Shown here: positions 1 to 64,000 of the stretch, in pieces
How positions within the stretch are numbered: position 1 is the first letter of the stretch
Layout: each line of letters begins with the position of its first letter
Source: Thermoproteota archaeon
Lineage (GTDB): Archaea; Korarchaeota; Korarchaeia; Korarchaeales; Korarchaeaceae
Direction: 5' to 3'
Assembly: GCA_027491915.1 (NCBI GenBank)
Contig: JAOZGC010000002.1
Span: forward strand, 1-64,000
Length of the DNA stretch: 64,000 bases
Notes under the pieces: model-generated
The model's input: the letters and a program-made list of their open reading frames with translations, nothing else
Databases searched by the model: none
Told to the model about the DNA's origin: nothing
Made by a program: the position numbers and the translations under genes

Positions 1-240
1 CATCTCCGACACCGGGACCTCCCTCGTGTCGACCCCGTCCACCTCCACCCTGCCCTCCATCTCTCCCGGGTAGAAGTGGGGTATCAGACCGTTTAGGGTC
101 CTCAGGAGGGTTGACTTCCCGGCGCCGCTGCGTCCCACCAGGAGGACGACCTCCCCCCTCCTCACGTTGGTCGTTATACCCCTGAGAGCCCACTCTCCCG
201 ACCCGGCGTACCTGAACCCCACGCCCTCGAGGGAGATCAA
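1..240 (-). CDS. ECF/ABC transporter ATP-binding protein (N-terminal part, runs off the window)
   Basis: Manual translation of the minus strand: LISLEGVGFRY...GRSGAGKSTLLRTLNGLIPHFYPG (Walker A; CbiO/EcfA-like). Confidence 0.85.
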   Translation of the reverse strand, partial: MISLEGVGFRYAGSGEWALRGITTNVRRGEVVLLVGRSGAGKSTLLRTLNGLIPHFYPGEMEGRVEVDGVDTREVPVSEM

Positions 241-318
241 AGGCGGACCCCGACTTCAGCCGACCTGCCTCAAAAGAATTTAAGAGCCCCCAGCCGCGCC
301 CGGCGTCGGTGCATCCGC

Positions 319-972
319 TTGCCTAGAGGGAGAGGCAGGAGGGGGAGGAAGAAGGTATCCAAGACCTGGTACAGGGTTTACGCCGCCGACGTGTTCCCCG
401 GGGAGTTCATAGGAGAGACCCCGGCGGCGGATCCGTCCAAGCTGTACGGAAGGAGGGTCGAGGTGACCCTCAGGGACCTGACCGGCGACTTCATGCACGA
501 GAAGTACAAGCTCTGGTTCAGGATATACAGGGTGGAGGGATCCAACGCGTACGCCAGGTTCGACTTGGAGATGCTCAACAGGGACTACCTTAGATCCATA
601 GTCCAGAGGAGGGTCAGCAGGATCGACGTTCAGGTGGAGGGGACCACCTCCGACGGCCACGACGTTAGGTACTTCGCCCTGATAATAACCTCCGTCAGGG
701 TGAGGCACAGCCAGGAGCGGGCCATAAGGGCCGCGGCCTCGAAGTACCTCGAATCCCTGATACCGGAGCTGACCCTCGAGGATCTGGTCAGGGCCGCCGT
801 GCTCGGCGATAAGGTGAACATAGGCGACGAGCTGACCAGGCTGTCCACCAAGATAGCTCCCATAAAGAATGTCGAGCCGAGGAAGATACAGGTCCTCAGG
901 TTCGGAGCCGGCGAACCGGAGATCGTGGAGGTGGCCGCCCCGGTTGATAGCGGTGGTGCTGGCGGCGGGTGA
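319..972 (+). CDS. rps3ae: 30S ribosomal protein S3Ae (eS1)
   Basis: KTWYRVYA...IGETPAADPSKLYGRRVEVTLRDLTGDF signature. Confidence 0.95.
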   Translation: MPRGRGRRGRKKVSKTWYRVYAADVFPGEFIGETPAADPSKLYGRRVEVTLRDLTGDFMHEKYKLWFRIYRVEGSNAYARFDLEMLNRDYLRSIVQRRVSRIDVQVEGTTSDGHDVRYFALIITSVRVRHSQERAIRAAASKYLESLIPELTLEDLVRAAVLGDKVNIGDELTRLSTKIAPIKNVEPRKIQVLRFGAGEPEIVEVAAPVDSGGAGGG

Positions 973-1981
973 GGGGCGGCGGCTGAGGCCCGTGACGCTG
1001 GCCACCCCAAAATCCCTCCTCCCGACCCCGGGTTTCTCTATGATAGAGCGGATCATGGAGATCCTCTCCGCCCTCGGGATCTCAGACGTGCGCCTGGTCG
1101 TCTCTCACCTGTCTTGGAGATTGAGAAGACTGCTGGGCCGCGGGGAGAGGTGGGGCGTCTCCATATCCTACGTCGAGCAGGGTCAGAGGCTGGGGACGGG
1201 ACACGCCTTCCTCAGGGGGGTTGAAGGGACCCGCGGCGAGGACTTTCTCCTCCTGTACTCTGACGTGGTGTTTCCCTGGCAGAAGGTCAGGGATCTGATT
1301 GACGCGCCCGCCCCGGCCGCGGCGGTGGCGGAGGTGAATGAGCCCTGGAGGTACGGCGTGGTGAGACTCTCTGGGGGAGTCGTGGTCGACCTCGTCGAGA
1401 AACCCCCGAGGGGGAGGGAACCCAGCCGCTTGGTTCTGGCGGGCGCCTACCACCTGGACCCCGATTTCGTCGACTCCGTCAGGAGGGTCGGGTTCTCCCC
1501 CAGGGGGGAGATAGAGATAACCGGGGCCCTGAGGGCCGCGGCACGAGACGGGGGAATAAGGCCCATAATCCTGGGGAGGAGTTGGATAGACGCGGGCGTG
1601 CCGCCCGACCTGCTGAGGGCGTCGGAGTTCATGCTGAGCGAGGGGCTGTTGAGGGCTGATCCCTGTCCCCTCTCCCCTCCGGGCCGGACCCACTGCGGGA
1701 GGGTGCTCCTCGGCTCGGGCGCCAGCGTGGGGGACGTGTCGGTAGTGGGTCCCGGAGTCAGGTTGGGTCCCGGGTCTCGGGTCGATAGGTCCATAATACT
1801 CCCTGGGGCGTGGATCGGACCAAGATCTCTGATTAGGTGGGCGATAATATCAGAGTGGGCTAGAATCCCGGAGGGGACCGAGATATTGGGCTCTCCAGAA
1901 TCCCCGGCCGTGGTCGGCCCCTGGGCGAGGCCCCCCCCGAAGATGGGTCCCGGGCAGGTGTGGCCCGCTACCTCCTCCTGA
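944..1981 (+). CDS. Sugar-phosphate nucleotidyltransferase (GlmU/RmlA-like, C-terminal beta-helix)
   Basis: AVVLAAGEGRRLRP..TPK, LGTGHA, VEKP, SPRGEIEIT; start moved to TTG 944. Confidence 0.88.
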   Translation: MIAVVLAAGEGRRLRPVTLATPKSLLPTPGFSMIERIMEILSALGISDVRLVVSHLSWRLRRLLGRGERWGVSISYVEQGQRLGTGHAFLRGVEGTRGEDFLLLYSDVVFPWQKVRDLIDAPAPAAAVAEVNEPWRYGVVRLSGGVVVDLVEKPPRGREPSRLVLAGAYHLDPDFVDSVRRVGFSPRGEIEITGALRAAARDGGIRPIILGRSWIDAGVPPDLLRASEFMLSEGLLRADPCPLSPPGRTHCGRVLLGSGASVGDVSVVGPGVRLGPGSRVDRSIILPGAWIGPRSLIRWAIISEWARIPEGTEILGSPESPAVVGPWARPPPKMGPGQVWPATSS

Positions 1982-3167
1982 CGACCACCTTGACGATATC
2001 TCTGTGATTCAGAGGCCTGTCGAGCGATATCCTGATCTTCTTACGGACGTCCACTCCCCCTATAGCTCTGTCGGCCAGCTCGGTGTGCACGGCGGCGGCC
2101 AGATCAAGAACGGTAGACCCCCGGGGGAGTAGAAGGACGTCCGGCAGGATCCTCCCATCCTTGTCCGAGAGCCGGTTCTCATCTTCAACCGGAAAGACCG
2201 CCAGGAACCCCCCCACCTCGAAGACCGCCTTTTCCAAGGCTTCCTGGACACCCGTACTGCCGAACCTCTTGAGCACCCTCTCCCTAACGAGCTCTAGAGC
2301 CCTAATCTGATCTCTGCTCATCCCATCTTCGTTCAATATTTCAAAGTCGCCGTCCCCAGGCTCGTATCTGATGTAACCCTTCTCGGCCGCCTTCCTCAAT
2401 ATGTACTCCGACTCCGCTGACGCTGGCACGACCGGCTCCTCCTCGACCTCCCTCATCCTGGCGACGTTTTCCTCCGCCTCCGGAACGTCCACCTTGTTGG
2501 CCACTATCACGAACGGCTTCGCCAATCTCCTGAGGCTGGACGAGAAGGAGAGCAGTTCCCTGTCCCCCCAGGATCCCAAGTTCTCCAGCTTCACCCCGGA
2601 CCCCGAGGCCGCGGCCTCGACCTCCTGCCTCTCGACGGCCAGCCCGGAGAGGACCTCCGCCAAGACCTCCGAGGCCTTACGACCAGATTGAATTCTCCTG
2701 AGGACCTTATTCATATTTCTTTTCAAAATTTCGGCGATCCAATGGGCGAATTCTTCCTTCACCAGATCCACGTCCTCGATCGGATCGTGGCTCCCGGGCC
2801 TGACGGGATTCCCATCCGAATCCGTCCCGCCAGACGCGTCCACGACGAGGAGGTTGACGTCGGCCCTCCTGAGGTCGTCTAGGAACTTGTTTCCGAGCCC
2901 CCTACCGGCGTGGGCTCCCCTCACCAACCCGGCTACATCGAGGAGCCTCACCGGGACGTACCTGTTCCTCCCGTTGCACCACCCGCTCTTGGGCTGGCAC
3001 CTGAGGCCGAACTCAGAGCACGCCGACCTGACCCTGACGTATCCTATACCCTCGTTCGGGTTGATGGTCACGAAGGGCCTGTTTCCCCGCTCGGCATCGA
3101 CCAGGGTCGCCGCCGAGAAGAACGTCGTTTTCCCCACGTTGGTCTTTCCAACTATACCGAGCAGCAT
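1968..3167 (-). CDS. ychF: YchF/Ola1 family OBG ATPase with TGS domain
   Basis: [41 protein letters not shown]. Confidence 0.93.
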
Positions 3168-3242
3168 GCCGGGACCCGATCTCCCTGGCCGACCTCGGAA
3201 CGTTTAAAACCCCCACCGATCTCGCCCGCGGGAGGGTTCGAG

Positions 3243-3833
3243 GTGGCGACCGCCGGACGCTACTACGAGAGATACGCTTGGAGGAGGCGAAAGGAGGACC
3301 CAATGTTGGTGGATCTGTGGCGCGCGAGGCTGGCCGAGTGGAGGACCCAACCATCCGTCCTCAGGATTGAGAGGCCGACCAGGCCGGATCGCGCCAGGGA
3401 GTTGGGATACAAGGCCAAGCAGGGCTTCGTCGTGGTCAGGGTCAGGATAAGGAAGGGTGGGAGGAGGAAACCCAGACCCAGGTCGGGGCGGAAGCCGGCT
3501 GGCATGGGAGTCAAGAAACTTACCCCGGGGAAGAGCCTGAGGTGGATTGCCGAGGAGAGGGCCGCCAGGAGGTATCCCAACCTGGAGGTCTTGAACTCCT
3601 ACTACGTGGCGGAGGACGGGACCCACAAGTGGTTTGAGATCATAATGGTCGATCCGAACCACCCGGCCGTGAGATCCGATCCGGACGTCTCTTGGATCGC
3701 CGGAAAGTGCAACAGGGGCAGGGTATTCAGGGGTCTCACCAGCGCCGGTAAGAAGTCGAGGGGGTTGAGGAGGGTCAGGGGAATACCCAACTGGGTTAGG
3801 AGATTCAAGAAGAAGGGGAGGAAAGGCGCCTAG
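3243..3833 (+). CDS. rpl15e: 50S ribosomal protein L15e
   Basis: [37 protein letters not shown]; start moved to GTG 3243. Confidence 0.97.
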
Positions 3834-3834
3834 A

Positions 3835-4287
3835 TTGGAGGTCCCCCCGGTCTCCGAGGTCAGGGTTGAGTTCTACGTCTACCCGACCGAGGAGGAGGAG
3901 AGGGTCCTTGAGGGGCTGCGCCGGCTCCTCTCGGGGAACGTCGAGAGGTCTGAAAAGATATTTCGAAGTCACCACGGTTACCCTATCAAATTAATAAAAC
4001 TTAAGGTCTCAGGCGAGAAAGCGGCCGCTTCTTTCCTGAGAATAATTCGGCTTCTCGACGAAAGAGAACTGGATAGGGTGAGGGGCACGCTGGAGTCAAG
4101 AATCGAAGGTAGAGAACTGTACATGAGGTTAGACAAGCAGGGACTGGTGGAGGGGAGACTGGACGTGAACCCCGATCCGGTCGGGGGGCAGGTGCGGGTC
4201 GTGGTCAGGTTTCGTAGGAGGGTGAGACCCGGTCCGTTGGGTGAGTGGCTTGCCCAAGTTCATCGATCTCAAGCTGGGCCGGTTTGA
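3835..4287 (+). CDS. DUF54 family RNA-binding protein (exosome operon)
   Basis: YPTEEEERV, HHGYPI, LYMRLDKQ; conserved operon position. Confidence 0.8.
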   Translation: MEVPPVSEVRVEFYVYPTEEEERVLEGLRRLLSGNVERSEKIFRSHHGYPIKLIKLKVSGEKAAASFLRIIRLLDERELDRVRGTLESRIEGRELYMRLDKQGLVEGRLDVNPDPVGGQVRVVVRFRRRVRPGPLGEWLAQVHRSQAGPV

Positions 4288-4927
4288 CTCGGAAGCTTCC
4301 CTCCGGGGTGTTCTGAGGGACGCCCTCCGAGGGGGGTACGTGGAGGTGGGCGTCGTGGTCTCCCCGTCCATCGACCTCAACTCCTACGGTCCGCCAACCT
4401 ACCCACGCGTTCACCGCGTCGCCGAGCTAAGCACCAGGGATCCGGCCTGGACTTCCAAGCTCAGGCCTGATCGCCCCTACAGGTCTGTCCTACCCCACAC
4501 CGTGGAGGCCTGCAGGAGGGCCGCAGGCTTGAGGATGGTGGACGGCATAGTGCTCCCGCCCTCTCCCAGGAGGATGATATTCGACGAGGTCTGCGCCAGA
4601 AGGCTGGCCCGCTCGGGCGGCGTCGTCGAGGTGGGGTTGGCTCCCCTGCTGGGGCTCCGGGGATGGGAGCTGTCGGCCACCCTGAGGGTGATCAGGAGGG
4701 AGCTCAGGATCGCCTCCATCAGGAGGGTGCCCGTACTGCTGACGACGATGGGGGGGGCTGGACCCGGCGTCCCCGATGCCAGGTCGGCCGTCCTGCTGGC
4801 GGAGTCGCTCTTGGGCATATCCAGAGACCAGGCTATGGCCGGGTTGACGGACGTTCCCGCCGAAATTTTATCGGGGATGCTCTCACTCCGAAAGAGGGGG
4901 TTCACCGTTGCGCGCGAAGATGCCTAA
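4241..4927 (+). CDS. rnp3: RNase P subunit Rpp30 (divergent)
   Basis: PHP-like features (FDEVCARR, VEVGLAPLL, LTDVP) and position upstream of pop5-psmA. Confidence 0.7.
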   Translation: MSGLPKFIDLKLGRFDSEASLRGVLRDALRGGYVEVGVVVSPSIDLNSYGPPTYPRVHRVAELSTRDPAWTSKLRPDRPYRSVLPHTVEACRRAAGLRMVDGIVLPPSPRRMIFDEVCARRLARSGGVVEVGLAPLLGLRGWELSATLRVIRRELRIASIRRVPVLLTTMGGAGPGVPDARSAVLLAESLLGISRDQAMAGLTDVPAEILSGMLSLRKRGFTVAREDA

Positions 4928-5288
4928 ATCTGCCAGGAACAGGAGGAGATACCTGCTGTACGAGACTGCTGGAGGACCCCTTCGAGAGGAGGAACTATCA
5001 GCCAACCTCAAGAGGGCAGCCTTGGCCCTGTACGGGGCGGTCGGCGCGTCCGAGCTAGAACTGACGGTGATCGTGAGGAAGGCCCGCCCGACCACCTTCC
5101 TGCTGGGGGTCGACTCCGTCCACGTTCCGGAGGCCGCCGCCGCGGTCGCATACTCATTCGCCCTGAAGGGCGAAGAACTTCCGATCCTGTTGGCGATCTC
5201 CGGAACCATCAGATCCGCCGTCGAGCGGTCGCTCCGGGAGGCCGATGCCAAAAATTCTAAATCCCCCTCCCATCCAGTTGGCCGATAG
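4920..5288 (+). CDS. rnp2: RNase P subunit Pop5/Rpp14
   Basis: RRRYLL, LYG, ISGTIRS motifs. Confidence 0.85.
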   Translation: MPKSARNRRRYLLYETAGGPLREEELSANLKRAALALYGAVGASELELTVIVRKARPTTFLLGVDSVHVPEAAAAVAYSFALKGEELPILLAISGTIRSAVERSLREADAKNSKSPSHPVGR

Positions 5289-5310
5289 TTCTGAGGGTGG
5301 TGTTTTTCGG

Positions 5311-6036
5311 ATGTACCCGCAACTGGCTAGCGCCTATGACAGGGCCATTACGGTTTTCAGTCCCGATGGTAGGCTCCTCCAGGTTGAGTACGCCCTCGTC
5401 GCCACTAAGAGAACTCCCCTCGCGGTTGGAATGAGGTGCGGAGACGGGGTGATCTTGGCCACCGTCAGAAAACACGTCTCTCCCCTAGCCTCGCTGCCCA
5501 GGAAGATATACCAGATAGACGAGCACATAGGGGCGATAGCGGCGGGCCTGGTGGGAGATGGGTTGGTGCTCATAGACAGAAGCAGGATAGAGGCGCAGTA
5601 CCACAGGCTCATATACGGGGAGCCCATAACCGTGGAGACCTTGGCCAAGAGGATGGCCCTCTTCAAGCAGCAGTACACTCAGTACGCCGGGCTCCGCCCC
5701 TTCGGGGTCATAATGATATTCGGCGGGGTGGACAGATCCCCTGGCCTCTACGTGACCCACCCCGGCGGGGCCTACTACGCCTACTCGGCCTTCGCCGTTG
5801 GGAAAAACTCGGAGAAGATCAACGAGATCTTCAAGGAGAAATATAAGGAGTCCCTCACAATGGCCGAGGGACTCAAGATGATCGTGGACGCGGTCAAGAC
5901 GGCAGCGGCGGAGGGGAAGGAGGTCGAGAAGGAGGGGGCCCCGCTGACGGGAGACCTGGAGGTCGCCATCGTGTCGGCCAAGGACAAGAAGTTCAGGGTC
6001 CTGTCCAGGGAAGAGATAGAAAAACTCATAGCTTGA
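5311..6036 (+). CDS. psmA: Proteasome alpha subunit
   Basis: YDRAITVFSPDGRLLQVEYA, RPFGV. Confidence 0.97.
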   Translation: MYPQLASAYDRAITVFSPDGRLLQVEYALVATKRTPLAVGMRCGDGVILATVRKHVSPLASLPRKIYQIDEHIGAIAAGLVGDGLVLIDRSRIEAQYHRLIYGEPITVETLAKRMALFKQQYTQYAGLRPFGVIMIFGGVDRSPGLYVTHPGGAYYAYSAFAVGKNSEKINEIFKEKYKESLTMAEGLKMIVDAVKTAAAEGKEVEKEGAPLTGDLEVAIVSAKDKKFRVLSREEIEKLIA

Positions 6037-6092
6037 TTTCTCTCCCCAATTTTATATGAATGGGATCGGACTTGCCTTGAGGGGGGAAGAAC

Positions 6093-6779
6093 TTGCAGAC
6101 CGTGATCGCGAGGCTGGAGAGAGGGGGAAAAAAATTTGAAATATATGTGTACTCCGAGCGGGCCTACTCCTACAGGGAGGGAAAGAAGGTGGACATATCT
6201 TCCATCCTGGCAGTCGATCAAATATTTACAGATGCCCGGAGGGGTATAAAGGCTTCCTCCCAAGATCTGAGGAAGGTCTTTGGAACGGACGACGTCCTCC
6301 GGGTCGCCGAGGTTATATTGAGAGACGGGGAGGTCCAGCTCACGGCGGAGTACCGGAAGAGGCTTCAGGAGGAGCGGCTTAACTGGATCGTCTCCTTCAT
6401 ACACAAGAACTTCGTCGATCCGCGGACCGGGCTCCCCCACCCCGAGTCCCGGATCAGGGCGGCGCTGAAGGAGGCCAAGGTGAAGATAGATCCCCTAAGA
6501 GAACCTGAGACTCAGGTGAATAGGGTTTTGGAGAAGGTGAGGAGGGTCCTCCCGCTCAAGACCGGGACCGTCACCATGAGGGTCAGGATAGGTCCCAGCG
6601 GATACGGGAGGTTGAGATCCTTCTTGGCCTCTCAAGGGAAGATCCTGACCGAGAAGTGGGCTTCCGATGGATCCGAGGCCGTGATAGTCGTCGAGATTCC
6701 CGTGGGATCCCGCCTCCTCGTCTTGGAGAGGATAGGCGAGGCTGGCGGGACCGCGGAGGTGGTTGAGGAGGGTGATTGA
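6093..6779 (+). CDS. Ribosome maturation factor SBDS/Sdo1
   Basis: GKKFEI, IFTDARRG, DPRTGLPHP. Confidence 0.95.
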   Translation: MQTVIARLERGGKKFEIYVYSERAYSYREGKKVDISSILAVDQIFTDARRGIKASSQDLRKVFGTDDVLRVAEVILRDGEVQLTAEYRKRLQEERLNWIVSFIHKNFVDPRTGLPHPESRIRAALKEAKVKIDPLREPETQVNRVLEKVRRVLPLKTGTVTMRVRIGPSGYGRLRSFLASQGKILTEKWASDGSEAVIVVEIPVGSRLLVLERIGEAGGTAEVVEEGD

Positions 6780-7490
6780 TTGAGCCTCTTGGTGAAGAAC
6801 AGGGAGATAGTCCTCCCCGGCCAGCTCTTGGCCAAGGGAAACCTCAAACCGGGAGAAAACGTATACGTCGACGGGAGGGGGTTCCTGAGGTCCAGCAAGG
6901 TCGGGCTAGTTGACCTGAGCCGGGGAGAGGTCAGGGTGATCCCCCTCAGGGGGGTTTACATGCCGAAGGTGGAGGACATCGTGGTCGGCGTGGTATCCAG
7001 GGTGGCCGGAAACACCGTCCTGCTGGACATAAACTCCCCCTACACCGGGGTTCTCCTCCTCCCCCGCTCCAGGGAGGGGAGGAGGTCTGGCAGGCGGAGA
7101 ACCTTCTCCGTGGGAGACGTCGTCCTGGCCAAGGTGAGGGCGTTCGACGGCGCGTCCAACCCTCTCCTCACGGTCGAGGGAGAGGGTCTGGGAAAGCTCT
7201 CAGGAGGGACCATAATAAAGGTGAATCCGGCCAAGGTTCCCAGGATCATAGGGAAGAGGAGATCAATGATAAACCTTTTGAGAGATAAAATAGGTAGGGA
7301 TATCGTGGTTGGCCGAAACGGATTTGTGTGGGTAAAGGTGAGGGATCTTCAGAGCTCCCTGCTGCTGGAGAGGGCCCTCCGGCTTATAGAGAGGGAGTCC
7401 CACGTTCCCGGGTTGAGCGACCGGGTGACCGATCTCCTGGAGGGAGGGATCGCGGCGGAGCTTCCCAATTCGGACTACCGGGAGGTTTGA
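6780..7490 (+). CDS. rrp4: Exosome RNA-binding protein Rrp4
   Basis: S1+KH domains: YMPKVEDIVVG, PAKVPRIIGK, VGRNGFVW. Confidence 0.95.
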   Translation: MSLLVKNREIVLPGQLLAKGNLKPGENVYVDGRGFLRSSKVGLVDLSRGEVRVIPLRGVYMPKVEDIVVGVVSRVAGNTVLLDINSPYTGVLLLPRSREGRRSGRRRTFSVGDVVLAKVRAFDGASNPLLTVEGEGLGKLSGGTIIKVNPAKVPRIIGKRRSMINLLRDKIGRDIVVGRNGFVWVKVRDLQSSLLLERALRLIERESHVPGLSDRVTDLLEGGIAAELPNSDYREV

Positions 7491-8255
7491 TTGAAGATGC
7501 CGATATACCTGCAGGAACCCCCGGAGATCTTGATAACCCCTGAGGGAGTGAGGACGGACGGCAGGGGGCCCCACGACCTGCGTCCCATCAAGATGACTGT
7601 CGGGGTGCTCAATCGGGCCGATGGATCTGCCTACGTAGAGTGGGGCGGCAATCGGATCCTGGCCGCCGTTTACGGCCCCAGAGAGGTTCATCCTAAACAC
7701 CTCACCCTGCCAGACAGGGCTCTCGTTAGGTGCAGATACAACATGGCCCCCTTCTCGACGGAGGAGAGGAAGCGGCCCGGCCCGGACAGGAGGAGCATAG
7801 AGCTGTCCAAGGTTATAAGGGAGGCCCTGCTGCCGGCGATCTTCGTCGACAAGTATCCGGGAACCGTGATAGACATATTCGTGGAGATAATCCGTTCCGA
7901 CGCGGGCACAAGGTGCGCCGGCACCACCGCGGCCTCCCTCGCCCTGGCGGATGCGGGAATCGCGATGAGGGGTCTCGTGACGGCGCTGGCGGTTGGCAGG
8001 GTGGGCGACTGGATAGTTATGGACCCAAACCACGACGAGGACATGTACGGCGACGTTGACGTTCCCGTGGCCTTCCTGATGGAGGACAAGGAGATAACCC
8101 TGCTTCAGCTGGACGGCCCCCTGACTGAGGATGAGTTCAACGAGGCCCTGGACCTGGCCATGAAGGGGGCCGATCTAGTGTACGAGATGCAGAAGGAGGC
8201 CCTCCGCCGGCCTTATCTGGTGGTGGAGAGGAGCGTCGCCGGGAGGGAATCCTAA
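7491..8255 (+). CDS. rrp41: Exosome exonuclease Rrp41
   Basis: RTDGR, DGSAYVEWG, YNMAPFST, DAGTRCA. Confidence 0.97.
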   Translation: MKMPIYLQEPPEILITPEGVRTDGRGPHDLRPIKMTVGVLNRADGSAYVEWGGNRILAAVYGPREVHPKHLTLPDRALVRCRYNMAPFSTEERKRPGPDRRSIELSKVIREALLPAIFVDKYPGTVIDIFVEIIRSDAGTRCAGTTAASLALADAGIAMRGLVTALAVGRVGDWIVMDPNHDEDMYGDVDVPVAFLMEDKEITLLQLDGPLTEDEFNEALDLAMKGADLVYEMQKEALRRPYLVVERSVAGRES

Positions 8256-9067
8256 TGGGATCTCAGGAGGAGGTTTCGGCCGCGAGCCTGCTCAGGGAGT
8301 ACCTGAGGGACCTCGCCTCCCGGGGGGAGAGGAAGGACGGGCGCGCGATGGACGAGATGAGGCCCATAGAGATAAGATCCGGTCTGTTCACCAAGGGAGA
8401 GGGAGAAGCCTGGCTGTCCCTCGGCGACACCCAGGTCCTGGTGGGGGTGAAGGTGGACGTCGGGACGCCCTTTCCGGACACGCCGAACAAGGGGGTCCTG
8501 ATGACCAACACCGAGCTCCTGCCTATAGCCTCCCCGACGTTCGAGCCGGGCCCCCCAAATGAGGATGCCGTGGAGATGGCCAGACTGGTCGACAGGGCAT
8601 TCAGGGGGTCAAACGCAATAGACTTCGAGGAACTGGTCATTAAGGAGGGTCAACTCGTATACCTGGTCATGGTCGACATGTACGCCCTCGACCACGACGG
8701 GAACCTGGTGGACGCCCTGGAACTCGCCTCCCTCTTGGCGCTCAAGAGGACCAACGTCCCTAAGGTGGTGGTCAGAGAGGACGGGGGGGTGACGCCGTCG
8801 GGCGACTTCTTCCCCCTCCCCGTCAGAGAGACGCCTATTAGCTTCAGCTTCGCCAAGATAGCTGGGAGATTGATGCTCGATCCCTCCTTGGAGGAGGAGG
8901 TCGCCGCCGACGCGCTCATGACGATGGTCGTGGATAGTCAGGGAAGGGTCTGCTCGTTCCAGAAGAGGACTGGGGCCTTCGCCCCCGAAGAGATTAAGAG
9001 GGCCCTCTCCATCGCGAGGGAGAAGTGGCCCCAGGTGGCTGAGCGGCTGGGGCTGCTTGAGGGGTGA
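8255..9067 (+). CDS. rrp42: Exosome protein Rrp42
   Basis: RKDGR, PFPDTPNKG, FEPGPP, DHDGNLVDA. Confidence 0.97.
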   Translation: MGSQEEVSAASLLREYLRDLASRGERKDGRAMDEMRPIEIRSGLFTKGEGEAWLSLGDTQVLVGVKVDVGTPFPDTPNKGVLMTNTELLPIASPTFEPGPPNEDAVEMARLVDRAFRGSNAIDFEELVIKEGQLVYLVMVDMYALDHDGNLVDALELASLLALKRTNVPKVVVREDGGVTPSGDFFPLPVRETPISFSFAKIAGRLMLDPSLEEEVAADALMTMVVDSQGRVCSFQKRTGAFAPEEIKRALSIAREKWPQVAERLGLLEG

Positions 9068-9070
9068 GCG

Positions 9071-9334
9071 GTGGTGGGCAGATCCAGGGGCGGATTCCTC
9101 AAAACTCCGAGATATGGCCTCAAGATAAGGAGGAGATACGACTACGTCATGTCCAGGGCCAAGTCAACGTACAGATGTCCAAGATGCGGGAGCGAGGGGG
9201 TCAGGAGAGTCATGCTCGGCGTGTGGCGGTGTCGGAAGTGCGGGTTCGAGTTCGCCGGCGGCGCTTGGGATCCAAAGACCAGCGTGGCGTCCTCGGCCGA
9301 GTCTTCTCTGAGGAGGGTGACCGAACAGGCCTGA
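9071..9334 (+). CDS. rpl37ae: 50S ribosomal protein L37Ae
   Basis: RYG, CPRC..GVWRCRKC..AGGAW. Confidence 0.95.
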   Translation: MVGRSRGGFLKTPRYGLKIRRRYDYVMSRAKSTYRCPRCGSEGVRRVMLGVWRCRKCGFEFAGGAWDPKTSVASSAESSLRRVTEQA

Positions 9335-9350
9335 TCGGTGAGGGGCGCAG

Positions 9351-9929
9351 TTGATACTGATAACCTCCTCAAGGAAACCATCTCGCAGGACCAGATCCCT
9401 AATGAGGGATCTGTCCCACGTGATACCGCGGGCCCTGAGGATCAACAGGGGTAAGAGCAGCCTGTGGGACCTGGCCCAGACGGCGATCTCCAGGGGTATG
9501 GGGAGGATCTTGGTAGTCTGGGAGCGCAAGGGGAATCCGAGATCATTCGTCTTCTACAGGGCATCCCTCGCCGGTGTGATACCGGTTAGACGCGCCATCT
9601 ACTTCAATTCTGTCAGGCTCAGGAGGGAGATCCCGGGTGGGAGGCCGCGCAGGGTCGAGGCGGACACGATCCGCCTAGCCAGGATGGGGGGTCCCATCGA
9701 CCGGGTGACCGCCGTCCTGGCAGAGGGATTCGGCCTCTCTCCCGTGGAGATAGGGGGGCCATCTGAGATAAGAGAGTTGGACTGCGACGTCGTCCTGCTC
9801 GATAGGAACGTCGGTGAAGAGCGAGAGCTGACCTTCTTCACCGCCGACGGAGTTGAGGTTGGGCCCACAATGAGGGTGGGGGGCGTGTTCGAGTTTGGAG
9901 GTGAGGGGAAGCTTCTCCCTAAGGATTAG
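9351..9929 (+). CDS. Brix/Imp4 domain ribosome biogenesis protein
   Basis: ITSSRKPSRRTRS, INRGK, KGNP, VGP. Confidence 0.88.
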   Translation: MILITSSRKPSRRTRSLMRDLSHVIPRALRINRGKSSLWDLAQTAISRGMGRILVVWERKGNPRSFVFYRASLAGVIPVRRAIYFNSVRLRREIPGGRPRRVEADTIRLARMGGPIDRVTAVLAEGFGLSPVEIGGPSEIRELDCDVVLLDRNVGEERELTFFTADGVEVGPTMRVGGVFEFGGEGKLLPKD

Positions 9930-10146
9930 CGGCGGAGGATCCGAGATCGCGGCCCTGGCCGCGGCCCTGGAACCAGAGCTGGGAGATTTGGGATTAAATC
10001 TTAAGAAAGAGGGGGAAAATCTCATAATTACATCGGTAGAATTTCCCCAAGGAAGATTAAAAGCATCCATAAACTCCCTCTTAAGATTGATAGACCTGTT
10101 CAGGGCTTTGTGGGAGCTCGCCGAGTCTGGGATCAGGGAAACTTAA
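9895..10146 (+). CDS. pcc1: KEOPS complex subunit Pcc1
   Basis: ALEPE...RLKASINSLLRLI; conserved operon position. Confidence 0.75.
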   Translation: MEVRGSFSLRISGGGSEIAALAAALEPELGDLGLNLKKEGENLIITSVEFPQGRLKASINSLLRLIDLFRALWELAESGIRET

Positions 10147-10172
10147 ATTGACGTTCCCGCCGCCGCAGCAGC

Positions 10173-10248
10173 GGGCCGGTGGTCTAGCGGCCATGACGCC
10201 GCCTTGACGAGGCGGAGGTCGGGGGTTCGAGTCCCCCCCGGCCCACCA
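10173..10248 (+). tRNA. tRNA-Val(GAC)
   Basis: Cloverleaf: GGGCCGG acceptor, CCGCC-TTGACGA-GGCGG anticodon arm, GTTCGAGTC, encoded ACCA. Confidence 0.97.
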
Positions 10249-10960
10249 CTCTGCGGCCCTGAAGGCTATTGGACCACGGCGTCAGCCTGACGGTCAGCAG
10301 GCTTCCGTCCCTGAGGCCCAGCCTCCCGCGTAGGTTGACGTTCGATATCAACTCCAAAACGTCGTCTCCGTAGTGCCGCCTCACGGGCAGCACGGCGTGA
10401 ACCGCGTCGACGCCCGGCACCTCAACAGGATAAACGAGGATCTCGCCGAAGGTCCTCCCCTCTGACTCGAATCCGGGTATTATAACCGGGGAGACCGCTT
10501 TTCTCCATAAAATTATAGATCTTACGTCATCTTGAGAAATTATTTTCAAATTTAAAGTTCCGGGATACGGCCTGTAGCCCAGAAGCTCCTCTATAGGCGC
10601 GGCGTACCCCTCCCTCGACAGGTAGTAGGCGCCCTCCCCCATTCCCGAGAATACTTTCCCAACTATAGATTTTATTCTAAAATTCTTCACAGCTTGACTC
10701 AGATCTGATAATAAATCTTCTATGACAGCCAGCCCCTCGCCCGTCAGGGTTATCATGGAGGACCTCCCCCTCCTGACGAATGCTATGAGCCCTCCGGCAG
10801 CCGCCTCGTGCAGCCACCTAGAGAGGGTTGACCTGGGCAGCCTCATCTCCCTCAACAGATCTTCCTGTGAGATCGGATTGATGTTCGCCCTGAGCTTGGC
10901 CAGTTTTATCATTAGAAGGTATTGCCTGGCGATCTTGAGGGCCTCCGATCTTCCACTCAA
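10184..10960 (-). CDS. ribK: CTP-dependent riboflavin kinase with N-terminal wHTH (RbkR type)
   Basis: GKVFSGMGEGAYY, PYPGTLN, GRTFG, LELIS..LR. Confidence 0.92.
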   Translation of the reverse strand: MSGRSEALKIARQYLLMIKLAKLRANINPISQEDLLREMRLPRSTLSRWLHEAAAGGLIAFVRRGRSSMITLTGEGLAVIEDLLSDLSQAVKNFRIKSIVGKVFSGMGEGAYYLSREGYAAPIEELLGYRPYPGTLNLKIISQDDVRSIILWRKAVSPVIIPGFESEGRTFGEILVYPVEVPGVDAVHAVLPVRRHYGDDVLELISNVNLRGRLGLRDGSLLTVRLTPWSNSLQGRRVVGRGGLEPPTSASSRRRHGR

Positions 10961-11562
10961 CTTCTATCGCCCCCGGAGGAGATCATCTCCCTGAAGAGTA
11001 CCTCCGAGGACGTCCTGTCTATTAACGCCCTCAGAGCGTCCACCTTCCTCTTCAGCGGCACTATGGAGTCGGGGAGGGTTATGGGACTCAACCCTTCAAA
11101 GATGCGGGTCATGATCGACAGGACGTCCCTCGCCCCATCCACGTCGCCGGTCATGAGGAGGTTGAGGGCAATCCTCCTGAGCTCGCCCGCGGCGTCCGCC
11201 AGTCCCAGTAGGAACTCCCTGGGGGGTATCTCCTCTGGCCGGTGGACGACCCTACCCTCCACTATGTCCGCCAGCGCTAGTCCCTCCGCCAGCTCTTGGA
11301 TTGCCTGGGAAAGGGCCCTCAATACCGTACATTTATTTTCTTTGTTCAAATTATTATTTAAGAAATTTCTCAATTTCTCCAGGCCGGACTCCAGCTCGGC
11401 GGAGCCGGCCTGGGCATCCCCCCGGACGATCAGGTTAACCGCCCTCCTGGCCGTCCTAAGGAGTTCCCTGCTCAGGGACAGCGCGGCCTCCCTGGCCGAC
11501 TCCTCCTCCATCAGGAGGATCTCACACGAAGCAATCTCCTCCTCGATAGAGGGCAAAGTCAT
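10957..11562 (-). CDS. Translin family protein
   Basis: REAALSLSRE, QELAE, FLLGLADAAGELRR, LKRKVD; start moved to ATG 11562. Confidence 0.88.
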   Translation of the reverse strand: MTLPSIEEEIASCEILLMEEESAREAALSLSRELLRTARRAVNLIVRGDAQAGSAELESGLEKLRNFLNNNLNKENKCTVLRALSQAIQELAEGLALADIVEGRVVHRPEEIPPREFLLGLADAAGELRRIALNLLMTGDVDGARDVLSIMTRIFEGLSPITLPDSIVPLKRKVDALRALIDRTSSEVLFREMISSGGDRS

Positions 11563-11628
11563 CTCCCCGACGCCCTCTTCGTCTATGGCCCAACTCCTTT
11601 TATTTGTGGGATCCGCCGGCGGGATGCG

Positions 11629-12318
11629 ATGAAGTTCACCCTCCTGCTCGGGGGAGTCGTTTTCGACGCCGCCCTGGGAGATCAACCGGACATTCTATCT
11701 GAATACGCCAAGATAATCAGACGCGTTCGCGATGAGGGACACGAGGTCTCCGTGGTCACGGGGGGAGGGAAGCTGGCCAGGGTTGGGATAGAGAGGGCGA
11801 GGAACCTGGGGGCCAACAAGAGCCTTCAAGACGAGGTGGGGATATCGGCCACGAGGTTACACGCCCTGCTCATGATATCCGCCCTGGGCGGGTGCGCCTA
11901 CCCGACCGTGCCTACGACCTACGAAGAGTTCAGACGATACCACGAGGGCGGTAAGGTGGTGGTCTCCGGGGGAATGGTGCCCGGGCAGTCCACCGATGCC
12001 GTCGCCGCCGTCATCACCGAGATGATCGGGGGGGACCTGATGATCAAGGGGACGGGAGTCGACGGCGTGAGGGAGATCAGAGCTGACGGAACTCTGGGGG
12101 GACTGATCCCTCGCATCTCCTACGAGAGATTGGAGGATCTCTTGAGGAGGTACGAGCAGTCCCCCGGGAGGTACGAGCTTCTCGACTTGGTGGCCCTGAA
12201 GGTCCTCCGCAGATCCGGGATAAAGTTGATTATCTACAACGGCTTGAGGCCGAGTGATCTCGAGCGTATATTGGGCGGAGAGAACGTGGGAACCGTTGTG
12301 GAGGGAGATCCGACATGA
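11629..12318 (+). CDS. pyrH: UMP kinase
   Basis: VVTGGGKLAR, PGQSTDAVAA, VDGV, VGT. Confidence 0.92.
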   Translation: MKFTLLLGGVVFDAALGDQPDILSEYAKIIRRVRDEGHEVSVVTGGGKLARVGIERARNLGANKSLQDEVGISATRLHALLMISALGGCAYPTVPTTYEEFRRYHEGGKVVVSGGMVPGQSTDAVAAVITEMIGGDLMIKGTGVDGVREIRADGTLGGLIPRISYERLEDLLRRYEQSPGRYELLDLVALKVLRRSGIKLIIYNGLRPSDLERILGGENVGTVVEGDPT

Positions 12319-12698
12319 AGAGGAGGGGGGGATTGCGATCTTCTTGGAGGGCCAGGGCCAGGCCCTCCCTCGGGGTACCCGCCTCCCTGAGCTTCTCCCT
12401 GAGGGAGATGCTCTTGGGGCTGATCACCGGGACGGTGTCCTTCGCGGCATCCATCCTGATATCCGAGTTCGGCGTCTGGGTTTTCACCCTGTGGATGATG
12501 CCGGAGGGGGACATCGTAAACTACTTTTACATTACTTTCTCTTTTCTAAATTTGATCATAATGATTGTTCCCATAAAGAAGAAAAGATATTTCAGATTCT
12601 TGGTGGCACTGATCCTTGTGATCGCGTTGACCTACTTGGCGGTCAATTATTTCAATTTCCATCCAATACATACTATATTTGGAGAACTGAATTACTGA
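12315..12698 (+). CDS. Hypothetical membrane protein
   Basis: About three hydrophobic segments; ATGA overlap with pyrH. Confidence 0.6.
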   Translation: MKRRGGLRSSWRARARPSLGVPASLSFSLREMLLGLITGTVSFAASILISEFGVWVFTLWMMPEGDIVNYFYITFSFLNLIIMIVPIKKKRYFRFLVALILVIALTYLAVNYFNFHPIHTIFGELNY

Positions 12699-12705
12699 GA
12701 AGAGG

Positions 12706-12783
12706 TGGTGCTCCGGCCGGGATTTGAACCCGGGTCTGGGGCTCGAGAGGCCCCTATGCTTAGCCGGGCTACACCACCGGAGC
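12706..12783 (-). tRNA. tRNA-Glu(CTC)
   Basis: Minus strand reads GCTCCGG...GGGGC-CTCTCGA-GCCCC...GTTCAAATC...ACCA. Confidence 0.97.
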
Positions 12784-12834
12784 GGGTTCCGGGCCGCCGC
12801 GGGGTAATAAGCTTGTCGATTCCCCCTCCCCGCG

Positions 12835-13422
12835 GTGGCGGTCGTAATAACTGGTACTCCGGGCGCGGGCAAGTCCACCGTCGGGAGGGAGCTGGCCCTC
12901 CTCCTGGGATACGGGCTGCTCGATCTGGACGGTATCCTCGAGAAGGAGGGTGTCCTCCGATTCGACGACGAGAGGAACGTTCCCGTGATAGATCTCGAGG
13001 TCGCGAGGCGGAGGATCGCTGGGATGTCCGGCCGCCGGATCGTCGTGACGACGCTCCACCCCGACGCCGCCGATCGCTTGGAACCGGAGGCGGTGGTCAT
13101 CCTGAGGTGCGACCCGCTGATACTCAGATACAGGCTAGAGTCCAGGGGTTACCCCAGGAGGAAGATCGTGGAAAATCTGGAGGCCGAGATAATCGGCTAT
13201 CTGACCTCGTTGTCCGTGGAGACCTTCGGCGCGAACAGAATCCTCGAGGTAGAGACCTCTAGGGGATCCCCCCGAGAGGTGGCTGCGGAGATAGCGAGGA
13301 GGGTGAACTCGGGAGGGGTCTGGGGTCCGTCCATATCTTGGCTCCACCGAGAGGGGTTGGCTGTGAGGCTCAGGAGTGCGCTCGCCCGGGGAGATTGTAG
13401 AACCCCGGAGCTTCCCTCTTGA
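12835..13422 (+). CDS. Fap7/AK6-type adenylate kinase
   Basis: ITGTPGAGKST, LRCDP, RGYPRRKIVENLEAEI. Confidence 0.9.
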   Translation: MAVVITGTPGAGKSTVGRELALLLGYGLLDLDGILEKEGVLRFDDERNVPVIDLEVARRRIAGMSGRRIVVTTLHPDAADRLEPEAVVILRCDPLILRYRLESRGYPRRKIVENLEAEIIGYLTSLSVETFGANRILEVETSRGSPREVAAEIARRVNSGGVWGPSISWLHREGLAVRLRSALARGDCRTPELPS

Positions 13423-15088
13423 GGATTTTTAGGGCCAGATCCACGGGGGTCGGTGCGTATTCCGGTCTCCTCACGCGGATCAGGTTGGCCCCACCCTCTC
13501 TCACCACCACCGCCTCCCCCACCTCCAGTATGGGCAGGACGTCGGCGGCCCTAACCATCCTGCCCGGGCCCAGCTCGACCTCCCTCCCTATCAGGCTGAT
13601 CGCGGCCCTTATGTCCTCCGGCTCCCCGAGGGCGTGGAATATCTTGGTTGAGGAGTTCCTCAGGACGTGTCTGGAGAGGCCGGACGGGGTCTGCGATATG
13701 ACCATCATTCCGACGCCGAACTTCCTGAGCTCGGAGAACATCTTATCGGAGATGGTCATCCCCCTCCTATCCTCCAGCCTGGGCATTATGTGGTCGGCCT
13801 CCTCGAGGATGACCGCCAAGAAGGGGGAGCCGGTCTTCCCTCTTCTCTTGGCCCCGTCGTACACCCTTCCCAGGATGGAGTGGGCGACCGCGTCCCTGAC
13901 CACCGGGGTGGATATCCCCCCGACCTCCACGACGAGAGGCGCCTCAGATATAGCGTCGAGGTCCGGCAGGGTCTCCCTCATCAGGTGCTGTGCCCCCTCC
14001 CCGGTGACCAGCGGGTCCATCTTCCTCATGAGGGAGAGTTTGCTCTCAAACTCCGGTCCGGTCCTCTCCCTGAATTCCGATATCTCCTCGTACAGGTCCG
14101 CCAGCGTGGGAGCTTCTCCGGGAGGGAGAGACCCCTGGAGCCTGTTCAGACACCTCTCAACTATGAAGAGCTGGGTCGGGGTCAGGTTCAGCAGGAGATC
14201 CAGAACCTCTATGACCGAGCCTATCCTGCGTGGTTCCCATCCAGAGAGCCCTTCTAGCAGATTAACCGACAGATCCTCCGCCTTTATGATCCGACCTCCA
14301 AGCTCCAACGTCATCATCCCATATTCGCCGTGATAATCCAGGACCAAGAATGGAACGCCCGCGTCCCACAGGAGCCTCGCGATGGTCATCGCCGTCGTGG
14401 TTTTCCCGCTCCCAGTCCTCCCGAGTATGGCCACGTGTCTCACGATCTCTCCGAGATCCCACAGGAACTCCCCGCCCGATGGGGTGGTACCCAGGGGGAC
14501 GGCGGTCGGGGCCGGACCGGTCGAACTCTCCCCCATGCCAGAGAAACTCGCCCTGGAGAAGTGGGGGCCAGGGGTGGTGGCCAGAGAGAGAGCCAATTCC
14601 GCCAGCGACCTCGCGGTCGCATCGCCCAGCTCCTCCACGACCGCGCCCTTGAGGAAGGACCTCATCAACCTCATTGCGGCCGACAGTATCTCTCTGGAGT
14701 TCTCCCCCTCCGACCATATCACACCGCAGGCCGCCGCAGAGGGACCGAACTCTCCACGATGTGGTCCGTGCAGGACGAATGCTGAGGAGACCCCCAGAGA
14801 AGACAGCAGGTCCATGAGCTCTGACAGCTCGATGCTGAGCTCCCCCCTCTTATCCATAGGACGCAGTCTGAAGCCGACAAACTCGTAGCCCTCTATCTCC
14901 TTCCGCCCTCTCCCAATCGCTGAAAACCCGTAAGCGAGAAGCCCGGCCGCTGGGACCGCCGCCAGGAGTGCGGGGAGGTAAGATGATAGGTCCGGCGGGG
15001 GAGAGATCTCCGAGACCTTCCTTACCGCCCAGTAGAGCGCGACGCTCAGCGGCAGAAGGAGAGGCCAGGCGTCTCGGCCGGAACTCAA
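13370..15088 (-). CDS. Membrane-anchored HerA/VirB4-family ATPase (CedB-like architecture)
   Basis: Two N-terminal TM segments; HVAILGRTGSGKT, LDYHGEY, ILEEADH, ELRKFG, SQTPS; start moved to TTG 15088. Confidence 0.85.
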   Translation of the reverse strand: MSSGRDAWPLLLPLSVALYWAVRKVSEISPPPDLSSYLPALLAAVPAAGLLAYGFSAIGRGRKEIEGYEFVGFRLRPMDKRGELSIELSELMDLLSSLGVSSAFVLHGPHRGEFGPSAAACGVIWSEGENSREILSAAMRLMRSFLKGAVVEELGDATARSLAELALSLATTPGPHFSRASFSGMGESSTGPAPTAVPLGTTPSGGEFLWDLGEIVRHVAILGRTGSGKTTTAMTIARLLWDAGVPFLVLDYHGEYGMMTLELGGRIIKAEDLSVNLLEGLSGWEPRRIGSVIEVLDLLLNLTPTQLFIVERCLNRLQGSLPPGEAPTLADLYEEISEFRERTGPEFESKLSLMRKMDPLVTGEGAQHLMRETLPDLDAISEAPLVVEVGGISTPVVRDAVAHSILGRVYDGAKRRGKTGSPFLAVILEEADHIMPRLEDRRGMTISDKMFSELRKFGVGMMVISQTPSGLSRHVLRNSSTKIFHALGEPEDIRAAISLIGREVELGPGRMVRAADVLPILEVGEAVVVREGGANLIRVRRPEYAPTPVDLALKILKREAPGFYNLPGRAHS

Positions 15089-15909
15089 TCCATCCCCACC
15101 CCCAGGGAGAGCAGCTCGGAGACTCTCCTCCTCAGAACGGACTCGTTCACTCCAACCGCCCTGGCTATCAGGGCCTGGGACGGATTCCTCATTCCCAGGG
15201 TGAGGGCCGCTATGTACACCACGGCGGCGGCGGTCACCAGGGGACTCTTGCCCGGGGACAGCCTCCTCAGCCCCTCGTTCCGTGACAGTCTCAAGGCCCT
15301 CATCCTTATCCTCTCTAGGACGGACCAAAATCTCCTCTCTGGGAAGGACTCTTTCATCCTCTTCTCGACGTCCCTGCTCCTCCCCATGCTCCGAATGACG
15401 CTGGACACGTACTCGCTTAGGGGGGGAATCCTCCATACACCGAGCGACTTCCCATGATTCGCGACTCGGACCGCTATTTTCCTCTTAGACACGCTCAAAC
15501 CCAGCCTCCTCAAGGCTGCCGCGGCCTCTCCGGTCGTTATCAGGTAATGCAGCTGCCTTCCGGCCAAGATGAGGGCCACGGCCGCCAGTAGAAATCCACC
15601 CCTGGAATCCGACTTCAGGACCCAGTATATCCTCGCGGCGAGCTCTTCCACTTTCCGCGGCGCGTCTAATAGTCCGGCCAACTCCCTTACAGGGGGAGGA
15701 ACCTCGGCCGTGATGGGGTAAGATTGGGAGCGCTCGACGTGGGTATAGCAGAGCTCGGGATGGTCGAGTTCTCCGCCCGGATCCAGAGCGGCCACATATC
15801 CGCTGGGCACGGGTTCGCCGGACATCCTGAAATTCAAACAGTTTTCTGAGTGATCCGTACTTAGGGAGGCCTGAGGATTATTTTTCCATATTCCAGAATT
15901 ATTTTCCAT
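15085..15909 (-). CDS. Divergent TFIIB/TFB-like cyclin-fold protein without zinc ribbon
   Basis: GKSPLVTAAAVVYIAA...SQALIARAVGVNESVLRRR resembles the second TFB cyclin repeat/HTH. Confidence 0.7.
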   Translation of the reverse strand: MENNSGIWKNNPQASLSTDHSENCLNFRMSGEPVPSGYVAALDPGGELDHPELCYTHVERSQSYPITAEVPPPVRELAGLLDAPRKVEELAARIYWVLKSDSRGGFLLAAVALILAGRQLHYLITTGEAAAALRRLGLSVSKRKIAVRVANHGKSLGVWRIPPLSEYVSSVIRSMGRSRDVEKRMKESFPERRFWSVLERIRMRALRLSRNEGLRRLSPGKSPLVTAAAVVYIAALTLGMRNPSQALIARAVGVNESVLRRRVSELLSLGVGMD

Positions 15910-16252
15910 ACAAGACTATTTTTAAATAAATCACATCTCCAACCTCTACCTCCGGCCGCGCGGAGCCGGTGAGGCGAATCAACATCCCGTGGGCCGAGGC
16001 GCTCGCGGCCTCACCGTCAACGGAGTATACAACTCCTCTGAGGACGAGCGCGTCAGGGCTGGAGGCAGGTCTATCCCTCGATATCTCCACCTCCACCTCC
16101 ATCTCCTCTGAAATTTCGACGAGTTTGGGTGGGATCTCCAGGGTCACGTTTCCTCCGTCGAGGGAGATATCCACCCTCAACATCTTCATGTTGGGGATCC
16201 CCGAAACGCCGACCACCCTACCCCTTGTCGTCAGTAAGGGCCCCGATTCCAT
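15899..16252 (-). CDS. rpo8: RNA polymerase subunit Rpo8 (RpoG)
   Basis: OB-fold size and motifs LRGVVY..SAHGMLIRL..VGDVIYLKI. Confidence 0.7.
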   Translation of the reverse strand: MESGPLLTTRGRVVGVSGIPNMKMLRVDISLDGGNVTLEIPPKLVEISEEMEVEVEISRDRPASSPDALVLRGVVYSVDGEAASASAHGMLIRLTGSARPEVEVGDVIYLKIVLYGK

Positions 16253-16333
16253 GGCGTTGGAGGAACCGAGAGACCTTCAATAAACTTTCCTCTCCCGCGG
16301 CCCGCATAATCCCGAACTCTCTCTGGGAAGGAG

Positions 16334-16630
16334 ATGGGGGGGGTTGAGAGGGCCCTGATGGATCAGATCCTGATAAAGAGGATCGTCAGATCCATCCTTT
16401 TCGAGGGCGGGAGCTGGTCGCCCGGCGTCCTCCTGAGTTCGATAGTCGACCTCAGCGAGTCCCTCCCCGGAGCGGAAGATGGGATCGCGAGGAGCACCGT
16501 GGAGGAGATAAAGAAGCTGGTCGCCGAGGGTGATCCCGAGAACGTCCTGGTGATCTCCTCCTCGGTCACCAATCTGGTGAGGAGGGGAGTCCGCCACCTC
16601 GTGGCTGCTGGAGATCAAATCTCCTCGTGA
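16334..16630 (+). CDS. Hypothetical protein
   Basis: Open frame filling the gap with host-like codon usage. Confidence 0.5.
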   Translation: MGGVERALMDQILIKRIVRSILFEGGSWSPGVLLSSIVDLSESLPGAEDGIARSTVEEIKKLVAEGDPENVLVISSSVTNLVRRGVRHLVAAGDQISS

Positions 16631-16902
16631 GTGGCTATGTATATCTTCAACAAACGTTCATCTATAACTATCATCTCCCTTATATATTTCACGGTAGAAT
16701 AGGGAACAAGCACCAGACCTTTCCTATCTTGCTTCAACTTCTTCACGAGAGATTCTGCCGCTCCCTTGGCCTCCTTGACCACCAGGGAGAGGGCCTTCCC
16801 GGAGAGCTCGTCCACCACCAGATCCACCAGCTCTCCTATTATCAAGCCCCTATCCGTGACGACCCCCTTTCCGGCGAGCCTCCCTATCGAGTAACGCGGC
16901 AT
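16615..16902 (-). CDS. PRC-barrel domain protein
   Basis: LAGKGVVTDRGLIIGELVDLVVD..SG, LVPYSTV; start at ATG 16902, downstream of the tRNA. Confidence 0.85.
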   Translation of the reverse strand: MPRYSIGRLAGKGVVTDRGLIIGELVDLVVDELSGKALSLVVKEAKGAAESLVKKLKQDRKGLVLVPYSTVKYIREMIVIDERLLKIYIATHEEI

Positions 16903-16922
16903 CAATCTCCCCCAACTCCGGG

Positions 16923-17012
16923 TGGTGGGCCGGGGGGGACTCGAACCCCCGACCTCCGCCGTTTCCTCCCGCGGGAGTGAGGGCGGCGTCATGGCCGCTA
17001 GACCACCGGCCC
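16923..17012 (-). tRNA. tRNA-Val(CAC) with a 14-nt intron (16963-16976) at position 36/37
   Basis: Body nearly identical to tRNA-Val(GAC); CCGCC-CTCAC[TCCCGCGGGAGGAA]AC-GGCGG; bulge-helix-bulge-like fold CCTC/GAGG. Confidence 0.9.
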
Positions 17013-17067
17013 CCTGTGAGATTCCGGGAGGGCCATAAAAAGGTTGGTGCGGTACCGATCTCCAGAC

Positions 17068-17088
17068 GGGGGCTCGGTACTCAAGATC
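17068..17088 (+). repeat. Left att direct repeat GGGGGCTCGGTACTCAAGATC
   Basis: 20/21 identical to 27836-27856. Confidence 0.9.
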
Positions 17089-17246
17089 AAATTTTTTGTC
17101 GTGATCAGGGGATAACCGGGATCTTCCCCTACCGAATAAGGGGACTTTCTAACGCTTATTAGCTTTTCCCCCGGGGGTACTGATCAACCCCCGCGTCGGG
17201 AGGAAGGAGTGGGGATTGGTCACCATTATTGAAATCCGGGATTTGG

Positions 17247-17365
17247 CCGCCAATTTTTCTCTGGATTCCCAGAGCGATCTGCCATAGCAGAGGCGCCAAA
17301 ATTATCGGCACCCGATAATTGCCGGTTTTTCTCGCGAAAAGGAGAGAGAAGAGCGGGTTTCGCTG
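17247..17365 (+). repeat. 119-bp inverted repeat, copy 1 (palindrome-rich)
   Basis: Exact reverse complement of 23853-23971. Confidence 0.95.
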
Positions 17366-18039
17366 TCGCGGTGAGGGTTGGGTGGTTCTGGACGCTCGAA
17401 GAATGGCATGCCACTTTCTTCCGGGGTCAAGATCCCCGATATCCCCTCGGCCAGGTCGGCCGCCGCCCCCTGGAGCCGCAGCAGGGAGGCGACCAGTAGG
17501 GCGGGGACCGCCGCGACCTCCACCAACATCAGCGCGACGACGGCGGCCGCCGCGGTCATGCCCACGAGATCCCAGGGGTCCGCCCCGGGGGGAGGGACCG
17601 GGGATCCACCCCCCCCGACCACCGCCAGGGCGGACTCCAAGGCCCCGGTCAGCGGGAGGAGCGAGACCGCCAGGGCGGAGGAGGTCGCGCCCACCCCGAT
17701 CGCGCCCACCACCCTGGCGGCCCTGGAGACCTCCCACCCCCTCCTCCTCAGGAGCGCCACCACGACGGGGGTGGCGGCGTCCGAGACCAGCCTCACCATC
17801 CCCTGGAGCCCGATCGTCCAATTCGACCAGAGCCCCGCCAGGGCGGCGGGCAGCCCCTCGATCAGCACCGCCGCCGCGGCGCCCAGGGCACCCGGCATCC
17901 CCAGGGCGGCGGGGATCACGCCCCCCGCCACCAGGGAGCCCAGGGGAAAGAGACCCATCATCCCCCCCAGGACGGCCCCCATCGCGGTCCTGGCGGCGAA
18001 CCAACTCCCGATCCCGATCCCCCCGGCTGGTCGACTCAC
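17302..18039 (-). CDS. Element-encoded Ala/Gly-rich multi-pass membrane protein
   Basis: Several hydrophobic segments; GTGA overlap with the upstream nuclease stop; 3' end runs into the 119-bp repeat. Confidence 0.6.
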   Translation of the reverse strand: MSRPAGGIGIGSWFAARTAMGAVLGGMMGLFPLGSLVAGGVIPAALGMPGALGAAAAVLIEGLPAALAGLWSNWTIGLQGMVRLVSDAATPVVVALLRRRGWEVSRAARVVGAIGVGATSSALAVSLLPLTGALESALAVVGGGGSPVPPPGADPWDLVGMTAAAAVVALMLVEVAAVPALLVASLLRLQGAAADLAEGISGILTPEESGMPFFERPEPPNPHRDSETRSSLSFSREKPAIIGCR

Positions 18040-18488
18040 AGCAGGCCCGCCCACCTGAGCCACCTCTCGAGGTTCCTGGGGGTCAACCTCCCCAGTCTCC
18101 CGCCCCTCCCCGGCCCGACCCACACCCAGGCCCGGGCCTTGGATAACAGGGTCTCGGGCCTCTTGGGAAATCCCAAGACCCCGACGACGCAGAAGGGCTC
18201 CGGGTGCTCCCTGCGAAAGGCCCTATTGACCCCCCTGATCAACCCATCGAGGCGGCGGGAGCCCTTAACCTCCACGAAGGCCCTGATTCCCCTCCCGATC
18301 AGCTCGATGTCATAGGGGGCGTGGTCCGACTGCGTTACAACCCTCACGTCCGGCAGGTTGAGCCGGGCCAAGATGATCTCCAGGGCCCCGGCAACCGTCC
18401 GCTCGAGCCTCCTACCCATCCTTTTGTTGTAGCCGCCGAGGGCGGACCTCGGGGAGACGCGGACCTCGGGGAGACCATTGTCATCCAC
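18036..18488 (-). CDS. PD-(D/E)XK nuclease (Hjc/restriction-like)
   Basis: GRRLE...APYDIEL...FVEVKGS; start uncertain. Confidence 0.75.
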   Translation of the reverse strand: MDDNGLPEVRVSPRSALGGYNKRMGRRLERTVAGALEIILARLNLPDVRVVTQSDHAPYDIELIGRGIRAFVEVKGSRRLDGLIRGVNRAFRREHPEPFCVVGVLGFPKRPETLLSKARAWVWVGPGRGGRLGRLTPRNLERWLRWAGLL

Positions 18489-18673
18489 CTTCCCACTACC
18501 CCCCCAACTGATCTCCCCCAGGGATCCCTTTTGTTTTATTTTTGAACGGAGTGAAAGTTTCCAATACCTCCAACTGCTTGGGGGAGGGAGGCAGCGGGGG
18601 GAAATCCGAGGCAGAACAGAGTCGGAGAGTGTGAGATGAAGGGCTGGGAGGAAAATGCGGCCGGAGATGGGCC

Positions 18674-20308
18674 TCAACTTCTGCCACCGGCTGCTGGAAG
18701 CCTCTTTATGACCCTGTCGTACTTGGACCCGTGGGCTCTGAGGTGGGCCCTGTAACGCTCGACCTCCAGGGTTCCGCCCAGGTTCCCCTCGCTGTCACGC
18801 CAGAACCTGAAGCCCATCACCCTGAGCTGGATCCTATTCTTCCTCGACCTCAGCATCTGCTCGACCTTGCTCGGGGCTATCGCCATCTGGGCTCGGGGTC
18901 CCCAGACCTGTCTGGCCCAGGCGGCGGGCTGAGAGATCGAGAAGCTGAAGACCTCACGCCCGTCGAGCGGGGCCCTGAGCTTGAAGATCTCAACGAATAA
19001 CGCGAGTTTTTGGGGGATGCGGTCGAGTATCATGGTCTCGGGAGGCGGCAGCTCTATCTCAAGCTGGTCCAGCTCGTCGAAGTTTTCCCCCTGTAGGAGC
19101 CGAGCCCTGGCCAGCCAGTACCTGTACCTCCTCCTGGCCTCCTCGAACTCCTCCTTGAGCTTCCTCCTGGGGACCAACTCAGCGTACAGCTTGCTGAGTC
19201 CGGCGGCATCTTCTGAACTCTTAGGTTCCGGCATCCTGAGACTCATGGGGGGAGGAAACGTCACGAGTTCGGCGTGCCCGCTCTTGGCGATGAAGATCCA
19301 CTTGCCGGGGATCATCCTGCGCATCGGAACCACCGTGTGGATGACGGCCTTGGAGATCGGGAAATACTTGGCCAGCTCCTTCCTCTGCCTCTCCTCCTTC
19401 AGGTTCATGGGGTGGATGAAGACCGCCTGAGTGTTATCGAGGAGAGTTTTGGGGACGCTCTGGACGTTCTGAACCTCGTAGAAGACCCTGGTAAGGGCTG
19501 TCCTGGTCTGTCTGAGCAGGGTCACGAAGTTCTCGATCCTCTCCCTCAGGTGCCAGGTGGAGCCCATCGCCCCGACCCTGGGGGCCACCTCCCTCAGCTC
19601 GCGGAAGTGCACGATCATCCTGGCGTCCTCTATAGCCTGAACCAGGTGCCCCATGAGGTTGTCCAGCACGACGTTGAGGGCGAACCTCCCCAGGTCCCGC
19701 ACGGAGGGCTTGAAGTACGCGCCGCTCAGCACCGTGAAGTCGCGCCTCTGGACGATCTCGACGAGCCTCTCGGGCTCGAGGGGCGATTCGTCTGCCAAGA
19801 ACCCAGAAGTGAGGAGGGCCAAGAGCCTGGGGCTCACCTTCTCCCCCCTCTTCCTGAGCAAGGCCTCGATTATGGCGTCGAGCTCCGCGTCCGGCCCGCC
19901 GGCCGAGTAATAGGCGTCGAACAGGTCCCTGGTCTCCGAGGGGCTCAGGAAACCCCCAAGGCTCCTAAAGTGCCCGAAGCTGAGCATCTTAATGCTCAGG
20001 GAGGCCAACCTGAACCTCGTGGGCACCGCATCCATGGCCAGGGGGAAGTTGAAGGTCAGGTACTCGGTATCCCATCCCCTCGGCTCCAGGCCCCTGGCCC
20101 TGAGGGAGAGGGCCTGGACCCCCCTCGCCGGGAGGTGAAGGGTCTCGTCCTCTCCCTTCACGTCGATCACGAGGGGGTGCCAGCCCCTCAGTGCCAGGAG
20201 CTCGAGGACTAGCTGAGCCGTCCACGTCTTGCTTGCGCCCCTTATCCCTATGAAGCCGATGCAGGACGTCTCCCGCGCCAGGATCTGCTGGAGGTACTCC
20301 TCGCTCAA
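18674..20308 (-). CDS. HerA/VirB4/FtsK-superfamily ATPase
   Basis: GIRGASKT (Walker A variant), LVIDVKGE, HFRELRE, LLRQTR, VQNVQSVPKTLLDN. Confidence 0.7.
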   Translation of the reverse strand: MSEEYLQQILARETSCIGFIGIRGASKTWTAQLVLELLALRGWHPLVIDVKGEDETLHLPARGVQALSLRARGLEPRGWDTEYLTFNFPLAMDAVPTRFRLASLSIKMLSFGHFRSLGGFLSPSETRDLFDAYYSAGGPDAELDAIIEALLRKRGEKVSPRLLALLTSGFLADESPLEPERLVEIVQRRDFTVLSGAYFKPSVRDLGRFALNVVLDNLMGHLVQAIEDARMIVHFRELREVAPRVGAMGSTWHLRERIENFVTLLRQTRTALTRVFYEVQNVQSVPKTLLDNTQAVFIHPMNLKEERQRKELAKYFPISKAVIHTVVPMRRMIPGKWIFIAKSGHAELVTFPPPMSLRMPEPKSSEDAAGLSKLYAELVPRRKLKEEFEEARRRYRYWLARARLLQGENFDELDQLEIELPPPETMILDRIPQKLALFVEIFKLRAPLDGREVFSFSISQPAAWARQVWGPRAQMAIAPSKVEQMLRSRKNRIQLRVMGFRFWRDSEGNLGGTLEVERYRAHLRAHGSKYDRVIKRLPAAGGRS

Positions 20309-21414
20309 TCGGTCTCCCTCCTTCTTCCCCCCTTGAGCAGGGCCTCCTCTATCTTACTCTTGGGGAGGCCCCTCTCGGTCACGATCGAGAAGGCCCTGTT
20401 GAGCACCTCTGGGTACTTGCTGGCTATCTGGCCGATGGTGTAGTTGGCGAAATCTATCATGGTCTGGACGAGGGCCCCGATCGGGAGGTCACCCTCGTTC
20501 ACGTGACCCACGCCTCTTTTGGATCTATTGGCGGCGATCCAGGCCCTGTACACCTCTTCGGGATTGTAGACCCTTATGGTCTTCTTCTCCACCTTCCAGG
20601 TAAGGAAAGGCTTCTTTCTCGTGTGATCCCCCACCTCTATCCCCGCGGCCCTGGCGAGGGGCAGGACGTTCGAGACGAAGGCGGTTATCTTATGCTCTAT
20701 CTCATAGAAGGCGAAGTATTGGGCCAGGACCTTGGCCAAGGCGTCAGCGATCTCCCTCCGGAGACTTTGATTTTCCTCGACGGATCCGACCGGGGTGACG
20801 TACTGAAACACGTCGACAGCTTTCTCTGGCATTATGTGAAGCTCCCGGCCGTCCAGAACCACTACCTTCCCGTCGAACTCGCCCCCCCTGATCTTCAGAA
20901 ACTGAAATACGCTCCCCTCCAGCCTCCCCTCGTAGAGGGTCCAACCGCGATTCCTGATCAACTCCCAGATGACGGCTGCCGCTTCCTTGGGAAGTTCCAT
21001 CGAGATCCCCCCCGTCTCATCATCCCTCCTCACTCGGTACTGGTTCCTCATTCTCTTGTTCTCGGCCCTGAGCCGCTCGATCTCTGCCTTGAGGCCCTCA
21101 ATCTTGCTGGACAATTCTCTGAACTTGGCCAACAGGGAGGAGGCCTCATTCTTGGTGAATTCGACGGAGAACCAATCAAAATATGTGCGGTGGAGCCTTT
21201 TCCTCACCTTGTCCAAGGCCCTCTGGGCCGCCGACGAGTCGACCTTCACCGACGAGTCGACCTTCAGGGGGACCAGGCTCTCCGTGGCCTCCCCCGCCTC
21301 TGCGGGGGTTTTTCGATCGTTTACGGGGGTATCGAGAGGACAGGCCCACCGAGATCTCCCCGCCAGACGTGAACGGTTTTCAGATCGGTGTGTGCGGGTT
21401 TCCGCCCGAGACAT
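20305..21414 (-). CDS. Element hypothetical protein with a coiled-coil segment
   Basis: ATG overlaps the recombinase stop (TGATG); heptads LSSKIEGLKAEIERLRAEN. Confidence 0.7.
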   Translation of the reverse strand: MSRAETRTHRSENRSRLAGRSRWACPLDTPVNDRKTPAEAGEATESLVPLKVDSSVKVDSSAAQRALDKVRKRLHRTYFDWFSVEFTKNEASSLLAKFRELSSKIEGLKAEIERLRAENKRMRNQYRVRRDDETGGISMELPKEAAAVIWELIRNRGWTLYEGRLEGSVFQFLKIRGGEFDGKVVVLDGRELHIMPEKAVDVFQYVTPVGSVEENQSLRREIADALAKVLAQYFAFYEIEHKITAFVSNVLPLARAAGIEVGDHTRKKPFLTWKVEKKTIRVYNPEEVYRAWIAANRSKRGVGHVNEGDLPIGALVQTMIDFANYTIGQIASKYPEVLNRAFSIVTERGLPKSKIEEALLKGGRRRETD

Positions 21415-21983
21415 CAACCGCCCACCCCCCTCAGAACCTCCAGGGCCTTGGCCTTCTGCGTATACCGGAGGAGGTGGCTCAGGTCGCTGTGTCCAAGGAT
21501 CTTTGCTATCAGTTGGGCGCTCACACCCCTCTCCGCCAGGCGGGTGACGAAGGCGTACCTCATGCTGTGCGTGTTCACTCCGAGGTGGTACCTGGCGAAG
21601 GCCTTGACCCGGTGCCGGTTCAACCCGCCCACCACGGGGGAGACCAACCTGAGGTCCTCCCGGGTCACGGACCTGGGGAGGACGACCGTCCTGGTCTGCG
21701 GGACGCGCTTCTTCTCGATCCGGACCTCCACCTCCCTCTCCCCCGTCTCGCAGAACCTCCTCAGGGCCTCGATGGCCTCCCCAACCCGGCACCCGTTCCT
21801 CAGCTGAATCAGGAGGACCAGGATGTCGGCGAGCCTCCCGATCCTCCTGCGTCCTCCCCTCCTGGCCGACTCCCTGGCCTCCCTGAGCATCCTGGTGAGC
21901 CTCCTCATCATCCCCTCGTAGTCGACCCCGCGGTCCCAGGTTCCAGGGACCCCGCGCCTCCGACCTGACGGTCTGGCCGTCAC
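21414..21983 (-). CDS. Small tyrosine recombinase (catalytic domain only)
   Basis: IQLRNGCRVGEA (R), EKKR (K), THSMRY (HxxR), ILGH, LLRYTQ (Y). Confidence 0.88.
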   Translation of the reverse strand: MTARPSGRRRGVPGTWDRGVDYEGMMRRLTRMLREARESARRGGRRRIGRLADILVLLIQLRNGCRVGEAIEALRRFCETGEREVEVRIEKKRVPQTRTVVLPRSVTREDLRLVSPVVGGLNRHRVKAFARYHLGVNTHSMRYAFVTRLAERGVSAQLIAKILGHSDLSHLLRYTQKAKALEVLRGVGG

Positions 21984-22087
21984 GCCACCTCACCTCCCCT
22001 TACTCTCGCCCCGATCGGATCCGGGGAGTCCTCCTGCGGTCTGCCTTCCCCTTAGGTCGATAAGGGGAGCGGAGGGTGCCCCGGTCC

Positions 22088-22411
22088 TCATCCGGACACC
22101 TCCCTCTTCTTCCTCTTCCCGGGAGGTCTGAGGACCTCGAAGTCGACTATCGCGGTCTTGACCAGCGCGATGCCCTCGCTCCTCCTCTTCCGCCCGCCCT
22201 GGAGGGTCCTCCCGTAGGTGAGAACGAGGTAACGTTCGTCTGAGGTGTTCAAGAAGCCGATGTACTCCAGCAGGATGGGTCTCTCGAGCTCCTCCTTCGG
22301 GTCTACAGAATCCTCGAAGGAGAAGTGGTCGAGGACGACCACCCTGACCAGCGCGCCCTCGGGCGCGTTCTCCCAGGGTGGCCTCTTTTCCCTCCTCTCC
22401 GACGCAGTCAA
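22088..22411 (-). CDS. Element hypothetical protein
   Basis: Co-oriented, coupled ORF; beta-rich. Confidence 0.6.
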   Translation of the reverse strand: MTASERREKRPPWENAPEGALVRVVVLDHFSFEDSVDPKEELERPILLEYIGFLNTSDERYLVLTYGRTLQGGRKRRSEGIALVKTAIVDFEVLRPPGKRKKREVSG

Positions 22412-22788
22412 GATCGGACACCTCCCTCTCCCCCCGGCCGGCCGTCTGCCGCCGACCCGACCCGAGCGAGGAGGATCTCCCCGCCCAACCGGGCGGCCAA
22501 GTCGGCCAGGCCGCCCACGTGCGGCGGATCCAAGAGCCTCCTCTTGCCCAGTCCCAGCACGACGGGGGGTCCCCCGGACCTGAGCCTGACCCTGGCGTAG
22601 AATCCATCCCTCCAGAACAGCTCGACGATCGACTCGAGGGTGACCCGCTCCAGCAGGAGCCGGGAGCCCCTCGGCAGCTCGGTCAGCACCCGAACCAAGC
22701 CCTCCCTCCGTCTCCGCATCCCATCACCCCACGTAGTCCAACTCACCCCCATCTCTCCCCCCTCCCCTCCCTCCCGCCAGATCGTCAA
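22408..22788 (-). CDS. Element hypothetical protein (start uncertain)
   Basis: Co-oriented ORF overlapping its neighbours. Confidence 0.5.
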   Translation of the reverse strand: MTIWREGGEGGEMGVSWTTWGDGMRRRREGLVRVLTELPRGSRLLLERVTLESIVELFWRDGFYARVRLRSGGPPVVLGLGKRRLLDPPHVGGLADLAARLGGEILLARVGSAADGRPGGEGGVRS

Positions 22789-23419
22789 CGAACCTCTCGA
22801 TCAGCTCTGGGGTCTCCCTCCTCCTGCTCTCGAGGAACCGCCCCACCCTCTCGGAGTAATCTCTCAGCCAGGAAGCCCTCGGGAACGCCCTCACGAGCTC
22901 CCCATAGGATCGGAGGTGCATGCCCGCCAGCACCTCGTCCGGGACGGAACTGAAGAGCCTCAGCAGGGTCGAGATCCTCCTGAGGTGGACCGCGGACTCT
23001 TCCCCGACCCGGAGGTCGATCACCACGACCTCCCTCCCATCGGAGAGTCCCAGCTTCCCACCCTCGAGGATCTCCGAGACGAAGTCGAATAGCGGGGGGA
23101 GGAAGAGGTAGGCCCGCCTCAGGGGTTTCTCCCTCCCCCGGACGACCCTGACGTTCAGGATCGCCAGGGTCGGGAGCACCACCTCGAGCCTGAGCTCCAA
23201 CTCACGGGGGTTCGGGAGGTCCCTGACCCTCAGCCTCCTGTCGACGATCACCGGGAGGGTCGGGCTCGGGGGGGATCCCCAACCCTCCTCTCCCCTGATT
23301 TCGAAGAACCCAGCATCCCCCGGTCCGACGATGAAGATGCTCTTCCCCCCCAAGAGGCGCCTGAGGTGCCTCGTGAGGTCGGAGGTGGGGAGGAGCTCGA
23401 AGGTTCGGACGGAGCTCAC
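22724..23419 (-). CDS. Element hypothetical protein
   Basis: GTGA-coupled to the 724-aa gene. Confidence 0.65.
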   Translation of the reverse strand: MSSVRTFELLPTSDLTRHLRRLLGGKSIFIVGPGDAGFFEIRGEEGWGSPPSPTLPVIVDRRLRVRDLPNPRELELRLEVVLPTLAILNVRVVRGREKPLRRAYLFLPPLFDFVSEILEGGKLGLSDGREVVVIDLRVGEESAVHLRRISTLLRLFSSVPDEVLAGMHLRSYGELVRAFPRASWLRDYSERVGRFLESRRRETPELIERFVDDLAGGRGGGRDGGELDYVG

Positions 23420-25590
23420 GGATTGACACCTCCCACCTCTCCCCCCGGGAGGAGGGGCTCGGCCTTCCCGGTCTGGATCAGAACGCGGGCCACCTCCCTG
23501 GGGAGCCGGACGACCCTCCCGGGGGAGAAGGGGCCGGCGGTCCTCAAGCTTCCGTCCTCCCCCACCCCAACGACGAAGGACTCGACCTCCTCCAAGATGC
23601 GGACCACGACCCTCCCGTCGTCCACGTACTCCACCAGGACCCTGGTAGTCGACTCTCTCTCCCCACAGAGTTCGCAGACCCCGCCGGAAACCGACTCCCT
23701 CTTAAGGATGACTGCGCCGGGGTGGCCCGAGAGGTCACCCAGGCAGGACGGGCAGACGTCGATCCACTCCCGGGTCCGGGCGGCCGGCGCCTCCGGGGGT
23801 TCGGGTTGAGGGGAGGGACGAGAAGGTGGAGGGGTGGCTTTCAACTCTGAGTCAGCGAAACCCGCTCTTCTCTCTCCTTTTCGCGAGAAAAACCGGCAAT
23901 TATCGGGTGCCGATAATTTTGGCGCCTCTGCTATGGCAGATCGCTCTGGGAATCCAGAGAAAAATTGGCGGACGAATTCGGAATTCTCAATATTCCGGTG
24001 ATCGTTGATCCCGACCACCACCCGCATCCGCGGGTGATACCTCCTGAGCCTCCCCAGAGCCTCATCGAGCGAGAACTCCTCGAGGATCTCCGACGCCGAC
24101 AAACGCCTCCTTCTCCCGCCGATCTGATCCGGCAGCCAGATGTGGATGAGAGCCCGCCGTCGGTCCTCCGGGTCCTCCCTCCTGTCGACGTAGCCCGCCG
24201 CGAGCAGGGGTCGAATGTATCGCTTCCGGATCCGGTCGGAGGAGATCCTCTCCCCGCGGACCTCGAAGTACCGGTCCCCGATCTCGTCGTAGCCGACATC
24301 CTCCTGTCCTTCCTCGGCGAGAGGTTTTAAGATGTCCCAGTAAAACCGGAGGACGTCCTCCGCAACCCCCGCGAAGGTGGACTCGTAGACCCTCTGAAAG
24401 AGTTCCACCGCGTCGACGTAGTCCTGAAACGTTGCTAGGATGGAGCTGGCCCCGTCTCCCTCCATCACAACGGGCCTCTGGTTAGCCCTCAGGGCGGCAA
24501 AAATTTTAACCAAAATCAGAAGTTTCCCCAGGTCCCGCATGTCACGCGGGAACCTCATTCCGTAGGCCTTGGCGACGATTGGACCGAACAGGACCCTCAC
24601 CCTGAGCCCTTTCTCGAACTCGTCTCGGAGCCACCCGACATATCGTCTGATCGTGTCGCGGAGGAGTCTCAGCTCCGGATTGTCGAATTCCTCGGGGTAC
24701 CCGGCCTCCAGCCCTATTTTCTCCCCCGCGGCCTGGTACTTATGCCCCCCCATCTTAGGGGTCAGTGTGAGCGTCCTCGTCTCTAGGTAGTTGAGGGGCT
24801 GCTCGGAGCAGAAGATCGCGACGGGCCAGCCCCTCAGGACCACGGTCTGGGTTCGGAGGGACCCCCCCCTCGGCCTATCCGCGAACTTCCAGACGATCTC
24901 GCGTCGATCGTGGCTGAGCAGGGGCTTGAGCCGGTTGAAGGTCTCCAGGTGTGGGGGCTCGAGGAAGAGAAGCACCTTCCCATCGAGGTCGACGACCGTC
25001 CTAAGCCCAGCGACGACCTCGTAGTACGCTTCTTTACTCCTCCTCCTCAACTCCCGCAGGAGGGCGGGATCGACCGGCTGGCCCGAGCTGTCCTCCAGCC
25101 TCCCGCGCTCGTGGACGAGCGCAGTGGGGCTCATCCCCCCGAGCCACCAGACATCCTCCTCGGGGAGGAGGGAGAGGGCCATGATCGCAGTGTAGGTCTT
25201 CCCGACGGACTTCGGGCCCAGGAGGGCCAAGTTCAGGGGGTCGACGTAGGCCGACAGGCCCGCGAGGAACACCGCTAACCCCGTGACCTCATCCTCCCGC
25301 ACGTAGTGACCCAAATAGGCGAGGATGACTGGGAGGGGATCTGGCATGAGGGCTAGGCTGGTTTTCCGCGAGACCTCGGACCTCAGCCACCCGTGCCAGT
25401 CGACCGCGGGCACCCCGAGCGCCTCCTCGACGTCCCGAGGGTCCACCTGTTCGAGGAGGAGGTAGGGTCCGATTTCTCTATCCTCCTTAGCACCCGAGCG
25501 CCTGAGCCAGAACGCCGCCGTAGGGCCGTCCCGCCAGAGCACCTCGATCCGCCCGTCACAGGCGACCGCGACGACCCGCTCAGCCTCCAT
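23416..25590 (-). CDS. Element replication protein: P-loop (AAA+/helicase-like) domain, wHTH, Cys4 motif and C-terminal GINS B-like domain
   Basis: LLGPKSVGKT Walker A, LLFLE, LETR, wHTH (YIRPLLAAGYV...DPEDRRR), CPSC..CELC, VRILEEV..GPFSPGRVVRLPREVARVLIQTGKAE. Confidence 0.75.
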   Translation of the reverse strand: MEAERVVAVACDGRIEVLWRDGPTAAFWLRRSGAKEDREIGPYLLLEQVDPRDVEEALGVPAVDWHGWLRSEVSRKTSLALMPDPLPVILAYLGHYVREDEVTGLAVFLAGLSAYVDPLNLALLGPKSVGKTYTAIMALSLLPEEDVWWLGGMSPTALVHERGRLEDSSGQPVDPALLRELRRRSKEAYYEVVAGLRTVVDLDGKVLLFLEPPHLETFNRLKPLLSHDRREIVWKFADRPRGGSLRTQTVVLRGWPVAIFCSEQPLNYLETRTLTLTPKMGGHKYQAAGEKIGLEAGYPEEFDNPELRLLRDTIRRYVGWLRDEFEKGLRVRVLFGPIVAKAYGMRFPRDMRDLGKLLILVKIFAALRANQRPVVMEGDGASSILATFQDYVDAVELFQRVYESTFAGVAEDVLRFYWDILKPLAEEGQEDVGYDEIGDRYFEVRGERISSDRIRKRYIRPLLAAGYVDRREDPEDRRRALIHIWLPDQIGGRRRRLSASEILEEFSLDEALGRLRRYHPRMRVVVGINDHRNIENSEFVRQFFSGFPERSAIAEAPKLSAPDNCRFFSRKGERRAGFADSELKATPPPSRPSPQPEPPEAPAARTREWIDVCPSCLGDLSGHPGAVILKRESVSGGVCELCGERESTTRVLVEYVDDGRVVVRILEEVESFVVGVGEDGSLRTAGPFSPGRVVRLPREVARVLIQTGKAEPLLPGGEVGGVNP
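23853..23971 (-). repeat. 119-bp inverted repeat, copy 2 (inside the replication gene)
   Basis: Exact reverse complement of 17247-17365. Confidence 0.95.
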
Positions 25591-25708
25591 CGCCGCCCAC
25601 CTCCCTCGCCCTCTCGACCTTGGCCAACTCCGCCCTCCGCTCCGCCTCCTCGAGAATTTCCAAGAGCTTCCTCTCCACCGGCGAGAGGAAGGACCCCAGA
25701 ACCGTCAT
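25580..25708 (-). CDS. Small element protein
   Basis: ATG with GGAGG upstream; overlaps the start of the rep gene. Confidence 0.45.
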   Translation of the reverse strand: MTVLGSFLSPVERKLLEILEEAERRAELAKVERAREVGGDGG

Positions 25709-25855
25709 CCCTCCCTTATTTTCTGTTAAACCCTCAAACGTCAAGCCAAACGTTGGTTCAAGTTTAATTACACCCGGGCGGGAACCGGGCCTGGCCGCGG
25801 GGAGGACCCGGTCGGACTTGCGACCCACACGCGCGCGAGAGCCGCCCATCCATTC

Positions 25856-26038
25856 TCACCCCTCACCCGCGGCCTTTATCCCGACCCTCTCCAACTCCCT
25901 CCTGACGAGGTCTCGGATCAGCTCCGACCTCGTTGTGTAGCCTAGTTTTTTGATCAATCTCCATGTCGCGGCATCTAAGTCGTACGGAACCCGCACGAAC
26001 CAAATAATAGACCTCCCACCAGCCTGAGGCCTTCCCAT
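25856..26038 (-). CDS. Ribbon-helix-helix (CopG-like) regulator
   Basis: WFVRVP..LD...LGYTTRSELIRDLVRR. Confidence 0.8.
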   Translation of the reverse strand: MGRPQAGGRSIIWFVRVPYDLDAATWRLIKKLGYTTRSELIRDLVRRELERVGIKAAGEG

Positions 26039-26105
26039 ATCTCCCTTTCTCCCGGGGGGATCGCACCCCGCGTGGGCGGCGTCAAGCGATCCGCCCTGAA
26101 ACTAG

Positions 26106-26459
26106 CTAGCCTCTCCTTATATTCTCTTCATATTTTCCCATGCTTATAATCATTATATTCGAAAAGTGGCCTCCAATGGTCATTTGTGGACATACGCCTC
26201 CCCTGAGGGTTCGGGAGATGTCGCCATTAGGATTGAGCGCCTCCACCGCCTCCCCCACCCTCATGGCGTTCCTCAGCTGGATCAGGAGGATCATCCTGTT
26301 CCTCAGGCCGGCGAGCTTCTTTCTCCCCCTGGTCTGCCTGGCCTCCTGGGCCAGGGCCCGGATGTCCCTCTCCAGGGCCCGGCGGGCGGCGTCGTAGTCG
26401 ACCCCCCGGGCCCAGGTCCCCCTCTTCGCCTCCCCCCCTAGGCGCGTTCCTCTTCGCAT
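26106..26459 (-). pseudogene. Truncated paralog of the small tyrosine recombinase (N-terminal part only)
   Basis: GTWARGVDY...LLIQLRNAMRVGEAVEAL matches 21414-21983 (GTWDRGVDY...LLIQLRNGCRVGEAIEAL); similarity ends near 26235. Confidence 0.75.
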
Positions 26460-26602
26460 AATCTCCAAAAACGTAGATGAACATCTCCCTTGGGCATCAT
26501 CTCCGTAGATCCGCCCCTCTCGGGGGAACCCCGGGCGCCCCGCATCCGAATGCTGAGCCCCGCCAGAGCCGACGCGCCGCCGCGGGGGGTGGGGGTAACC
26601 TC

Positions 26603-27745
26603 TCACTCCCTCCCGTTCTGACCCTTCTCCCTCAACACCTCTGCCAACGCCCTTATCAGGGGTTCCCTCACCCTCGGGTCGCTCAAGAGCCTCAGGATCA
26701 TCTCCTCGAACTCCCTCTTCTCCCTGGCCGCCTCCCTCCTGGCCCTCTCGGTCAGCGGGTAGCCGCACCTCAGGCAGAACTCGGCCTCCCTGGGGTTCAC
26801 GTATCCGCACTCCGGGCACGTCAGGGGCTTGAGGGCCTCCACCCTCCTCCTATCCTCCCTCTCGGGAACCTCCATCCCGTAGGCCTTGAGTATCGCCCTC
26901 TCGGCGTCCCTCCCCGAGAGGTGGACGTAGACCGAGGCCATCTTGGAGTCCGGGGTCCAGCCGGCGAAGACCTTCAGCTCCTGCTCCGTCAGCCTGGTGG
27001 CCAGGTGGGTCAGCCTGGTGTGCCTCAGGGTGTGGGGGTGCACCCTCCTCCCCAGGCCGGCCTTCCTGGCGGCGTACCTCACGACCGCGGCCACCCCCCC
27101 CTCGGACATCCCCTCCACCCGGCCGCCCCTCCCCACCCTGGCGAACAGCGGGGCGTCGGGGTTCCCCGGGTCCGGGTGCACCAGGAGCCACTCCCTCAGG
27201 TAGGGAGCCGAGTTGACCAGGGGGACCGTCCTCTCCCCGGTCTTCCCGGACACCCTGATCTTGTACCCGTACCCGGTGCGCTCCAGGTCCCTCATCCTGA
27301 GGGAGCACAGCTCCCCCACCCTCAGGGCCCCCTCGTACAGGACCGCTATCGCCGCCTTGGCCCTGGGGGAGCGGGCGGCCCTCACCAGGGCCTCCACCTC
27401 CTCCGGGGAGAGGACCTCGTCCCTCAGGTTCCTCCTCCTGGCCCTGGGGGAGGATTTCCACCAGGCCAGGGGGTTGTCCCCGGGCCTGAGCCAGGAGTAG
27501 AAGGCCTTCAGCCTGGTCAGGTAGGTGTCCACCGTCGCCCCGGAGAGGGACGAGGCCAGGGTGTCCCTGAACCTCCTCAGGTCCCCCTCCGTCGCCCCCA
27601 GCGGGTCGATCCCCTCCCCCGCCAGCCTCTCCAGGGCCAGGGTGTAGACGTCCCTGGAGTGGGGGTTGGTCAGCCCCCTCTCCGAGAAGAACCTCTCCAC
27701 GGCCTCCCTCAGCTCTGGGGGGAACCTGGCCAGCCTCCTGGCCAC
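26603..27745 (-). CDS. int: Tyrosine integrase with C-terminal zinc ribbon
   Basis: GALRVGEL, SGKTG, HPHTLRHTR, AGW, SVYVH, CPEC..CLRC; frame is open to 27832, GTG 27745 preferred. Confidence 0.95.
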   Translation of the reverse strand: MARRLARFPPELREAVERFFSERGLTNPHSRDVYTLALERLAGEGIDPLGATEGDLRRFRDTLASSLSGATVDTYLTRLKAFYSWLRPGDNPLAWWKSSPRARRRNLRDEVLSPEEVEALVRAARSPRAKAAIAVLYEGALRVGELCSLRMRDLERTGYGYKIRVSGKTGERTVPLVNSAPYLREWLLVHPDPGNPDAPLFARVGRGGRVEGMSEGGVAAVVRYAARKAGLGRRVHPHTLRHTRLTHLATRLTEQELKVFAGWTPDSKMASVYVHLSGRDAERAILKAYGMEVPEREDRRRVEALKPLTCPECGYVNPREAEFCLRCGYPLTERARREAAREKREFEEMILRLLSDPRVREPLIRALAEVLREKGQNGRE

Positions 27746-27835
27746 CTTCGTCTCCTTCTTCTCCCTGGCCGGCCTGCCCAACCAACCACCCGCGTCGCCC
27801 GCGCCCGATCGGATAAAAAGAGATCGCCACAAAAT

Positions 27836-27856
27836 GGGGGCTCAGTACTCAAGATC
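27836..27856 (+). repeat. Right att direct repeat GGGGGCTCAGTACTCAAGATC
   Basis: 20/21 identical to 17068-17088; overlaps the sRNA D guide, D box and terminal stem. Confidence 0.9.
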
Positions 27857-27895
27857 CTCATCAGGAGATCAGGGGGCCGAGGTCCTCATCGCCCC
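27837..27895 (-). ncRNA. Box C/D guide sRNA; D guide predicts Cm34 of tRNA-Leu(CAA)
   Basis: Minus strand: GGGGC-GATGA(C)-GGACCTCGGCCCC-CTGA(D')-TCTCC-TGATGA(C')-GGATCTTGAGTA-CTGA(D)-GCCCC; terminal stem; 11-nt complement to the tRNA-Leu anticodon arm. Confidence 0.88.
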
Positions 27896-27948
27896 GTCCC
27901 CCGGGACGCGTCAACGATAAAATACCCACCGGCGGATTCCGCCGTCGG

Positions 27949-28308
27949 ATGGGCGACCAGATACCCCCCGAAATAGGGCGGATAATCAATATCTTATTTG
28001 TAAATGACGGAGGTCATAGAAAGAACAATCTGAGTGAGGTCCAACATAAAATTAAGGAAATTCGAGAGAGGGCCGACTCGGATTTCATCTCCGGTCTCGC
28101 CTTGGCCGCAGAGGGGGCGCTGACGGCCGTTGTGGAGGGGAGGGAACTCAGCCTCCCGGCGAGGATCCTGCGAGGACGGCGGAAGACTCTCCTCGAGGCT
28201 ATCTCAAGGTGGAGGCTCCCTCCGGCGCGCCTAGAGATGGAGGAGGGCTACATCTCCTTCTGGAGAGAGGTGGCCAAGATTGCCGGCATTGATCATCGCG
28301 GGAGGTGA
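27949..28308 (+). CDS. Hypothetical protein
   Basis: Open frame with host-like codon usage. Confidence 0.55.
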   Translation: MGDQIPPEIGRIINILFVNDGGHRKNNLSEVQHKIKEIRERADSDFISGLALAAEGALTAVVEGRELSLPARILRGRRKTLLEAISRWRLPPARLEMEEGYISFWREVAKIAGIDHRGR

Positions 28309-29387
28309 TACCTCCCCCTCCCCTTCTCCAACAATCCCCTGTTGACGTACTCTTCGAGAATCCTCCTAGCCTCCGTTATGGTGGTTCCCAACGCCCTGGA
28401 TGCCTCTATTATCGACACTCCATTGGACCTCGAGGCCAGGGACGCCAGCTCATCCGGGAGAGATCCCTTGGCCAGTTCCCTCGTTCCCCCTATCAGCCTC
28501 AGGAGGTCATCCTCGGTCGGCACGGTCCTGGACTGCTCCACCGCCAGGTGGGCGAGCACCATCCTGGCCAGCCTCAGCAGCCTCCTGGGGTTTCCTCTGG
28601 CCATTTTATTCATTTCTTTTATTAATTTTTCCGTGAATGGTGCTAAATTATCCCCATTTTCCGCTTTTATTCTATAATTTCTGAGCCTCTTCCTTATGAT
28701 CTCGACGGCCAGCTCGTCCGTGATCTCCGGGACCCTCATGACCTCCGCCCGCTGAATGAGGCTTCCCAACCTTGGCACCGCGGCGGGCACGCAGGAGATC
28801 AGTATGACCTTACCATCGCGCAGGGAAGAGTGGACCTCCCCTAGGAAGGTCACGAAGGCCGTTGAATCCCTCTTGGTGCCGCTGACCACAACGTTCTCTA
28901 TCTCATCCAGCATGAGCAGTAGCCTCGGGATCTTGTTTGCAGCCTCCGCCACCCTCCTCGCCAGTATCTTTATTCCCCTACTTCCACCTTCTCTGTGGCC
29001 CTTCCCAAAGAGCGGAAATCTCGGTCTGCCGAATGCACGCAGTATCTTCTCGGCCGACTCTAGGGCGTCGTCCGAATCTATCTTTACGTAGATCCTCTCG
29101 GCGTCGGCTAGGCTCTCCGACACGTATCTCAACTTCTGAGTCTTACCCATTCCAAATCTTCCTATTAATATGATTAATTTTTTTCCGTTTCCGCTCAGAG
29201 AATCCCTTATTACTTTCAGAAGCCTTTCATCAAACTCGGTCTTCACGTGGAGCGCGGCCACCTCGGGGGCCCCCTCGCTCGATAGGAACGAGAAGGGGTT
29301 GCCCCTCAGGGACCACCTGAGGTACCCCGCCTGGACCACCGCGCTCCTCTCTCCCTCGAACATCTCGGCCGCACCAGCCGACCCCAA
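28293..29387 (-). CDS. AAA+ ATPase with C-terminal wHTH
   Basis: NPF, GRFGMGKT, LMLDEIE, GNPRRLL. Confidence 0.8.
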   Translation of the reverse strand: MGSAGAAEMFEGERSAVVQAGYLRWSLRGNPFSFLSSEGAPEVAALHVKTEFDERLLKVIRDSLSGNGKKLIILIGRFGMGKTQKLRYVSESLADAERIYVKIDSDDALESAEKILRAFGRPRFPLFGKGHREGGSRGIKILARRVAEAANKIPRLLLMLDEIENVVVSGTKRDSTAFVTFLGEVHSSLRDGKVILISCVPAAVPRLGSLIQRAEVMRVPEITDELAVEIIRKRLRNYRIKAENGDNLAPFTEKLIKEMNKMARGNPRRLLRLARMVLAHLAVEQSRTVPTEDDLLRLIGGTRELAKGSLPDELASLASRSNGVSIIEASRALGTTITEARRILEEYVNRGLLEKGRGRYHLPR

Positions 29388-29482
29388 CTAATATACTATG
29401 ATTCGTCCCCCGTCTAATCTCTCTTCCTCTCGCCTCACCCTCTCTTTTTATAGTCCCGATCCGACGGGCTCAGGATCCAAGC

Positions 29483-30484
29483 ATGGGGAAGAGGAGGGTC
29501 TCCCTCTCCGCGATAGCCCTTGCGTTGCTATGCGCCGCCGTCGCTCATCATCCGGCGCCCGCATCAGCCCGACAGCCCTTCATTCCGATAATGTACTACA
29601 AGATAGATACCCTGATGGACTTCAGGTCCCCGGATGAGGCAGAGGTCACGATAAACCAGACCGTTTATGGCGACGCCTCCACGTTGGTTGAGAGGCTCAT
29701 CTCCAGATCCGGTGAGGAAGTCTACTGCGCTCAGGAATCTGATCTAACCAGGCTGAGGCTAGCCGACAGACCCCTAGTGACGGGAACGGCCATCTTCAAG
29801 CTCGCCGGGAACGTGAGCGTCCTCATAGACAGGGGTCTCTCTCCGATAAACTGGACGAGAATTTCAACGAAATTTACAATAAGAGCCAATATAACCGATA
29901 ATTCCACTGTTGAATACATGATTACGGACTATCTATCCCAGCTTTACACTCAACCTCTCGTGATACCGACGGTGACGGGCGAGAAGGTGATGCTCCTCCC
30001 GATATACACCCTGAACCTGACCGCGGTGATGCCCCCCGGATACATAATTCAGACAGGAGGTCCCCGGGCCTCCTACGTGAAGCCCATCTATTACGACGGT
30101 CAGAAGAGGGCCCTGATCAACTGGTTTATTAGAAATCCGGCGATGGAATACAGGGGAACCCAGCATCCGTTCACGACCTTCTACGTGGTGTTGGCCCGCG
30201 CCCCCCCAGACATACTGGAGCTCGAGGACTCCCTAAGCGGCCTCTTATCGGCGGCCGAGGGAAAGGAAGTGGATCCCGCCCTCATGGCCAACGCCTCCTT
30301 CGCTCTCTATCAGGTCAGCCTCTACGGATACGCCGAGCGGGTGAATCTCACGTCCATCATGAATTCCCTATCGACTGCTCAAGAGAGACCCCCCTCTATC
30401 AGGGAGATTTCCTGGGCGATCTCCGCCGCGGTCACGGTGACGATCTTGCTCGTCGCGATTAGGAAGGGGAGAGGGGGTAAGTGA
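29483..30484 (+). CDS. Secreted/surface protein with C-terminal membrane anchor
   Basis: Signal peptide, N-x-S/T sequons, C-terminal TM segment plus basic tail. Confidence 0.75.
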   Translation: MGKRRVSLSAIALALLCAAVAHHPAPASARQPFIPIMYYKIDTLMDFRSPDEAEVTINQTVYGDASTLVERLISRSGEEVYCAQESDLTRLRLADRPLVTGTAIFKLAGNVSVLIDRGLSPINWTRISTKFTIRANITDNSTVEYMITDYLSQLYTQPLVIPTVTGEKVMLLPIYTLNLTAVMPPGYIIQTGGPRASYVKPIYYDGQKRALINWFIRNPAMEYRGTQHPFTTFYVVLARAPPDILELEDSLSGLLSAAEGKEVDPALMANASFALYQVSLYGYAERVNLTSIMNSLSTAQERPPSIREISWAISAAVTVTILLVAIRKGRGGK

Positions 30485-30563
30485 GGGAGAAACTTTTCAC
30501 GATCCCCCTCTAGTCACGCGCCCTTCTGAAAACGTTATAGGGACCCTCGACCGCAAAACTTAG

Positions 30564-31748
30564 ATGCCCCCAACCAGCGATCTGACCGCGACGAGGGTGC
30601 TCCTAAATCCAGCCGCCCTATCCAGCTCGTATCTCCCCAAGGATCTTCCTCACAGAGACAAAGAAGTTAGAATCCTCTCATCCGTGGCCGAGAGGTACGC
30701 CATCACCTCCATCACCCCACCGGCAATCCTGATAAAGGGTAGGCCGGGGGTCGGCAAGACCGCCGTCTCGCTGAACTCAACCCTAGGCAGGTTCGATTCG
30801 GAGAGGTTGAGGGTTATCCACGTCAACTGCAGGAAGTATCCCTCCCCAAACACGGTCGTGAGGATAATATCCAGGGGAGTCGGCGGGCCCTTCGTCCCCG
30901 AGAGGGGGCTCTCAATGGGGGAGCTCATTCTCTTCTTGGAAGAGGGCTTGGCGGCCGGGGCGACTCCAACGGCCCTGATACTGGACGAGATAAACTATCT
31001 TCGGGATCCAGCCGATCTAATCTATGCGCTCCTCAGGATCCACGAGACCTCCAAGGTCAGGGTGCCCCCCATGCTGATACTCATATCCCGAGAGTGGATC
31101 CCGGAGTTCCTCTTTGAGAGGTCGATCTGGAGCTTCTTCTCCATTAGATTAAACCTCAAGCCCTACACAAGGAACCAGCTGTATGACATAATCAGATACA
31201 GGGCCAGGGAGGCGCTCGATCCGCGCTCTTACGACGACAATCTCCTCATGTACATAGCGGAGGCGGCCTCAGTCTCCGGCGACGCCAGGCAGGCCATCCG
31301 CCTGCTATACAGGGCCGCCCTCTTGGCGGAGGCGAGCGACAGTTCTGAGATCACTTTAGAACACGTCAGAATCGCCGAGGCGGAGGACAGCCCCGTGATG
31401 GATCGGGCGGCCGTGGATCAGCTCTCGGTTCACGAGAAATTAATCCTACTGGCAGCCGCCAAGAGGTTGAAGGAAAAGCAAGCGATGTGGCTCAGAATGG
31501 GGGAGTTGGAGGGGGCCTATCGGGAGATCTGTGAGGTATACGGGGTTCCCCCTTTCAAGCACACCGCCGTGTGGAGGAGGGTTAAGAATTTATCTTCTGA
31601 AGGCTACATCTCAACCAGGCGTTCCGGAGAGGGGATGAGGGGACAGACCACACTTATCTCAATAAACGGACCCTTGGAGAGGTTGATTCAGATAATAGAG
31701 GGAGATCTCGACACCAATCTGGGTAAGTGGCCCGAGGACTGGAGCTGA
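30564..31748 (+). CDS. cdc6: Orc1/Cdc6 replication initiator
   Basis: YLPKDLPHR, GRPGVGKT, VNCR, ILDEI, SGDARQAI, C-terminal wHTH. Confidence 0.93.
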   Translation: MPPTSDLTATRVLLNPAALSSSYLPKDLPHRDKEVRILSSVAERYAITSITPPAILIKGRPGVGKTAVSLNSTLGRFDSERLRVIHVNCRKYPSPNTVVRIISRGVGGPFVPERGLSMGELILFLEEGLAAGATPTALILDEINYLRDPADLIYALLRIHETSKVRVPPMLILISREWIPEFLFERSIWSFFSIRLNLKPYTRNQLYDIIRYRAREALDPRSYDDNLLMYIAEAASVSGDARQAIRLLYRAALLAEASDSSEITLEHVRIAEAEDSPVMDRAAVDQLSVHEKLILLAAAKRLKEKQAMWLRMGELEGAYREICEVYGVPPFKHTAVWRRVKNLSSEGYISTRRSGEGMRGQTTLISINGPLERLIQIIEGDLDTNLGKWPEDWS

Positions 31749-31774
31749 GTCCGTCGCCGGGCCGGCAACGGACC

Positions 31775-33016
31775 TCAATCTCCCCTCGGCAGATACTCTC
31801 TCAGCAGCGCCTCAAGGTCTCTGGCCGGAATGTTCAGGTCCAGGGACATCTCCCTCAGCGCCCCCATCTCCCTCTCGGCGGCAAGCGCCATCAGCGGGAG
31901 GATCTCTTTCCTTACAATCTCCGTCGACGAGTGGATCCTCTTAGCGATGGCCTCGACTATCTCCCTCACCTCCTTTCTCCTCTTTGAGGCAGAAGAGGCG
32001 GCCTTGACGTAACCGGGGAACTGCAGTCTCGTGTACCCTGGCCTCTCCCCGGTCTCCTTTCTGGCGGCGCATACCCCCAACGTCAGCAGATCTTGGGCGT
32101 AGGACATCATGGAGTAGTTCTGCCTCCTGACGATCCTGCCCAGCAGGACGTCGGCCTGGGCTATCCTCTGGTAGGCCTTGAATATGGTTTCGGGTTTCTT
32201 GTACGCCCGGGGGGCGTTCTCCTCGACCCATCTGAGCACCATATCAATGTCTACGTCGATGCTGTATACCATATTTCGAGAATCCACGCACTTCCCCCAG
32301 AACAATATGTTATTTAGGAGATCGAAGATGGTTTTCTGAACGTCTCTCCTGCCTATCAGGACCTCAACCTCCCTCGGACTGGCTGAGACCGCGGCCGCCA
32401 CCTCCAAATCGTTTATGGCCGCCCTGAGATCCCCTGAGCATCTCTTGGCTATATTGGCGATGGTTCCCTCTGGAATCTTCATGCCCTCCCGCTCCGCTAT
32501 CGCCTTTAGCACCCTGTGGACGCTCTGCCACCTCAGTCGCGTGAACTTCACCATGACCGACAGGTTCCGTAGGTCGGCCAATCCCCTCTCGTATGCGCTG
32601 TTCGCGGTCATGACCACCGGAATCCCACTTTTCCTCAAGAGAACTCCAACCAGTCTGCTCAGTCTTGTGTACCCTCCCCCGTAGGCGTCCACCTCATCCA
32701 GTATAATCATTCTCCCCCCGTCGCCCAGGACTGAGGCTGATGCCGAGCTTATCACCCTCTCCAGCGTTTCGGCCGCCCTCTCGTCGCCAGCGTTTATCTC
32801 GATGGGATCCAACCTCAGCTCTCTGGCGATCGCGTAGGCCGCCGAGGTCTTGCCGGTGCCCGGCGGCCCCACCATGAGCAGCGCCCTCTCGACCTCCCCG
32901 GAGGAAACCGATTCCATCCACTCCCTGATCTTCCGGACCGCCTGACCCTGTCCGACCAGTTCGTCCAGGGTCCTCGGCCTGTACTTCTCCATTAGGGGGA
33001 TCTTCTCCCAGCTCAT
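31775..33016 (-). CDS. rfcL: Replication factor C large subunit
   Basis: EKYRP, GPPGTGKT, EINAGDER, GDLRAAINDL. Confidence 0.93.
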   Translation of the reverse strand: MSWEKIPLMEKYRPRTLDELVGQGQAVRKIREWMESVSSGEVERALLMVGPPGTGKTSAAYAIARELRLDPIEINAGDERAAETLERVISSASASVLGDGGRMIILDEVDAYGGGYTRLSRLVGVLLRKSGIPVVMTANSAYERGLADLRNLSVMVKFTRLRWQSVHRVLKAIAEREGMKIPEGTIANIAKRCSGDLRAAINDLEVAAAVSASPREVEVLIGRRDVQKTIFDLLNNILFWGKCVDSRNMVYSIDVDIDMVLRWVEENAPRAYKKPETIFKAYQRIAQADVLLGRIVRRQNYSMMSYAQDLLTLGVCAARKETGERPGYTRLQFPGYVKAASSASKRRKEVREIVEAIAKRIHSSTEIVRKEILPLMALAAEREMGALREMSLDLNIPARDLEALLREYLPRGD

Positions 33017-34035
33017 CTGCGCCTCACACCCATCGCCACCAACCTCGCCAGGAGGGCCGAGATCTGAATGTCCCCGTGGGCCCCCTCCGATAGCCTGAAG
33101 TCGGCCTCGCCCAGATAAAATATGAACTCAGCCTTCTCTGGCTCACTCATGTCTGGCGTTCTGAGTATTTCTCTATGTAACTGTTTGACTATATCAGACG
33201 CAGTCATACCATAATTTAACATAAGATCCCTGGCGATCGACCTGGCCCTCAGGAAATCGCCGCCGAGGGCCATCCTTATCATCTCCTTCACCTCCTCCGG
33301 CCTGGCCAGGCCCGCCACGCGATACACCTTCTCAGCGGTCACCTCTCCCCCATACGCCGCAGCGGTCTGAAGGAGGTTTATCGCCTTCCTGAGGTCTCCC
33401 TCGCTCACGTACGTTATCGCCTCCAACCCGTCATCCGCTAGGGGGACGGATTCCTTCTCCGCTATGAACCTCAACCTCTCTTTGACGGCCCTGTCGGGTA
33501 TCGGCCCGAACCTGAACACGGCCGTCCTGGACTGTATCGGCTCTATTATCTTGGAAGAGTAATTGCACGCCAGGACGAACCTCGTGGTGCCGGAGTACAT
33601 CTCCATTATCCTCCTCAAAGCGTGCTGGGCATCAGCCGTCAGGCTGTCCGCCTCGTCCAGGTGAATCATCTTGAAGGGGACGTCCCCCATCGGGAGAGTT
33701 CTCGCGAATTCTTTTATCTTAGTTCTGATTGTGTTGATTCCTCTTTCGTCAGATGCGTTTAATTCTAAATAATTCTTACTCACCAAATCCTCTGATCCGT
33801 ATATCTCGTGGGCGAGGGCGATGGCGACCGTGGTCTTTCCTGTCCCAGCGGGCCCGGAGAACAGCAGGTGCGGGAGGGATCTCCTCTCCACAAAACCCCT
33901 GAGGGCCTTGATTACCTGCTCCTGATCGACGACCTCGGCCAGACTCTTGGGCCTGTACTTCTCGACCCAGAGCTCCAACGTCAACTCCCGGCTGACCTCC
34001 CCCCGGTTCAATTTATCATTTCGAGTCTCGGACAA
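33013..34035 (-). CDS. rfcS: Replication factor C small subunit
   Basis: [33 protein letters not shown]. Confidence 0.97.
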
Positions 34036-34067
34036 GAGTTATATCCCCCCAACCCCGGGACCTCGGG

Positions 34068-34301
34068 ATGTTCCCAGTCAGGTGTTTCACCTGCGGTAAG
34101 GTGATCGGAGACAAGTGGGATGAGTATGCCGAGAGGGTGGCCTCGGGCGAGCCTCCCGGAAAGGTCCTGGACGATCTCGGCATAGACAGGTACTGCTGCA
34201 GGAGGATGTTCTTAACCCACGTAGATCTGACGGGGGAGTTCTCCAGATTCGCGGCTCTGGCGCGAATCGACGCGACCCCGGAGAGTCCTCCCAACGTTTA
34301 A
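34068..34301 (+). CDS. rpoN: RNA polymerase subunit Rpo10 (RpoN)
   Basis: [16 protein letters not shown]. Confidence 0.97.
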
Positions 34302-34326
34302 TTAGGGGTCCGCGCGGCCGCGGGAG

Positions 34327-34992
34327 GTGTCTGGCCTGAGAGATCCGCCCGAAGATTACCTGGAGGGATTTCCCCCGGTGGAGGACAAGGACCTCCTGGT
34401 CCCTAAGCAGAAGTACCTGTCGGCCGGGGTTCACGTGGGGACCAAGATAAGAACCAAGTCCATGTCTCGATTCATCTACAGGGTCAGATCCGACGGCCTG
34501 TGCATGATCGACATAAAGAAGACAGATGAGAGGCTCAGGGTGGCCGGCAAATTCCTGTCCAGGATCGAGCCTAAGAAGATAGTTGCGGTGTCCTCTAGGA
34601 TATACGGGTTCAGGCCGGTCAGGAGGTTCGCGGACTACGTCGGCGCCGTGGCGATAACCGGCAGGGTACTCCCGGGCATATTCACCAATCCCAGGGCCCC
34701 GGTGTACTACGAGCCCGAGGTCGTGCTCCTATCCGACCCTAAGGTGGATAAGCAGGCCCACGACGAGAGCGTGAAGATGGGGATACCGGTGGTGGCCCTG
34801 GTGGACGCCGACAACGAGCTGGACTTCATCGACCTCGCCATACCGGCTAACAACAAGGGAAGGAGATCCCTCGCCTTCATATTTTGGCTGCTCACGAGAC
34901 AGGTTCTCAGGGAGAGGGGCGACCTGCCCCCAGACGGAGAGCTCGAGGAGGACTACGAGGCATTCGCCACCAGGATAATGGGGATAAGGTAG
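34327..34992 (+). CDS. rps2: 30S ribosomal protein S2
   Basis: [23 protein letters not shown]. Confidence 0.97.
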
Positions 34993-35015
34993 ACTTACCT
35001 GGCCGCGCCGGCGTG

Positions 35016-35867
35016 ATGGCGATGCTGCGCAGGCCGGCCGTCGCCGGTTCCTTCTATCCCTCCGACCCGAAGCGGCTGCTCGAGGAGATATCCAACTCTT
35101 TTGCGAGGGCTGGCTTTCCCGGAATACCCAAGCCAGCTGATAAGCCCGCGGATAGGGTGGTTGGCCTGCTGTCCCCCCACGCCGGATACCCATACTCGGG
35201 TTGGGTCGCCGCCTCCGGCTACAAGAGACTGGCCGACGACGGGTCCTTCGACTCAGTCGTGATCCTAGGACCGAATCACTGGGGAATCGGTCATCCCGTG
35301 GCGGTGTACTCTTCTGGCAGCTGGCTGACCCCGCTGGGCGTGATCGACGTGGACGAGGAACTCGCCAAGGCCATCGCGGCCGAATCCAACTTGGTGGCCG
35401 AAGACGGCCTGGCCCACAGCAGAGAGCACTCTATAGAGGTTCAACTCCCCTTTCTCCAGGCCATCTACGGAGAGTTCTCCCTGGTCCCAATATCCATGTT
35501 TGATCAGAGCTTAGACACGGCCGTCTCGCTGGGGGAGGTGATAGCCGACTGTGTCAGAGAATTGGGTAGGTCAACGGTGGTGATAGCCTCCTCGGACATG
35601 TCTCACTACGTGACCGACGACGCGGCTAGGGAGAACGATCTATACGTTCTGAGGGCGGCTGAGGAGTTAGATCCGGAGGAGATGTACCGTCGAATAGAGG
35701 AGCGGGGCGTCAGCATGTGCGGACCCGGTCCGGCCGCAGTCATGATGACGGCGGCCAGAGAACTGGGCGGATCCAGGGGGAGGCTGCTCTCCTACCACAC
35801 GAGCGGAGAGGTGACCGGGGATTATATCTCCGTGGTGGGATACGCCTCCCTGGTGGTCGAGAGATGA
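35016..35867 (+). CDS. MEMO1 family protein
   Basis: RRPAVAGSFYP, PHAGYPYSG, EHSIEVQLPF, SSDMSHY. Confidence 0.93.
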   Translation: MAMLRRPAVAGSFYPSDPKRLLEEISNSFARAGFPGIPKPADKPADRVVGLLSPHAGYPYSGWVAASGYKRLADDGSFDSVVILGPNHWGIGHPVAVYSSGSWLTPLGVIDVDEELAKAIAAESNLVAEDGLAHSREHSIEVQLPFLQAIYGEFSLVPISMFDQSLDTAVSLGEVIADCVRELGRSTVVIASSDMSHYVTDDAARENDLYVLRAAEELDPEEMYRRIEERGVSMCGPGPAAVMMTAARELGGSRGRLLSYHTSGEVTGDYISVVGYASLVVER

Positions 35868-36964
35868 GCACGCCCAACAGAAAGCTAGATCACCTCATGC
35901 TGGCGGTCAAGAAGGAGGTGGAATACGAGGAGGGAAACTGGTTCGACGAGGTCGTCCTCATACACGAGGCCGCTCCCTCCTGGGATCTGGAGGACGTGGA
36001 CTTGAGCTCGGAGTTTCTCGGCATGAAGATCTCCGCTCCCCTCCTGATAGAGGGGATGACGGGGGGTCACCGCGCCGCCGCCGAGGTGAACAGGTCCCTG
36101 GCCCGCGCCGCCGCCGAGGTGGGCGTGCCCGTTGGGGTGGGCAGCCAGCGCGCGGCCATAGAGGACCCGGACCTGGAGTGGACCTTCCGGGTGGTGAGCG
36201 ACGAGGCCGGGGGGAAGGTCCCCATAATAGCAAACATAGGGGGAACCCACGCGCGGCTGGACGACGGAATTACCCTGGCGGAGAGGGCCGTCTCTATGTT
36301 GGAGGCAGACGCCCTGGCGATCCACCTGAACGCCCTCCAAGAGTGCGTTCAGCCGGAGGGTAGGCCCAACTTCTCCGGCCTCCTGACGGCCGTGGCGGAC
36401 ATATCCTCCTCCCTGGAAGTGCCCCTGATAGTCAAGGAGACCGGCTCTGGGATGTCTCGACAGACTGCAATAAACCTAGAAAGGGCCGGGGCAGCCGGAA
36501 TAGATGTTGGTGGCCTGGGTGGAACAAACTGGGCCAAGATAGAGTCTTTCAGAGGCAAGAAGGGTCCTCTCAGGGGGGAGAACTTCTTCGGTTGGGGGAT
36601 ACCGTCGGTCGTCAGCGTGCTGGAGGTGGGGGGCGCCCTCAGGAGATCCTTCCTGATAGCTTCCGGTGGGGTGAGGGACGGCGTTGCGGCCGCCAAGGCC
36701 ATAGCCCTGGGGGCCAATTACGCCGGCGCAGCCCTTCCCTTCCTGCGGGCTCACTTCTCTGGCGGGTGGAAGGCGGTGAAGGGATTGCTGCTCTCTTTTC
36801 TTGAGGAGATGAGGGTCGCCACATATCTGTCTGGATCTAGAACCCCAGAAGAGTTGCGCCTTAGGAGGAGATTCGTGCTGCTGGGGAGGGCCGCCGCGTG
36901 GGCCGCCTCCCGGGGGCTCTCCAAAACTTTTAATCCCGCGTCGATCGCCCAGCCAGGGGAATGA
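35864..36964 (+). CDS. fni: Type 2 isopentenyl-diphosphate isomerase
   Basis: RKLDH, MTGG, GSQR, HLNALQE, VKETG, GGTNW. Confidence 0.95.
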   Translation: MSTPNRKLDHLMLAVKKEVEYEEGNWFDEVVLIHEAAPSWDLEDVDLSSEFLGMKISAPLLIEGMTGGHRAAAEVNRSLARAAAEVGVPVGVGSQRAAIEDPDLEWTFRVVSDEAGGKVPIIANIGGTHARLDDGITLAERAVSMLEADALAIHLNALQECVQPEGRPNFSGLLTAVADISSSLEVPLIVKETGSGMSRQTAINLERAGAAGIDVGGLGGTNWAKIESFRGKKGPLRGENFFGWGIPSVVSVLEVGGALRRSFLIASGGVRDGVAAAKAIALGANYAGAALPFLRAHFSGGWKAVKGLLLSFLEEMRVATYLSGSRTPEELRLRRRFVLLGRAAAWAASRGLSKTFNPASIAQPGE

Positions 36965-36967
36965 AGG

Positions 36968-37357
36968 ATGAGCCCTGGTGACAAACCCTTCTATGTCAAC
37001 TTTGATATGCCTGAAGATCTTATATCGAAAGTCTACGAGCTGATAGAACTCGCCAGAACTACCGGGGGTAAGATCAAGAAGGGAGCCAACGAGACCACGA
37101 AGGCGGTCGAGCGGGGGGAGGCATCGATGGTGGTGGTGGCGGAGGATGTCGACCCGCCCGAGATAGTCGCCCACCTGCCCCTCCTATGCGACGACAAGAA
37201 GATACCATACGCGTTTGCGCCGAGCAAGGAGGAACTGGGCAAGGCAGCCGGAATAGAGAGACCGGCCTCGGCGGTCGCAGTTATAGATCCCGGCCAGGCG
37301 AAGACCCTCATGGAGGCCCTCATCGACAAGATAAGAGAGATCAGAGGGGCGGGATGA
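36968..37357 (+). CDS. rpl7ae: 50S ribosomal protein L7Ae
   Basis: [23 protein letters not shown]. Confidence 0.97.
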
Positions 37358-37399
37358 GGTTTTATACCCTTGCATCCGCTTCGGGCCCGGTGATGGGTC

Positions 37400-37618
37400 T
37401 TGTCTTCTAAGGCCGACAGGGGCTACCCGGCCGAGGTGGTGGAGATAATAGGGAGGACCGGAGTGGCGGGGGAGGTAATACAGGTCAGGGCCAGGGTTCT
37501 GGCTGGCAAGGACAAGGGGCGAGTGCTGACTCGAAACGTAAAGGGCCCCGTCAGGGTTGGAGACGTGCTGATCCTCCGCGAGACCGAGATGGAGGCCAGA
37601 AAGCTCAAGCCGAGGTGA
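37400..37618 (+). CDS. rps28e: 30S ribosomal protein S28e
   Basis: [16 protein letters not shown]. Confidence 0.97.
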
Positions 37619-37845
37619 GTTCCTTGTCGACCGCCAAGATCCTCAGGAGGTGCGACTTCTGCGGCTCTCCCATAGAACCCGGCACGGGCGTGATGTACGT
37701 GAGATCCGATGGGACTATCCACTATTACTGTTCCTCCAAATGTTTTAAAAATGCTGTCAAGTTAAAGCGGAAACCGGAGAAGGTTAGGTGGACCGAAAGG
37801 TACGCCGAATTAAAGAGGAGGCGATTAGGACGGAATGTCAAATGA
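37615..37845 (+). CDS. rpl24e: 50S ribosomal protein L24e
   Basis: CDFCG..IEPGTG, CSSKC, VRWT. Confidence 0.96.
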
Positions 37846-39634
37846 CGCCCCCGAGCCCCCCAGGTACAGGCAGCCGCTGGTGGCCGTGCTGGGTCACGTG
37901 GACAGCGGGAAGACCACCCTGCTGGATTACATAAGGAAGACCAGGGTCGCCGCCAAGGAACCAGGCTCCATAACCCAACACGTCGGCGCCTCCGAGATAC
38001 CGGCTGGCGTCATACGGGAGATATGCCAACCCGTATTCGACGCCCTTGGGACTTCCTTCACCATAAAGACCGGGGGGCTCCTCTTCATAGACCTGCCCGG
38101 CCACGAGGTGTTCACCAACCTCCGGAAGAGGGGGGGCTCCGTCGCCGACATAGCCATATTGGTGATAGACGCATTCAAGGGAGTCGAACCTCAGACCGTG
38201 GAATCCATCAACATCCTCAGGGAGAGGAGGACCCCCTTCGTTATAGCCATGAACAAGATAGACCTCATAAGGGATTGGAAGTCGCACCCGGGGAGGCCCT
38301 TCATAATCTCGGTCAACGAGCAGCCCCCCCGGGCCGTGAGTGAGCTTGAAAATCGCATGTATTCCATCCTGGGTCAGCTGGCTAAGTTGGGAATAGGCGC
38401 CGAGAGGTACGACAGGGTGACCGACTTCACCAAGACCTTCTCCCTGGTTCCCACCAGCGCGGCCACCGGCGAAGGGGTACCGGATCTGCTGGCGGTTCTC
38501 CTCGGCTTGGTTCAGAGGTACATGCTGGACAGGTTGGAGATCACGAGAGAGGAGGGCCTCGGCGTCGTGCTCGAGGTCAAGGAGGAGCCCGGCCTGGGAA
38601 AGGTGATCACCGCGATAATATACGACGGGGAGATAAGGGTGGGGGACGTCGTGGTCTTGGGAGGGTCGAGGGGGCCGATAACCACCAGGGTCAGGGCTCT
38701 CCTGAGACCCAGGCCTATGGACGAGATAAGGGCCCCGAGATTCAAGTTCTCCAGGGTAGGGTCTGCCAGGGCCGCCTCCGGGGTTATGATATCCGCCCCA
38801 GGGCTGGAGGATGCCATGCCAGGGTCCACCCTCTTCGTGGTCAGAGACGAAGCCGAACTGGAAGATGTCAAAAGGACCCTTCGGGAGGAGATGGCCCAGA
38901 TATTGATCAGAACCGATTTGGAGGGTGTGATAGTTAAGGCGGACACCCTGGGATCTGTCGAGGCCCTTGTGGCCCAGCTCAGGAGATTCGGCATTCCGGT
39001 CAGGAGGGCGGACGTCGGCAGCGTGAGCAAGGCGGACGTCTTCGAGGCCCAGGCCATGAGGTCCAGCAACCCGAAGTACGCCGCCGTATTGGCATTCAAC
39101 GTCAGGGTTCCGGATGAGGTCGCCCGAGAGGCGGCATCGAGGGGGGTCAAGATAATTCACGATGTAATAATCTATCAGTTGGTGGATAGGTTCATTGAGT
39201 TCCTTGAATCTGAGAAGGCGAAAGAGGTAGAAGAGCTATTGAACAGGTTCCCTCTCCCGGCCAAGATAAGGGTCATACCCGGCTACGTCTTCCGCAGGAG
39301 CGATCCTGCCATAGTGGGAGTCGAGGTCTTGGAGGGCAGACTGAGGCCGGGAGTGCCCCTAATCAACGAGAGAGGGAGAAGGGTTGGGACCCTGATTGAG
39401 ATTCAGGATAAGGGAGAGAGGATACGGGAGGCCTCAAGAGGGGACAAGGTGGCCATATCCGTCAGGGGGGGCGTGGTCGGCCGGGGAATAAAGGAGGGTG
39501 CCAACCTACTGGTGGAAGTTGTGGAGATATATGACGCCAAGGTTAGAGAGCTGTACTTCTCCCTCCTGTCCCCCGGAGAAGTTGATCTCTACCGGGAGAC
39601 CGTGAGACTCCTGAGGAGGGCCGGGGAGAGATGA
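37835..39634 (+). CDS. infB: Translation initiation factor aIF5B (IF2)
   Basis: GHVDSGKT, ITQHVGA, DLPGHE, KADTLGSVEA. Confidence 0.96.
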   Translation: MSNDAPEPPRYRQPLVAVLGHVDSGKTTLLDYIRKTRVAAKEPGSITQHVGASEIPAGVIREICQPVFDALGTSFTIKTGGLLFIDLPGHEVFTNLRKRGGSVADIAILVIDAFKGVEPQTVESINILRERRTPFVIAMNKIDLIRDWKSHPGRPFIISVNEQPPRAVSELENRMYSILGQLAKLGIGAERYDRVTDFTKTFSLVPTSAATGEGVPDLLAVLLGLVQRYMLDRLEITREEGLGVVLEVKEEPGLGKVITAIIYDGEIRVGDVVVLGGSRGPITTRVRALLRPRPMDEIRAPRFKFSRVGSARAASGVMISAPGLEDAMPGSTLFVVRDEAELEDVKRTLREEMAQILIRTDLEGVIVKADTLGSVEALVAQLRRFGIPVRRADVGSVSKADVFEAQAMRSSNPKYAAVLAFNVRVPDEVAREAASRGVKIIHDVIIYQLVDRFIEFLESEKAKEVEELLNRFPLPAKIRVIPGYVFRRSDPAIVGVEVLEGRLRPGVPLINERGRRVGTLIEIQDKGERIREASRGDKVAISVRGGVVGRGIKEGANLLVEVVEIYDAKVRELYFSLLSPGEVDLYRETVRLLRRAGER

Positions 39635-39680
39635 CGGCATTTTTTTATCCCCATCCGGAGGTCTGGCCCGGTAGATTGGC

Positions 39681-40085
39681 ATGCCCGAGTTCATCCTCGA
39701 CATCGGCGATCCCGAGAGCGGGAAGACCTTCCACCTCAAGGTGGACGGTGACAGGGCCGTCTCCCTAATCGGCAAGAGGATAGGCCAGGAGGTATCCGGG
39801 GACGAGATAGGTCTCCCAGGCTACGTCTTCAAGATAACCGGCGGCTCTGACAAAAACGGTTTCCCCCTGCTGCCGACCCTGGCAGGATCCATCAAGAAGA
39901 GGATCCTCCTGTCGGCGCCCCCCGGATTCAGGCCAAGGAGGAGGGGGGAGAGGAGGGCGAAGACCGTCAGGGGGGGGATGATATCCGAGGAAACTAGGCA
40001 GATAAACATGAAAGTGATAAAGCGGGGAGAGATGAGCTTGGAGGAGATGCTCTCCGCCCCGTCTGTCGAAGAACAAGGTGGGTGA
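39681..40085 (+). CDS. rps6e: 30S ribosomal protein S6e
   Basis: KITGGSDKNGFP, KTVRG. Confidence 0.96.
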   Translation: MPEFILDIGDPESGKTFHLKVDGDRAVSLIGKRIGQEVSGDEIGLPGYVFKITGGSDKNGFPLLPTLAGSIKKRILLSAPPGFRPRRRGERRAKTVRGGMISEETRQINMKVIKRGEMSLEEMLSAPSVEEQGG

Positions 40086-41347
40086 TGGATCGATTGCCGG
40101 AAGAAGAACCCCTTCAACCGGAGATGAACGTCGGGACGGCTGGACACGTCGATCACGGGAAGTCCACCCTTGTACAAGCCTTAACAGGAGTGTGGCCTGA
40201 GAAGCACAGCGAAGAGCTCAAGAGGGGCATAACGATAAAGCTGGGATACGCCAACGCGGACCTGAGAAGGTGCGCCTCCTGCGAAGGCGACGACCCGAGG
40301 TGCTACACTACGGCCAGGGTGTGCCCGATCGACTTCGGGCCGACGATCCTCCTCAGGAAGATCTCCTTCGTCGATTGCCCCGGCCACGACACGCTGATGG
40401 CGACCATGCTCGCCGGCTCAACCCTCATGGACGCCGCGGTTTTGGTGATCGCCGCCAACGAGGATGTTCCCCAGCCGCAGACGAGGGAGCACCTGGCGGC
40501 CCTGAAGATAATGGGGGTCGAGCAGATGGTCGTCGTCCAGTCTAAGATAGAGCTGGTGGACGATGAGGCCGCCGTCAGAAATTACAGGCAGATAGTGGAA
40601 TTCTTGGACGAGGAGCTTGGCAGGGTCCCACCCATAATTCCGGTCTCCGCCCTCCACGGGGTCAACATGGGATATCTGATAAGGGAGATGGCCAGGACTT
40701 TCTCCCCGCCGGAGAGGGATCCCACCAAACCGCCTAAGATGTACGTCGCCCGCTCCTTCGACATAAACAAACCGGGAACCAGACCGAGAGATCTCAAGGG
40801 AGGGGTCCTCGGGGGGACCATAGTCCAGGGCAGGTTCGCCGTCGGAGACGAGATCGAGATAAGGCCGGGGGTCTACGTGGGAGGGGAGTTCCGCCCGCTG
40901 ACGACGGAGATAGTCAGCCTCAGGAGCGAAAACGTCGATCTCGAATACGCCCAGCCCGGCGGCCTTATAGGGGTGGGAACGAAGCTCGACCCGGCGCTCA
41001 CCAAGGCGGACAACATGGTGGGCAACGTGGTCGGGCTTCCTGGCGAGCTGCCTCCGGTCTGGGAAGAGCTGGACGTTGAGATCCACCTGCTGGGGAAGGT
41101 AGTTGGCCTCAGGGAGGAAATAGAGACGAGAATGCCGAGGAAGGGGGAGTTCATAACCCTGAACGTCGGAACCGCCACGATCCCGGCGCTGGTGAGATCC
41201 GTGGCCGACGGAGAGATGGGGGTAGCCGTTAGGATACCCGTGTGCGCGGAACTGGGGCAGAGGCTCGCCGTGTCCATGAGAGTCGAGGGCAGGTGGAGGC
41301 TGGTGGGGTACGGCTTCATTCGTGGTGGGAGGGAGCGTAAACAATAA
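40085..41347 (+). CDS. eif2g: Translation initiation factor aIF2 gamma
   Basis: GHVDHGKS, HSEELKRGITIKLGY, DCPGH, RSFDINKPG. Confidence 0.97.
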   Translation: MDRLPEEEPLQPEMNVGTAGHVDHGKSTLVQALTGVWPEKHSEELKRGITIKLGYANADLRRCASCEGDDPRCYTTARVCPIDFGPTILLRKISFVDCPGHDTLMATMLAGSTLMDAAVLVIAANEDVPQPQTREHLAALKIMGVEQMVVVQSKIELVDDEAAVRNYRQIVEFLDEELGRVPPIIPVSALHGVNMGYLIREMARTFSPPERDPTKPPKMYVARSFDINKPGTRPRDLKGGVLGGTIVQGRFAVGDEIEIRPGVYVGGEFRPLTTEIVSLRSENVDLEYAQPGGLIGVGTKLDPALTKADNMVGNVVGLPGELPPVWEELDVEIHLLGKVVGLREEIETRMPRKGEFITLNVGTATIPALVRSVADGEMGVAVRIPVCAELGQRLAVSMRVEGRWRLVGYGFIRGGRERKQ

Positions 41348-41372
41348 ATTCCATGGAAAATACACCGTACAC

Positions 41373-41449
41373 GCGGCCGTGGTCTAGCCTGGACAGGATG
41401 GGGGCCCTCCAAGCCCCAGACCCGGGTTCAAGTCCCGGCGGCCGCACCA
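41373..41449 (+). tRNA. tRNA-Gly(TCC) with atypical C33
   Basis: GCGGCCG acceptor; GGGGC-CCTCCAA-GCCCC; GTTCAAGTC; ACCA. Confidence 0.9.
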
Positions 41450-41507
41450 GCCGCAGACGGACGGGGACTGTCTCCCCGTCGCGAACCGGTCCGTGCGGTG
41501 ATCGAAC

Positions 41508-41828
41508 GTGGGAGCCGACGATGTCCGATCTCTCCTGAGGGATGCCGCCAGGGCTTACGCCTCTGAGCGGGGGGTAGTTGATGAGGAGGCCCTGAACCTC
41601 TTTTCCGACCTGATCTTGGCCTTTGCGGATGCCCTGACCGAGGGAGAGAGGATTCCCGGGGCCCCAGAGTGGATGAACATAGCATTTAGAGCCAAGAAGA
41701 TCCCATCTTGCAGAACACCGTGCCACTTTTCCAGCAAATTAGAATCCGTTTTGAGCATGAAAGGTTTCAACAATCCGATGTATCTCCTAGCGCTCAGCAG
41801 GATGGGGTCACGACCCCCCGGCGGGTAA
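41508..41828 (+). CDS. Hypothetical protein
   Basis: Open frame between two tRNAs. Confidence 0.5.
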   Translation: MGADDVRSLLRDAARAYASERGVVDEEALNLFSDLILAFADALTEGERIPGAPEWMNIAFRAKKIPSCRTPCHFSSKLESVLSMKGFNNPMYLLALSRMGSRPPGG

Positions 41829-41859
41829 CGTTTTTCAACCTCACGTCGCGGCAGCGCGC

Positions 41860-41934
41860 GCCCCGGTAGCTCAGCCCGGTCGGAGCGCCCGCTTGGTAAG
41901 CGGGAGGTCGCGGGTTCAAAGCCCGCCCGGGGCT
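41860..41934 (+). tRNA. tRNA-Thr(GGT)
   Basis: GCCCCGG acceptor; CCCGC-TTGGTAA-GCGGG; CCA not encoded. Confidence 0.95.
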
Positions 41935-41997
41935 CTCCGGTCTAAATCCCTTGGTCGAGTTCTGCTTAAATATCGCCCGGATAGATCAGGCGAGAAG

Positions 41998-42618
41998 GTG
42001 ATCGCGCTGCTCGCTACGGCCCTGGGCTTGAAGTTCAGGGATGGGGTGGTCCTGGCGGCCGACAGGCGGGTCTCCTACGGGGGGTTCGTCTATAGCCGTT
42101 CTATGAAAAAAGTCTTTCCTGTTAACGATAGAGTTGGGGTTGCATTCGCCGGCTTACCGGCAGATTTTCAAGAGTTATATGATAGCCTCATATATAATGT
42201 TCGCATATTTGAATTAGATGAGATGAAGCAGGCCAGCCCGGTCAATGTCGCCAAGCTCCTGTCCCTGCTGCTCTACGGCAGAAGGCTCTCGGTTCTCATG
42301 TACGCCGAAGTGGTGGTCGGCGGAATGGGACCCTCCGGTCCACAGATAGTCACGATAGACGCCGCCGGCGGCACCATAGAGGAAGATTTCGCGTCGGAGG
42401 GCTCCGGCGCCCAGCTCTCCACGGGGATACTGGAGAGGGAGTACAAACCCGGGATGACGGAGAGGGAAGCCGTCAAGCTGGCGGTGAGGGCCATGAAGGC
42501 AGCCATAGAGAGGGACTCCCTGTCTGGAGATGGGATAGATCTCCTCATAATCAAGGGGGAGGGGATTTCCCATAGGTTCCTGCCGGTCAGGATGAGCTGG
42601 GAACGGGTTGAGATCTGA
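41998..42618 (+). CDS. psmB: Proteasome beta subunit (probably the non-catalytic type)
   Basis: ATALGL..DGVVLAADRR, GSG, RDSLSGDG. Confidence 0.92.
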   Translation: MIALLATALGLKFRDGVVLAADRRVSYGGFVYSRSMKKVFPVNDRVGVAFAGLPADFQELYDSLIYNVRIFELDEMKQASPVNVAKLLSLLLYGRRLSVLMYAEVVVGGMGPSGPQIVTIDAAGGTIEEDFASEGSGAQLSTGILEREYKPGMTEREAVKLAVRAMKAAIERDSLSGDGIDLLIIKGEGISHRFLPVRMSWERVEI

Positions 42619-42666
42619 GTCATTTTAGTAGAAGTCCGGAGTAAACCTATGAGGTGTTGGTGAGAG

Positions 42667-43827
42667 ATGACGGGGGTTGCCGACAGGGTGGATCCCCTGA
42701 GGATCAGGGAGAACCTTCTCAATATGGTCAGAATCAAGAGCGTTTACTCCCACGAGGAGAAGATGGTCGACTACCTCCTGGATTTTCTCCCCAGGTTCGC
42801 CAACAGAGTGGAGCACCAACCCGTCAGGGGTTGCGCCGGCAACGTCATCGCCCAGTTTGGTCCCACAGACGGTCCTAGATTGCTCCTCATGTCGCACATG
42901 GACACCGTGGAAGTTATGTCCGGCTGGACCAAGAGTCCCTGGGGAGAGGTTCAGGGCGACCTGATCTTCGGCCTTGGATCTTGGGACGCCAAGGGGTGCT
43001 TGGCTGCCATGATAGAGGCGGCCGTGGTCGCGTCGAGCGCCGGCGACGAGGGGATCGGAATAACCCTCGCGGCAGTTTGCGACGAGGAAGGCTTCAGCAG
43101 GGGGACCTACGAGCTGATAAAGGGCGGAAAGTTGTCGGGCGTCGCGGGCGCCGTCGTGGGCGAGCCGACCGGGGAGAAGATCGGCGTTGGGGCGTACGGT
43201 AGGTTCGTCTTAGACGTGAAGGTAATCGGTAGAGCTGGCCCTGACGTGGAGGAGGGAGTAAATGCCATAATAGAGGCCGCAAAATTGGTTCTGTGGGCTT
43301 CAGAGTTTCCTAAACTGCCCAAATCTTGTGGAGGTACCGTGGCCCCTCTGAGCATAAAATCTAGGGAGCTGATGATAACCCACCCGGACCTCTGCGTCCT
43401 GAGGGTGGACAGGCACTATCCGCCGGGAGAGGATGAGCAGTCGGCCAAGAGGAAGTTCATCTCCCACCTCAAGAGGGCGCCCAACCTCAGGGCCCATTTG
43501 GAGGTGGACGTGATGGACAGGCCCACCCCCTTTCTCACCCCCTACCGGTTGAGCGAGGACGAGCCGATCGTCCGCGCCGCCGGGGAGACGGGTCGAGAGA
43601 TTTTTGGGAGAGAGCCGGAGACCGTCGTGCTGAGATACGTCACGGACGCGAACTATCTCTCCACCTTGGCCGGGATACCAACGATCACCCTTGGTCCGAA
43701 GGGCGGAAACATGCACTCGCCTGATGAGCACGTTTCATTTTCTTCTGTGGTCGCTCTGGCAAAAATAATAAGTTCTATACCGGAAAAAATTAGTAAATAT
43801 TTACCGAATGTGGGCAAACTGCGGTAA
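42667..43827 (+). CDS. M20 family metallo-hydrolase (ArgE/LysK/DapE-like)
   Basis: SHMDTV, GSWDAKG, DEE, GEPT, HSPDE. Confidence 0.9.
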   Translation: MTGVADRVDPLRIRENLLNMVRIKSVYSHEEKMVDYLLDFLPRFANRVEHQPVRGCAGNVIAQFGPTDGPRLLLMSHMDTVEVMSGWTKSPWGEVQGDLIFGLGSWDAKGCLAAMIEAAVVASSAGDEGIGITLAAVCDEEGFSRGTYELIKGGKLSGVAGAVVGEPTGEKIGVGAYGRFVLDVKVIGRAGPDVEEGVNAIIEAAKLVLWASEFPKLPKSCGGTVAPLSIKSRELMITHPDLCVLRVDRHYPPGEDEQSAKRKFISHLKRAPNLRAHLEVDVMDRPTPFLTPYRLSEDEPIVRAAGETGREIFGREPETVVLRYVTDANYLSTLAGIPTITLGPKGGNMHSPDEHVSFSSVVALAKIISSIPEKISKYLPNVGKLR

Positions 43828-44973
43828 TTGGTGGGCTGGGGGGCGCGGTTGGACCTGCCGACTATACTCGGGGTCTACTCCCTCGGCTGGCTCGCGGTGT
43901 TCGGCCTCTCCAGGGTGGTGGACCTCTCCCGCTGGGGGCTCGCGGTGGGTCCCCTCTACGTGGAGTGGAGCTCCAGGCTGCCGGAGTGGAATCTCTCCGG
44001 CAGGTTCATAAAATATATACTTGATTTCGGGATTTTTCTTTCCATTATTTTCTCCTTTTTGGGTATATATATGATATTCTCTGGCCTCCTCAGCGCAGCC
44101 TTCCTCTGGGGCAGGGCGGCCCCGACGATCGCCCCGCCCGTGCCGGGACTGACGGTGAGGCTCGATCCGCCCACCATCCTGGCTCTGGCCGCGACTCTGA
44201 TGGCCCACGAGTTGGGCCATGCAATCGCGGCCTCCGCCGAGGGAATTGGAACCAAGAGAATCGCTTTCTTCTTTCTCTTCATATTACCCGGGGCCTACGT
44301 AGAATTGGATGAGGGAGACGTTGCCGAGAGCCGCCCGAGATCTCGCGCCAGGGTTTTCTCGGCAGGGGTACTCTCCAACGCAATCGTCGCCGGGTCCATC
44401 CTAATGCTGGGAGTGCTCCTCATGTCCGGCTTCCCGAACAACCCCTCGGGGATCTACGTGGAGGCCACCGTGGAGGGCGGACCCTCTTGGGGCCGGCTGA
44501 TTCCTGGAGACGTGATAACGGCCGTCGACGGCGTGAGGGTCACCACCACCCCAGAGCTGATCTCCGTCCTCTCGGAGAGGTGCCCCGGATCGACCGCCGT
44601 GATTACGACTCTACGCGGAGATTTTGAGGTGATACTCGGCTCTAGGCCTGGCGGCGGAAACAGATCATGGTTGGGAGTGCTATTGAGCCCCTTTGGCTAT
44701 TATAAACCGAGAATCCCCATGCCCGCGGGTCTGGTGGTGGCCCTCTCCGAGTTCTCCCTGCTCTCCATCATCTTCAATTTGAGCGCCGCTGCCCTAAATG
44801 CCCTGCCGGCCCTACCCCTCGATATGGGAAAGATATTCGAGGACGCCCTGAGGAGGCTCCTCTCCAATCCCAAGACCGCCGCTCGGATAGCCACGATCTC
44901 CTCCATTATCATTTGGTCGGCCGTGGCGTTCGACCTGACCTATTCCCTGCTGTGGGTGGCGAGGATCATTTGA
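43828..44973 (+). CDS. Site-2 (M50) intramembrane metalloprotease with PDZ domain
   Basis: HELGH, AGVLSN, NALPALPLDMG. Confidence 0.92.
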   Translation: MVGWGARLDLPTILGVYSLGWLAVFGLSRVVDLSRWGLAVGPLYVEWSSRLPEWNLSGRFIKYILDFGIFLSIIFSFLGIYMIFSGLLSAAFLWGRAAPTIAPPVPGLTVRLDPPTILALAATLMAHELGHAIAASAEGIGTKRIAFFFLFILPGAYVELDEGDVAESRPRSRARVFSAGVLSNAIVAGSILMLGVLLMSGFPNNPSGIYVEATVEGGPSWGRLIPGDVITAVDGVRVTTTPELISVLSERCPGSTAVITTLRGDFEVILGSRPGGGNRSWLGVLLSPFGYYKPRIPMPAGLVVALSEFSLLSIIFNLSAAALNALPALPLDMGKIFEDALRRLLSNPKTAARIATISSIIIWSAVAFDLTYSLLWVARII

Positions 44974-45995
44974 AGGGAGAGGGCCTAAACCCCTTCTCTC
45001 GGGTAAATCCTCCACCCAAGCCGGACGATCTCCTGTCTAGGGCGTTCAGGAGGGCCTTCTCGCGGGGGAGGGGATTGGGGGGGTCCCTCGTGGCGAGGGC
45101 GAGGGCGAGGGAGATACAGAGAATAAGATCTATGGTACAATCCGTATCGGATAGGCTGATCCTCACCGTGAGATCCTTCCCAAACCTGGATAACGTGACC
45201 CCATTCTACTTGGAATTGGCTGGCTCGTTGGTCAACATAGACGAGCTGCGACACTCTCTCGGTGCCCTGTACTGGGCCGCCAAGACCATAAGAGTTGTGG
45301 GCAGGAGACACGTGGTCCTGGTCAGGCGGGCTAAAAATCCCAGGGAGATGGAATTAGCCAGGAGGGGGGCCATGGGGAGAATATCCTCCATAGTTAGGGA
45401 CGTGAAGGGAGAGATCATCTTCGTCAGGGAGGCGGCCTTCGCTCTGCGGAAGCTTCCATCCATAGACGTGGATCGACCTTCCTTGATCGTGGCCGGTCCT
45501 CCAAATGCCGGGAAGAGCACGCTGGTTCGTAGGATCTCGTCTGGCAGCCCGGAGGTTGCTCCCTATCCCTTCACCACCAAAGGCCTCCTTCTGGGTCACC
45601 TGAACCTGCCCCGGGTGGGTACCGTCCAAGTCATAGACACGCCTGGACTGCTGGATAGGCCCCTCTCCGAGAGGAATAAACTGGAGCTCCAGGCCATATT
45701 GGCCATAAGACATCTGAGAGGCGTCGTTCTGATGTTGCTGGATCCGACGGAAACCTGCGGCATGGAGGTTCGGAGTCAGCTCTCCCTTGCCGAGGAGATA
45801 TTAAAAACTTTTCCGGAAAAGAAATTTCTATTTGGACTCAATAAATCGGATTTGGGTATTTTATTTAATCAGAGGTCACCCATAATAAAAGAAGCTATAT
45901 CAAAGCTGGGATTCACCCCCATCGAGATCTCGGCAGAGACGGGGGAAGGAATCCCTGGGCTCCTGGCGGCCGTCAGAGAGGCCCTTCTTGGGTGA
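44970..45995 (+). CDS. NOG1 family GTPase
   Basis: GPPNAGKS, YPFTTK, DTPGLLDRP. Confidence 0.93.
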   Translation: MKGEGLNPFSRVNPPPKPDDLLSRAFRRAFSRGRGLGGSLVARARAREIQRIRSMVQSVSDRLILTVRSFPNLDNVTPFYLELAGSLVNIDELRHSLGALYWAAKTIRVVGRRHVVLVRRAKNPREMELARRGAMGRISSIVRDVKGEIIFVREAAFALRKLPSIDVDRPSLIVAGPPNAGKSTLVRRISSGSPEVAPYPFTTKGLLLGHLNLPRVGTVQVIDTPGLLDRPLSERNKLELQAILAIRHLRGVVLMLLDPTETCGMEVRSQLSLAEEILKTFPEKKFLFGLNKSDLGILFNQRSPIIKEAISKLGFTPIEISAETGEGIPGLLAAVREALLG

Positions 45996-46001
45996 GATCT
46001 A

Positions 46002-47048
46002 ATGTATGAGATCCTGATTCTCCTGTCCGGAGAGCATCCAACGCTCCCTCGATCGGAGGTCCTGGGGGTGCTGGAGGCGGAGAGAATCGAGTACGGCCGG
46101 GTCGCGGGAGAAGGTCGGCTTATGTCGGTGGAGGTCTCCAATCCAAAACGCGCCGCAAGCAGGGTGGCTGCCAGATCGGCATTCGCCAAGAGGATAGCCC
46201 TGTCCCTGGCCAGCCTCCCGCGGCCGTCGACTCTGGGAGAACTCCTATCCCACCTTAGGGGAATTGACCTCCCACAACTCCGCGGATCCTTCAGGGTCAG
46301 GGTCTACAAGATATCCGGATCACCTCCGGCAAATTCTATCGAGATTGAGAGGGAATTAGGTCGAATAATATTAGATAATGTGGAAAATTTGAAAGTTAAC
46401 TTAACAGAGCCGGACTACGAATTCATGGTCATCTTCACCGGCGGGGGGGTGAAGCTCGCCCTCCTGCTGGACTCGGTCGACAGGTCCGACCTGGTGGCGA
46501 GATCCGTTTCCATGAGGCCCTTCAGGCACCCCTCCTCTATGAATCCCTTCCTGGCCAGGGCCATGCTCAACCTGGCCAGGGTTAGGCCGGGAGATCTGGT
46601 ACTCGATCCCTTCGTGGGGGCCGGTGGGATAGCCCTGGAGGCCCTATTCTTGGGGGCCCGGCTGATCGGTTTCGACGTCGATCCAAAGATGATTAGGGGG
46701 GCCGAGATCAACCTCACTTCGTACAGCTTCTTCTCAGGCTACAAGCTGGCCGTGGCCGACGTTAGAGATCTGAATCTCGACGTCGTTCCCGACGAGGTGG
46801 TCACGGACCCCCCCTACGGGAGGTCGACCAAGATAGTTGGGTCTTCCCCGAGGGAGCTAATTTCAGCCATGTTGGAGAGGGCCAGAGAGTCCTTGAGGCC
46901 CGGAGGACATATAGTCTTCTCCGCTCCCGTCGAGATGAGGCCTTCGGAGATGGCGGCGAGCCGCGGCCTGATGGTCAGGGAGAAGCACCTCATCAGAATA
47001 CACCGGGGCCTCACCAGGGAGATTGTAGTGGGGGTGAATCCACCGTGA
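46002..47048 (+). CDS. trm11: tRNA (guanine10-N2)-methyltransferase, THUMP+MTase
   Basis: LSGEHP, RPFRHPSS, DPFVGAGG, TDPPYG. Confidence 0.9.
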   Translation: MYEILILLSGEHPTLPRSEVLGVLEAERIEYGRVAGEGRLMSVEVSNPKRAASRVAARSAFAKRIALSLASLPRPSTLGELLSHLRGIDLPQLRGSFRVRVYKISGSPPANSIEIERELGRIILDNVENLKVNLTEPDYEFMVIFTGGGVKLALLLDSVDRSDLVARSVSMRPFRHPSSMNPFLARAMLNLARVRPGDLVLDPFVGAGGIALEALFLGARLIGFDVDPKMIRGAEINLTSYSFFSGYKLAVADVRDLNLDVVPDEVVTDPPYGRSTKIVGSSPRELISAMLERARESLRPGGHIVFSAPVEMRPSEMAASRGLMVREKHLIRIHRGLTREIVVGVNPP

Positions 47049-47977
47049 GGGTGACCTTTCTGGGAACCAGCAGCGCGGTCCCCACGCCGGAGAGACGCGT
47101 CACGTCCATAGCCGTCTCCTTCGGCAGGGAATACATCCTCTTAGACGTCGGTGAGTGCGCCCAGATAGGCCTGATGAAATCGGGGCTTGGGTTCGGGAGG
47201 CTAAAGAGGATCTTCATATCTCACCTGCACGGGGATCACTTCTTCGGCCTGTTCCCCCTGATTCAGACCCTCGGCATACTCGGTAGGAGGGATCCCCTTG
47301 AGATATACGCTCCCCCCGATCTGGAGGCCATTCTGGATCTGATGATGGAAAAGGAAATACTTATACCAGGATTCAAGATAATCTTCCATCCTATTATACC
47401 CAATTCTAGATTAAAATTCGGCGAATACTCAATAACGGCCTTCCCGGTGATCCACGGAGACGCCCCGACCTACGGATTCAAGGTGGTGGAGAGGGCTAAG
47501 AGAGGCAGGTTCGACGCCGCCAAGGCCGAAGAGTTGGGGGTCCCCCCCGAGCTGAGGGGGGTGCTGATTAAGGGCTTCCCGATAAGGCTGAGCGACGGTA
47601 GGATCGTCAGGCCGCAGGATCTGATAGGCCCGCCGAGGCCGGGGAGGTGCTTGGTTTACTCATCTGACTCTAGACCCTGCCGGAGGGTGGTGGAGGAGGC
47701 TAGGGGGTGCGACCTTCTCATACACGACTCCACCTTCAGATCGGACATGGCCGACAGGGCCGAGTCCACCGGTCACAGCACCGTGAAGGAGGCCTGCGAG
47801 ATAGCGTCGGCCGCCGGGGTCGGCCTGCTCGTGCTCACGCACTTCAGCGCCAGGTACCGAGAGTCCGACTTGAGAGAGATAGAAGAAGAGGCGAGGAAAC
47901 TCTTCTCCGACGTGATCGTGGCTAGGGATCTCCTGTCGATAGATCTTGAAGATCTTCCCGCCCGCAAAAAATTCTAA
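47045..47977 (+). CDS. rnz: Ribonuclease Z
   Basis: FLGTSSAVP, SHLHGDH, HDSTF, HFSARY. Confidence 0.95.
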   Translation: MRVTFLGTSSAVPTPERRVTSIAVSFGREYILLDVGECAQIGLMKSGLGFGRLKRIFISHLHGDHFFGLFPLIQTLGILGRRDPLEIYAPPDLEAILDLMMEKEILIPGFKIIFHPIIPNSRLKFGEYSITAFPVIHGDAPTYGFKVVERAKRGRFDAAKAEELGVPPELRGVLIKGFPIRLSDGRIVRPQDLIGPPRPGRCLVYSSDSRPCRRVVEEARGCDLLIHDSTFRSDMADRAESTGHSTVKEACEIASAAGVGLLVLTHFSARYRESDLREIEEEARKLFSDVIVARDLLSIDLEDLPARKKF

Positions 47978-48437
47978 TTAGATCGGCCGAGGTGATCTCC
48001 TGCACTATCTTACCATCCCTCGTCCGGGGAGCCATCCAGTCGATCAAATACTCCAGGCCGCCGCCCTCAACCCAGATGCGGATCTCTATCGCCCCCAATG
48101 GGGACTCTTCCTGGCTCTCGCACAGGCGGATCCTCCCGTACAGGGCGGCCTGCTTGTGCACCAGGAGGGAGGTCTCCTCGCCGACCCTACGGGCTCTGAG
48201 CAGCATCCTGGCCGTATCCAATATCCTGTCGTTCCTTAAGGACCTCCACAGCTTCGCGAGCGGCGCCAGCCCCCGGCCCTCCCCCCTAACGAAGTCACCC
48301 TCCAAGTCTAGGCTCTCCTCCGGGAGGGGGACCACCTGGAGTATTGCCCTGGCCACCCTCCCAGCCACCTCGGTGGGGAAAACGCGCGCCGAGACTCGAA
48401 CCCTCACGACGTCCTCCAGCAGTTCTCTCCCATCCAA
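47922..48437 (-). CDS. DUF54/UPF0201 RNA-binding protein
   Basis: VFPTE, RILDTAR, HKQAA, SPLGAI, WMAPRT. Confidence 0.82.
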   Translation of the reverse strand: MDGRELLEDVVRVRVSARVFPTEVAGRVARAILQVVPLPEESLDLEGDFVRGEGRGLAPLAKLWRSLRNDRILDTARMLLRARRVGEETSLLVHKQAALYGRIRLCESQEESPLGAIEIRIWVEGGGLEYLIDWMAPRTRDGKIVQEITSADLIRIFCGREDLQDLSTGDP

Positions 48438-48859
48438 GGGTACCCCCTCCTCTCGAGGTATGGCAGGAGCTCCTCCACCCTACTCGGTAGGTTCAGCCTC
48501 AGGTACTCCTCCCTCGGCCACCTTATAACGGATCCGCCGAGCGCCTCTATCTCAGACGATAGTCTCTTCAAGATCCTCCTGCCCTCCGAGTCAAAATCGA
48601 CCATGAGAACGAATTCAGCACCCCTCAGGCCTCCCCCTGAGAGCGACCTCATCGCCCTCTTGAGTTCCCTCACGGTCTTCACGGTCCCCGAGATCCCCAA
48701 ACCGCGGAGACTTTTTCTGTCTTCTTCCCCCTCCACCACGATGCTGATTCCGCCTACCTCGGAAAGTCTACGCAATTTGTCTAGGTATTCCCAGATAACT
48801 TCAAAATCCCTCCTACTCATCCGTCCGTTTTTCCCCCTCCTCTTCCCCAGCCTCTTCAC
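48404..48859 (-). CDS. Toprim domain protein (RNase M5-like)
   Basis: IVVEGEED..L, MVDFDSEG. Confidence 0.85.
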   Translation of the reverse strand: MKRLGKRRGKNGRMSRRDFEVIWEYLDKLRRLSEVGGISIVVEGEEDRKSLRGLGISGTVKTVRELKRAMRSLSGGGLRGAEFVLMVDFDSEGRRILKRLSSEIEALGGSVIRWPREEYLRLNLPSRVEELLPYLERRGYPWMGENCWRTS

Positions 48860-48934
48860 CCTGAGATCTCCCTCGAGCTGAGCCGCCCGACGATCAATAC
48901 AAATATAATGTGCTCCTCGGGTGAAACCGAAACC

Positions 48935-50083
48935 ATGCCCCCCACTCCCGAAGCCCTCGCTCTGCTGGTCTTGGTGGCCTCGGCGGCGGCCGTTCAAGTC
49001 GCCGCGGCCCCGCGCGGCGCGGTCCTGAAGAACATGGAGGTTTTCGTTGACATCTCGAGAGACGACAGCTGCTCCGTCGAGGTTCGGGCCGTGGTCACCA
49101 ATCCGGACGACGGTCAGGCAGAGCTGAGATCCATCAGGCTCCCATTGCAGGAGGCGGCGGGCAACTCCTCCGTGCTGGAGGGCTCTCTCTTACCAGTTTA
49201 CGGGGACGTCTCGGTCTCCATAAGGACCACCTCGGCCGGAAGATCCATAATAGTGACTCCGGCGGATCCCGTGGGGCCGGGCGGGGAGCTAAACTTCTCT
49301 TTCAGGTTTAACGCCAACCCCCCCTTCTGCTCCCAACCCTACGGTGGCAACGTCAATTCCAGCTTCAGGGTGGTGGTCTTCTCCATAGGGAAGCCCAATC
49401 TGACGATCTCTCCGGAGGTCGGCTCCAGGGTAGAGGTGAGCATTAAACTCCCAGTAGATTCAGGGGTGATCCAGCTGGTTCCGTCCCCCATTTTCTATCC
49501 CCCAAACCCAGAAATCCAGCTCGACAGTTGGGAGAGGAGGGTGATCCTCACCTGGGGAGGGTTAGAGTCGCTTCCCGGTGGGGGTTGGTCCTTTCGCCTC
49601 TACTACTACAGGGGTCACCCCCCCACCTCCATACCCGTGGCCCCCAACCCGGTGATCCCGAACAGGTCACCATCCCGAGGGGAATTCTCGCCCGATCCCG
49701 TGATATTCGTGCTGCTGGGCACCAACGTGGTGACGCTCATCCTGGCTCTGCTGGCCTGGAGGAGATCTGGAAATCCGCCTCCTGGACCGGGGGACCTCTT
49801 CAACCGGGGCGTTCAGGGTTTCGTCGAGCCCTCGATAATCCGAGATCTCGACCCGGATGAGAGGACTGTGGTGGAGATCCTGGCCGAGAATCAGGGCAGC
49901 ATGCCCCAGAAGGATCTCCCCTACGCCTCCGGCTTCTCCAAGAGCAAGATCTCCCGTATCTTAAAGCGCTTGGAGGGTCTCGGGATAGTGAGCAGGACCA
50001 CCAGCGGGAAGACCAAGATAGTTGAGCTGGACCCGAACTTATTCGTGGCGCTCAGATCCGGTGAGGGCGAACCGCGGGGGTGA
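48935..50083 (+). CDS. Membrane-anchored protein with extracellular domain and C-terminal wHTH (COG2512-like)
   Basis: Signal peptide, TM segment, LDPDE..QKDL..GFSKSKISRILKRLE. Confidence 0.8.
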   Translation: MPPTPEALALLVLVASAAAVQVAAAPRGAVLKNMEVFVDISRDDSCSVEVRAVVTNPDDGQAELRSIRLPLQEAAGNSSVLEGSLLPVYGDVSVSIRTTSAGRSIIVTPADPVGPGGELNFSFRFNANPPFCSQPYGGNVNSSFRVVVFSIGKPNLTISPEVGSRVEVSIKLPVDSGVIQLVPSPIFYPPNPEIQLDSWERRVILTWGGLESLPGGGWSFRLYYYRGHPPTSIPVAPNPVIPNRSPSRGEFSPDPVIFVLLGTNVVTLILALLAWRRSGNPPPGPGDLFNRGVQGFVEPSIIRDLDPDERTVVEILAENQGSMPQKDLPYASGFSKSKISRILKRLEGLGIVSRTTSGKTKIVELDPNLFVALRSGEGEPRG

Positions 50084-50096
50084 CAACCCTAAGGAC

Positions 50097-50184
50097 TGGT
50101 GCGGGGGGTGGGATTCGAACCCACGAACCCCTACGGGAGCGGATCTTGAGTCCGCCGCCTTTGACCTGGCTCGGCAACCCCCGC
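50097..50184 (-). tRNA. tRNA-Leu(CAA)
   Basis: Minus strand: GCGGGGG...GCGGA-CTCAAGA-TCCGC, long variable arm, GTTCGAATC, ACCA. Confidence 0.97.
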
Positions 50185-50207
50185 TCCACCCCGCAGGGGT
50201 CGGCAGC

Positions 50208-51041
50208 CTATATAGATCTTCCGAGCCTCTGCAGGAGGGCGCCATACCTTGCCCTGGAGATCCTGACGATCAATCTTGCGTAGAAATTATTCTTTATTCC
50301 CCCCTTAACGCTAAGGAATTTTGCACCACCTTCCGCGAGGTGGAGTTCGACATCCCTCCCGACGGGCACCTCCACCTGCCCGTCAGCTATCGCGCTCAGC
50401 TCCCTGCTGGATCTGACCCTCACCTCGCTGTCAGGCGGGATCACCAGGGCCCTGGTCGGAACCTCCATGCTCGGGGGCCACGGGGCGAGCGGGGAGATCA
50501 CCATGGCCGGGATCCTGGGATCTACTATGGGACCGCCGGTTGATAGGGAGTAGGCCATGGAACCCAGAGGGGTGGAAAATATCACTCCGTCCGACAGGAA
50601 CCTGTTTATCTCCGTTCCATCTACCTCCACGGAGAACCAGGCGGCCTTCCCCCTCTGGGCCGCCAGAAGCAGGATCTCGTTGATCGCCCTCAGGCCGAGG
50701 TCTCGGACCGCGGCGGTCGGGACCTCCTCTACCGCGAATCTTCCCTCCACTATATCCCCCACCGCTTCTAGGGCCTCTCCCATTTCCAACTCCATAAGGA
50801 GACCGTAAGTTCCATCCTTGACTCCGATGATTGGGATCCTACCCCCGGTTAGGTGAAAAGCCTTGAGCAGGGTCCCGTCGCCGCCGAAGGCCATCGCGAA
50901 GTCTCCCTCTCCCACGTCGACGGGCGAGTCGGAAATCCTCAATACCTCCAGGCCAGAGGCAGAGAACTTCCTCTCAACCCTCCCCACGACATCCTCGACG
51001 TCGGGAACTCCCCTCTTTACCACCAGGATGGCCCTCCTCAA
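50208..51041 (-). CDS. NAD(+) kinase
   Basis: GGDGT, INE, DG..STPLGSMAYSLSTGGP; start moved to TTG 51041. Confidence 0.92.
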   Translation of the reverse strand: MRRAILVVKRGVPDVEDVVGRVERKFSASGLEVLRISDSPVDVGEGDFAMAFGGDGTLLKAFHLTGGRIPIIGVKDGTYGLLMELEMGEALEAVGDIVEGRFAVEEVPTAAVRDLGLRAINEILLLAAQRGKAAWFSVEVDGTEINRFLSDGVIFSTPLGSMAYSLSTGGPIVDPRIPAMVISPLAPWPPSMEVPTRALVIPPDSEVRVRSSRELSAIADGQVEVPVGRDVELHLAEGGAKFLSVKGGIKNNFYARLIVRISRARYGALLQRLGRSI

Positions 51042-51117
51042 ATCCGAGACCTCCGGACCAGAAGGAACCGAAGCCCCTCTCCGGGAACTAAAATATAATT
51101 CGGGACAATAACCTGAG

Positions 51118-51663
51118 ATGGGCCTGATCCTCACCCTATCCAACGAGGACCTGCGCCTCATGCTCAGGCTGCTCCCGGTGACGGTCAAGGGGCGGGAGGA
51201 TCAGAGCCTGCTTCCCCTCCTCCCGTGGCACGTTCGCGCCGGCATTCGGGTGGACGTCCCGTCTTGGGCCGCCCGCCTCTTGGAAGCGGAGGGAAAGGTC
51301 GAGGTGGAGGAGGGAGAACACACGATCAGGGAGCTGGACAGGCTGATACACAAGGAGGACATCACGGCCAGGCCCACCAAGATGAGCGACTCCATCCTGA
51401 GGTGGATGATCCTCCGACTCGGGGAGCTCGGCAAGACGGGGCCTTCTCAGGATCTCGAGAAGCTGTCCCTCGCTGCCAGGGAATTGGGGATAAAAAGAAT
51501 AACAAAAATAGTGAAATATGCCGTCTTATCTCTGGAGTATCCAGATATAGAGAAGAAGATAGGAAGTAGACTCACCCTCCCCGAGAGGGTGGTGTACGGA
51601 CAGGTGAGAGAGATAATAGCCGACTGGCTCTCCCTCGAGGTCGGCGGCGGGGGGAGGAGATAG
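51118..51663 (+). CDS. GINS subunit Gins23
   Basis: N-terminal B domain (VDVPSWAARLL..GKVE), LTLPERVVY; directly upstream of mcm. Confidence 0.78.
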   Translation: MGLILTLSNEDLRLMLRLLPVTVKGREDQSLLPLLPWHVRAGIRVDVPSWAARLLEAEGKVEVEEGEHTIRELDRLIHKEDITARPTKMSDSILRWMILRLGELGKTGPSQDLEKLSLAARELGIKRITKIVKYAVLSLEYPDIEKKIGSRLTLPERVVYGQVREIIADWLSLEVGGGGRR

Positions 51664-51666
51664 GCC

Positions 51667-54600
51667 TTGACCGAGATGTACGATGAGTCTGAGGACTATT
51701 TAAAAGAGATATACAAATCGTTCATCTTAGAATTCACCGATGAGAATGGAGTGCCAAAATATAGGCAGTTAGTGACCCAGATGATAGACAGAAAGAGGAG
51801 GTCCCTCCCGGTGGACTATGAGGACCTCAGGGACTACCTGCCGACGCGAGACCTGGCCAGGGAGCTGCTGTCTCACCCGTCCCTTCACATAAAGGCGGCC
51901 TCAGAGGGACTCGCCGATATAGTCTCTTCCAGAATGATCGAGCTCGGATCCGGGTCGGCGGCAGATCTCTACGCGAAACTGCCCTTTCACGTCCGTATAA
52001 GGGGGCTGCCGACCAGCGTTGGCATCAGGGAGATCCACTCCTACCGGCTGGGCTATCTGATCCAGGTCCCCGGGATAGTGACGAGGATCTCAGACGTCTT
52101 CGATCGGGCGATAAAAGTGGCCTACTCCTGTCCCCAAGGCCACGTTCAGTACTACGAGCCCGGAGAGGTCTCTAAAGCCTCCAAGATAACCTGCCGAGAG
52201 TGCGGAGAGCAGATGAAGATGGATCCGGAGAAGACCATATTCGAGAGCTGGCAGGTCATCCGCCTTCAGGAGAGACCAGAGGACCTGCCCCCGGGGACCA
52301 TGCCAAAACACATCGACGCCATACTGACCGACGACCTGGTGGACGAGGTTAAGCCCGGGGACAGGGCCGTCATTACCGCCGAGATAAAGCTCAGAGCGGC
52401 CAGATCGAGGGAAGACGCAGGCTATGGCGTCTTGTTTAAGAGGTATCTTCTTGTAAATCATGTGGAAGTTCCCGCCAGAACTTATGAAAAAATAGATATA
52501 TCTGAGGAGGATAAGCAGAGAATATTGGAGCTATCCAGGGATCCGGATATAGAAAACAAGATAGTGGGATCTATAGCCCCCTCCATCTACGGGATGAGGT
52601 TCGTCAAGAGGGCCATAGCCCTCGCCCTCTTCGGGGGCAGGGGGATGGAGCTGCCGGACGGCACCAAGGTTAGGGGGGAAATAAACCTACTTCTGGTTGG
52701 GGATCCTGGGACCGCGAAGTGCATCGCCCCTGGTACCGTGGTCCTGGTCGAGGATGGGGTCGTCCCGGTGGAGGATCTAATCCCTGATCCGGATCCCGGC
52801 GGCAATCCTGACTCCGAGAGGCTGATCTCGAGCGACGTTAAGATACTGTCTCTCGACTCCGACCTAAAGCTCAGGTGGGTCGAGGCTGCGGCCGTGTCAA
52901 GGAGGCGGAATTGGGGGGACTTGATAGAGATAACCACCGAGAGCGGGCTCAGGATCCGTGTGACCGCCACTCACCCGGTCCTGACGATCAACAAGGAGGG
53001 ACTCATGGAATTCGTTCAGGCCTCCAACATGTCCGAGGGGGACTACCTCGCCGCCCAGGGAAAGATCCCCGCGCCGCCCGCGTTCGCGGCGGAACCGGAT
53101 CTAGGTGGAGCAGACTCGGCCGATTTCGCGGAGCTCCTCGGAGCGTTGCTGCATTCGGCCTCCGTAGAGCAGGATGCGATCAGATTCCGGGTCAACGATT
53201 CCTACCTGGGGAGGATCGAGGCCCTCTTCCCTAAAGTCTTCGGCGGCGCGCTCGAGGAATTCCACTCCAAGGCGGGCGGATCCGTCATCTGCCGACTGAG
53301 GCCGGGCGATCCGGCGGCCGACCTCCTGAGGGAGTACCTCTCCCCCCACAAGACTATACGCTCAATTCCGAATTGGCTCATATTCGGCAGGCGGGAGACT
53401 TTGGAGAGGTTCATCTACGGCTGGATCATGGCCAACTCCCGGACCATAAAGAAGGAGAAGAGGCTGGCCATACCGACCCGGAACGAGCCGACGGCCCATC
53501 AGCTGAGGATGGGCCTGATGAGGTTGGGGGTTCCATTCCCCGAACTCAGGAGGATGAGCTCCGGAATACGCGTCTGCCTGAGGGGCGGGGATTTCAAGGT
53601 CCTCTCCGATAGACTGGCAGCCTCGGGGCTCAATCTTCCAATCCCGCCAGAGCTAGAGAACTCAGGAGGTTTTGATGATAGGATTCCCCACCTAGGGAGA
53701 TTCTTGCACAAGATCAGGAAGGCGATAGGAATCACCATCTCCGAGATACCCATTCCCCAGCAGACCTACAGGAGGTACGAGGACGGCGCGTCGGCCATCC
53801 CCCGATCGAGGCTGCTAGCCGTACTCGAGTCTTTCCGCCGAAAGGTGTCCCAACTGTTGGACTCCGGGATTGAGGTGGATGGGGACGTCCTGGATCACCT
53901 GGCTTACCTAGAGGAAGTCGCCAGGTCGGACATCGTGTGGGATAGGATAATCTCGGTGAGACGGGTTCACGGATCCAGGTGGGTCTACGACGTTGAAGTT
54001 CCATTCACGAGAAATTTTGTCGCCGCTGGATTCGTAGTACACAACAGCCAGCTGCTGAAGTACACAGCCCAGCTGGCTCCGAGGGGGCTGTATACCACCG
54101 GCAAGGGGGCCACGGCCGCAGGTCTGACGGCCGCGGTGGTCAGAGATGCATCCACGGGAGGGTGGACTCTAGAGGCCGGGGCCCTGGTACTGGCAGATAG
54201 GGGAACGGCCTGCATAGACGAGTTCGACAAGATGAACGAGGACGACAGGAGGGCTATTCACGAGGCTATGGAGCAGCAGACGATCTCCATAGCCAAGGCT
54301 GGGATAGTAGCAACCCTAAACGCCAGAACCACGATAATAGCCGCCGCAAACCCCAAGAGGGGGAGGTATGATCCACTGCTGAGCGTGGCCGACAACATAA
54401 ACCTGCCGCCAACGATACTCTCCAGGTTCGACCTGATCTACGTGTTGAGGGACCTGCCCCAGGAGGACAGGGACGAGCTGGTCGCCGAGCACATACTCAG
54501 CGCCAGGATGGGGACCAACCCAAACGTGAACCCCCCGATTCAGTTGGACCTCCTTAAGAAGTACATCTCCTTCGCCAGGGAAAACGTCTCCCCAGTCCTA

Positions 54601-55116
54601 ACCAGGGAGGCAGCCGACGTAATCAGGAACTACTACTTGGAGATGAGGGGGATGAGCGGTCAGTACTCCGAGCGAGGTTCTGAGATGCCCATCGCACTAA
54701 CCGCCAGGCAGCTGGAGGCCCTCATCAGGTTATCCGAGGCCAGGGCCCGCTTGTTCCTCAGGAACTACGTGACGGAGGAGGACGCCAGAGTCGCGGTGGA
54801 GCTCATGGACCGCATGCTGAGGCAGGTCACCTACGACGAGACCGCCGGGGCCCTGGACATATCCGGGGTGGCCGGCCCCTTCATATCCGCCGCGAAGAGG
54901 AGGGAAGAGATACACAGGATATTGGTGCGTCTGAGCAGCAAGTACGAGGATGGGGCCGTCCCAGAGAACGAACTGCTGGACGAGGCCGAGAGAATCCTGC
55001 GCACCTCCAAGGACATACTAATGAGGGACCTGGACGTGCTGAAGGACAGCGGGCTGATCCTGATGCCTAAGGTAGGATACGTGAAACTCGCCTACAGCAG
55101 GGAGAGGATGGGTTGA
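51667..55116 (+). CDS. mcm: MCM replicative helicase (intein-containing)
   Basis: GDPGTAK/SQLL, GLTAAV, IDEFDKM, MEQQ, SRFD. Confidence 0.97.
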   Translation: MTEMYDESEDYLKEIYKSFILEFTDENGVPKYRQLVTQMIDRKRRSLPVDYEDLRDYLPTRDLARELLSHPSLHIKAASEGLADIVSSRMIELGSGSAADLYAKLPFHVRIRGLPTSVGIREIHSYRLGYLIQVPGIVTRISDVFDRAIKVAYSCPQGHVQYYEPGEVSKASKITCRECGEQMKMDPEKTIFESWQVIRLQERPEDLPPGTMPKHIDAILTDDLVDEVKPGDRAVITAEIKLRAARSREDAGYGVLFKRYLLVNHVEVPARTYEKIDISEEDKQRILELSRDPDIENKIVGSIAPSIYGMRFVKRAIALALFGGRGMELPDGTKVRGEINLLLVGDPGTAKCIAPGTVVLVEDGVVPVEDLIPDPDPGGNPDSERLISSDVKILSLDSDLKLRWVEAAAVSRRRNWGDLIEITTESGLRIRVTATHPVLTINKEGLMEFVQASNMSEGDYLAAQGKIPAPPAFAAEPDLGGADSADFAELLGALLHSASVEQDAIRFRVNDSYLGRIEALFPKVFGGALEEFHSKAGGSVICRLRPGDPAADLLREYLSPHKTIRSIPNWLIFGRRETLERFIYGWIMANSRTIKKEKRLAIPTRNEPTAHQLRMGLMRLGVPFPELRRMSSGIRVCLRGGDFKVLSDRLAASGLNLPIPPELENSGGFDDRIPHLGRFLHKIRKAIGITISEIPIPQQTYRRYEDGASAIPRSRLLAVLESFRRKVSQLLDSGIEVDGDVLDHLAYLEEVARSDIVWDRIISVRRVHGSRWVYDVEVPFTRNFVAAGFVVHNSQLLKYTAQLAPRGLYTTGKGATAAGLTAAVVRDASTGGWTLEAGALVLADRGTACIDEFDKMNEDDRRAIHEAMEQQTISIAKAGIVATLNARTTIIAAANPKRGRYDPLLSVADNINLPPTILSRFDLIYVLRDLPQEDRDELVAEHILSARMGTNPNVNPPIQLDLLKKYISFARENVSPVLTREAADVIRNYYLEMRGMSGQYSERGSEMPIALTARQLEALIRLSEARARLFLRNYVTEEDARVAVELMDRMLRQVTYDETAGALDISGVAGPFISAAKRREEIHRILVRLSSKYEDGAVPENELLDEAERILRTSKDILMRDLDVLKDSGLILMPKVGYVKLAYSRERMG
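52720..54045 (+). mobile_element. Intein (442 aa) in the MCM Walker A site
   Basis: Starts CIAPGT, block B TATHP, ends VYDVEV..NF..VVHN followed by Ser. Confidence 0.95.
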
Positions 55117-57317
55117 CCCGCCCCGGAGGGGGAACTCGCGTGGGGGGGAATTTAGAGGATCTTCCTCTTCCAGAAGAGCTTAGGAAGATCCTCAGGAGCT
55201 GGGGCATAGAACGCCTCTACCCGCCGCAGATGGCGGTCGTCGAGAGGGGGCTCATCTCGCGCGGCAACTTCGTCCTGGCCTCGCCCACAGCCAGCGGCAA
55301 GACCCTGGCTGCGGAGCTGGCCATGATCTCGAGCCTCTTAAAGGGGGGGAAGGTGCTCTATGCGGTTCCCCTGAGGGCTCTCGCGGCGGAGAAACTCAAC
55401 TCTTTCGGCAAGAGATATGGGTCTCTTGGCTTCTCCGTCAGGATGACCATCGGCGACTTTGACTCGTCTGAGGAGCCGCTCGGGTGGGACGATCTGATAA
55501 TCTTGACCTACGAGAAGCTGGACTCCATAATAAGGCACGGCGCATCCTGGTTGTCCTCCATCTCATGCGCCGTTTTCGATGAGATACATTACGTCGGAGA
55601 CCCGTACAGGGGCCCCACCATCGAGATGACCGTCGCCAAGTTCTTGGACGTGAACCGCTCGTCCAGGGTGATCGCCCTCAGCGCCACCATAGCCAACCTG
55701 GATCAGGTGGCCGAATGGCTGCGGGCCGTCCCTATAGCCGTCGATTGGAGGCCCGTTCCGCTTGAGATATGCACTTACTCCCAGGGATTTCTCTTCTGTG
55801 GAGGGGGAAGTAGGGAGATTGAGCGAGAGACTGGGGTCGACGATCTGGACGTGGTGCTTGAGACTCTGCGGTCCGGAGGTCAGGCGCTGGTCTTCTACCC
55901 AACCAGGAGGGGGGCCGTGGCCGGGGCAAAGAGGTTCTCCAAACTCATCTCTAGCAGGGGTATTCCACTGGACTCGGAGTTCCTGCGTGAGCTGGCCAGG
56001 GATCTCCTTGACAGCGAGCCGCCGTCTCACCTGATAGAGGAGCTCGCCGCTGTAATCAGGGGAGGATCTGCCTTCCACCACGCTGGCCTCAGCCACGGGG
56101 CCAGGGTGGCCGTCGAGGAGGCCTTCCGCTCGGGCAAGCTTTTGGTCATAGCGGCCACCCCGACCCTGGCGGCGGGCGTCAATCTCCCCGCCAGGACCGT
56201 CGTCGTGAAATCACATAAGAGGTACGATTCCAGGGCCGGAAGGTCAACGTCCATGAGCGTCATGGAATTCCTCCAGATGGCTGGCCGAGCCGGACGGCCC
56301 GGTTACGACGATCTCGGGAGGGCGGTCTTACTGGCCAAATCGACCATAGAGGCACTGGATCTCTTGGAGACCTACAAACCGGCTAACTTAGAGCCAATAA
56401 CGTCGAACCTGAACGATCCGACCATGGTCAGGTTTCACCTCCTCTCCGTGCTGGCCATGAAGTCTCCCACCACCTGGGATGACGTCATGGAAACGTGGTC
56501 CAAAACACTAATATTTATTCAGGCATCTATTAATGATATATACTCAAATCTGAGAGAATCAGCAGATTTCTTGGCAGAAGCTGGGTTCATCAAGGAAGCA
56601 GGCGGCAACATCTGGGCGACCAGGATCGGCGAGAGGGTCTCCGAGCTCTACATAGATCCGGTCTCGGCTCTGCTGTTGTTGAAGGCCGTCGATAAGATGT
56701 CCGCCGGAGCCGCCGAGGAGATGGCGATCCTTCAGGTGATCTCCATCCTGCCCGATATGCCAAGGCCCTCGATCGGAAGGCGGGATCTCGATCTGCTGGC
56801 AGAGGTTGACGCCTCCCTCTCGCCCCTAATCCCCCCCGACGATCTTCCCCTCGGACTTGCGTCAGACTATCCGCGCTCCCTCAAGACCGCGGTGATCCTC
56901 TCCATGTGGATAGGGGAGGCCTCCGAACGGGAACTAGAAGAGAGGCTGAGGGTCGAACCCGGGGACGTCAGGAGATACGCAGAGATAGCGTCATGGCTGG
57001 CCTACGCCGCCTCTGAGCTGGCCAGACTCAGAGGGGGAACCAAGATCGGGGCGACGAAGTTCTTCAGGGAGCTCTCGGTGCGGCTTAAGTACGGCGTGAG
57101 GCCCGAGCTCATACCCCTCATATCCATCAGGGGGATCGGCAGGCGCAGGGCTAGAACGCTCTATCGGGCTGGCTTCACCGACCTGAGAACTCTGGCCTCG
57201 ACCGAACCGGGGAGGTTGGAGTCCCTCCCGGGGATAGGCCCAAAGCTCGCGAAGGATATCGTTTTGTACGCCAGGTCCAGGATTGGCGGGAGTGGGTATG
57301 CCAGTCCACCCGATTGA
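55113..57317 (+). CDS. hel308: Hel308/Ski2-like DNA helicase
   Basis: PTASGKT, DEIH, TLAAGVNLPA, GRAGRP, RLKYGV, HhH. Confidence 0.93.
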   Translation: MTRPGGGTRVGGNLEDLPLPEELRKILRSWGIERLYPPQMAVVERGLISRGNFVLASPTASGKTLAAELAMISSLLKGGKVLYAVPLRALAAEKLNSFGKRYGSLGFSVRMTIGDFDSSEEPLGWDDLIILTYEKLDSIIRHGASWLSSISCAVFDEIHYVGDPYRGPTIEMTVAKFLDVNRSSRVIALSATIANLDQVAEWLRAVPIAVDWRPVPLEICTYSQGFLFCGGGSREIERETGVDDLDVVLETLRSGGQALVFYPTRRGAVAGAKRFSKLISSRGIPLDSEFLRELARDLLDSEPPSHLIEELAAVIRGGSAFHHAGLSHGARVAVEEAFRSGKLLVIAATPTLAAGVNLPARTVVVKSHKRYDSRAGRSTSMSVMEFLQMAGRAGRPGYDDLGRAVLLAKSTIEALDLLETYKPANLEPITSNLNDPTMVRFHLLSVLAMKSPTTWDDVMETWSKTLIFIQASINDIYSNLRESADFLAEAGFIKEAGGNIWATRIGERVSELYIDPVSALLLLKAVDKMSAGAAEEMAILQVISILPDMPRPSIGRRDLDLLAEVDASLSPLIPPDDLPLGLASDYPRSLKTAVILSMWIGEASERELEERLRVEPGDVRRYAEIASWLAYAASELARLRGGTKIGATKFFRELSVRLKYGVRPELIPLISIRGIGRRRARTLYRAGFTDLRTLASTEPGRLESLPGIGPKLAKDIVLYARSRIGGSGYASPPD

Positions 57318-58647
57318 GTACAGATACGGCAGCCCCGAGATGAGGAACATCTTCTCGTTGGAGAATCGTTATCGCCTGATGATCAGGGTAGAAGTTGCCC
57401 TGGCCAGGGCGGAGGCTGAGGTGGGCCTCATTCCGAGGTCTGCGGCGGAAGCCATAGAATCTGCCGCGGATAGGGTTGACCTGAATAGAATCTCTGAGAT
57501 AGAGCGGGAGATAGGTCACGAGACCATGGCCCTCGTCAGAGCGCTCGCCGAGGCCGCCGGCGAGTACGGAGAGTACGTCCATTTTGGGGTGACGTCCAAC
57601 GACATATTGGACACCACGACCGCCCTGCAAATAGTAGAGGCCTCCAAAATAGTGTCCAGGAAGTTGAGGAGTCTCCTTCGAGTCCTGATCGACAGGGGCA
57701 GGGATCTGCTGGACGTCCCCGCTCTTGGTAGAACTCACGGGATGGCCGCCCTGCCAATCCCCTTCGGATTCAAGTTCGCCGTCTGGGCGACTATGGTGCT
57801 CAGGGGGCTCCAGAGATTCGAATCGGCGGCCTCCAAGGCCGCCGTCGGTAAGGTTTCCGGGGCCGTCGGAACCATGGCCGCCCTAGGGGGTGCCGGCCCG
57901 GAGGTGCAGAGGAGGACGATGGCCCTACTCGGACTGAGACCGGCGACGATAACCACCCAGGTCGTGCCCAGGGATCTGTTGGCGGATCTTATTCTATCTA
58001 TGTCCCTCTTATCTACAATTTTCGATACGATAGCCAATGAAATAAGAAATCTTCAGCGAACTGAGATAGGAGAAGTAGAGGAGCCTTTCAGGACCGAGAC
58101 TCAGGTGGGATCCAGCACTATGCCCCATAAGAAGAACCCGATAGTGTCGGAGAAGGTGTGCGGACTGGCGCGGGTAATGAGGGGTCTCTCGGTCGCCGCC
58201 CTGGAGAACGTCGTTCTGGAGCACGAGAGAGACTTAACCAACAGCTCTGCCGAGAGGATCATTCTCCCGGAGGCTTTTCTGATAATCGACGAACAGCTGG
58301 ACTCTCTAGTGGGGATCATGTCCGGCCTCAGGGTGAGGGTCGACAGGATAGAAGAGAACCTCAGGAGAGCCGGGACTTTCATACTCGCCGAGAGGATAAT
58401 GATCGAACTTGCCAGGAGGGGGCTTGGCAGACAGACTGCCCACGAGCTGATCAGGAAATTGGCCATGGATTCTTACGATAAGGGGGTCGACCTGTCTGAA
58501 ACCTTGAAATCCGACGAGAGGGTGAGGGCGATCCTGGGGGCCGATCTCGAGGAGCTGCTCGATCCTAGGACCTACCTGGGAATGGGGAGAGAACTGGCGG
58601 AGAGGGCCTTTGACGAGGTGAACTCATTTTTACGGGAGACCTCATGA
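57298..58647 (+). CDS. purB: Adenylosuccinate lyase
   Basis: GRTHG, GSSTMPHKKNP, EHERDL. Confidence 0.95.
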   Translation: MPVHPIEYRYGSPEMRNIFSLENRYRLMIRVEVALARAEAEVGLIPRSAAEAIESAADRVDLNRISEIEREIGHETMALVRALAEAAGEYGEYVHFGVTSNDILDTTTALQIVEASKIVSRKLRSLLRVLIDRGRDLLDVPALGRTHGMAALPIPFGFKFAVWATMVLRGLQRFESAASKAAVGKVSGAVGTMAALGGAGPEVQRRTMALLGLRPATITTQVVPRDLLADLILSMSLLSTIFDTIANEIRNLQRTEIGEVEEPFRTETQVGSSTMPHKKNPIVSEKVCGLARVMRGLSVAALENVVLEHERDLTNSSAERIILPEAFLIIDEQLDSLVGIMSGLRVRVDRIEENLRRAGTFILAERIMIELARRGLGRQTAHELIRKLAMDSYDKGVDLSETLKSDERVRAILGADLEELLDPRTYLGMGRELAERAFDEVNSFLRETS

Positions 58648-58680
58648 CGTCCGGCTGAAACCTGTAATGGGGGGAGGAGA

Positions 58681-60003
58681 CTGAACCTCCGGCTGAGGTT
58701 CTTGGGAGGGGCCGGGCAGGTCGGCCGATCTTCGATAGAGGTGGTCTACGGACGGACCAGATTGATACTGGACTCTGGGATACACCCAGGCGAGACCGGC
58801 GCCGGGAGGTATCCCCTCCGCCCGGACGGCGACCCAGATTTCCTCATCGTGACTCACGCTCACGTGGACCACTCCGGATACTCCCCGGCCCTGGTCAGGG
58901 AATACGGCTGCGACGTCGTCGCTACCCCCCCAACCAGGGACTTCTCCGAGCCCCTGCTCGTCGACGGCATCAACCTGACCCCGAGGGGGGAGAACCCCCC
59001 CTACTCCAACGAGGACGTCATGGCGCTGAGGAGGAAGGAAAAGCCGGTTAGATACGGGGAGGATCTGAGCCTGGGAGAGATCACCCTCAGGCTGCTGGAT
59101 GCGGGTCACGTCTTGGGAAGCGCCATGGTCCACCTGGAGGCCGACGACGGCCCCAGTCTGCTCTACACCGGGGATATCAACGTCGGGCGGACGAGGATTC
59201 TCTCGGGGGCCGAACCCTCCCCGCCGCCTGTGGATTACCTGATAATAGAGTCGACCTATGGGGGAGACGAGGATAGGCACCCGGCCAGGAAGAGGGTCGA
59301 GAAGAAGTTCGCCTCAGACATTTCTCAGACGATTAAATCGGGCGGCTCCGTCCTGATACCGGCCTTCGCCCTCGGCAGGGCCCAGGAGGTGCTGATGACC
59401 CTCATATCTTACATGGAATCCGGGGTCATTCCGGAGGTCCCCGTATTCATAGACGGCATGATACGTGAGATAAACAGAATATCCTCCCTTTACTGGAGTT
59501 GGATGAGGCCGGAGATAAGGAACAGGGTACGTCGGAGCAGGAGGATGCCCTTCGAACATCCCTATATCGAGCCCGTCGACGACCGGTCGGAGATCCTGGA
59601 GATCGCGGAGCCGCACATTGTGGTCACGACCTCCGGGATGCTCCAAGGGGGACCAGTCGTGGAGTACCTACCCAGATACGCGGTAAATCCGCAGAATCTC
59701 ATCTATCTCACCGGTTACCAAGTCAGGGGGACCAGAGGAAGAGACCTGCTGGAGGGGAGGAGGAAAGTCTCCCTTCCGGGAGGAGGGACCTTGGAGGTCA
59801 GGTCCAGGGTAGAGTTTGCGGATTTCTCTGCGCATTCCGATCAAAGTGGGCTCCTCCAATACATTTCTAGGATCCCAGATCTGAAGGAGGTCCTGATAGT
59901 GCACGGAGAACCGAAGAAAGCCAGACAACTGAGATCTAAGGTGGAGAGGAGGGGGCTCATGGCCTACGTGCCCTCGGTGGGAGAGAGGCTCTCACTAGGT
60001 TAA
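58681..60003 (+). CDS. Beta-CASP metallo-beta-lactamase ribonuclease (aCPSF-like)
   Basis: FLGGAGQVGRS, THAHVDH, AGHVLGS, ESTYG, FSAHSD; probable CTG start at 58681. Confidence 0.92.
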   Translation: MNLRLRFLGGAGQVGRSSIEVVYGRTRLILDSGIHPGETGAGRYPLRPDGDPDFLIVTHAHVDHSGYSPALVREYGCDVVATPPTRDFSEPLLVDGINLTPRGENPPYSNEDVMALRRKEKPVRYGEDLSLGEITLRLLDAGHVLGSAMVHLEADDGPSLLYTGDINVGRTRILSGAEPSPPPVDYLIIESTYGGDEDRHPARKRVEKKFASDISQTIKSGGSVLIPAFALGRAQEVLMTLISYMESGVIPEVPVFIDGMIREINRISSLYWSWMRPEIRNRVRRSRRMPFEHPYIEPVDDRSEILEIAEPHIVVTTSGMLQGGPVVEYLPRYAVNPQNLIYLTGYQVRGTRGRDLLEGRRKVSLPGGGTLEVRSRVEFADFSAHSDQSGLLQYISRIPDLKEVLIVHGEPKKARQLRSKVERRGLMAYVPSVGERLSLG

Positions 60004-60065
60004 TATCCTGGTATTAAAATCGCCTGCTCAAGATAAAAACCCGGCGTGGCCCACCCAAGTGGGAT

Positions 60066-60725
60066 ATGCCCTACGGTGCCGTCGCGCTCGAGGAGAGGAG
60101 ATCCTTGAATCCAATATCCTGGCTGATGAGGGTCATCAGGAGGACCAGGAGGCTGAATCTGGGCATATACGGTCCGGTGAACTCAGGCAAGACCACCCTC
60201 GCCAATAGGATAGCCGCCGACTTCGGCGGCGGCGAGGTGGGCAGCGTCAGCAGAGTCCCTCACGAAACTAGAGAGGTCCAGTTCAGCGAGCAGATAGACA
60301 TGAGGTTGGACGGCGCCGGGAGGATCCTGCTGACCGTGGTCGACACCCCAGGCCTGGCCACCAAGATAACGTATAGGACCTTCCTTAGATATGGTTTCAA
60401 GAAGAGCGAAGCCCTAAAAAGGGCTAGAGAGGCCGCTAAGGGAGTTGTCGAGGCCATAAGATCCCTGGATCTTGTGGACGCGGCCCTGATGGTGTTAGAC
60501 TCCACAAAGGATCCGCTGATGCAGGTCAACCTCATACTCCTCGGAAACCTACAGGCCAGGTCTATCCCGACGATTGTGGTCGCCAACAAGATAGACCTCC
60601 CCCACTCCCAGCCTTGGAAGGTTCAGGGGGCCTACCCAGACTACACGGTCATTCCCGTATCCGCCCTGAGGGGGACCAACTTCGATAAGTTGTACAGGGC
60701 GATAGCGGAGGTGGCCAGAAAGTGA
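60066..60725 (+). CDS. oapA: Era-like small GTPase, OapA/ArvA family
   Basis: GIYGPVNSGKTTLAN, PHETR, DTPG, A..RAREAAKGV, NKIDL. Confidence 0.82.
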   Translation: MPYGAVALEERRSLNPISWLMRVIRRTRRLNLGIYGPVNSGKTTLANRIAADFGGGEVGSVSRVPHETREVQFSEQIDMRLDGAGRILLTVVDTPGLATKITYRTFLRYGFKKSEALKRAREAAKGVVEAIRSLDLVDAALMVLDSTKDPLMQVNLILLGNLQARSIPTIVVANKIDLPHSQPWKVQGAYPDYTVIPVSALRGTNFDKLYRAIAEVARK

Positions 60726-60994
60726 GGGGAATAATAGTCTATAGGGAACCGCCCTCTAAGGAAGAGATGCTAGACGGATTGTCCAGGGGAGACGTGTTGG
60801 TTCTCCCGTCGGCCAGGCCAGAGGAAGTCGTGGCCCTCTTGGAGGAGATCTTAGAGTCTGAGACCGTCGGCGACGATCCCGTGGGTTTCGAGTCGGAGTT
60901 CTTAGGACCGGACGGACCGGCGGTTATAGTGCCTCCGAGATCTGCCCGCCTGAAGAGGTCTAAGAACCGCATAATAATAGACGTGGTGGGTTAA
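60722..60994 (+). CDS. Small protein in the OapB (DUF2073) position
   Basis: GTGA-coupled; GDVLVL..PEE, AVIVP resemble DUF2073 weakly. Confidence 0.55.
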   Translation: MRGIIVYREPPSKEEMLDGLSRGDVLVLPSARPEEVVALLEEILESETVGDDPVGFESEFLGPDGPAVIVPPRSARLKRSKNRIIIDVVG

Positions 60995-60995
60995 A

Positions 60996-61310
60996 TTGGC
61001 ATTCATGGCGGTGGTCGTCTGTCACCGCTGCGGGTTCTCCAAGATCTATCCGGCGGAGGACGTCCCGGAGGGATGTCCATCCTGCGGGTTCGGAGACCTC
61101 TCGGTATCAGTCTTTAAGGGATGGGATTCGTCCCTCAACGATCGTCGTCCCAGAAAGTTTGGGAAGCCTAGTTTCAGGAAGAGAAGGGTTGCGGTTCCCA
61201 TACTGAAGGTCGACGAGGGCAGGTTTCTGCTTAACCTGCCTCTGCTCTTTGAAGCCGATCCGGCGCCGATAGCCGAGCTGGGGTCGGGAGAATTCGAGCT
61301 TATAACCTAA
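60996..61310 (+). CDS. Zinc-ribbon protein, OapC (DUF2072)-like
   Basis: CHRCG..GCPSCG, GRFLLNL..LF, GSGEF. Confidence 0.7.
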   Translation: MAFMAVVVCHRCGFSKIYPAEDVPEGCPSCGFGDLSVSVFKGWDSSLNDRRPRKFGKPSFRKRRVAVPILKVDEGRFLLNLPLLFEADPAPIAELGSGEFELIT

Positions 61311-62117
61311 TCAATCCCGCAGCATCTTGCGTCCCACCACCAGGAACGCGGTGTGGCCGATCATCCTGGCCGAGGGCCTGGTCCTCCTCTCGTCGACGTC
61401 GTACTCCCTATCAAGTATCTCGTGGACCTCTATCAATCCGAAGCCCTCCTCCCTCGCCGCGTTGACGAGCTTTGGTATCTGCTCGCAAGATGGGATCAGC
61501 GCGGCAAAGGGTCTCCCTGGCTTGAGGGCCCGCCAAGCGGAGGACAGCGCGTTCCAGGGATCACCTATGTCTATAAAGAAGGAATCGACCTCCTCCTCAA
61601 CCACGTCGGATGTGATGTCCCCGAGCTTGAATTCCACGTTGGTCGCGCCCAGCCTTTCGAGGTTCTTCTTGGCCAGCTTAAGAAATCTATCATCTATCTC
61701 ATAGGTTACGACCCTGCCGCTCCCACCAACAGCCCTCGATAGGGCGAACGCCAGAGCCCCAGAGCCGGTCCCCCCCTCAACCACGACGTCCCCTGGCTTG
61801 ACGTCCGCTCTCATCAGCAAGAAGGCAATATCCTTCGGATAGGCTATCTGCGTCTTCCTCGGAAATTTCTCTATTACCTCAGCCGCCGTGGGCGGTAAGA
61901 CGAGGACGCGATCTCCGCGGCTGGTCTTGGTGGAGGTCCCCCACTCCGCCCCTATCAGATCTCCGAGATCCACGAATCCCCTGTGGGTATGAAATCTCTC
62001 CCTCCTCACCCTGACCAGGTACTTCTTCGGCCCACCTCTCCTTCGCTCGAGGACCAGCAGAGCCAGGTCTTCCTCCTTGATAGGCAATTCCCACCGCACT
62101 CTCCACTTTCCTCCCAC
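61311..62117 (-). CDS. trmI: tRNA (adenine-N1)-methyltransferase
   Basis: TQIAYPKD, EGGTGSG, DPW, GHTAFL. Confidence 0.93.
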   Translation of the reverse strand: MGGKWRVRWELPIKEEDLALLVLERRRGGPKKYLVRVRRERFHTHRGFVDLGDLIGAEWGTSTKTSRGDRVLVLPPTAAEVIEKFPRKTQIAYPKDIAFLLMRADVKPGDVVVEGGTGSGALAFALSRAVGGSGRVVTYEIDDRFLKLAKKNLERLGATNVEFKLGDITSDVVEEEVDSFFIDIGDPWNALSSAWRALKPGRPFAALIPSCEQIPKLVNAAREEGFGLIEVHEILDREYDVDERRTRPSARMIGHTAFLVVGRKMLRD

Positions 62118-62328
62118 CCTTTTGAACTTTTCACTGCTCTCTTGACCCGCGTCCCCTACCGGGAGTTCAAACAGGCAGCCGCGCGATCAGCCCCCTCCCC
62201 CGGGCGTCCATCGGCGTCGACGAGCGGCGAACCTGAAAACATTTTTATTCGCCTGCCGCCTTATGTTGGTGGGGTCCCCCTCGGTGGGCGGGCCTCTCCC
62301 GGTCAGCCTCTGACTGCGATGCGGGGGA

Positions 62329-62571
62329 GTGAGTTTGAAGGTCTTGTTGGATGCCCACCTGAGGATCTTACGGAAACTCGAACGTGCCGGCGACGACGGT
62401 CTGGTCGCGTCCGAACTCGTCCCGGACAGGGTGGCAAGGGATTTCGTGCTCAAATTCCTTTATTCTAACGGTCTGATAGACAGGAGGAGGAGGTTCAGAG
62501 GCGAGAGGATCTTCATAACGAGTAAAGGGCTCCATCTTCTTAAGACCTTCGGCGACGGGGGCCGGATATAG
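62329..62571 (+). CDS. Small winged-helix protein
   Basis: L..NGLI...IFITSKG..LL. Confidence 0.65.
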   Translation: MSLKVLLDAHLRILRKLERAGDDGLVASELVPDRVARDFVLKFLYSNGLIDRRRRFRGERIFITSKGLHLLKTFGDGGRI

Positions 62572-62607
62572 GCCCCCCTCCCCTAATTTTCTCTTCCGGG
62601 GATCCGC

Positions 62608-64000
62608 TTGGCGCACTTCACCGTCCGCGCCAGAGACGCCGCCGCCAGGTTGGGGCGGCTATCGACCGGGCATGGTACCCTGGACACCCCCCTGCTCTAC
62701 CCGGTGTACAATCCTAATCAACCGTTAGTCAGTCCGAGGGAGATGAGGGAGGCCGGCGCCCAGGCGATCATGACGAATTCCTACATCCTCTACAAGAGCG
62801 GGCACCTAAGAGAGGCGGCCCTAGAGAGGGGGGTACACGGTCTCTTGGACTTCGATGGCGTGGTGGCAACCGACTCCGGGGCGTATCAGCTCTACAGGTA
62901 TGGCAAGATTGACGTCTCGAACTTGGACGTGATAAGATTCCAGCATGCCATAGGGGCCGACGTGGGGAGTATAGTAGACGTTCCCATGTCCGACAGGATC
63001 GGCAGGGAGGAGGCGGAGCGGGGCGTCGCCAAGACCATAGAGGCCGCGAGAGAGTGGGCCAGCATCAGGGACGAGTTGGAGGGCACCCTCTGGATCGGAA
63101 CACCTCAGGGTTCCGTGTATCAGGACCTGGCGGAGAGGGCGGCGCGGGAACTGGCCAGCCTCCCCTTCGACTACTATGGCGTCGGCTCGCTCAAGATCGC
63201 CCTAGAGGAGTACAGGTACTCGACCCAGGTGGATCACTTTATCGCGGTTAGACGGAGGCTCCCAGCGGGGAAGCCCGTCCACTTCTGGGGGGTAGGACAC
63301 CCGTCGACCTTCGCCCTGTTCGCGGCCATGGGCGCCGACAGCTTCGACTCGGCCGCCTACGCCCTATTTGCACGGGACTTGCGCTACATGACGCCGGAGG
63401 GCACCCTTACACTCGGTGAGATAGAAGAATTTCCCTGCTCATGCCCGATATGTTCAAAATATGATCCGAAAGATCTGAAAAACATGCCAAGAGAGGAGGC
63501 CGTTCGCCTGATCGCCCTTCACAATCTGTACGTCTCCTTCTCTGAGATGAGGAGGGTGAGGGAGGCCATAAGGGGGGGTTGGCTCTGGGAACTGGTTCAG
63601 GAGAGGGTGCGCTCCCACCCGAGGCTGTTGGAGGCCTTATACAGGCTGCTCTCCGGTCACTCAGACTATCTGGAGGAGAGAGAGCCCTTCACCAAGAGGA
63701 CCGGTCTCTTCTACTCTGGGATCGAGACTGCCATGAGGCCTGAGGTCGTGAGGGCGCGGAGATTGCTCAATAGATTTGACGGGGGAAGGAAAATAAGGAT
63801 CCCCTTATTTGGGGAGGTCCCGGTCGGACTGAGGTATACCTACCCCTTCGGTCATATTTCGGCGCCCTCGTGGGATGAAAGGGGCATCTTGGATCCAGAT
63901 CCCACTGAGATTCTGACGTCGGTGCTCACGTACCAATTCGGCTCCGAGGCCAAGCTGGCCTTCTCCGATCCCAGGGTCGAGACCTCAAAATCGACCGGGA
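62608..64000 (+). CDS. tgtA: Archaeosine tRNA-guanine(15) transglycosylase (runs off the window)
   Basis: Manual translation: RDAAARLG..TP, MTNSY, TDSGAYQ, PVHFWG, DSFDSAAY, CSCPIC, HNL. Confidence 0.93.
   Translation, partial: MAHFTVRARDAAARLGRLSTGHGTLDTPLLYPVYNPNQPLVSPREMREAGAQAIMTNSYILYKSGHLREAALERGVHGLLDFDGVVATDSGAYQLYRYGKIDVSNLDVIRFQHAIGADVGSIVDVPMSDRIGREEAERGVAKTIEAAREWASIRDELEGTLWIGTPQGSVYQDLAERAARELASLPFDYYGVGSLKIALEEYRYSTQVDHFIAVRRRLPAGKPVHFWGVGHPSTFALFAAMGADSFDSAAYALFARDLRYMTPEGTLTLGEIEEFPCSCPICSKYDPKDLKNMPREEAVRLIALHNLYVSFSEMRRVREAIRGGWLWELVQERVRSHPRLLEALYRLLSGHSDYLEEREPFTKRTGLFYSGIETAMRPEVVRARRLLNRFDGGRKIRIPLFGEVPVGLRYTYPFGHISAPSWDERGILDPDPTEILTSVLTYQFGSEAKLAFSDPRVETSKSTG

What the first reader, a model, noticed from the sequence alone, without database searches (positions are those of the whole stretch)
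17068..27895. Mobile element that integrates into a box C/D guide sRNA gene instead of a tRNA
Seen: the element is flanked by GGGGGCTC(G/A)GTACTCAAGATC repeats, and the integrase abuts the right copy. That copy is the 3' part (D guide, D box, terminal stem) of a complete C/D sRNA on the minus strand. The geometry matches tRNA-targeting integrases: the gene's 3' end is replaced by an element-borne duplicate, so the RNA stays intact, and the displaced 3' end sits at the far junction. Known: archaeal tyrosine integrases mostly use tRNA genes. I do not know of C/D sRNA genes as an established attB class, so this may be undescribed (not searched).
Basis: partly seen in the sequence, partly recalled or inferred. 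Interest (0 to 1): 0.95.

Follow-up and report, generated by a model that had tools for sequence, protein, structure and literature searches.

The report
Mobile element inserted in guide-RNA gene
A 10.8-kb integrase-carrying mobile element sits inside the tail of a small methylation-guide RNA gene of an archaeon and rebuilds that tail with its own copy, the trick such elements normally play on tRNA genes.

Summary
A 21-bp direct repeat, GGGGGCTC(G/A)GTACTCAAGATC, lies at 17068-17088 and 27836-27856. These are its only two copies in the 1.12-Mb genome, and shuffles gave none.

The right copy is the 3' part (10 of 12 D-guide bases, box D, 3' stem strand) of a complete box C/D sRNA on the minus strand (27895-27836). 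This sRNA is single-copy in 12 of 39 other genomes of the class. Its exact C'-guide-D pattern occurs in at least 120 metagenome contigs. The D guide pairs 11/12 with the anticodon arm of tRNA-Leu(CAA) and places C34 at the methylation position.

In sister genera the sRNA lies between orthologues of the genes that flank the 10.77-kb segment here. That amounts to a comparative empty site.

The segment carries an intact XerC/XerA-like tyrosine integrase beside the rebuilt sRNA, plus plasmid-like genes. A 45-46%-identical integrase in G002 does the same to the last codons of a TFS gene.

No reads, circle junction or same-species empty site could be obtained, and no second case was found in 92 other sRNA loci. 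Six literature searches found no C/D sRNA gene named as an attB.

Verdict: real, and a new target class for a known mechanism.

The parts
17068..17088 (+). Left attachment repeat (attL core). On the minus strand it is the displaced 3' fragment of the sRNA gene (D-guide bases 3-12, box D reading CCGA, 3' stem strand) with no C, D' or C' box upstream of it.
27836..27856 (+). Right attachment repeat (attR core), which forms the 3' end of the intact sRNA gene.
27836..27895 (-). Box C/D sRNA, about 59-60 nt. Order: stem GGGGC, C box AUGAGGA, 10-nt D' guide, D' CUGA, loop UCUC, C' CUGAUGA, 12-nt D guide GGAUCUUGAGUA, D CUGA, stem GCCCC. The D guide pairs 11/12 with tRNA-Leu(CAA), with C34 opposite the fifth base upstream of box D.
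27917..27924 (-). TATA-like box TATTTTAT about 25 nt upstream of the sRNA 5' end. It lies outside the element, so the sRNA keeps its own promoter. This was read from the sequence and not tested.
   Evidence: comparable A/T boxes precede the homologues
17089..27835 (.). Body of the integrated element (10,747 bp between the repeats; 10,768 bp counting one repeat).
26603..27832 (-). Tyrosine integrase, XerC/XerA-like, with a C-terminal zinc ribbon. The probable real start is the TTG at 27781 (392 aa). R, K, H-x-x-R, W and Y align with the catalytic residues of XerD and XerA.
27813..27819 (-). T-rich, TATA-like stretch (CTTTTTATCC) between the sRNA 3' end and the integrase start. It is a possible terminator for the sRNA and promoter for the integrase. 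This is inferred only.
25856..26038 (-). Ribbon-helix-helix (CopG-type) small protein. It is conserved in the two related elements of genome G013.
23416..25590 (-). 724-aa P-loop protein of an uncharacterised family typical of archaeal mobile elements, and a candidate replication protein. Relatives occur at 37 loci, nearly all Bathyarchaeia, Nitrososphaeria or other Thermoproteota.
22724..23419 (-). 231-aa protein with no family match. It has a weak relative in one G013 element.
21414..21983 (-). Second, small (189-aa) tyrosine recombinase (phrog_9208 E 3.7e-35; PF00589 C-terminal part).
26236..26420 (-). Truncated paralogue of the small recombinase gene, 78-90% identical in DNA to 21763-21944.
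20305..21400 (-). C-terminal, conserved part of the 562-aa ORF. Residues from about 284 onward have relatives in both G013 elements. The N-terminal part overlaps the small recombinase gene and is probably not coding.
18674..20308 (-). 544-aa ATPase, 76-82% identical in the two G013 elements. The language-model neighbours are HerA/DUF87-type ATPases, which is a lead only.
18036..18677 (-). 213-aa protein, conserved in both G013 elements, with a weak NOV_C match.
16923..17012 (-). Intron-bearing tRNA, near-identical to tRNA-Val(GAC) at 10173-10248 outside the anticodon region and probably Val-CAC. It lies 55 nt downstream of the displaced sRNA fragment on the same strand, and marks the original sRNA-tRNA neighbourhood.
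50097..50184 (-). tRNA-Leu(CAA), the predicted methylation target (C34) of the sRNA D guide. It is not part of the element.

Best explanation
A roughly 10.77-kb integrative element, plasmid-like with no recognisable capsid genes, entered the chromosome by site-specific recombination. Its tyrosine integrase (26603-27781/27832, minus strand) most likely catalysed this.

The recombination core is 21 bp and lies wholly inside a box C/D sRNA gene. It covers the last 10 bases of the D guide, box D and the 3' strand of the terminal stem. The element carries its own copy of this core next to the integrase gene. After integration the sRNA body, which keeps its own promoter outside the element, is therefore joined to a core copy beside the integrase gene and stays complete. 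How much of that copy is element-derived depends on the crossover point. The other core copy (reading CCGA in box D) is left 10.77 kb away, 55 nt upstream of a tRNA-Val gene.

The sRNA is a conserved guide that directs 2'-O-methylation of the wobble C34 of tRNA-Leu(CAA). The guide must match a tRNA anticodon arm and box D is fixed by the RNP, so this stretch is about as conserved as a tRNA gene. That plausibly explains why it serves as a landing site.

Shown: the repeats, their uniqueness, the sRNA anatomy and conservation, the insertion relative to sister genera, the intact integrase with catalytic residues, and the same geometry in a related element.

Inferred: that this integrase (and not the small one) did it, that the element can still excise, that the sRNA is expressed and methylates C34, and which box D variant came from the element.
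For: Repeats. There are 2 matches in the window against 0.00 expected. There are 2 in the whole genome and 0 for the reversed control.

sRNA. The four boxes are in canonical order and spacing. Of 18 weak Rfam matches in 27760-27980, 17 are C/D box families and 15 of those lie over 27838-27899 on the minus strand. The best is snoPyro_CD, full length, 27.4 bits, E 4.8e-4. The 15-mer GATCTTGAGTACYGA is single-copy in 12 of 39 other genomes of the class and double only in G000, with 0 control hits. All 12 homologues show C, D', C' and D boxes. In most of the 80 loci returned a canonical C box and D' box can be read upstream of it; a few are cut at a contig end or show no clear C box. The terminal stem keeps pairing through compensatory changes in 3 of 3 consensus pairs across 11 sequences. 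Fibrillarin is present at 278.9 bits.

Target. The D guide pairs 11/12 by Watson-Crick with tRNA-Leu(CAA) positions 31-41, with C34 at the fifth position from box D. Guides to C34/U34 of tRNAs are documented in Pyrobaculum (PMC6009581, passages read).

Insertion. In 8 of 8 relatives' loci the orthologue of the right-flank ATPase gene (28293-29387) lies within 700 nt of the sRNA. In 3 of 8 (G019, G015, G004) the orthologue of the left-flank PRC-barrel gene (16615-16899) lies directly on the other side, 80-520 nt away. In 4 of 12 homologue loci a tRNA beginning GGGCCGGTGGTCTAG follows the sRNA by about 100-125 nt, just as the left repeat is followed by such a tRNA here.

Integrase. PF00589 E 1.4e-20 plus a zinc ribbon. 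R, K, HxxR, W and Y align with XerD and XerA catalytic residues.

Same geometry elsewhere. In G002 a 45-46%-identical integrase abuts the 3' end of a TFS gene (PF01096, E 6.3e-21). The last codons of that gene (SWREFS, stop) recur with synonymous differences 14,173 bp away.

Mobile nature. Two elements in G013 share the gene order, with the ATPase 76-82% identical. The 724-aa protein family is found at 37 other archaeal loci.
Against: No genome of the same genus is held, so the empty site is comparative (other genera) and not nucleotide-exact.

No sequencing run was listed. No excision product or circle junction could therefore be looked for, and the element may be a fixed, decaying remnant. 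It holds a truncated recombinase paralogue and an internal 133-nt inverted duplication.

This is a single case. None of the 12 other genomes or the 80 metagenome loci with this sRNA has a second copy of the 15-mer. None of the 80 has a relative of this integrase by tblastn at E <= 1e-3. Phage_integrase is not among the 25 commonest of the 47 Pfam families found in 126 ORFs next to those sRNAs; the other 22 families were not shown.

The sRNA was not recognised upstream of any of the 14 integrase-homologue loci (read by eye). In the only other one whose junction could be read against related genomes (G013:C7), similarity to the relatives ends within about 10-30 nt after the xerA stop codon; its att core was not defined because the left end is off the contig.

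The two repeats differ at one base. The Rfam match is below the gathering score (27.4 against 45). The D' guide has no convincing target. GC content does not mark the element: it is 63-70% against a genome mean of about 65%, and it is the flanks that are low at 55-58%.
Confidence: 0.85

Rival explanations
1. The integration is real and at these boundaries, but it was catalysed by the small 189-aa tyrosine recombinase (21414-21983). The large integrase would then serve another role such as dimer resolution, or belong to a second nested element.
For: The element carries a second recombinase with a strong match to a viral integrase family (phrog_9208, E 3.7e-35) and a truncated paralogue of it. 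The large protein's best curated matches are Xer-type resolvases.
Against: The large integrase sits directly beside the rebuilt target, as integrases usually do. Its homologue in G002 sits in the same position beside a rebuilt TFS gene end. The two G013 elements share the large integrase. tblastn at E <= 1e-5 found no relative of the small one in the G013 loci.
Confidence: 0.08
2. The overlap with the sRNA gene is incidental. The integrase recognises a short DNA sequence in the region upstream of tRNA-Val, and the fact that this sequence encodes part of an sRNA has no bearing on target choice or on the host.
For: Relatives of this integrase use unrelated targets: a TFS gene end in G002, adjacency to TFS in G010 and G047, and a site just past xerA in G013:C7. 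The clade therefore has no evident preference for C/D sRNA genes. No second sRNA-targeting case was found.
Against: The whole 21-bp core lies inside the gene and ends exactly at the sRNA 3' stem. The element-borne copy preserves every functional part, which is the hallmark of selection to keep the target gene working, as with tRNA and TFS targets. The target stretch is exceptionally conserved, with at least 120 exact hits in metagenomes.
Confidence: 0.05
3. The 21-bp repeat is not an att pair. The segment arrived by another route, such as homologous recombination or transposition, and the left copy is a chance or unrelated partial duplication of the sRNA 3' end.
For: There is one mismatch in the repeat. 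No excision evidence exists. The att sites of the closest relatives could not be found as repeats.
Against: A 21-mer with at most 2 mismatches is expected 0.00 times. The copies bracket exactly the segment missing in relatives, with an integrase at one end. No terminal inverted repeats at the ends of the segment were among the 25 longest of 61 inverted-repeat pairs listed.
Confidence: 0.02

Closest known systems
Archaeal and bacterial integrative elements that target the 3' part of tRNA genes (non-splitting, pNOB8/XerC-like type of tyrosine integrase)
   Same: A tyrosine integrase sits next to one att copy. There are short direct repeats. The target RNA gene is rebuilt by an element-borne 3' end, and the displaced 3' end lies at the far junction (review PMC8371274, section 19 and passages read).
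   Different: The target is a box C/D methylation-guide sRNA gene and not a tRNA. The core (21 bp) covers guide, box D and stem rather than anticodon or T arm. Apart from one doubtful intron-bearing tRNA-Gln.2 kb past the G022 integrase, no tRNA was found in the loci held for the integrase homologues.
Thaumarchaeal integrated elements in 3'-distal parts of protein-coding genes or in intergenic regions (PMC6563490)
   Same: The att sites are short (median 17 bp there, 21 bp here) and the targets are non-tRNA. The element restores the end of the target gene and validation is by comparison with related genomes (passages read). The 724-aa protein of this element has relatives in Nitrososphaeria and Bathyarchaeia.
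   Different: That survey classed its 68 sites as tRNA (39), intergenic (15) or protein-coding (14) and names no sRNA gene. The word sRNA does not occur in its main text. Its supplementary tables could not be opened.
Bacterial phages that integrate into small non-tRNA RNA genes (tmRNA ssrA; ffs 4.5S RNA, PMC12540744)
   Same: A structured, conserved small RNA gene serves as the attachment site, with an identical core in phage and host.
   Different: These are in a different domain of life with a different RNA class. For PMC12540744 only the search listing and the start of its abstract were seen. The tmRNA case is recalled, not checked here.
Related element in genome G002 of the same family, integrated in the TFS (transcription factor S) gene
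   Same: The integrase is 45-46% identical with the same C-terminal zinc ribbon. It has the same orientation relative to the target, and the target end is rebuilt with the displaced end 14.2 kb away.
   Different: The target is a protein-coding gene. The duplicated end is synonymous rather than identical, with only 13 exact bases.
Integrases of archaeal pleomorphic viruses (ThalV2, Geoglobus acetivorans pleomorphic virus 1) and XerA of Pyrococcus abyssi (PDB 4a8e)
   Same: These are the closest named or solved relatives of the integrase: 38-40% identity over about 65% of its length, and E 1.6e-14 to 4a8e.
   Different: No other gene of the element resembles ThalV2. XerA is a chromosome dimer resolvase, and the genome has its own separate copy on contig C2.

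Membership tests
Archaeal box C/D sRNA (2'-O-methylation guide) | C box (RUGAUGA) near the 5' end and D box (CUGA) near the 3' end, with internal D' and C' boxes in the order C-D'-C'-D | tested here: met
   AUGAGGA (one change, U5 to G), CUGA, CUGAUGA, CUGA, read on the minus strand of 27895-27836. The same layout is seen in 12 homologues and in most of the 80 metagenome loci. The consensus motifs are recalled.
Archaeal box C/D sRNA (2'-O-methylation guide) | Guide spacers of about 10-13 nt between C and D' and between C' and D | tested here: met
   10 nt (C to D') and 12 nt (C' to D).
Archaeal box C/D sRNA (2'-O-methylation guide) | Guide complementary to a stable RNA, with the target nucleotide opposite the fifth base upstream of box D | tested here: met
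   The D guide pairs 11/12 with tRNA-Leu(CAA) positions 31-41, with C34 at the fifth position. The D' guide has no convincing target.
Archaeal box C/D sRNA (2'-O-methylation guide) | Terminal stem closing the C/D kink-turn, kept by covariation | tested here: met
   GGGGC/GCCCC in the window. There are 3 consensus pairs, all 3 with compensatory changes in 11 sequences. The stem is short, so this is modest evidence.
Archaeal box C/D sRNA (2'-O-methylation guide) | Match to a curated C/D family model | tested here: inconclusive
   snoPyro_CD is full length at 27.4 bits, E 4.8e-4, below the gathering score of 45. Sixteen further C/D families give weaker matches, 14 of them over the same interval. 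There was no match at gathering thresholds.
Archaeal box C/D sRNA (2'-O-methylation guide) | Host encodes the C/D RNP proteins | tested here: met
   Fibrillarin at 278.9 bits on contig C1. Nop5 and L7Ae were not searched.
Archaeal box C/D sRNA (2'-O-methylation guide) | Expressed as a roughly 60-nt RNA bound by L7Ae/Nop5/fibrillarin; target methylated | not testable with these tools
   No sequencing run was listed.
Tyrosine recombinase / integrase (PF00589) | Catalytic domain match above the curated cut-off | tested here: met
   74.3 bits against a cut-off of 27.1, E 1.4e-20; phrog_1 integrase E 3e-37.
Tyrosine recombinase / integrase (PF00589) | Catalytic R, K, H-x-x-R, H/W and the tyrosine nucleophile | tested here: met
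   In the HMMER alignments to XerD (1a0p) and XerA (4a8e), LRVGEL, GKTGER, HTLRH, GW and VYVH align with the corresponding motifs. The identity of the XerD catalytic residues is recalled.
Tyrosine recombinase / integrase (PF00589) | Chromosomal XerA (dimer resolvase) orthologue | tested here: not met
   It scores 80.2 bits on the XerA equivalog model, far below its cut-off of 220. A separate Xer-like gene lies on contig C2.
Site-specifically integrated element with 3'-end replacement of the target gene | Direct repeats bracket the element, with the integrase adjacent to one of them | tested here: met
Site-specifically integrated element with 3'-end replacement of the target gene | Target gene remains complete; a displaced partial copy lies at the far junction | tested here: met
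Site-specifically integrated element with 3'-end replacement of the target gene | Uninterrupted site in related genomes | tested here: met
   Met at genus-to-genus level only. The right-flank orthologue adjoins the sRNA in 8 of 8 loci, and the left-flank orthologue adjoins the other side in 3 of 8. No same-genus genome is held.
Site-specifically integrated element with 3'-end replacement of the target gene | Excision and circular attP junction | not testable with these tools
   No run was listed, and read laying was not used.
SSV-type (self-splitting) archaeal integrase | attP lies inside the integrase ORF, so that integration splits the gene | tested here: not met
   The integrase ORF is intact and the core lies outside it, 4-54 nt upstream of the start. 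The definition is taken from the abstract of PMC7253208 in the listing.

The most novel reading that the evidence does not exclude
Box C/D sRNA genes may be a recurrent but overlooked class of attachment sites in archaea. The best candidates are guides aimed at tRNA anticodon loops, because their guide-plus-box-D stretch is frozen by two constraints at once. Part of the integrations now filed as 'intergenic' (15 of 68 in the thaumarchaeal survey) could really lie in unannotated sRNA genes. The element may also rewrite the RNA it lands in. Here the rebuilt sRNA has a canonical CUGA box D, while the displaced fragment has CCGA. Integration could therefore switch the strength of the kink-turn, and with it Cm34 methylation of tRNA-Leu(CAA), tying decoding of UUG codons to carriage of the element.
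Probability: 0.15. Interest if true: 0.8.

Novelty: new variant of a known kind. Interest (0 to 1): 0.55.

Why it matters
It adds a new kind of landing site to the list for archaeal integrases, which so far reads tRNA genes, ends of protein genes and intergenic DNA.

It also gives a concrete reason to screen 'intergenic' attachment sites with C/D sRNA models. The rationale is simple and testable. A guide that must match a tRNA anticodon arm, followed by an invariant box D, is conserved across phyla: the exact pattern was found in at least 120 metagenome contigs. It therefore offers a mobile element the same advantages as a tRNA gene.

There is a practical side too. A 21-bp core in a near-universal small gene, with a compact integrase, could be a portable integration system for archaea that lack genetic tools.

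The find does not change how integration is thought to work.

Tried and rejected
Reads. The look-up of sequencing runs on window:12000-21999 listed no run. No empty-site or circle-junction reads could be sought.

tRNA-mimic idea. I considered that the core mimics the tRNA-Leu(CAA) gene and that the integrase is really a tRNA-Leu integrase. Identity to the tRNA gene is limited to the 10-11 bases of the guide complement. The sequence on both sides of that in the reconstructed attP is unrelated to the tRNA. Apart from one doubtful intron-bearing tRNA-Gln.2 kb past the G022 integrase, no tRNA was found in the integrase-homologue loci. Rejected.

Att repeats of relatives. Repeat searches gave a convincing pair only for G002. 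For G013:C7 the left end runs off the contig. For G013:C3, G001 and G022 only chance-level 11-13-mers were found.

Recurrence. There was no second 15-mer copy and no integrase relative in the 80 metagenome sRNA loci. Pfam on 126 neighbouring ORFs did not list an integrase among the 25 commonest families; the other 22 were not shown. A regex for C/D sRNAs on loci L191-L242 found nothing, but it recovers only 10 of 80 known positives, so that result means nothing.

Viral collections. No relative of the integrase was found in viral contigs. The 724-aa family gave one viral contigs locus. ThalV2 shares only the integrase.

GC content does not help as a marker. The D' guide target is unresolved. 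Supplementary tables of PMC6563490 and PMC6009581 were not opened (closed) and might list sites or guides relevant here.

Full report
**1. The observation**

The 21-bp repeat is present exactly as described: GGGGGCTCGGTACTCAAGATC at 17068-17088 and GGGGGCTCAGTACTCAAGATC at 27836-27856. With up to two mismatches these are the only two matches in the window, and 100 dinucleotide-preserving shuffles gave none. They are also the only two in the whole 1,116,564-bp, four-contig genome, and the reversed control pattern gave none. Identity stops sharply on both sides.

**2. The RNA gene**

On the minus strand, 27895-27836 reads GGGGC G AUGAGGA CCUCGGCCCC CUGA UCUC CUGAUGA GGAUCUUGAGUA CUGA GCCCC(C). 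That is a C box with one change, a 10-nt spacer, D', a 4-nt loop, a canonical C' core, a 12-nt spacer, D, and a 5-bp terminal stem. A TATA-like TATTTTAT lies about 25 nt upstream.

- **Rfam.** Gathering thresholds report nothing here. A permissive scan of 27760-27980 gave 18 weak matches, 17 of them to C/D box families, and 15 of those lie over 27838-27899 on the minus strand. The best is snoPyro_CD, full model, 27.4 bits, E 4.8e-4, against a gathering score of 45.
- **Conservation.** A 465-nt query matched four genomes of a sister genus, only over the sRNA. The 15-mer GATCTTGAGTACYGA (guide plus box D) is present once in 12 of the 39 other genomes of the class and twice only in G000. The control pattern gave no hits.
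- **Homologues.** All 12 show the four boxes and complementary 5' and 3' ends of differing sequence: GGGGC/GCCCC, CCAC/GUGG, GGCGG/CCGCC and GAGGGG/CCCCUC. RNAalifold kept a 3-bp consensus stem, with compensatory changes at all three pairs in 11 sequences.
- **Metagenomes.** In most of the 80 loci returned a canonical GUGAUGA C box and a D' box can be read upstream of it; a few loci are cut at a contig end or show no clear C box.
- **Machinery.** The genome encodes fibrillarin.

**3. What the RNA does (inferred)**

The D guide pairs by Watson-Crick with 11 of 12 bases of the anticodon arm of tRNA-Leu(CAA) (window 50097-50184, minus strand). The wobble C34 lies opposite the fifth guide base upstream of box D, which is the position methylated by C/D RNPs. 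tRNA-Leu(UAA) would pair with one G-U at that position. The two other perfect 12-mers in the genome lie outside the annotated tRNA and rRNA genes. Guides to C34 or U34 of single tRNAs are documented in Pyrobaculum (PMC6009581, passages read). The D' guide has no convincing target.

**4. The segment between the repeats is an insertion**

No genome of the same genus is held, so the test is comparative. I translated the flank ORFs of the window and laid them on 14-20-kb stretches around the sRNA in eight relatives.

- The orthologue of the right-flank AAA ATPase gene (28293-29387) lies within 700 nt of the sRNA in 8 of 8 loci.
- The orthologue of the left-flank PRC-barrel gene (16615-16899; Pfam) lies directly on the other side in 3 of 8 (G019, G015, G004).
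- It lies 3.1-3.3 kb away in 3 of 8, about 8 kb away in one, and was not found in one.
- In G019 the order ATPase-sRNA-tRNA-PRC gene continues with further left-flank orthologues.

In 4 of the 12 homologue loci, a tRNA starting GGGCCGGTGGTCTAG follows the sRNA by about 100-125 nt on the same strand. ARAGORN calls tRNA-Val(GAC) in G015. In the window the left repeat is followed after 55 nt by such a tRNA. That tRNA bears an intron and is otherwise near-identical to the tRNA-Val(GAC) at 10173-10248.

So the left repeat with its flank is where the sRNA 3' end used to be, and 17089-27835 is extra DNA. Base composition does not mark the element. It is 63-70% GC and the genome is about 65%; it is the flanks that are low.

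**5. The element**

| Coordinates (all minus strand) | Product | Evidence |
|---|---|---|
| 26603-27832 | Tyrosine integrase, PF00589 E 1.4e-20, C-terminal zinc ribbon | |
| about 26236-26420 | Truncated paralogue of the small recombinase | |
| 25856-26038 | Ribbon-helix-helix protein | |
| 23416-25590 | 724-aa P-loop protein | |
| 22724-23419 | 231-aa protein, no family match | |
| 21414-21983 | 189-aa second tyrosine recombinase, phrog_9208 E 3.7e-35 | |
| 18674-20308 | 544-aa ATPase | |
| 18036-18677 | 213-aa protein | |

- **Integrase start.** Alignment to homologues begins at residue 8-29, and G002's protein starts at the equivalent of residue 18-23. The TTG at 27781 is therefore the likely start.
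- **Integrase catalysis.** HMMER alignments to XerD and XerA place LRVGEL, GKTGER, HTLRH, GW and VYVH on the catalytic R, K, H-x-x-R, H and Y. A tryptophan replaces the second histidine.
- **Integrase family.** It is not the chromosomal XerA: it scores 80 bits against an equivalog cut-off of 220, and a separate Xer-like gene lies on contig C2. Its nearest named relatives are integrases of archaeal pleomorphic viruses at 38-40% identity, but no other gene is shared with ThalV2.
- **724-aa protein.** It has only hypothetical relatives. They occur at 37 loci, nearly all Bathyarchaeia, Nitrososphaeria or other Thermoproteota. Its language-model neighbours carry a domain named after a Methanothermobacter plasmid gene in 10-27% of members, which is a lead only.
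- **544-aa ATPase.** Its neighbours are HerA/DUF87-type ATPases, again a lead only.
- **Related elements.** Two elements in genome G013 share the integrase (54-55%), the RHH protein, the ATPase (76-82%), the 213-aa protein and the gene order.

No capsid gene was recognised. I call it a plasmid-like integrative element of an undescribed family.

**6. Geometry and the wider integrase clade**

The sRNA and the integrase point the same way, sRNA first. The core copy that completes the sRNA is the one next to the integrase gene.

The clade has 13 strong homologue loci in 12 of the 42 other genomes of the phylum. I did not recognise this sRNA upstream of any of the 14 homologue loci I read by eye. 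One doubtful intron-bearing tRNA-Gln call, 1.2 kb past the G022 integrase, is the only tRNA found in the loci held.

Three of these integrases (G010, G002, G047) directly follow the stop codon of a TFS-type zinc-ribbon gene (PF01096 E 6.3e-21). In G002 the last codons of that gene (S W R E F S stop) recur 14,173 bp away with synonymous differences and 13 exact bases. This is the same 3'-end replacement applied to a protein gene.

In G013:C7, similarity to the uninterrupted loci of two related genomes ends within about 10-30 nt after the xerA stop. The left end of that element is off the contig. This clade therefore switches targets freely, and the sRNA is one of them.

**7. The mismatch**

Repeat position 9 is the second base of box D. 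The rebuilt sRNA has CUGA and the displaced fragment has CCGA.

- If the crossover lies on the sRNA-body side of that base, the chromosome originally had CCGA and the element supplied CUGA.
- If it lies on the other side, the reverse holds.
- A later mutation is also possible.

CCGA is a native variant: G015's sRNA has it in both D and D'. A second candidate C/D sRNA in G000 (contig C4, about 569071) has AUGAGGA and CCGA. This point remains unresolved.

**8. Is it recurrent?**

Not in what I could examine. None of the 12 other genomes and none of the 80 metagenome loci has a second copy of the 15-mer. None of the 80 has a relative of the integrase at E <= 1e-3. Among 126 ORFs of at least 180 aa within 700 nt of those sRNAs, integrase was not among the 25 most frequent of the 47 Pfam families; the other 22 were not displayed. 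The loci are short and mostly from distant lineages, so this limits the claim rather than refuting it.

**9. Literature**

Six full-text searches combined C/D or 'box sRNA', snoRNA or sRNA gene with integrase, attB, attachment or integration site, provirus and archaea. None returned a paper that describes a C/D sRNA gene as an attachment site.

- The 2021 review of archaeal tyrosine recombinases lists tRNA genes, intergenic regions and protein-coding genes. It does not contain the words sRNA or snoRNA (PMC8371274; find plus section 19 read).
- The thaumarchaeal survey counts 39 tRNA, 15 intergenic and 14 protein-coding targets and does not contain 'sRNA' (PMC6563490, passages read).
- Bacterial phages do use small RNA genes such as ffs (PMC12540744, listing and abstract start only).

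Subscription-only papers are not covered, so 'not in print' means not found in these searches.

**10. Verdict**

The mechanism is the familiar one: a tyrosine integrase, a short core, and a target gene rebuilt by the element. What is new is the target class, a methylation-guide sRNA gene. The likely reason is that the guide to a tRNA anticodon plus box D forms a stretch as conserved as a tRNA.

This is one case, without excision or expression data. I rate it a new variant of a known kind, with interest 0.55 and confidence 0.85 that it is a genuine site-specific integration into the sRNA gene.

Noticed in passing
window 17233-17365 and 23853-23985: A 133-nt inverted repeat, 96% complementary, lies inside the element. 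One arm is near the left end and the other is inside the 724-aa ORF. It has no further copy in the genome. It is possibly a rearrangement scar and remains unexplained.
   Followed up: partly
window 26472-26563 and G000 contig C3:76049-76141: A 93-nt block between the truncated small recombinase and the integrase is 90% identical to a stretch on another contig of the same genome. It is either a coding remnant or a small conserved non-coding element, and its nature is unknown.
   Followed up: partly
window 21763-21944 and 26236-26420: The small tyrosine recombinase gene has a truncated paralogue 4.5 kb away in the same element, at 78-90% DNA identity.
   Followed up: partly
window 16923-17012 (-) and 10173-10248 (+): These are two near-identical tRNA-Val genes. 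The one next to the insertion carries a short intron and apparently the anticodon CAC, which ARAGORN could not type.
   Followed up: partly
G000 contig C4 about 569071 (+), outside the window: This is a second candidate C/D sRNA with the same unusual C box AUGAGGA and a CCGA box D. It suggests these variants are normal in this organism.
   Followed up: no
L233 (G002:C6) 3853-3876 and 18016-18038: A 14.2-kb element with a related integrase is integrated in the last codons of a TFS gene. The displaced gene end encodes the same peptide with synonymous codons. G010 and G047 show the same integrase-after-TFS adjacency.
   Followed up: yes
L230 (G013:C3) and L231 (G013:C7): Two copies of a related element sit in one genome of another genus. 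In the C7 copy, similarity to related genomes ends within about 10-30 nt after the xerA stop codon, in a TATA-like AAAACCTTTAAT stretch.
   Followed up: partly
L071-L150 (metagenome contigs): The sRNA that guides Cm34 of tRNA-Leu(CAA) appears to be one of the most widely conserved archaeal C/D sRNAs. At least 120 contigs carry the exact C'-guide-D pattern. Many lie next to a MatE-family transporter gene: 25 of 126 neighbouring ORFs.
   Followed up: partly
L192-L228: The 724-aa P-loop protein marks a family of elements in Bathyarchaeia and Nitrososphaeria. Six of the 38 loci (L191-L228) hold a tRNA gene and only 2 hold an integrase related to this one, so the replication module and the integration module are exchanged independently.
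   Followed up: partly

Follow-up and report, generated by a model that had tools for sequence, protein, structure and literature searches.

A perfect 119-bp inverted repeat shared by the replication gene and the attL-side flank of an integrated archaeal plasmid-like element

Does the perfect inverted repeat that brackets 6.5 kb of this archaeal DNA belong to a dedicated inversion system, as the initial annotation proposed, or can it be explained without one? Within the window (the whole 64-kb stretch of DNA that was analysed), pairwise alignments show that positions 17247-17365 are the exact reverse complement of 23853-23971, an unbroken identical block of 119 nt that runs from CCGCC to CGCTG. 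An inverted-repeat search extended the arms to 17233-17365 (left arm, plus strand) and 23853-23985 (right arm, minus strand), 133 nt with 96% complementarity, separated by the 6487 nt of the inner arc that would be inverted (17366-23852). An exact search with 62 nt of the arm found two occurrences in the window (no match in 100 shuffles), and neither blastn with a word size of 7 nor nhmmer found a third copy there. Beyond the perfect block, weaker similarity continues for about 14 to 27 nt on the outer side only, as had been suspected; a gapped alignment reaches 17220 and 24001, and alignments anchored at the core boundary scored 12 outward (0.8 ± 1.5 for shuffled sequence, with none of 400 shuffles reaching 12) and 0 inward. 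The 119 nt hold no difference at all, whereas the adjoining 30 outer alignment columns hold six mismatches and three gapped positions, and indels of 3, 3, and 2 + 1 nt were seen in this outer zone by eye, in the alignment and a hand extension of it. Therefore, the arms cannot have diverged uniformly, and this points to a recent transfer of sequence between them.

The repeat pair lies inside a 10.77-kb integrated plasmid-like element whose ends are marked by a direct repeat, identical at 20 of 21 positions (the best of 100 shuffles gave 16 of 21) and built around the common 12-mer GTACTCAAGATC. The left copy, attL (17068-17088), is located 56 nt upstream of the 5′ end of an adjoining tRNA gene, and the right copy, attR (27836-27856), directly upstream of an integrase gene. 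The tRNA gene (16923-17012, minus strand) contains an intervening sequence; ARAGORN detects it with an odd 4-base anticodon call, Rfam scores it as tRNA with 53.3 bits, and both halves are near-identical, by shared k-mers, to the tRNA-Val(GAC) at 10173-10248. This gene marks the integration site on the host side. Because the att-like direct repeat bounds the element, the excised circle would be divided by the arms into arcs of about 6.5 and 4.0 kb, in agreement with the initial annotation. The inner arc encodes the C-terminal domain of a replication protein (Rep), proteins of 231, 126, and 107 aa, a small tyrosine recombinase, which does lie between the arms as annotated, and proteins of about 362, 544, 213, and 273 aa; all of these genes are on the minus strand, and several have overlapping stop and start codons. 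In the outer arc, a 60-aa CopG-type ribbon-helix-helix (RHH) protein (25856-26038, minus strand; Pfam RHH_1, E = 2.3e-5, 24.6 bits with a cut-off of 20.5) heads an operon with the replication gene. The integrase that adjoins attR (26603-27832, minus strand; 409 aa) matches Pfam Phage_integrase (E = 1.4e-20) with a C-terminal zinc ribbon (Zn_Ribbon_1) and is XerA-like by NCBIfam (E = 1.8e-22, under the family cut-off); its true start is probably further inside the open reading frame. Next to it is a truncated paralog of the small recombinase (26106-26459, minus strand), a sign of an earlier rearrangement: its residues 14 to 75 are 52% identical to residues 14 to 74 of the intact enzyme (BLASTP, E = 5e-16), it was also recovered as direct repeats D6 and D14 and by tblastn, and the homology stops on reaching the RHH gene's AT-rich promoter region.

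The right arm is located within the gene for a replication-type protein of 724 aa (23416-25590, minus strand) that consists of a P-loop core, a MarR-like winged helix, a linker, and a tail with a Cys4 ribbon and a Gins51_C-like domain (Pfam Gins51_C at residues 662 to 711, E = 2.2e-6). At an E value of ≤0.001 the protein has 1215 relatives, which have a core of about residues 80 to 485 in common; its profile matches MarR structures (E = 2.5e-6), of 13 relatives that were aligned, one has an AEP primase domain, and PF27228 is found in 10 to 27% of the members of its Atlas neighbours. The arm encodes residues ~536 to 580, the interdomain linker. Its outer end encodes SEFVRQFFS, which aligns with the end-of-core motif of relatives (e.g., EEVYEEYFS and PDFRQRFFA), and this motif is a domain boundary, because some relatives (P0002 and P0024) end there. 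From the motif to the next semi-conserved phenylalanine, 32 residues were counted on the alignment both in the 724-aa protein and in its relative P0003, and the linker is no longer than in homologs. As judged from these alignments, the right arm is native linker sequence of rep and contains no insertion.

The left arm lies between the last gene and attL, in a zone that looks non-coding. The last 21 codons and the stop codon of an open reading frame at 17302-18123 run into it, and the GC content at third codon positions (GC3) of this frame decays from 0.9 to 1.0 to 0.53 to 0.63 below ~17450. Residual homology to the replication gene extends out to 17220 by nucleotide alignment, and a tblastn search with Rep residues 520 to 579 matched 17191-17364 with 78% identity and an in-frame stop. 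By sequence, the left arm is thus a non-coding inverted copy derived from rep-like coding DNA, placed in the control region beside attL.

What distinguishes the arm sequence is its richness in dyads. We found 12 dyad hits in the module (1.3 ± 1.3 in shuffled sequence, with none of 500 shuffles reaching 12) and six to seven distinct dyads per 133 nt compared to a window mean of 1.7. It is AT-richer than its surroundings, with the gene minimum of GC3 (0.41) compared to 0.82 to 0.83 in the rest of rep. Furthermore, all five differences between the arms in the outermost 13-nt palindrome preserve the palindrome (p ~0.0013 for random changes). Dyad count, dyad density, the GC3 minimum, and the palindrome-preserving changes show that the module is under nucleotide-level constraint; the compensatory palindrome, together with the pronounced excess of dyads, suggests a functional site at both copies.

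We tentatively prefer to read the pair as an inverted partial duplication that is kept identical by recombination and could be flipped by homology, with no need of a dedicated invertase. On this view, some 150 nt of the rep linker region exist in a second, inverted and non-coding copy in the control region beside attL, a region that would come to lie just upstream of attP and of the integrase promoter once the element is excised as a circle. The linker DNA itself is AT-richer, is read through in frame, and consists of an array of six or seven short dyads that can form hairpins. From the 119-bp identity amid diverged outer flanks, we infer that the arms swap sequence by gene conversion, and resolution of such an exchange by crossover would flip the 6.5-kb inner arc, on the chromosome or on the circle. 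The putative agent is homology-dependent recombination, either by host machinery or by an integrase with pTN3-like activity. [quoted passage not shown] By that account, about 100 bp of identity suffices for integrase-driven inversion in hyperthermophilic archaea, and relics of related elements recombine. The integrase of pT26-2, as far as PMC7253208 was available, performs site-specific recombination only. The 409-aa integrase of the present element is XerA-like with its att site outside the gene, and both of its recombinases are at most candidates for the pTN3 type. A second archaeal precedent is given by the Halobacterium replicons pNRC100 and pNRC200, whose inversion isomers arise, in the text of PMC1447603 available to us, by homology between large inverted repeats and with no dedicated switch; those repeats are 33 to 39 kb long and not 119 bp, the host is a different kind of archaeon, and it is the present element that has one arm within its replication gene. 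Several points weigh against the inverted-duplication reading: a very recent duplication that landed by chance beside similar sequence would give an identical picture, arms of 119 bp are short as substrates for homologous recombination to be efficient, and the small recombinase lies inside the segment.

The dyad and palindrome evidence fits a purely cis-acting role equally well. The arms might simply be two working copies of one cis-acting module, required in the control region near attP as well as within rep, with inversion being irrelevant; we regard this as unlikely. The module could serve as a replication origin, as an operator bound by the CopG-like or the winged-helix protein, as a terminator cassette, or as an element acting at the RNA level. 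Indeed, a perfect 9-3-9 palindrome, AATTATCGG-N3-CCGATAATT, is confined to the two arms, the element encodes a CopG-type RHH protein, and Rep has a MarR-like winged helix. Archaeal plasmid origins are AT-rich regions with direct and inverted repeats that often adjoin rep, as stated in the accessible portion of PMC6972569. Two of the five T5 tracts on the rep-sense strand of the whole element are in the right arm, and the rep-sense RNA of the arm has a predicted fold of −57.2 kcal/mol (z = −3.0). In an antisense version of this explanation, a minus-strand transcript through the left arm would pair perfectly, along 119 nt, with the part of the rep mRNA that encodes the linker, a situation reminiscent of plasmids whose copy number is controlled by structured antisense RNAs. 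However, the z-scores of the folds are modest (in one case 3 and in another 8 of 200 shuffles reached as stable a fold), and Rfam gave no family match in the arm region (best E value of 0.057, far below the gathering score). As candidate promoters for a separate small RNA, only TATA-like words were seen. Above all, selection on a site cannot produce 119 of 119 identical positions beside ~70% identity, and a recent exchange between the arms would still be needed.

A programmed inversion, in which the small recombinase (or the 409-aa integrase) acts on sites within the arms, would toggle between full-length Rep with an expressed downstream operon and a truncated Rep; we consider this improbable. 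The small enzyme (21414-21983, minus strand; Pfam Phage_integrase, E = 2.5e-10) has 189 aa and consists of the catalytic domain only, a size close to that of catalytic-domain-only invertases, and it is encoded inside the segment, as is often the case for invertases. Its matches to NCBIfam models of tyrosine-type DNA invertases are weak (E = 9.4e-6 and 0.006, far below the cut-offs), and Xer and integrase models match as well. Its family is one of integrases: matches were obtained to phrog_9208, an integrase family of PHROG (E = 3.7e-35), to genes named integrase in 25 records of ATV-, SMV-, and STSV-type viruses, and to the plasmid integrases of pMEFER01 (40% identical) and pGE2. By sequence comparison it is thus a member of a mobile-element integrase family. 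Enzymes of the pMEFER01 type are type II integrases of pT26-2-family plasmids of Methanococcales, and the int gene is found mid-element in some of these plasmids, as in the present case (PMC6972569, as far as available). In contrast to that group, the element has a second, larger integrase beside att and has no further gene in common with any of the 47 genomic loci in which we found a relative of the recombinase. Sixteen of these loci have at least 3 kb on each side, and they were screened for bracketing inverted repeats of at least 30 nt, a length that short site-specific core sites would escape; two had such a repeat, and both were copies of TnpB insertion sequences; TnpB elements adjoin relatives of the recombinase in the loci L024 and L034. 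In this screen, the recombinase family is thus not linked to inverted repeats (0 of 16 loci with a repeat of other origin).

The coding consequences of an inversion were simulated. The Rep frame then ends 44 unrelated codons past the arm, giving 623 aa in place of 724 and removing the Cys4 (Zn-ribbon)/Gins51_C tail, as the initial annotation had predicted. No alternative coding cassette was found at the other arm, and, by eye, the first in-frame start available to the detached tail is a TTG just past the arm. Natural relatives of Rep stop at the linker, so that a short form could be active, and under an alternative 7-7-7 reading the 9-bp palindrome resembles a core site. With one arm in a gene and one outside, the arrangement is like the bacterial "partial intergenic" and intragenic invertons, whose inversion recodes or truncates a protein; a few partial intergenic ones are known from archaea (bioRxiv 10.1101/2023.03.11.532203, in the part available); those are defined by reads in both orientations, whereas the present segment comprises 6.5 kb with nine genes and is known from one assembled sequence. 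The arms, moreover, are far longer than a site-specific system needs, their identity stops abruptly, and they derive from rep and not from dedicated sites. In the haloarchaeal virus phiCh1, reportedly described by Rossler et al. in 2004, the int1 gene is said to lie between clusters of inverted repeats in the coding sequences of paralogous structural genes, and inversion reportedly swaps functional C-termini. The likeness to the present element, a tyrosine recombinase gene between inverted repeats and an altered C-terminus in an archaeal mobile element, ends at the second arm, which here is non-coding and supplies no alternative domain. In sum, the geometry of an invertible element (repeat, internal recombinase, arcs, and loss of the tail) stands, but the proposed mechanism of a genetic switch operated by the small recombinase is not supported by any test made, given the integrase family of the enzyme, the 2 of 16 loci, and the missing cassette. 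Nothing shows a purpose-built switch, and both a dedicated invertase and a Flp-like amplification are unsupported.

It is very unlikely that the arms are two insertions of a non-autonomous mobile element (a MITE or an IS200/IS605-type palindrome-associated element), one of them in frame in the rep linker. The arm sequence is hairpin-rich, AT-richer, and non-coding-like, terminal inverted repeats and target duplications are not seen in the sequence, as in IS200/IS605 derivatives, and TnpB elements do occur beside relatives of the recombinase. On the other hand, the perfect block of 119 nt is not divisible by three, only two copies exist in the 64-kb window, an arm 23-mer had no exact match in 596 Gb of representative genomes, blastn gave no match in plasmid or phage collections, and none of the 63 open reading frames screened encodes a transposase. 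A MITE insertion as the source of the right arm was rejected because linker length and end motifs match those of relatives.

There is likewise little reason to suspect that the assembler made the inverted copy or set the segment's orientation. Common assembler k-mer sizes do come near the short length of the perfect block, and the sequence comes from a single contig; however, the pair is internal to a contig of 687 kb, the Rep frame stays open through the two right-arm junctions, from the family-conserved motif to the high-GC3 tail, and an assembler would not create the diverged flank and the palindrome-preserving changes of the left arm. Least credible is an amplification like that of the yeast 2-micron plasmid, where Flp acts on FRT sites within 599-bp inverted repeats. 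In such a model, the arms would recombine while the circle replicates bidirectionally, so that one fork is turned around and each initiation yields multiple copies; the model requires that the origin lie asymmetrically with respect to the repeats and that a recombinase act on these. The geometry agrees (a perfect inverted repeat splits the circle into two arcs, and the circle encodes a tyrosine recombinase), but the small enzyme is of an integrase family unrelated to invertases in any test made, is only a candidate as arm recombinase, and the arms, 119 bp long, derived from rep coding sequence, and known here from one orientation, are tied to neither recombinase.

Under the inverted-duplication reading, a flip of the inner arc would affect both Rep and the genes behind it. 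The flipped form would make a Rep without the Cys4/Gins51_C-like tail, ending in the 44 unrelated codons, and the tightly packed genes behind rep would lose their connection to the RHH-rep promoter. As for the array of hairpins, it probably acts in cis within the replicon, as its origin or as an operator, and for this reason it would have been kept at both places, in the linker of the replication gene and in the control region beside attL.

A repeat search of the window yielded two inverted arms of 133 nt (17233-17365 and 23853-23985) that are 96% complementary and lie 6487 nt apart. Pairwise alignments bear out the perfect 119-bp inverted repeat described in the initial annotation: 17247-17365 is the reverse complement of 23853-23971 in one unbroken block. 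A 62-nt piece of the arm occurs exactly twice in the window and in none of 100 shuffles, and neither sensitive blastn nor an nhmmer profile found a third copy of the arm in the 64-kb window. The weaker similarity described on the outer side was recovered as well. In a gapped alignment it reaches 17220 and 24001, and when the outer flanks are aligned with the core boundary as anchor, the score is 12 versus 0.8 ± 1.5 for shuffled sequence (0 of 400 reach 12). The same score was attained by 2 of 400 random segments of the element, with a maximum of 101 that presumably stems from the arms themselves. The anchored score on the inner side was 0, and the outer flanks were not significant in a free local alignment without anchoring. 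The small recombinase gene (21414-21983) does sit between the copies, and the putative excised circle would be divided by the arms into arcs of 6487 and about 4015 nt, in line with the ~6.5 and ~4.0 kb proposed before.

The DNA around the arms is archaeal chromosome, with exosome, proteasome, RFC and Orc1/Cdc6 genes and an intein-bearing MCM gene (Pfam). A 12-mer common to 17077 and 27845 is part of a longer, 21-nt direct repeat, attL (17068-17088) and attR (27836-27856), with 20 of 21 positions identical; the best of 100 shuffles gave 16/21. This repeat encloses an island of 10.77 kb, the start of which is 56 nt upstream of an intron-bearing tRNA gene; all genes of the island are on the minus strand. 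In the direction of transcription, they encode the large integrase (26603-27832; 409 aa, XerA-like with a zinc ribbon), a truncated paralog of the small recombinase (26106-26459), a CopG-type RHH protein, an 89-aa ORF, the 724-aa replication-type protein Rep (23416-25590), three small ORFs, the small recombinase itself (189 aa), and ORFs of about 362, 544, 213 and 273 aa. GC3 is 0.79-0.95 in the element genes (0.68 in one composite ORF) versus 0.63-0.84 in host genes, and the higher GC3 of 17089-27856 than of its surroundings fits a foreign origin or another expression regime. Border direct repeats, an integrase gene adjoining one of them, an RHH-Rep operon and a deviant composition mark the island as an integrated plasmid-like element. 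The whole element had no match in plasmid and phage collections (megablast), and a sequence search of the PDB gave none for the 544-aa ORF.

Several further observations concern the element and its setting. The tRNA gene adjoining attL (16923-17012) has an intervening sequence and a 4-base anticodon reported by ARAGORN; both of its halves are near-identical to tRNA-Val(GAC) at 10173-10248, on the other strand and 6.7 kb away. In archaeal integrases, the att site is usually in the 3′ half of a tRNA gene; unlike this, the att repeat here is upstream of the gene. An att site derived from the tRNA was ruled out, since the tRNA body is repeated nowhere except in the paralogous tRNA at 10173. Rfam at the gathering score found six tRNAs and nothing else in the window. 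Two perfect tandem duplications are present, one of 17 nt (18442-18475) between the 544-aa ORF and 18419, the probable ATG of the next gene, and one of 18 nt (21231-21266) within the 362-aa ORF, where it gives a repeated VDSSVK peptide. Directly beyond attR, 28293-29387 encodes an AAA_22-type ATPase whose C-terminal part gives a helix-turn-helix-like match, and the Orc1/Cdc6 gene (30564-31748) follows 1.2 kb past it; the element may lie close to a chromosomal replication origin. The MCM gene (51667-55116) encodes 1149 aa, with an intein splicing domain match at about residues 389-793 that is inserted in the P-loop domain.

A word-indexed search returned six relatives of Rep, and an exhaustive search returned 1215 representatives at E≤0.001 (300 at E≤1e-30) that share a core at about residues 80-485. 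The core is without a Pfam match in the element's copy. The P-loop residues G130 and K131 are invariant in the alignments, a profile of 75 family members matches MarR-type winged helices (E 2.5e-6), one of 13 aligned members has an AEP primase domain at the N-terminus, and PF27228, which takes its name from a Methanothermobacter plasmid protein, occurs in 10-27% of the members of Rep's Atlas neighbours. A replication role for Rep seems a reasonable inference. Its tail consists of a Cys4 ribbon and a Gins51_C match (E 2.2e-6) and was not found in the best 150 relatives; sought as a stand-alone protein (residues 581-724), it had no homolog of 79-252 aa and no usable Atlas match. Rep had no match in plasmid and phage collections (tblastn), and no literature on the family was found under the name MTBMA_p00010.

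The right arm lies inside rep and encodes residues about 536-580. Its outer end encodes SEFVRQFFS, which aligns with the core-closing motif of the relatives (EEVYEEYFS, EELWNSYF, PDFRQRFFA). By a hand count on the alignment, the stretch from this motif to the next semi-conserved F is 32 residues, equal to that in the relative P0003. Because two Rep relatives terminate at the core-closing motif, we regard it as a domain boundary. GC3 falls to 0.41 in the right arm, the minimum along rep (0.83 before, 0.82 after), and its GC content is 52% versus 64% for the element; in composition the arm is thus unlike coding DNA. The arm is rich in dyads, namely AAATCC-G-GGATTT, TTGGC-C-GCCAA, CTCTGG-ATTC-CCAGAG, TCTGC-CATA-GCAGA, AATTATCGG-CAC-CCGATAATT and TTTTC-TCGC-GAAAA; it gives 12 dyad matches versus 1.3 ± 1.3 in shuffled sequence (0/500), and 6-7 distinct dyads per 133 nt versus a window mean of 1.7 ± 1.5. 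Another dyad-rich stretch, 22451-22620, was discarded as GC-rich simple sequence. The outermost 13-nt palindrome differs at five positions between the arms (AAATCCGGGATTT versus GAATTCCGAATTC), and all five changes keep the palindrome (p about 0.0013 for random substitutions). Together, the alignment with relatives, the composition and the dyads indicate that the right arm is native rep DNA bearing a nucleotide-level signal, not an insertion. The left arm sits in a non-coding-like zone and has a stop in the rep frame on translation. Indels of 3, 3 and 2+1 nt distinguish its outer zone from rep (alignment read by eye and extended by hand), and we therefore read the left arm as a probable fragment of rep-like coding DNA, from the same gene or from a related element.

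The arms might also be a purely cis-acting module, i.e., an origin, an operator for an RHH or winged-helix protein, a terminator, or an antisense pair. The dyads and the compensatory palindrome speak for such a module, and the terminator version gains from the fact that two of only five T5 tracts on the rep sense strand of the whole element lie in the right arm. Against it stand RNA fold z-scores of just −3.0 and −2.0 and the lack of an Rfam family, a search of 17000-17500 at E≤10 giving sub-threshold chance matches alone. In all, a cis-acting module is compatible with the data. In each arm, the two T5 tracts are inside a short direct repeat (GCCGCCAATTTTTCTC / GCCGGTTTTTCTC), at 23888-23892 and 23960-23964 in the right arm and at 17254-17258 and 17326-17330 in the left. 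Oligo-T is an archaeal termination signal, and premature termination inside rep at the T5 tracts is conceivable.

That the arms are a mobile element of their own, such as a MITE or another palindrome-associated transposable element, is an explanation weakened by the same alignments: the rep linker has the length found in relatives, and family motifs line up with the ends of the arm. Furthermore, the length of the perfect block, 119 nt, is not divisible by three. Elements of this kind have many copies per host genome; the 64-kb window, the part of the genome covered here, contains two. A 23-mer of the arm had no exact match in 596 Gb of representative genomes, among which the source genome is not included, and arm DNA was unmatched in plasmid and phage collections (blastn). 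In the 47 loci that encode a relative of the small recombinase, blastn and nhmmer found nothing beyond one 18-nt chance match (E 0.16). By eye, neither terminal inverted repeats nor target duplications were seen next to the arms. The idea that the arms form the two ends of one transposon was ruled out, because the Rep tail would then sit inside it.

The distribution of differences between the arms bears on their recent history. Within the 119 nt there are none, whereas the adjoining 30 alignment columns contain 6 mismatches and 3 gapped positions. Divergence is thus non-uniform, which argues for a recent transfer of sequence between the arms. Gene conversion between the inverted repeats would be the simplest source of the identity, and an exchange resolved as a crossover would invert the inner arc (17366-23852). 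In a simulated inversion, the Rep frame continues past the arm for 44 unrelated codons and then stops, giving a predicted protein of 623 aa without the zinc ribbon and Gins51_C part; the earlier proposal that inversion detaches the Rep tail therefore holds for the simulated form. The detached tail would sit behind the stop codon, with a TTG just past the arm as the first in-frame start (by eye). The ORFs behind rep overlap at stop and start, and inversion would cut them off from the RHH-rep promoter region. The simulated flipped form offers no alternative cassette, and Rep relatives that terminate at the linker exist. We tentatively favour, at somewhat less than even confidence, an inverted partial duplication of the hairpin-rich rep linker module that is kept identical by recombination, with flipping possible through homology but no purpose-built switch.

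Homology-driven isomers go with a long identical inverted repeat on one replicon, and the element has one of 119 bp. The pTN3 integrase recombined identical segments down to 104 bp, and recombination between TKV2 and TKV3 inverted part of a chromosome, as reported in PMC8371274; the pT26-2 integrase is described in PMC7253208 as performing site-specific recombination only. pNRC100 and pNRC200 form inversion isomers via repeats of 33-39 kb, according to PMC1447603. The 119 bp of identity between the arms is far shorter than in the published homology-driven cases (pNRC100, TKV2/TKV3). Partly intragenic invertons are reported in bacteria, and 12 putative invertons in 42 datasets are given for archaea (bioRxiv 10.1101/2023.03.11.532203).

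The alternative is that the enzyme encoded between the arms inverts the segment, and the family to which it belongs is relevant here. Its catalytic residues R66, H139, R142 and Y174 are invariant in an alignment of 10 sequences, and it matches Pfam Phage_integrase (E 2.5e-10) and phrog_9208 "integrase" (E 3.7e-35). Relatives annotated as integrase are found in 25 records of ATV, SMV, STSV and related viruses (31-36% identity), and the plasmid recombinases of pMEFER01 and pGE2 are 40% and 35% identical, respectively. These features place it among the tyrosine recombinases of the small type II integrase family of archaeal mobile elements. Matches to the NCBIfam "tyrosine-type DNA invertase" are far below the cut-offs and lie among Xer and integrase models. 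The Methanococcales enzymes of the pT26-2 family are described in PMC6972569 as type II integrases that are sometimes located mid-element.

Relatives of the small recombinase were located at 47 loci when representative genomes were scanned; except for a single large-integrase match in one of them (L041), relatives of Rep or of other element proteins were not found there. The repeat pair was then sought around these homologous recombinases by self-comparison of the 47 loci for repeats of at least 30 nt at E≤1e-3, a screen that short core sites would escape, and it did not recur: bracketing inverted repeats were seen in just two loci (L024 and L034), which are among the 16 whose flanks reach at least 3 kb on either side, and the repeats of these two loci are copies of TnpB/IS605 genes. 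Therefore, long inverted repeats (of at least 30 nt) are not typical of the small-recombinase family. In these two loci, from Desulfurococcales-type bins (L024 8177-9745, L034 10637-11932), the small recombinase is at most 260 nt from TnpB (IS605 OrfB / Cas12f-like), and more TnpB copies or fragments lie inverted nearby. A general partnership of the small recombinase with TnpB within an insertion sequence was ruled out, the two being adjacent in 2 of 49 recombinase-bearing loci (50 searched).

Pairing of recombinase genes was observed at several places. The pGE2 plasmid of Pyrococcus abyssi (NZ_MN477947.1) encodes a 172-aa relative (200-718) directly upstream of a 373-aa integrase (22822-23943); the pair is on the same strand, spans the record start, and resembles the small and large recombinases of the window. 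No TnpB-like match was found in pGE2. The truncated paralog at 26106-26459 (minus strand), between the large integrase and the RHH gene, is 52% identical to the small recombinase over 62 residues and has its own ATG and a T-rich stretch upstream; the homology breaks off sharply at the AT-rich RHH promoter region. The truncated paralog is a relic of earlier recombination or older rearrangements, or of a second related element. Diverged copies of the small-recombinase gene in direct orientation (73-76% DNA identity) occur in L001 (9876-10325 and 13068-13514) and L006 (188-597 and 6544-6949), so paired paralogs of the small recombinase recur. The contig ends of L001 overlap by 54 nt, which suggests a circular element of ~19.3 kb.

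The initial annotation had proposed a recombinase-driven switch or a Flp-like amplification system. The geometry and the predicted truncation of Rep stand, but the proposed mechanism found no support. As in Flp/FRT-type systems, a perfect inverted repeat pair splits the putatively circular replicon into two arcs. In Flp/FRT-type targets, a spacer of 6-8 bp is flanked by two binding elements of about 11-13 bp in inverted orientation; in the arm dyads, the stems measure 5-9 bp and the spacers 1-4 nt, and the only one open to a 7-7-7 re-reading is the 9-3-9 palindrome. Amplification of this type involves an origin asymmetric to the repeats, bidirectional replication and the presence of both isomers. 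Programmed invertons include Fim, Hin/Gin, the shufflon and phiCh1 int1, the last reportedly an archaeal example. In common with these, the recombinase gene lies within the arm-bounded DNA, but its family shows no recurrent flanking inverted repeats of at least 30 nt. We consider it improbable that the segment is a recombinase-driven switch between full-length Rep with an expressed operon and tail-less Rep with a silenced operon, i.e., a partly intragenic inverton on a hyperthermophile-type plasmid. An assembly artefact as the source of the inverted copy is unlikely, since the left arm is flanked by diverged sequence of its own and Rep continues in frame from the conserved motif through the arm into the high-GC3 tail.

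If the switch were real, it would be a partly intragenic inverton that steers the replication or maintenance programme of an archaeal mobile element, and one member of the small "integrase" family, found widely in bicaudaviruses and archaeal plasmids, would turn out to act as an invertase. Should recombination between the arms not take place, they would be an ordinary rearrangement relic between related elements, and the value would lie mainly in the annotation of a new integrated plasmid. If they do recombine, the element would be a compact natural test of how identical repeats of ~100 bp reshape archaeal mobile elements, and it would show a replication protein losing or keeping an accessory domain through the flipping of DNA. 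The hairpin array in the rep linker is a candidate origin or operator for the large Rep family (1215 representatives at E≤0.001).
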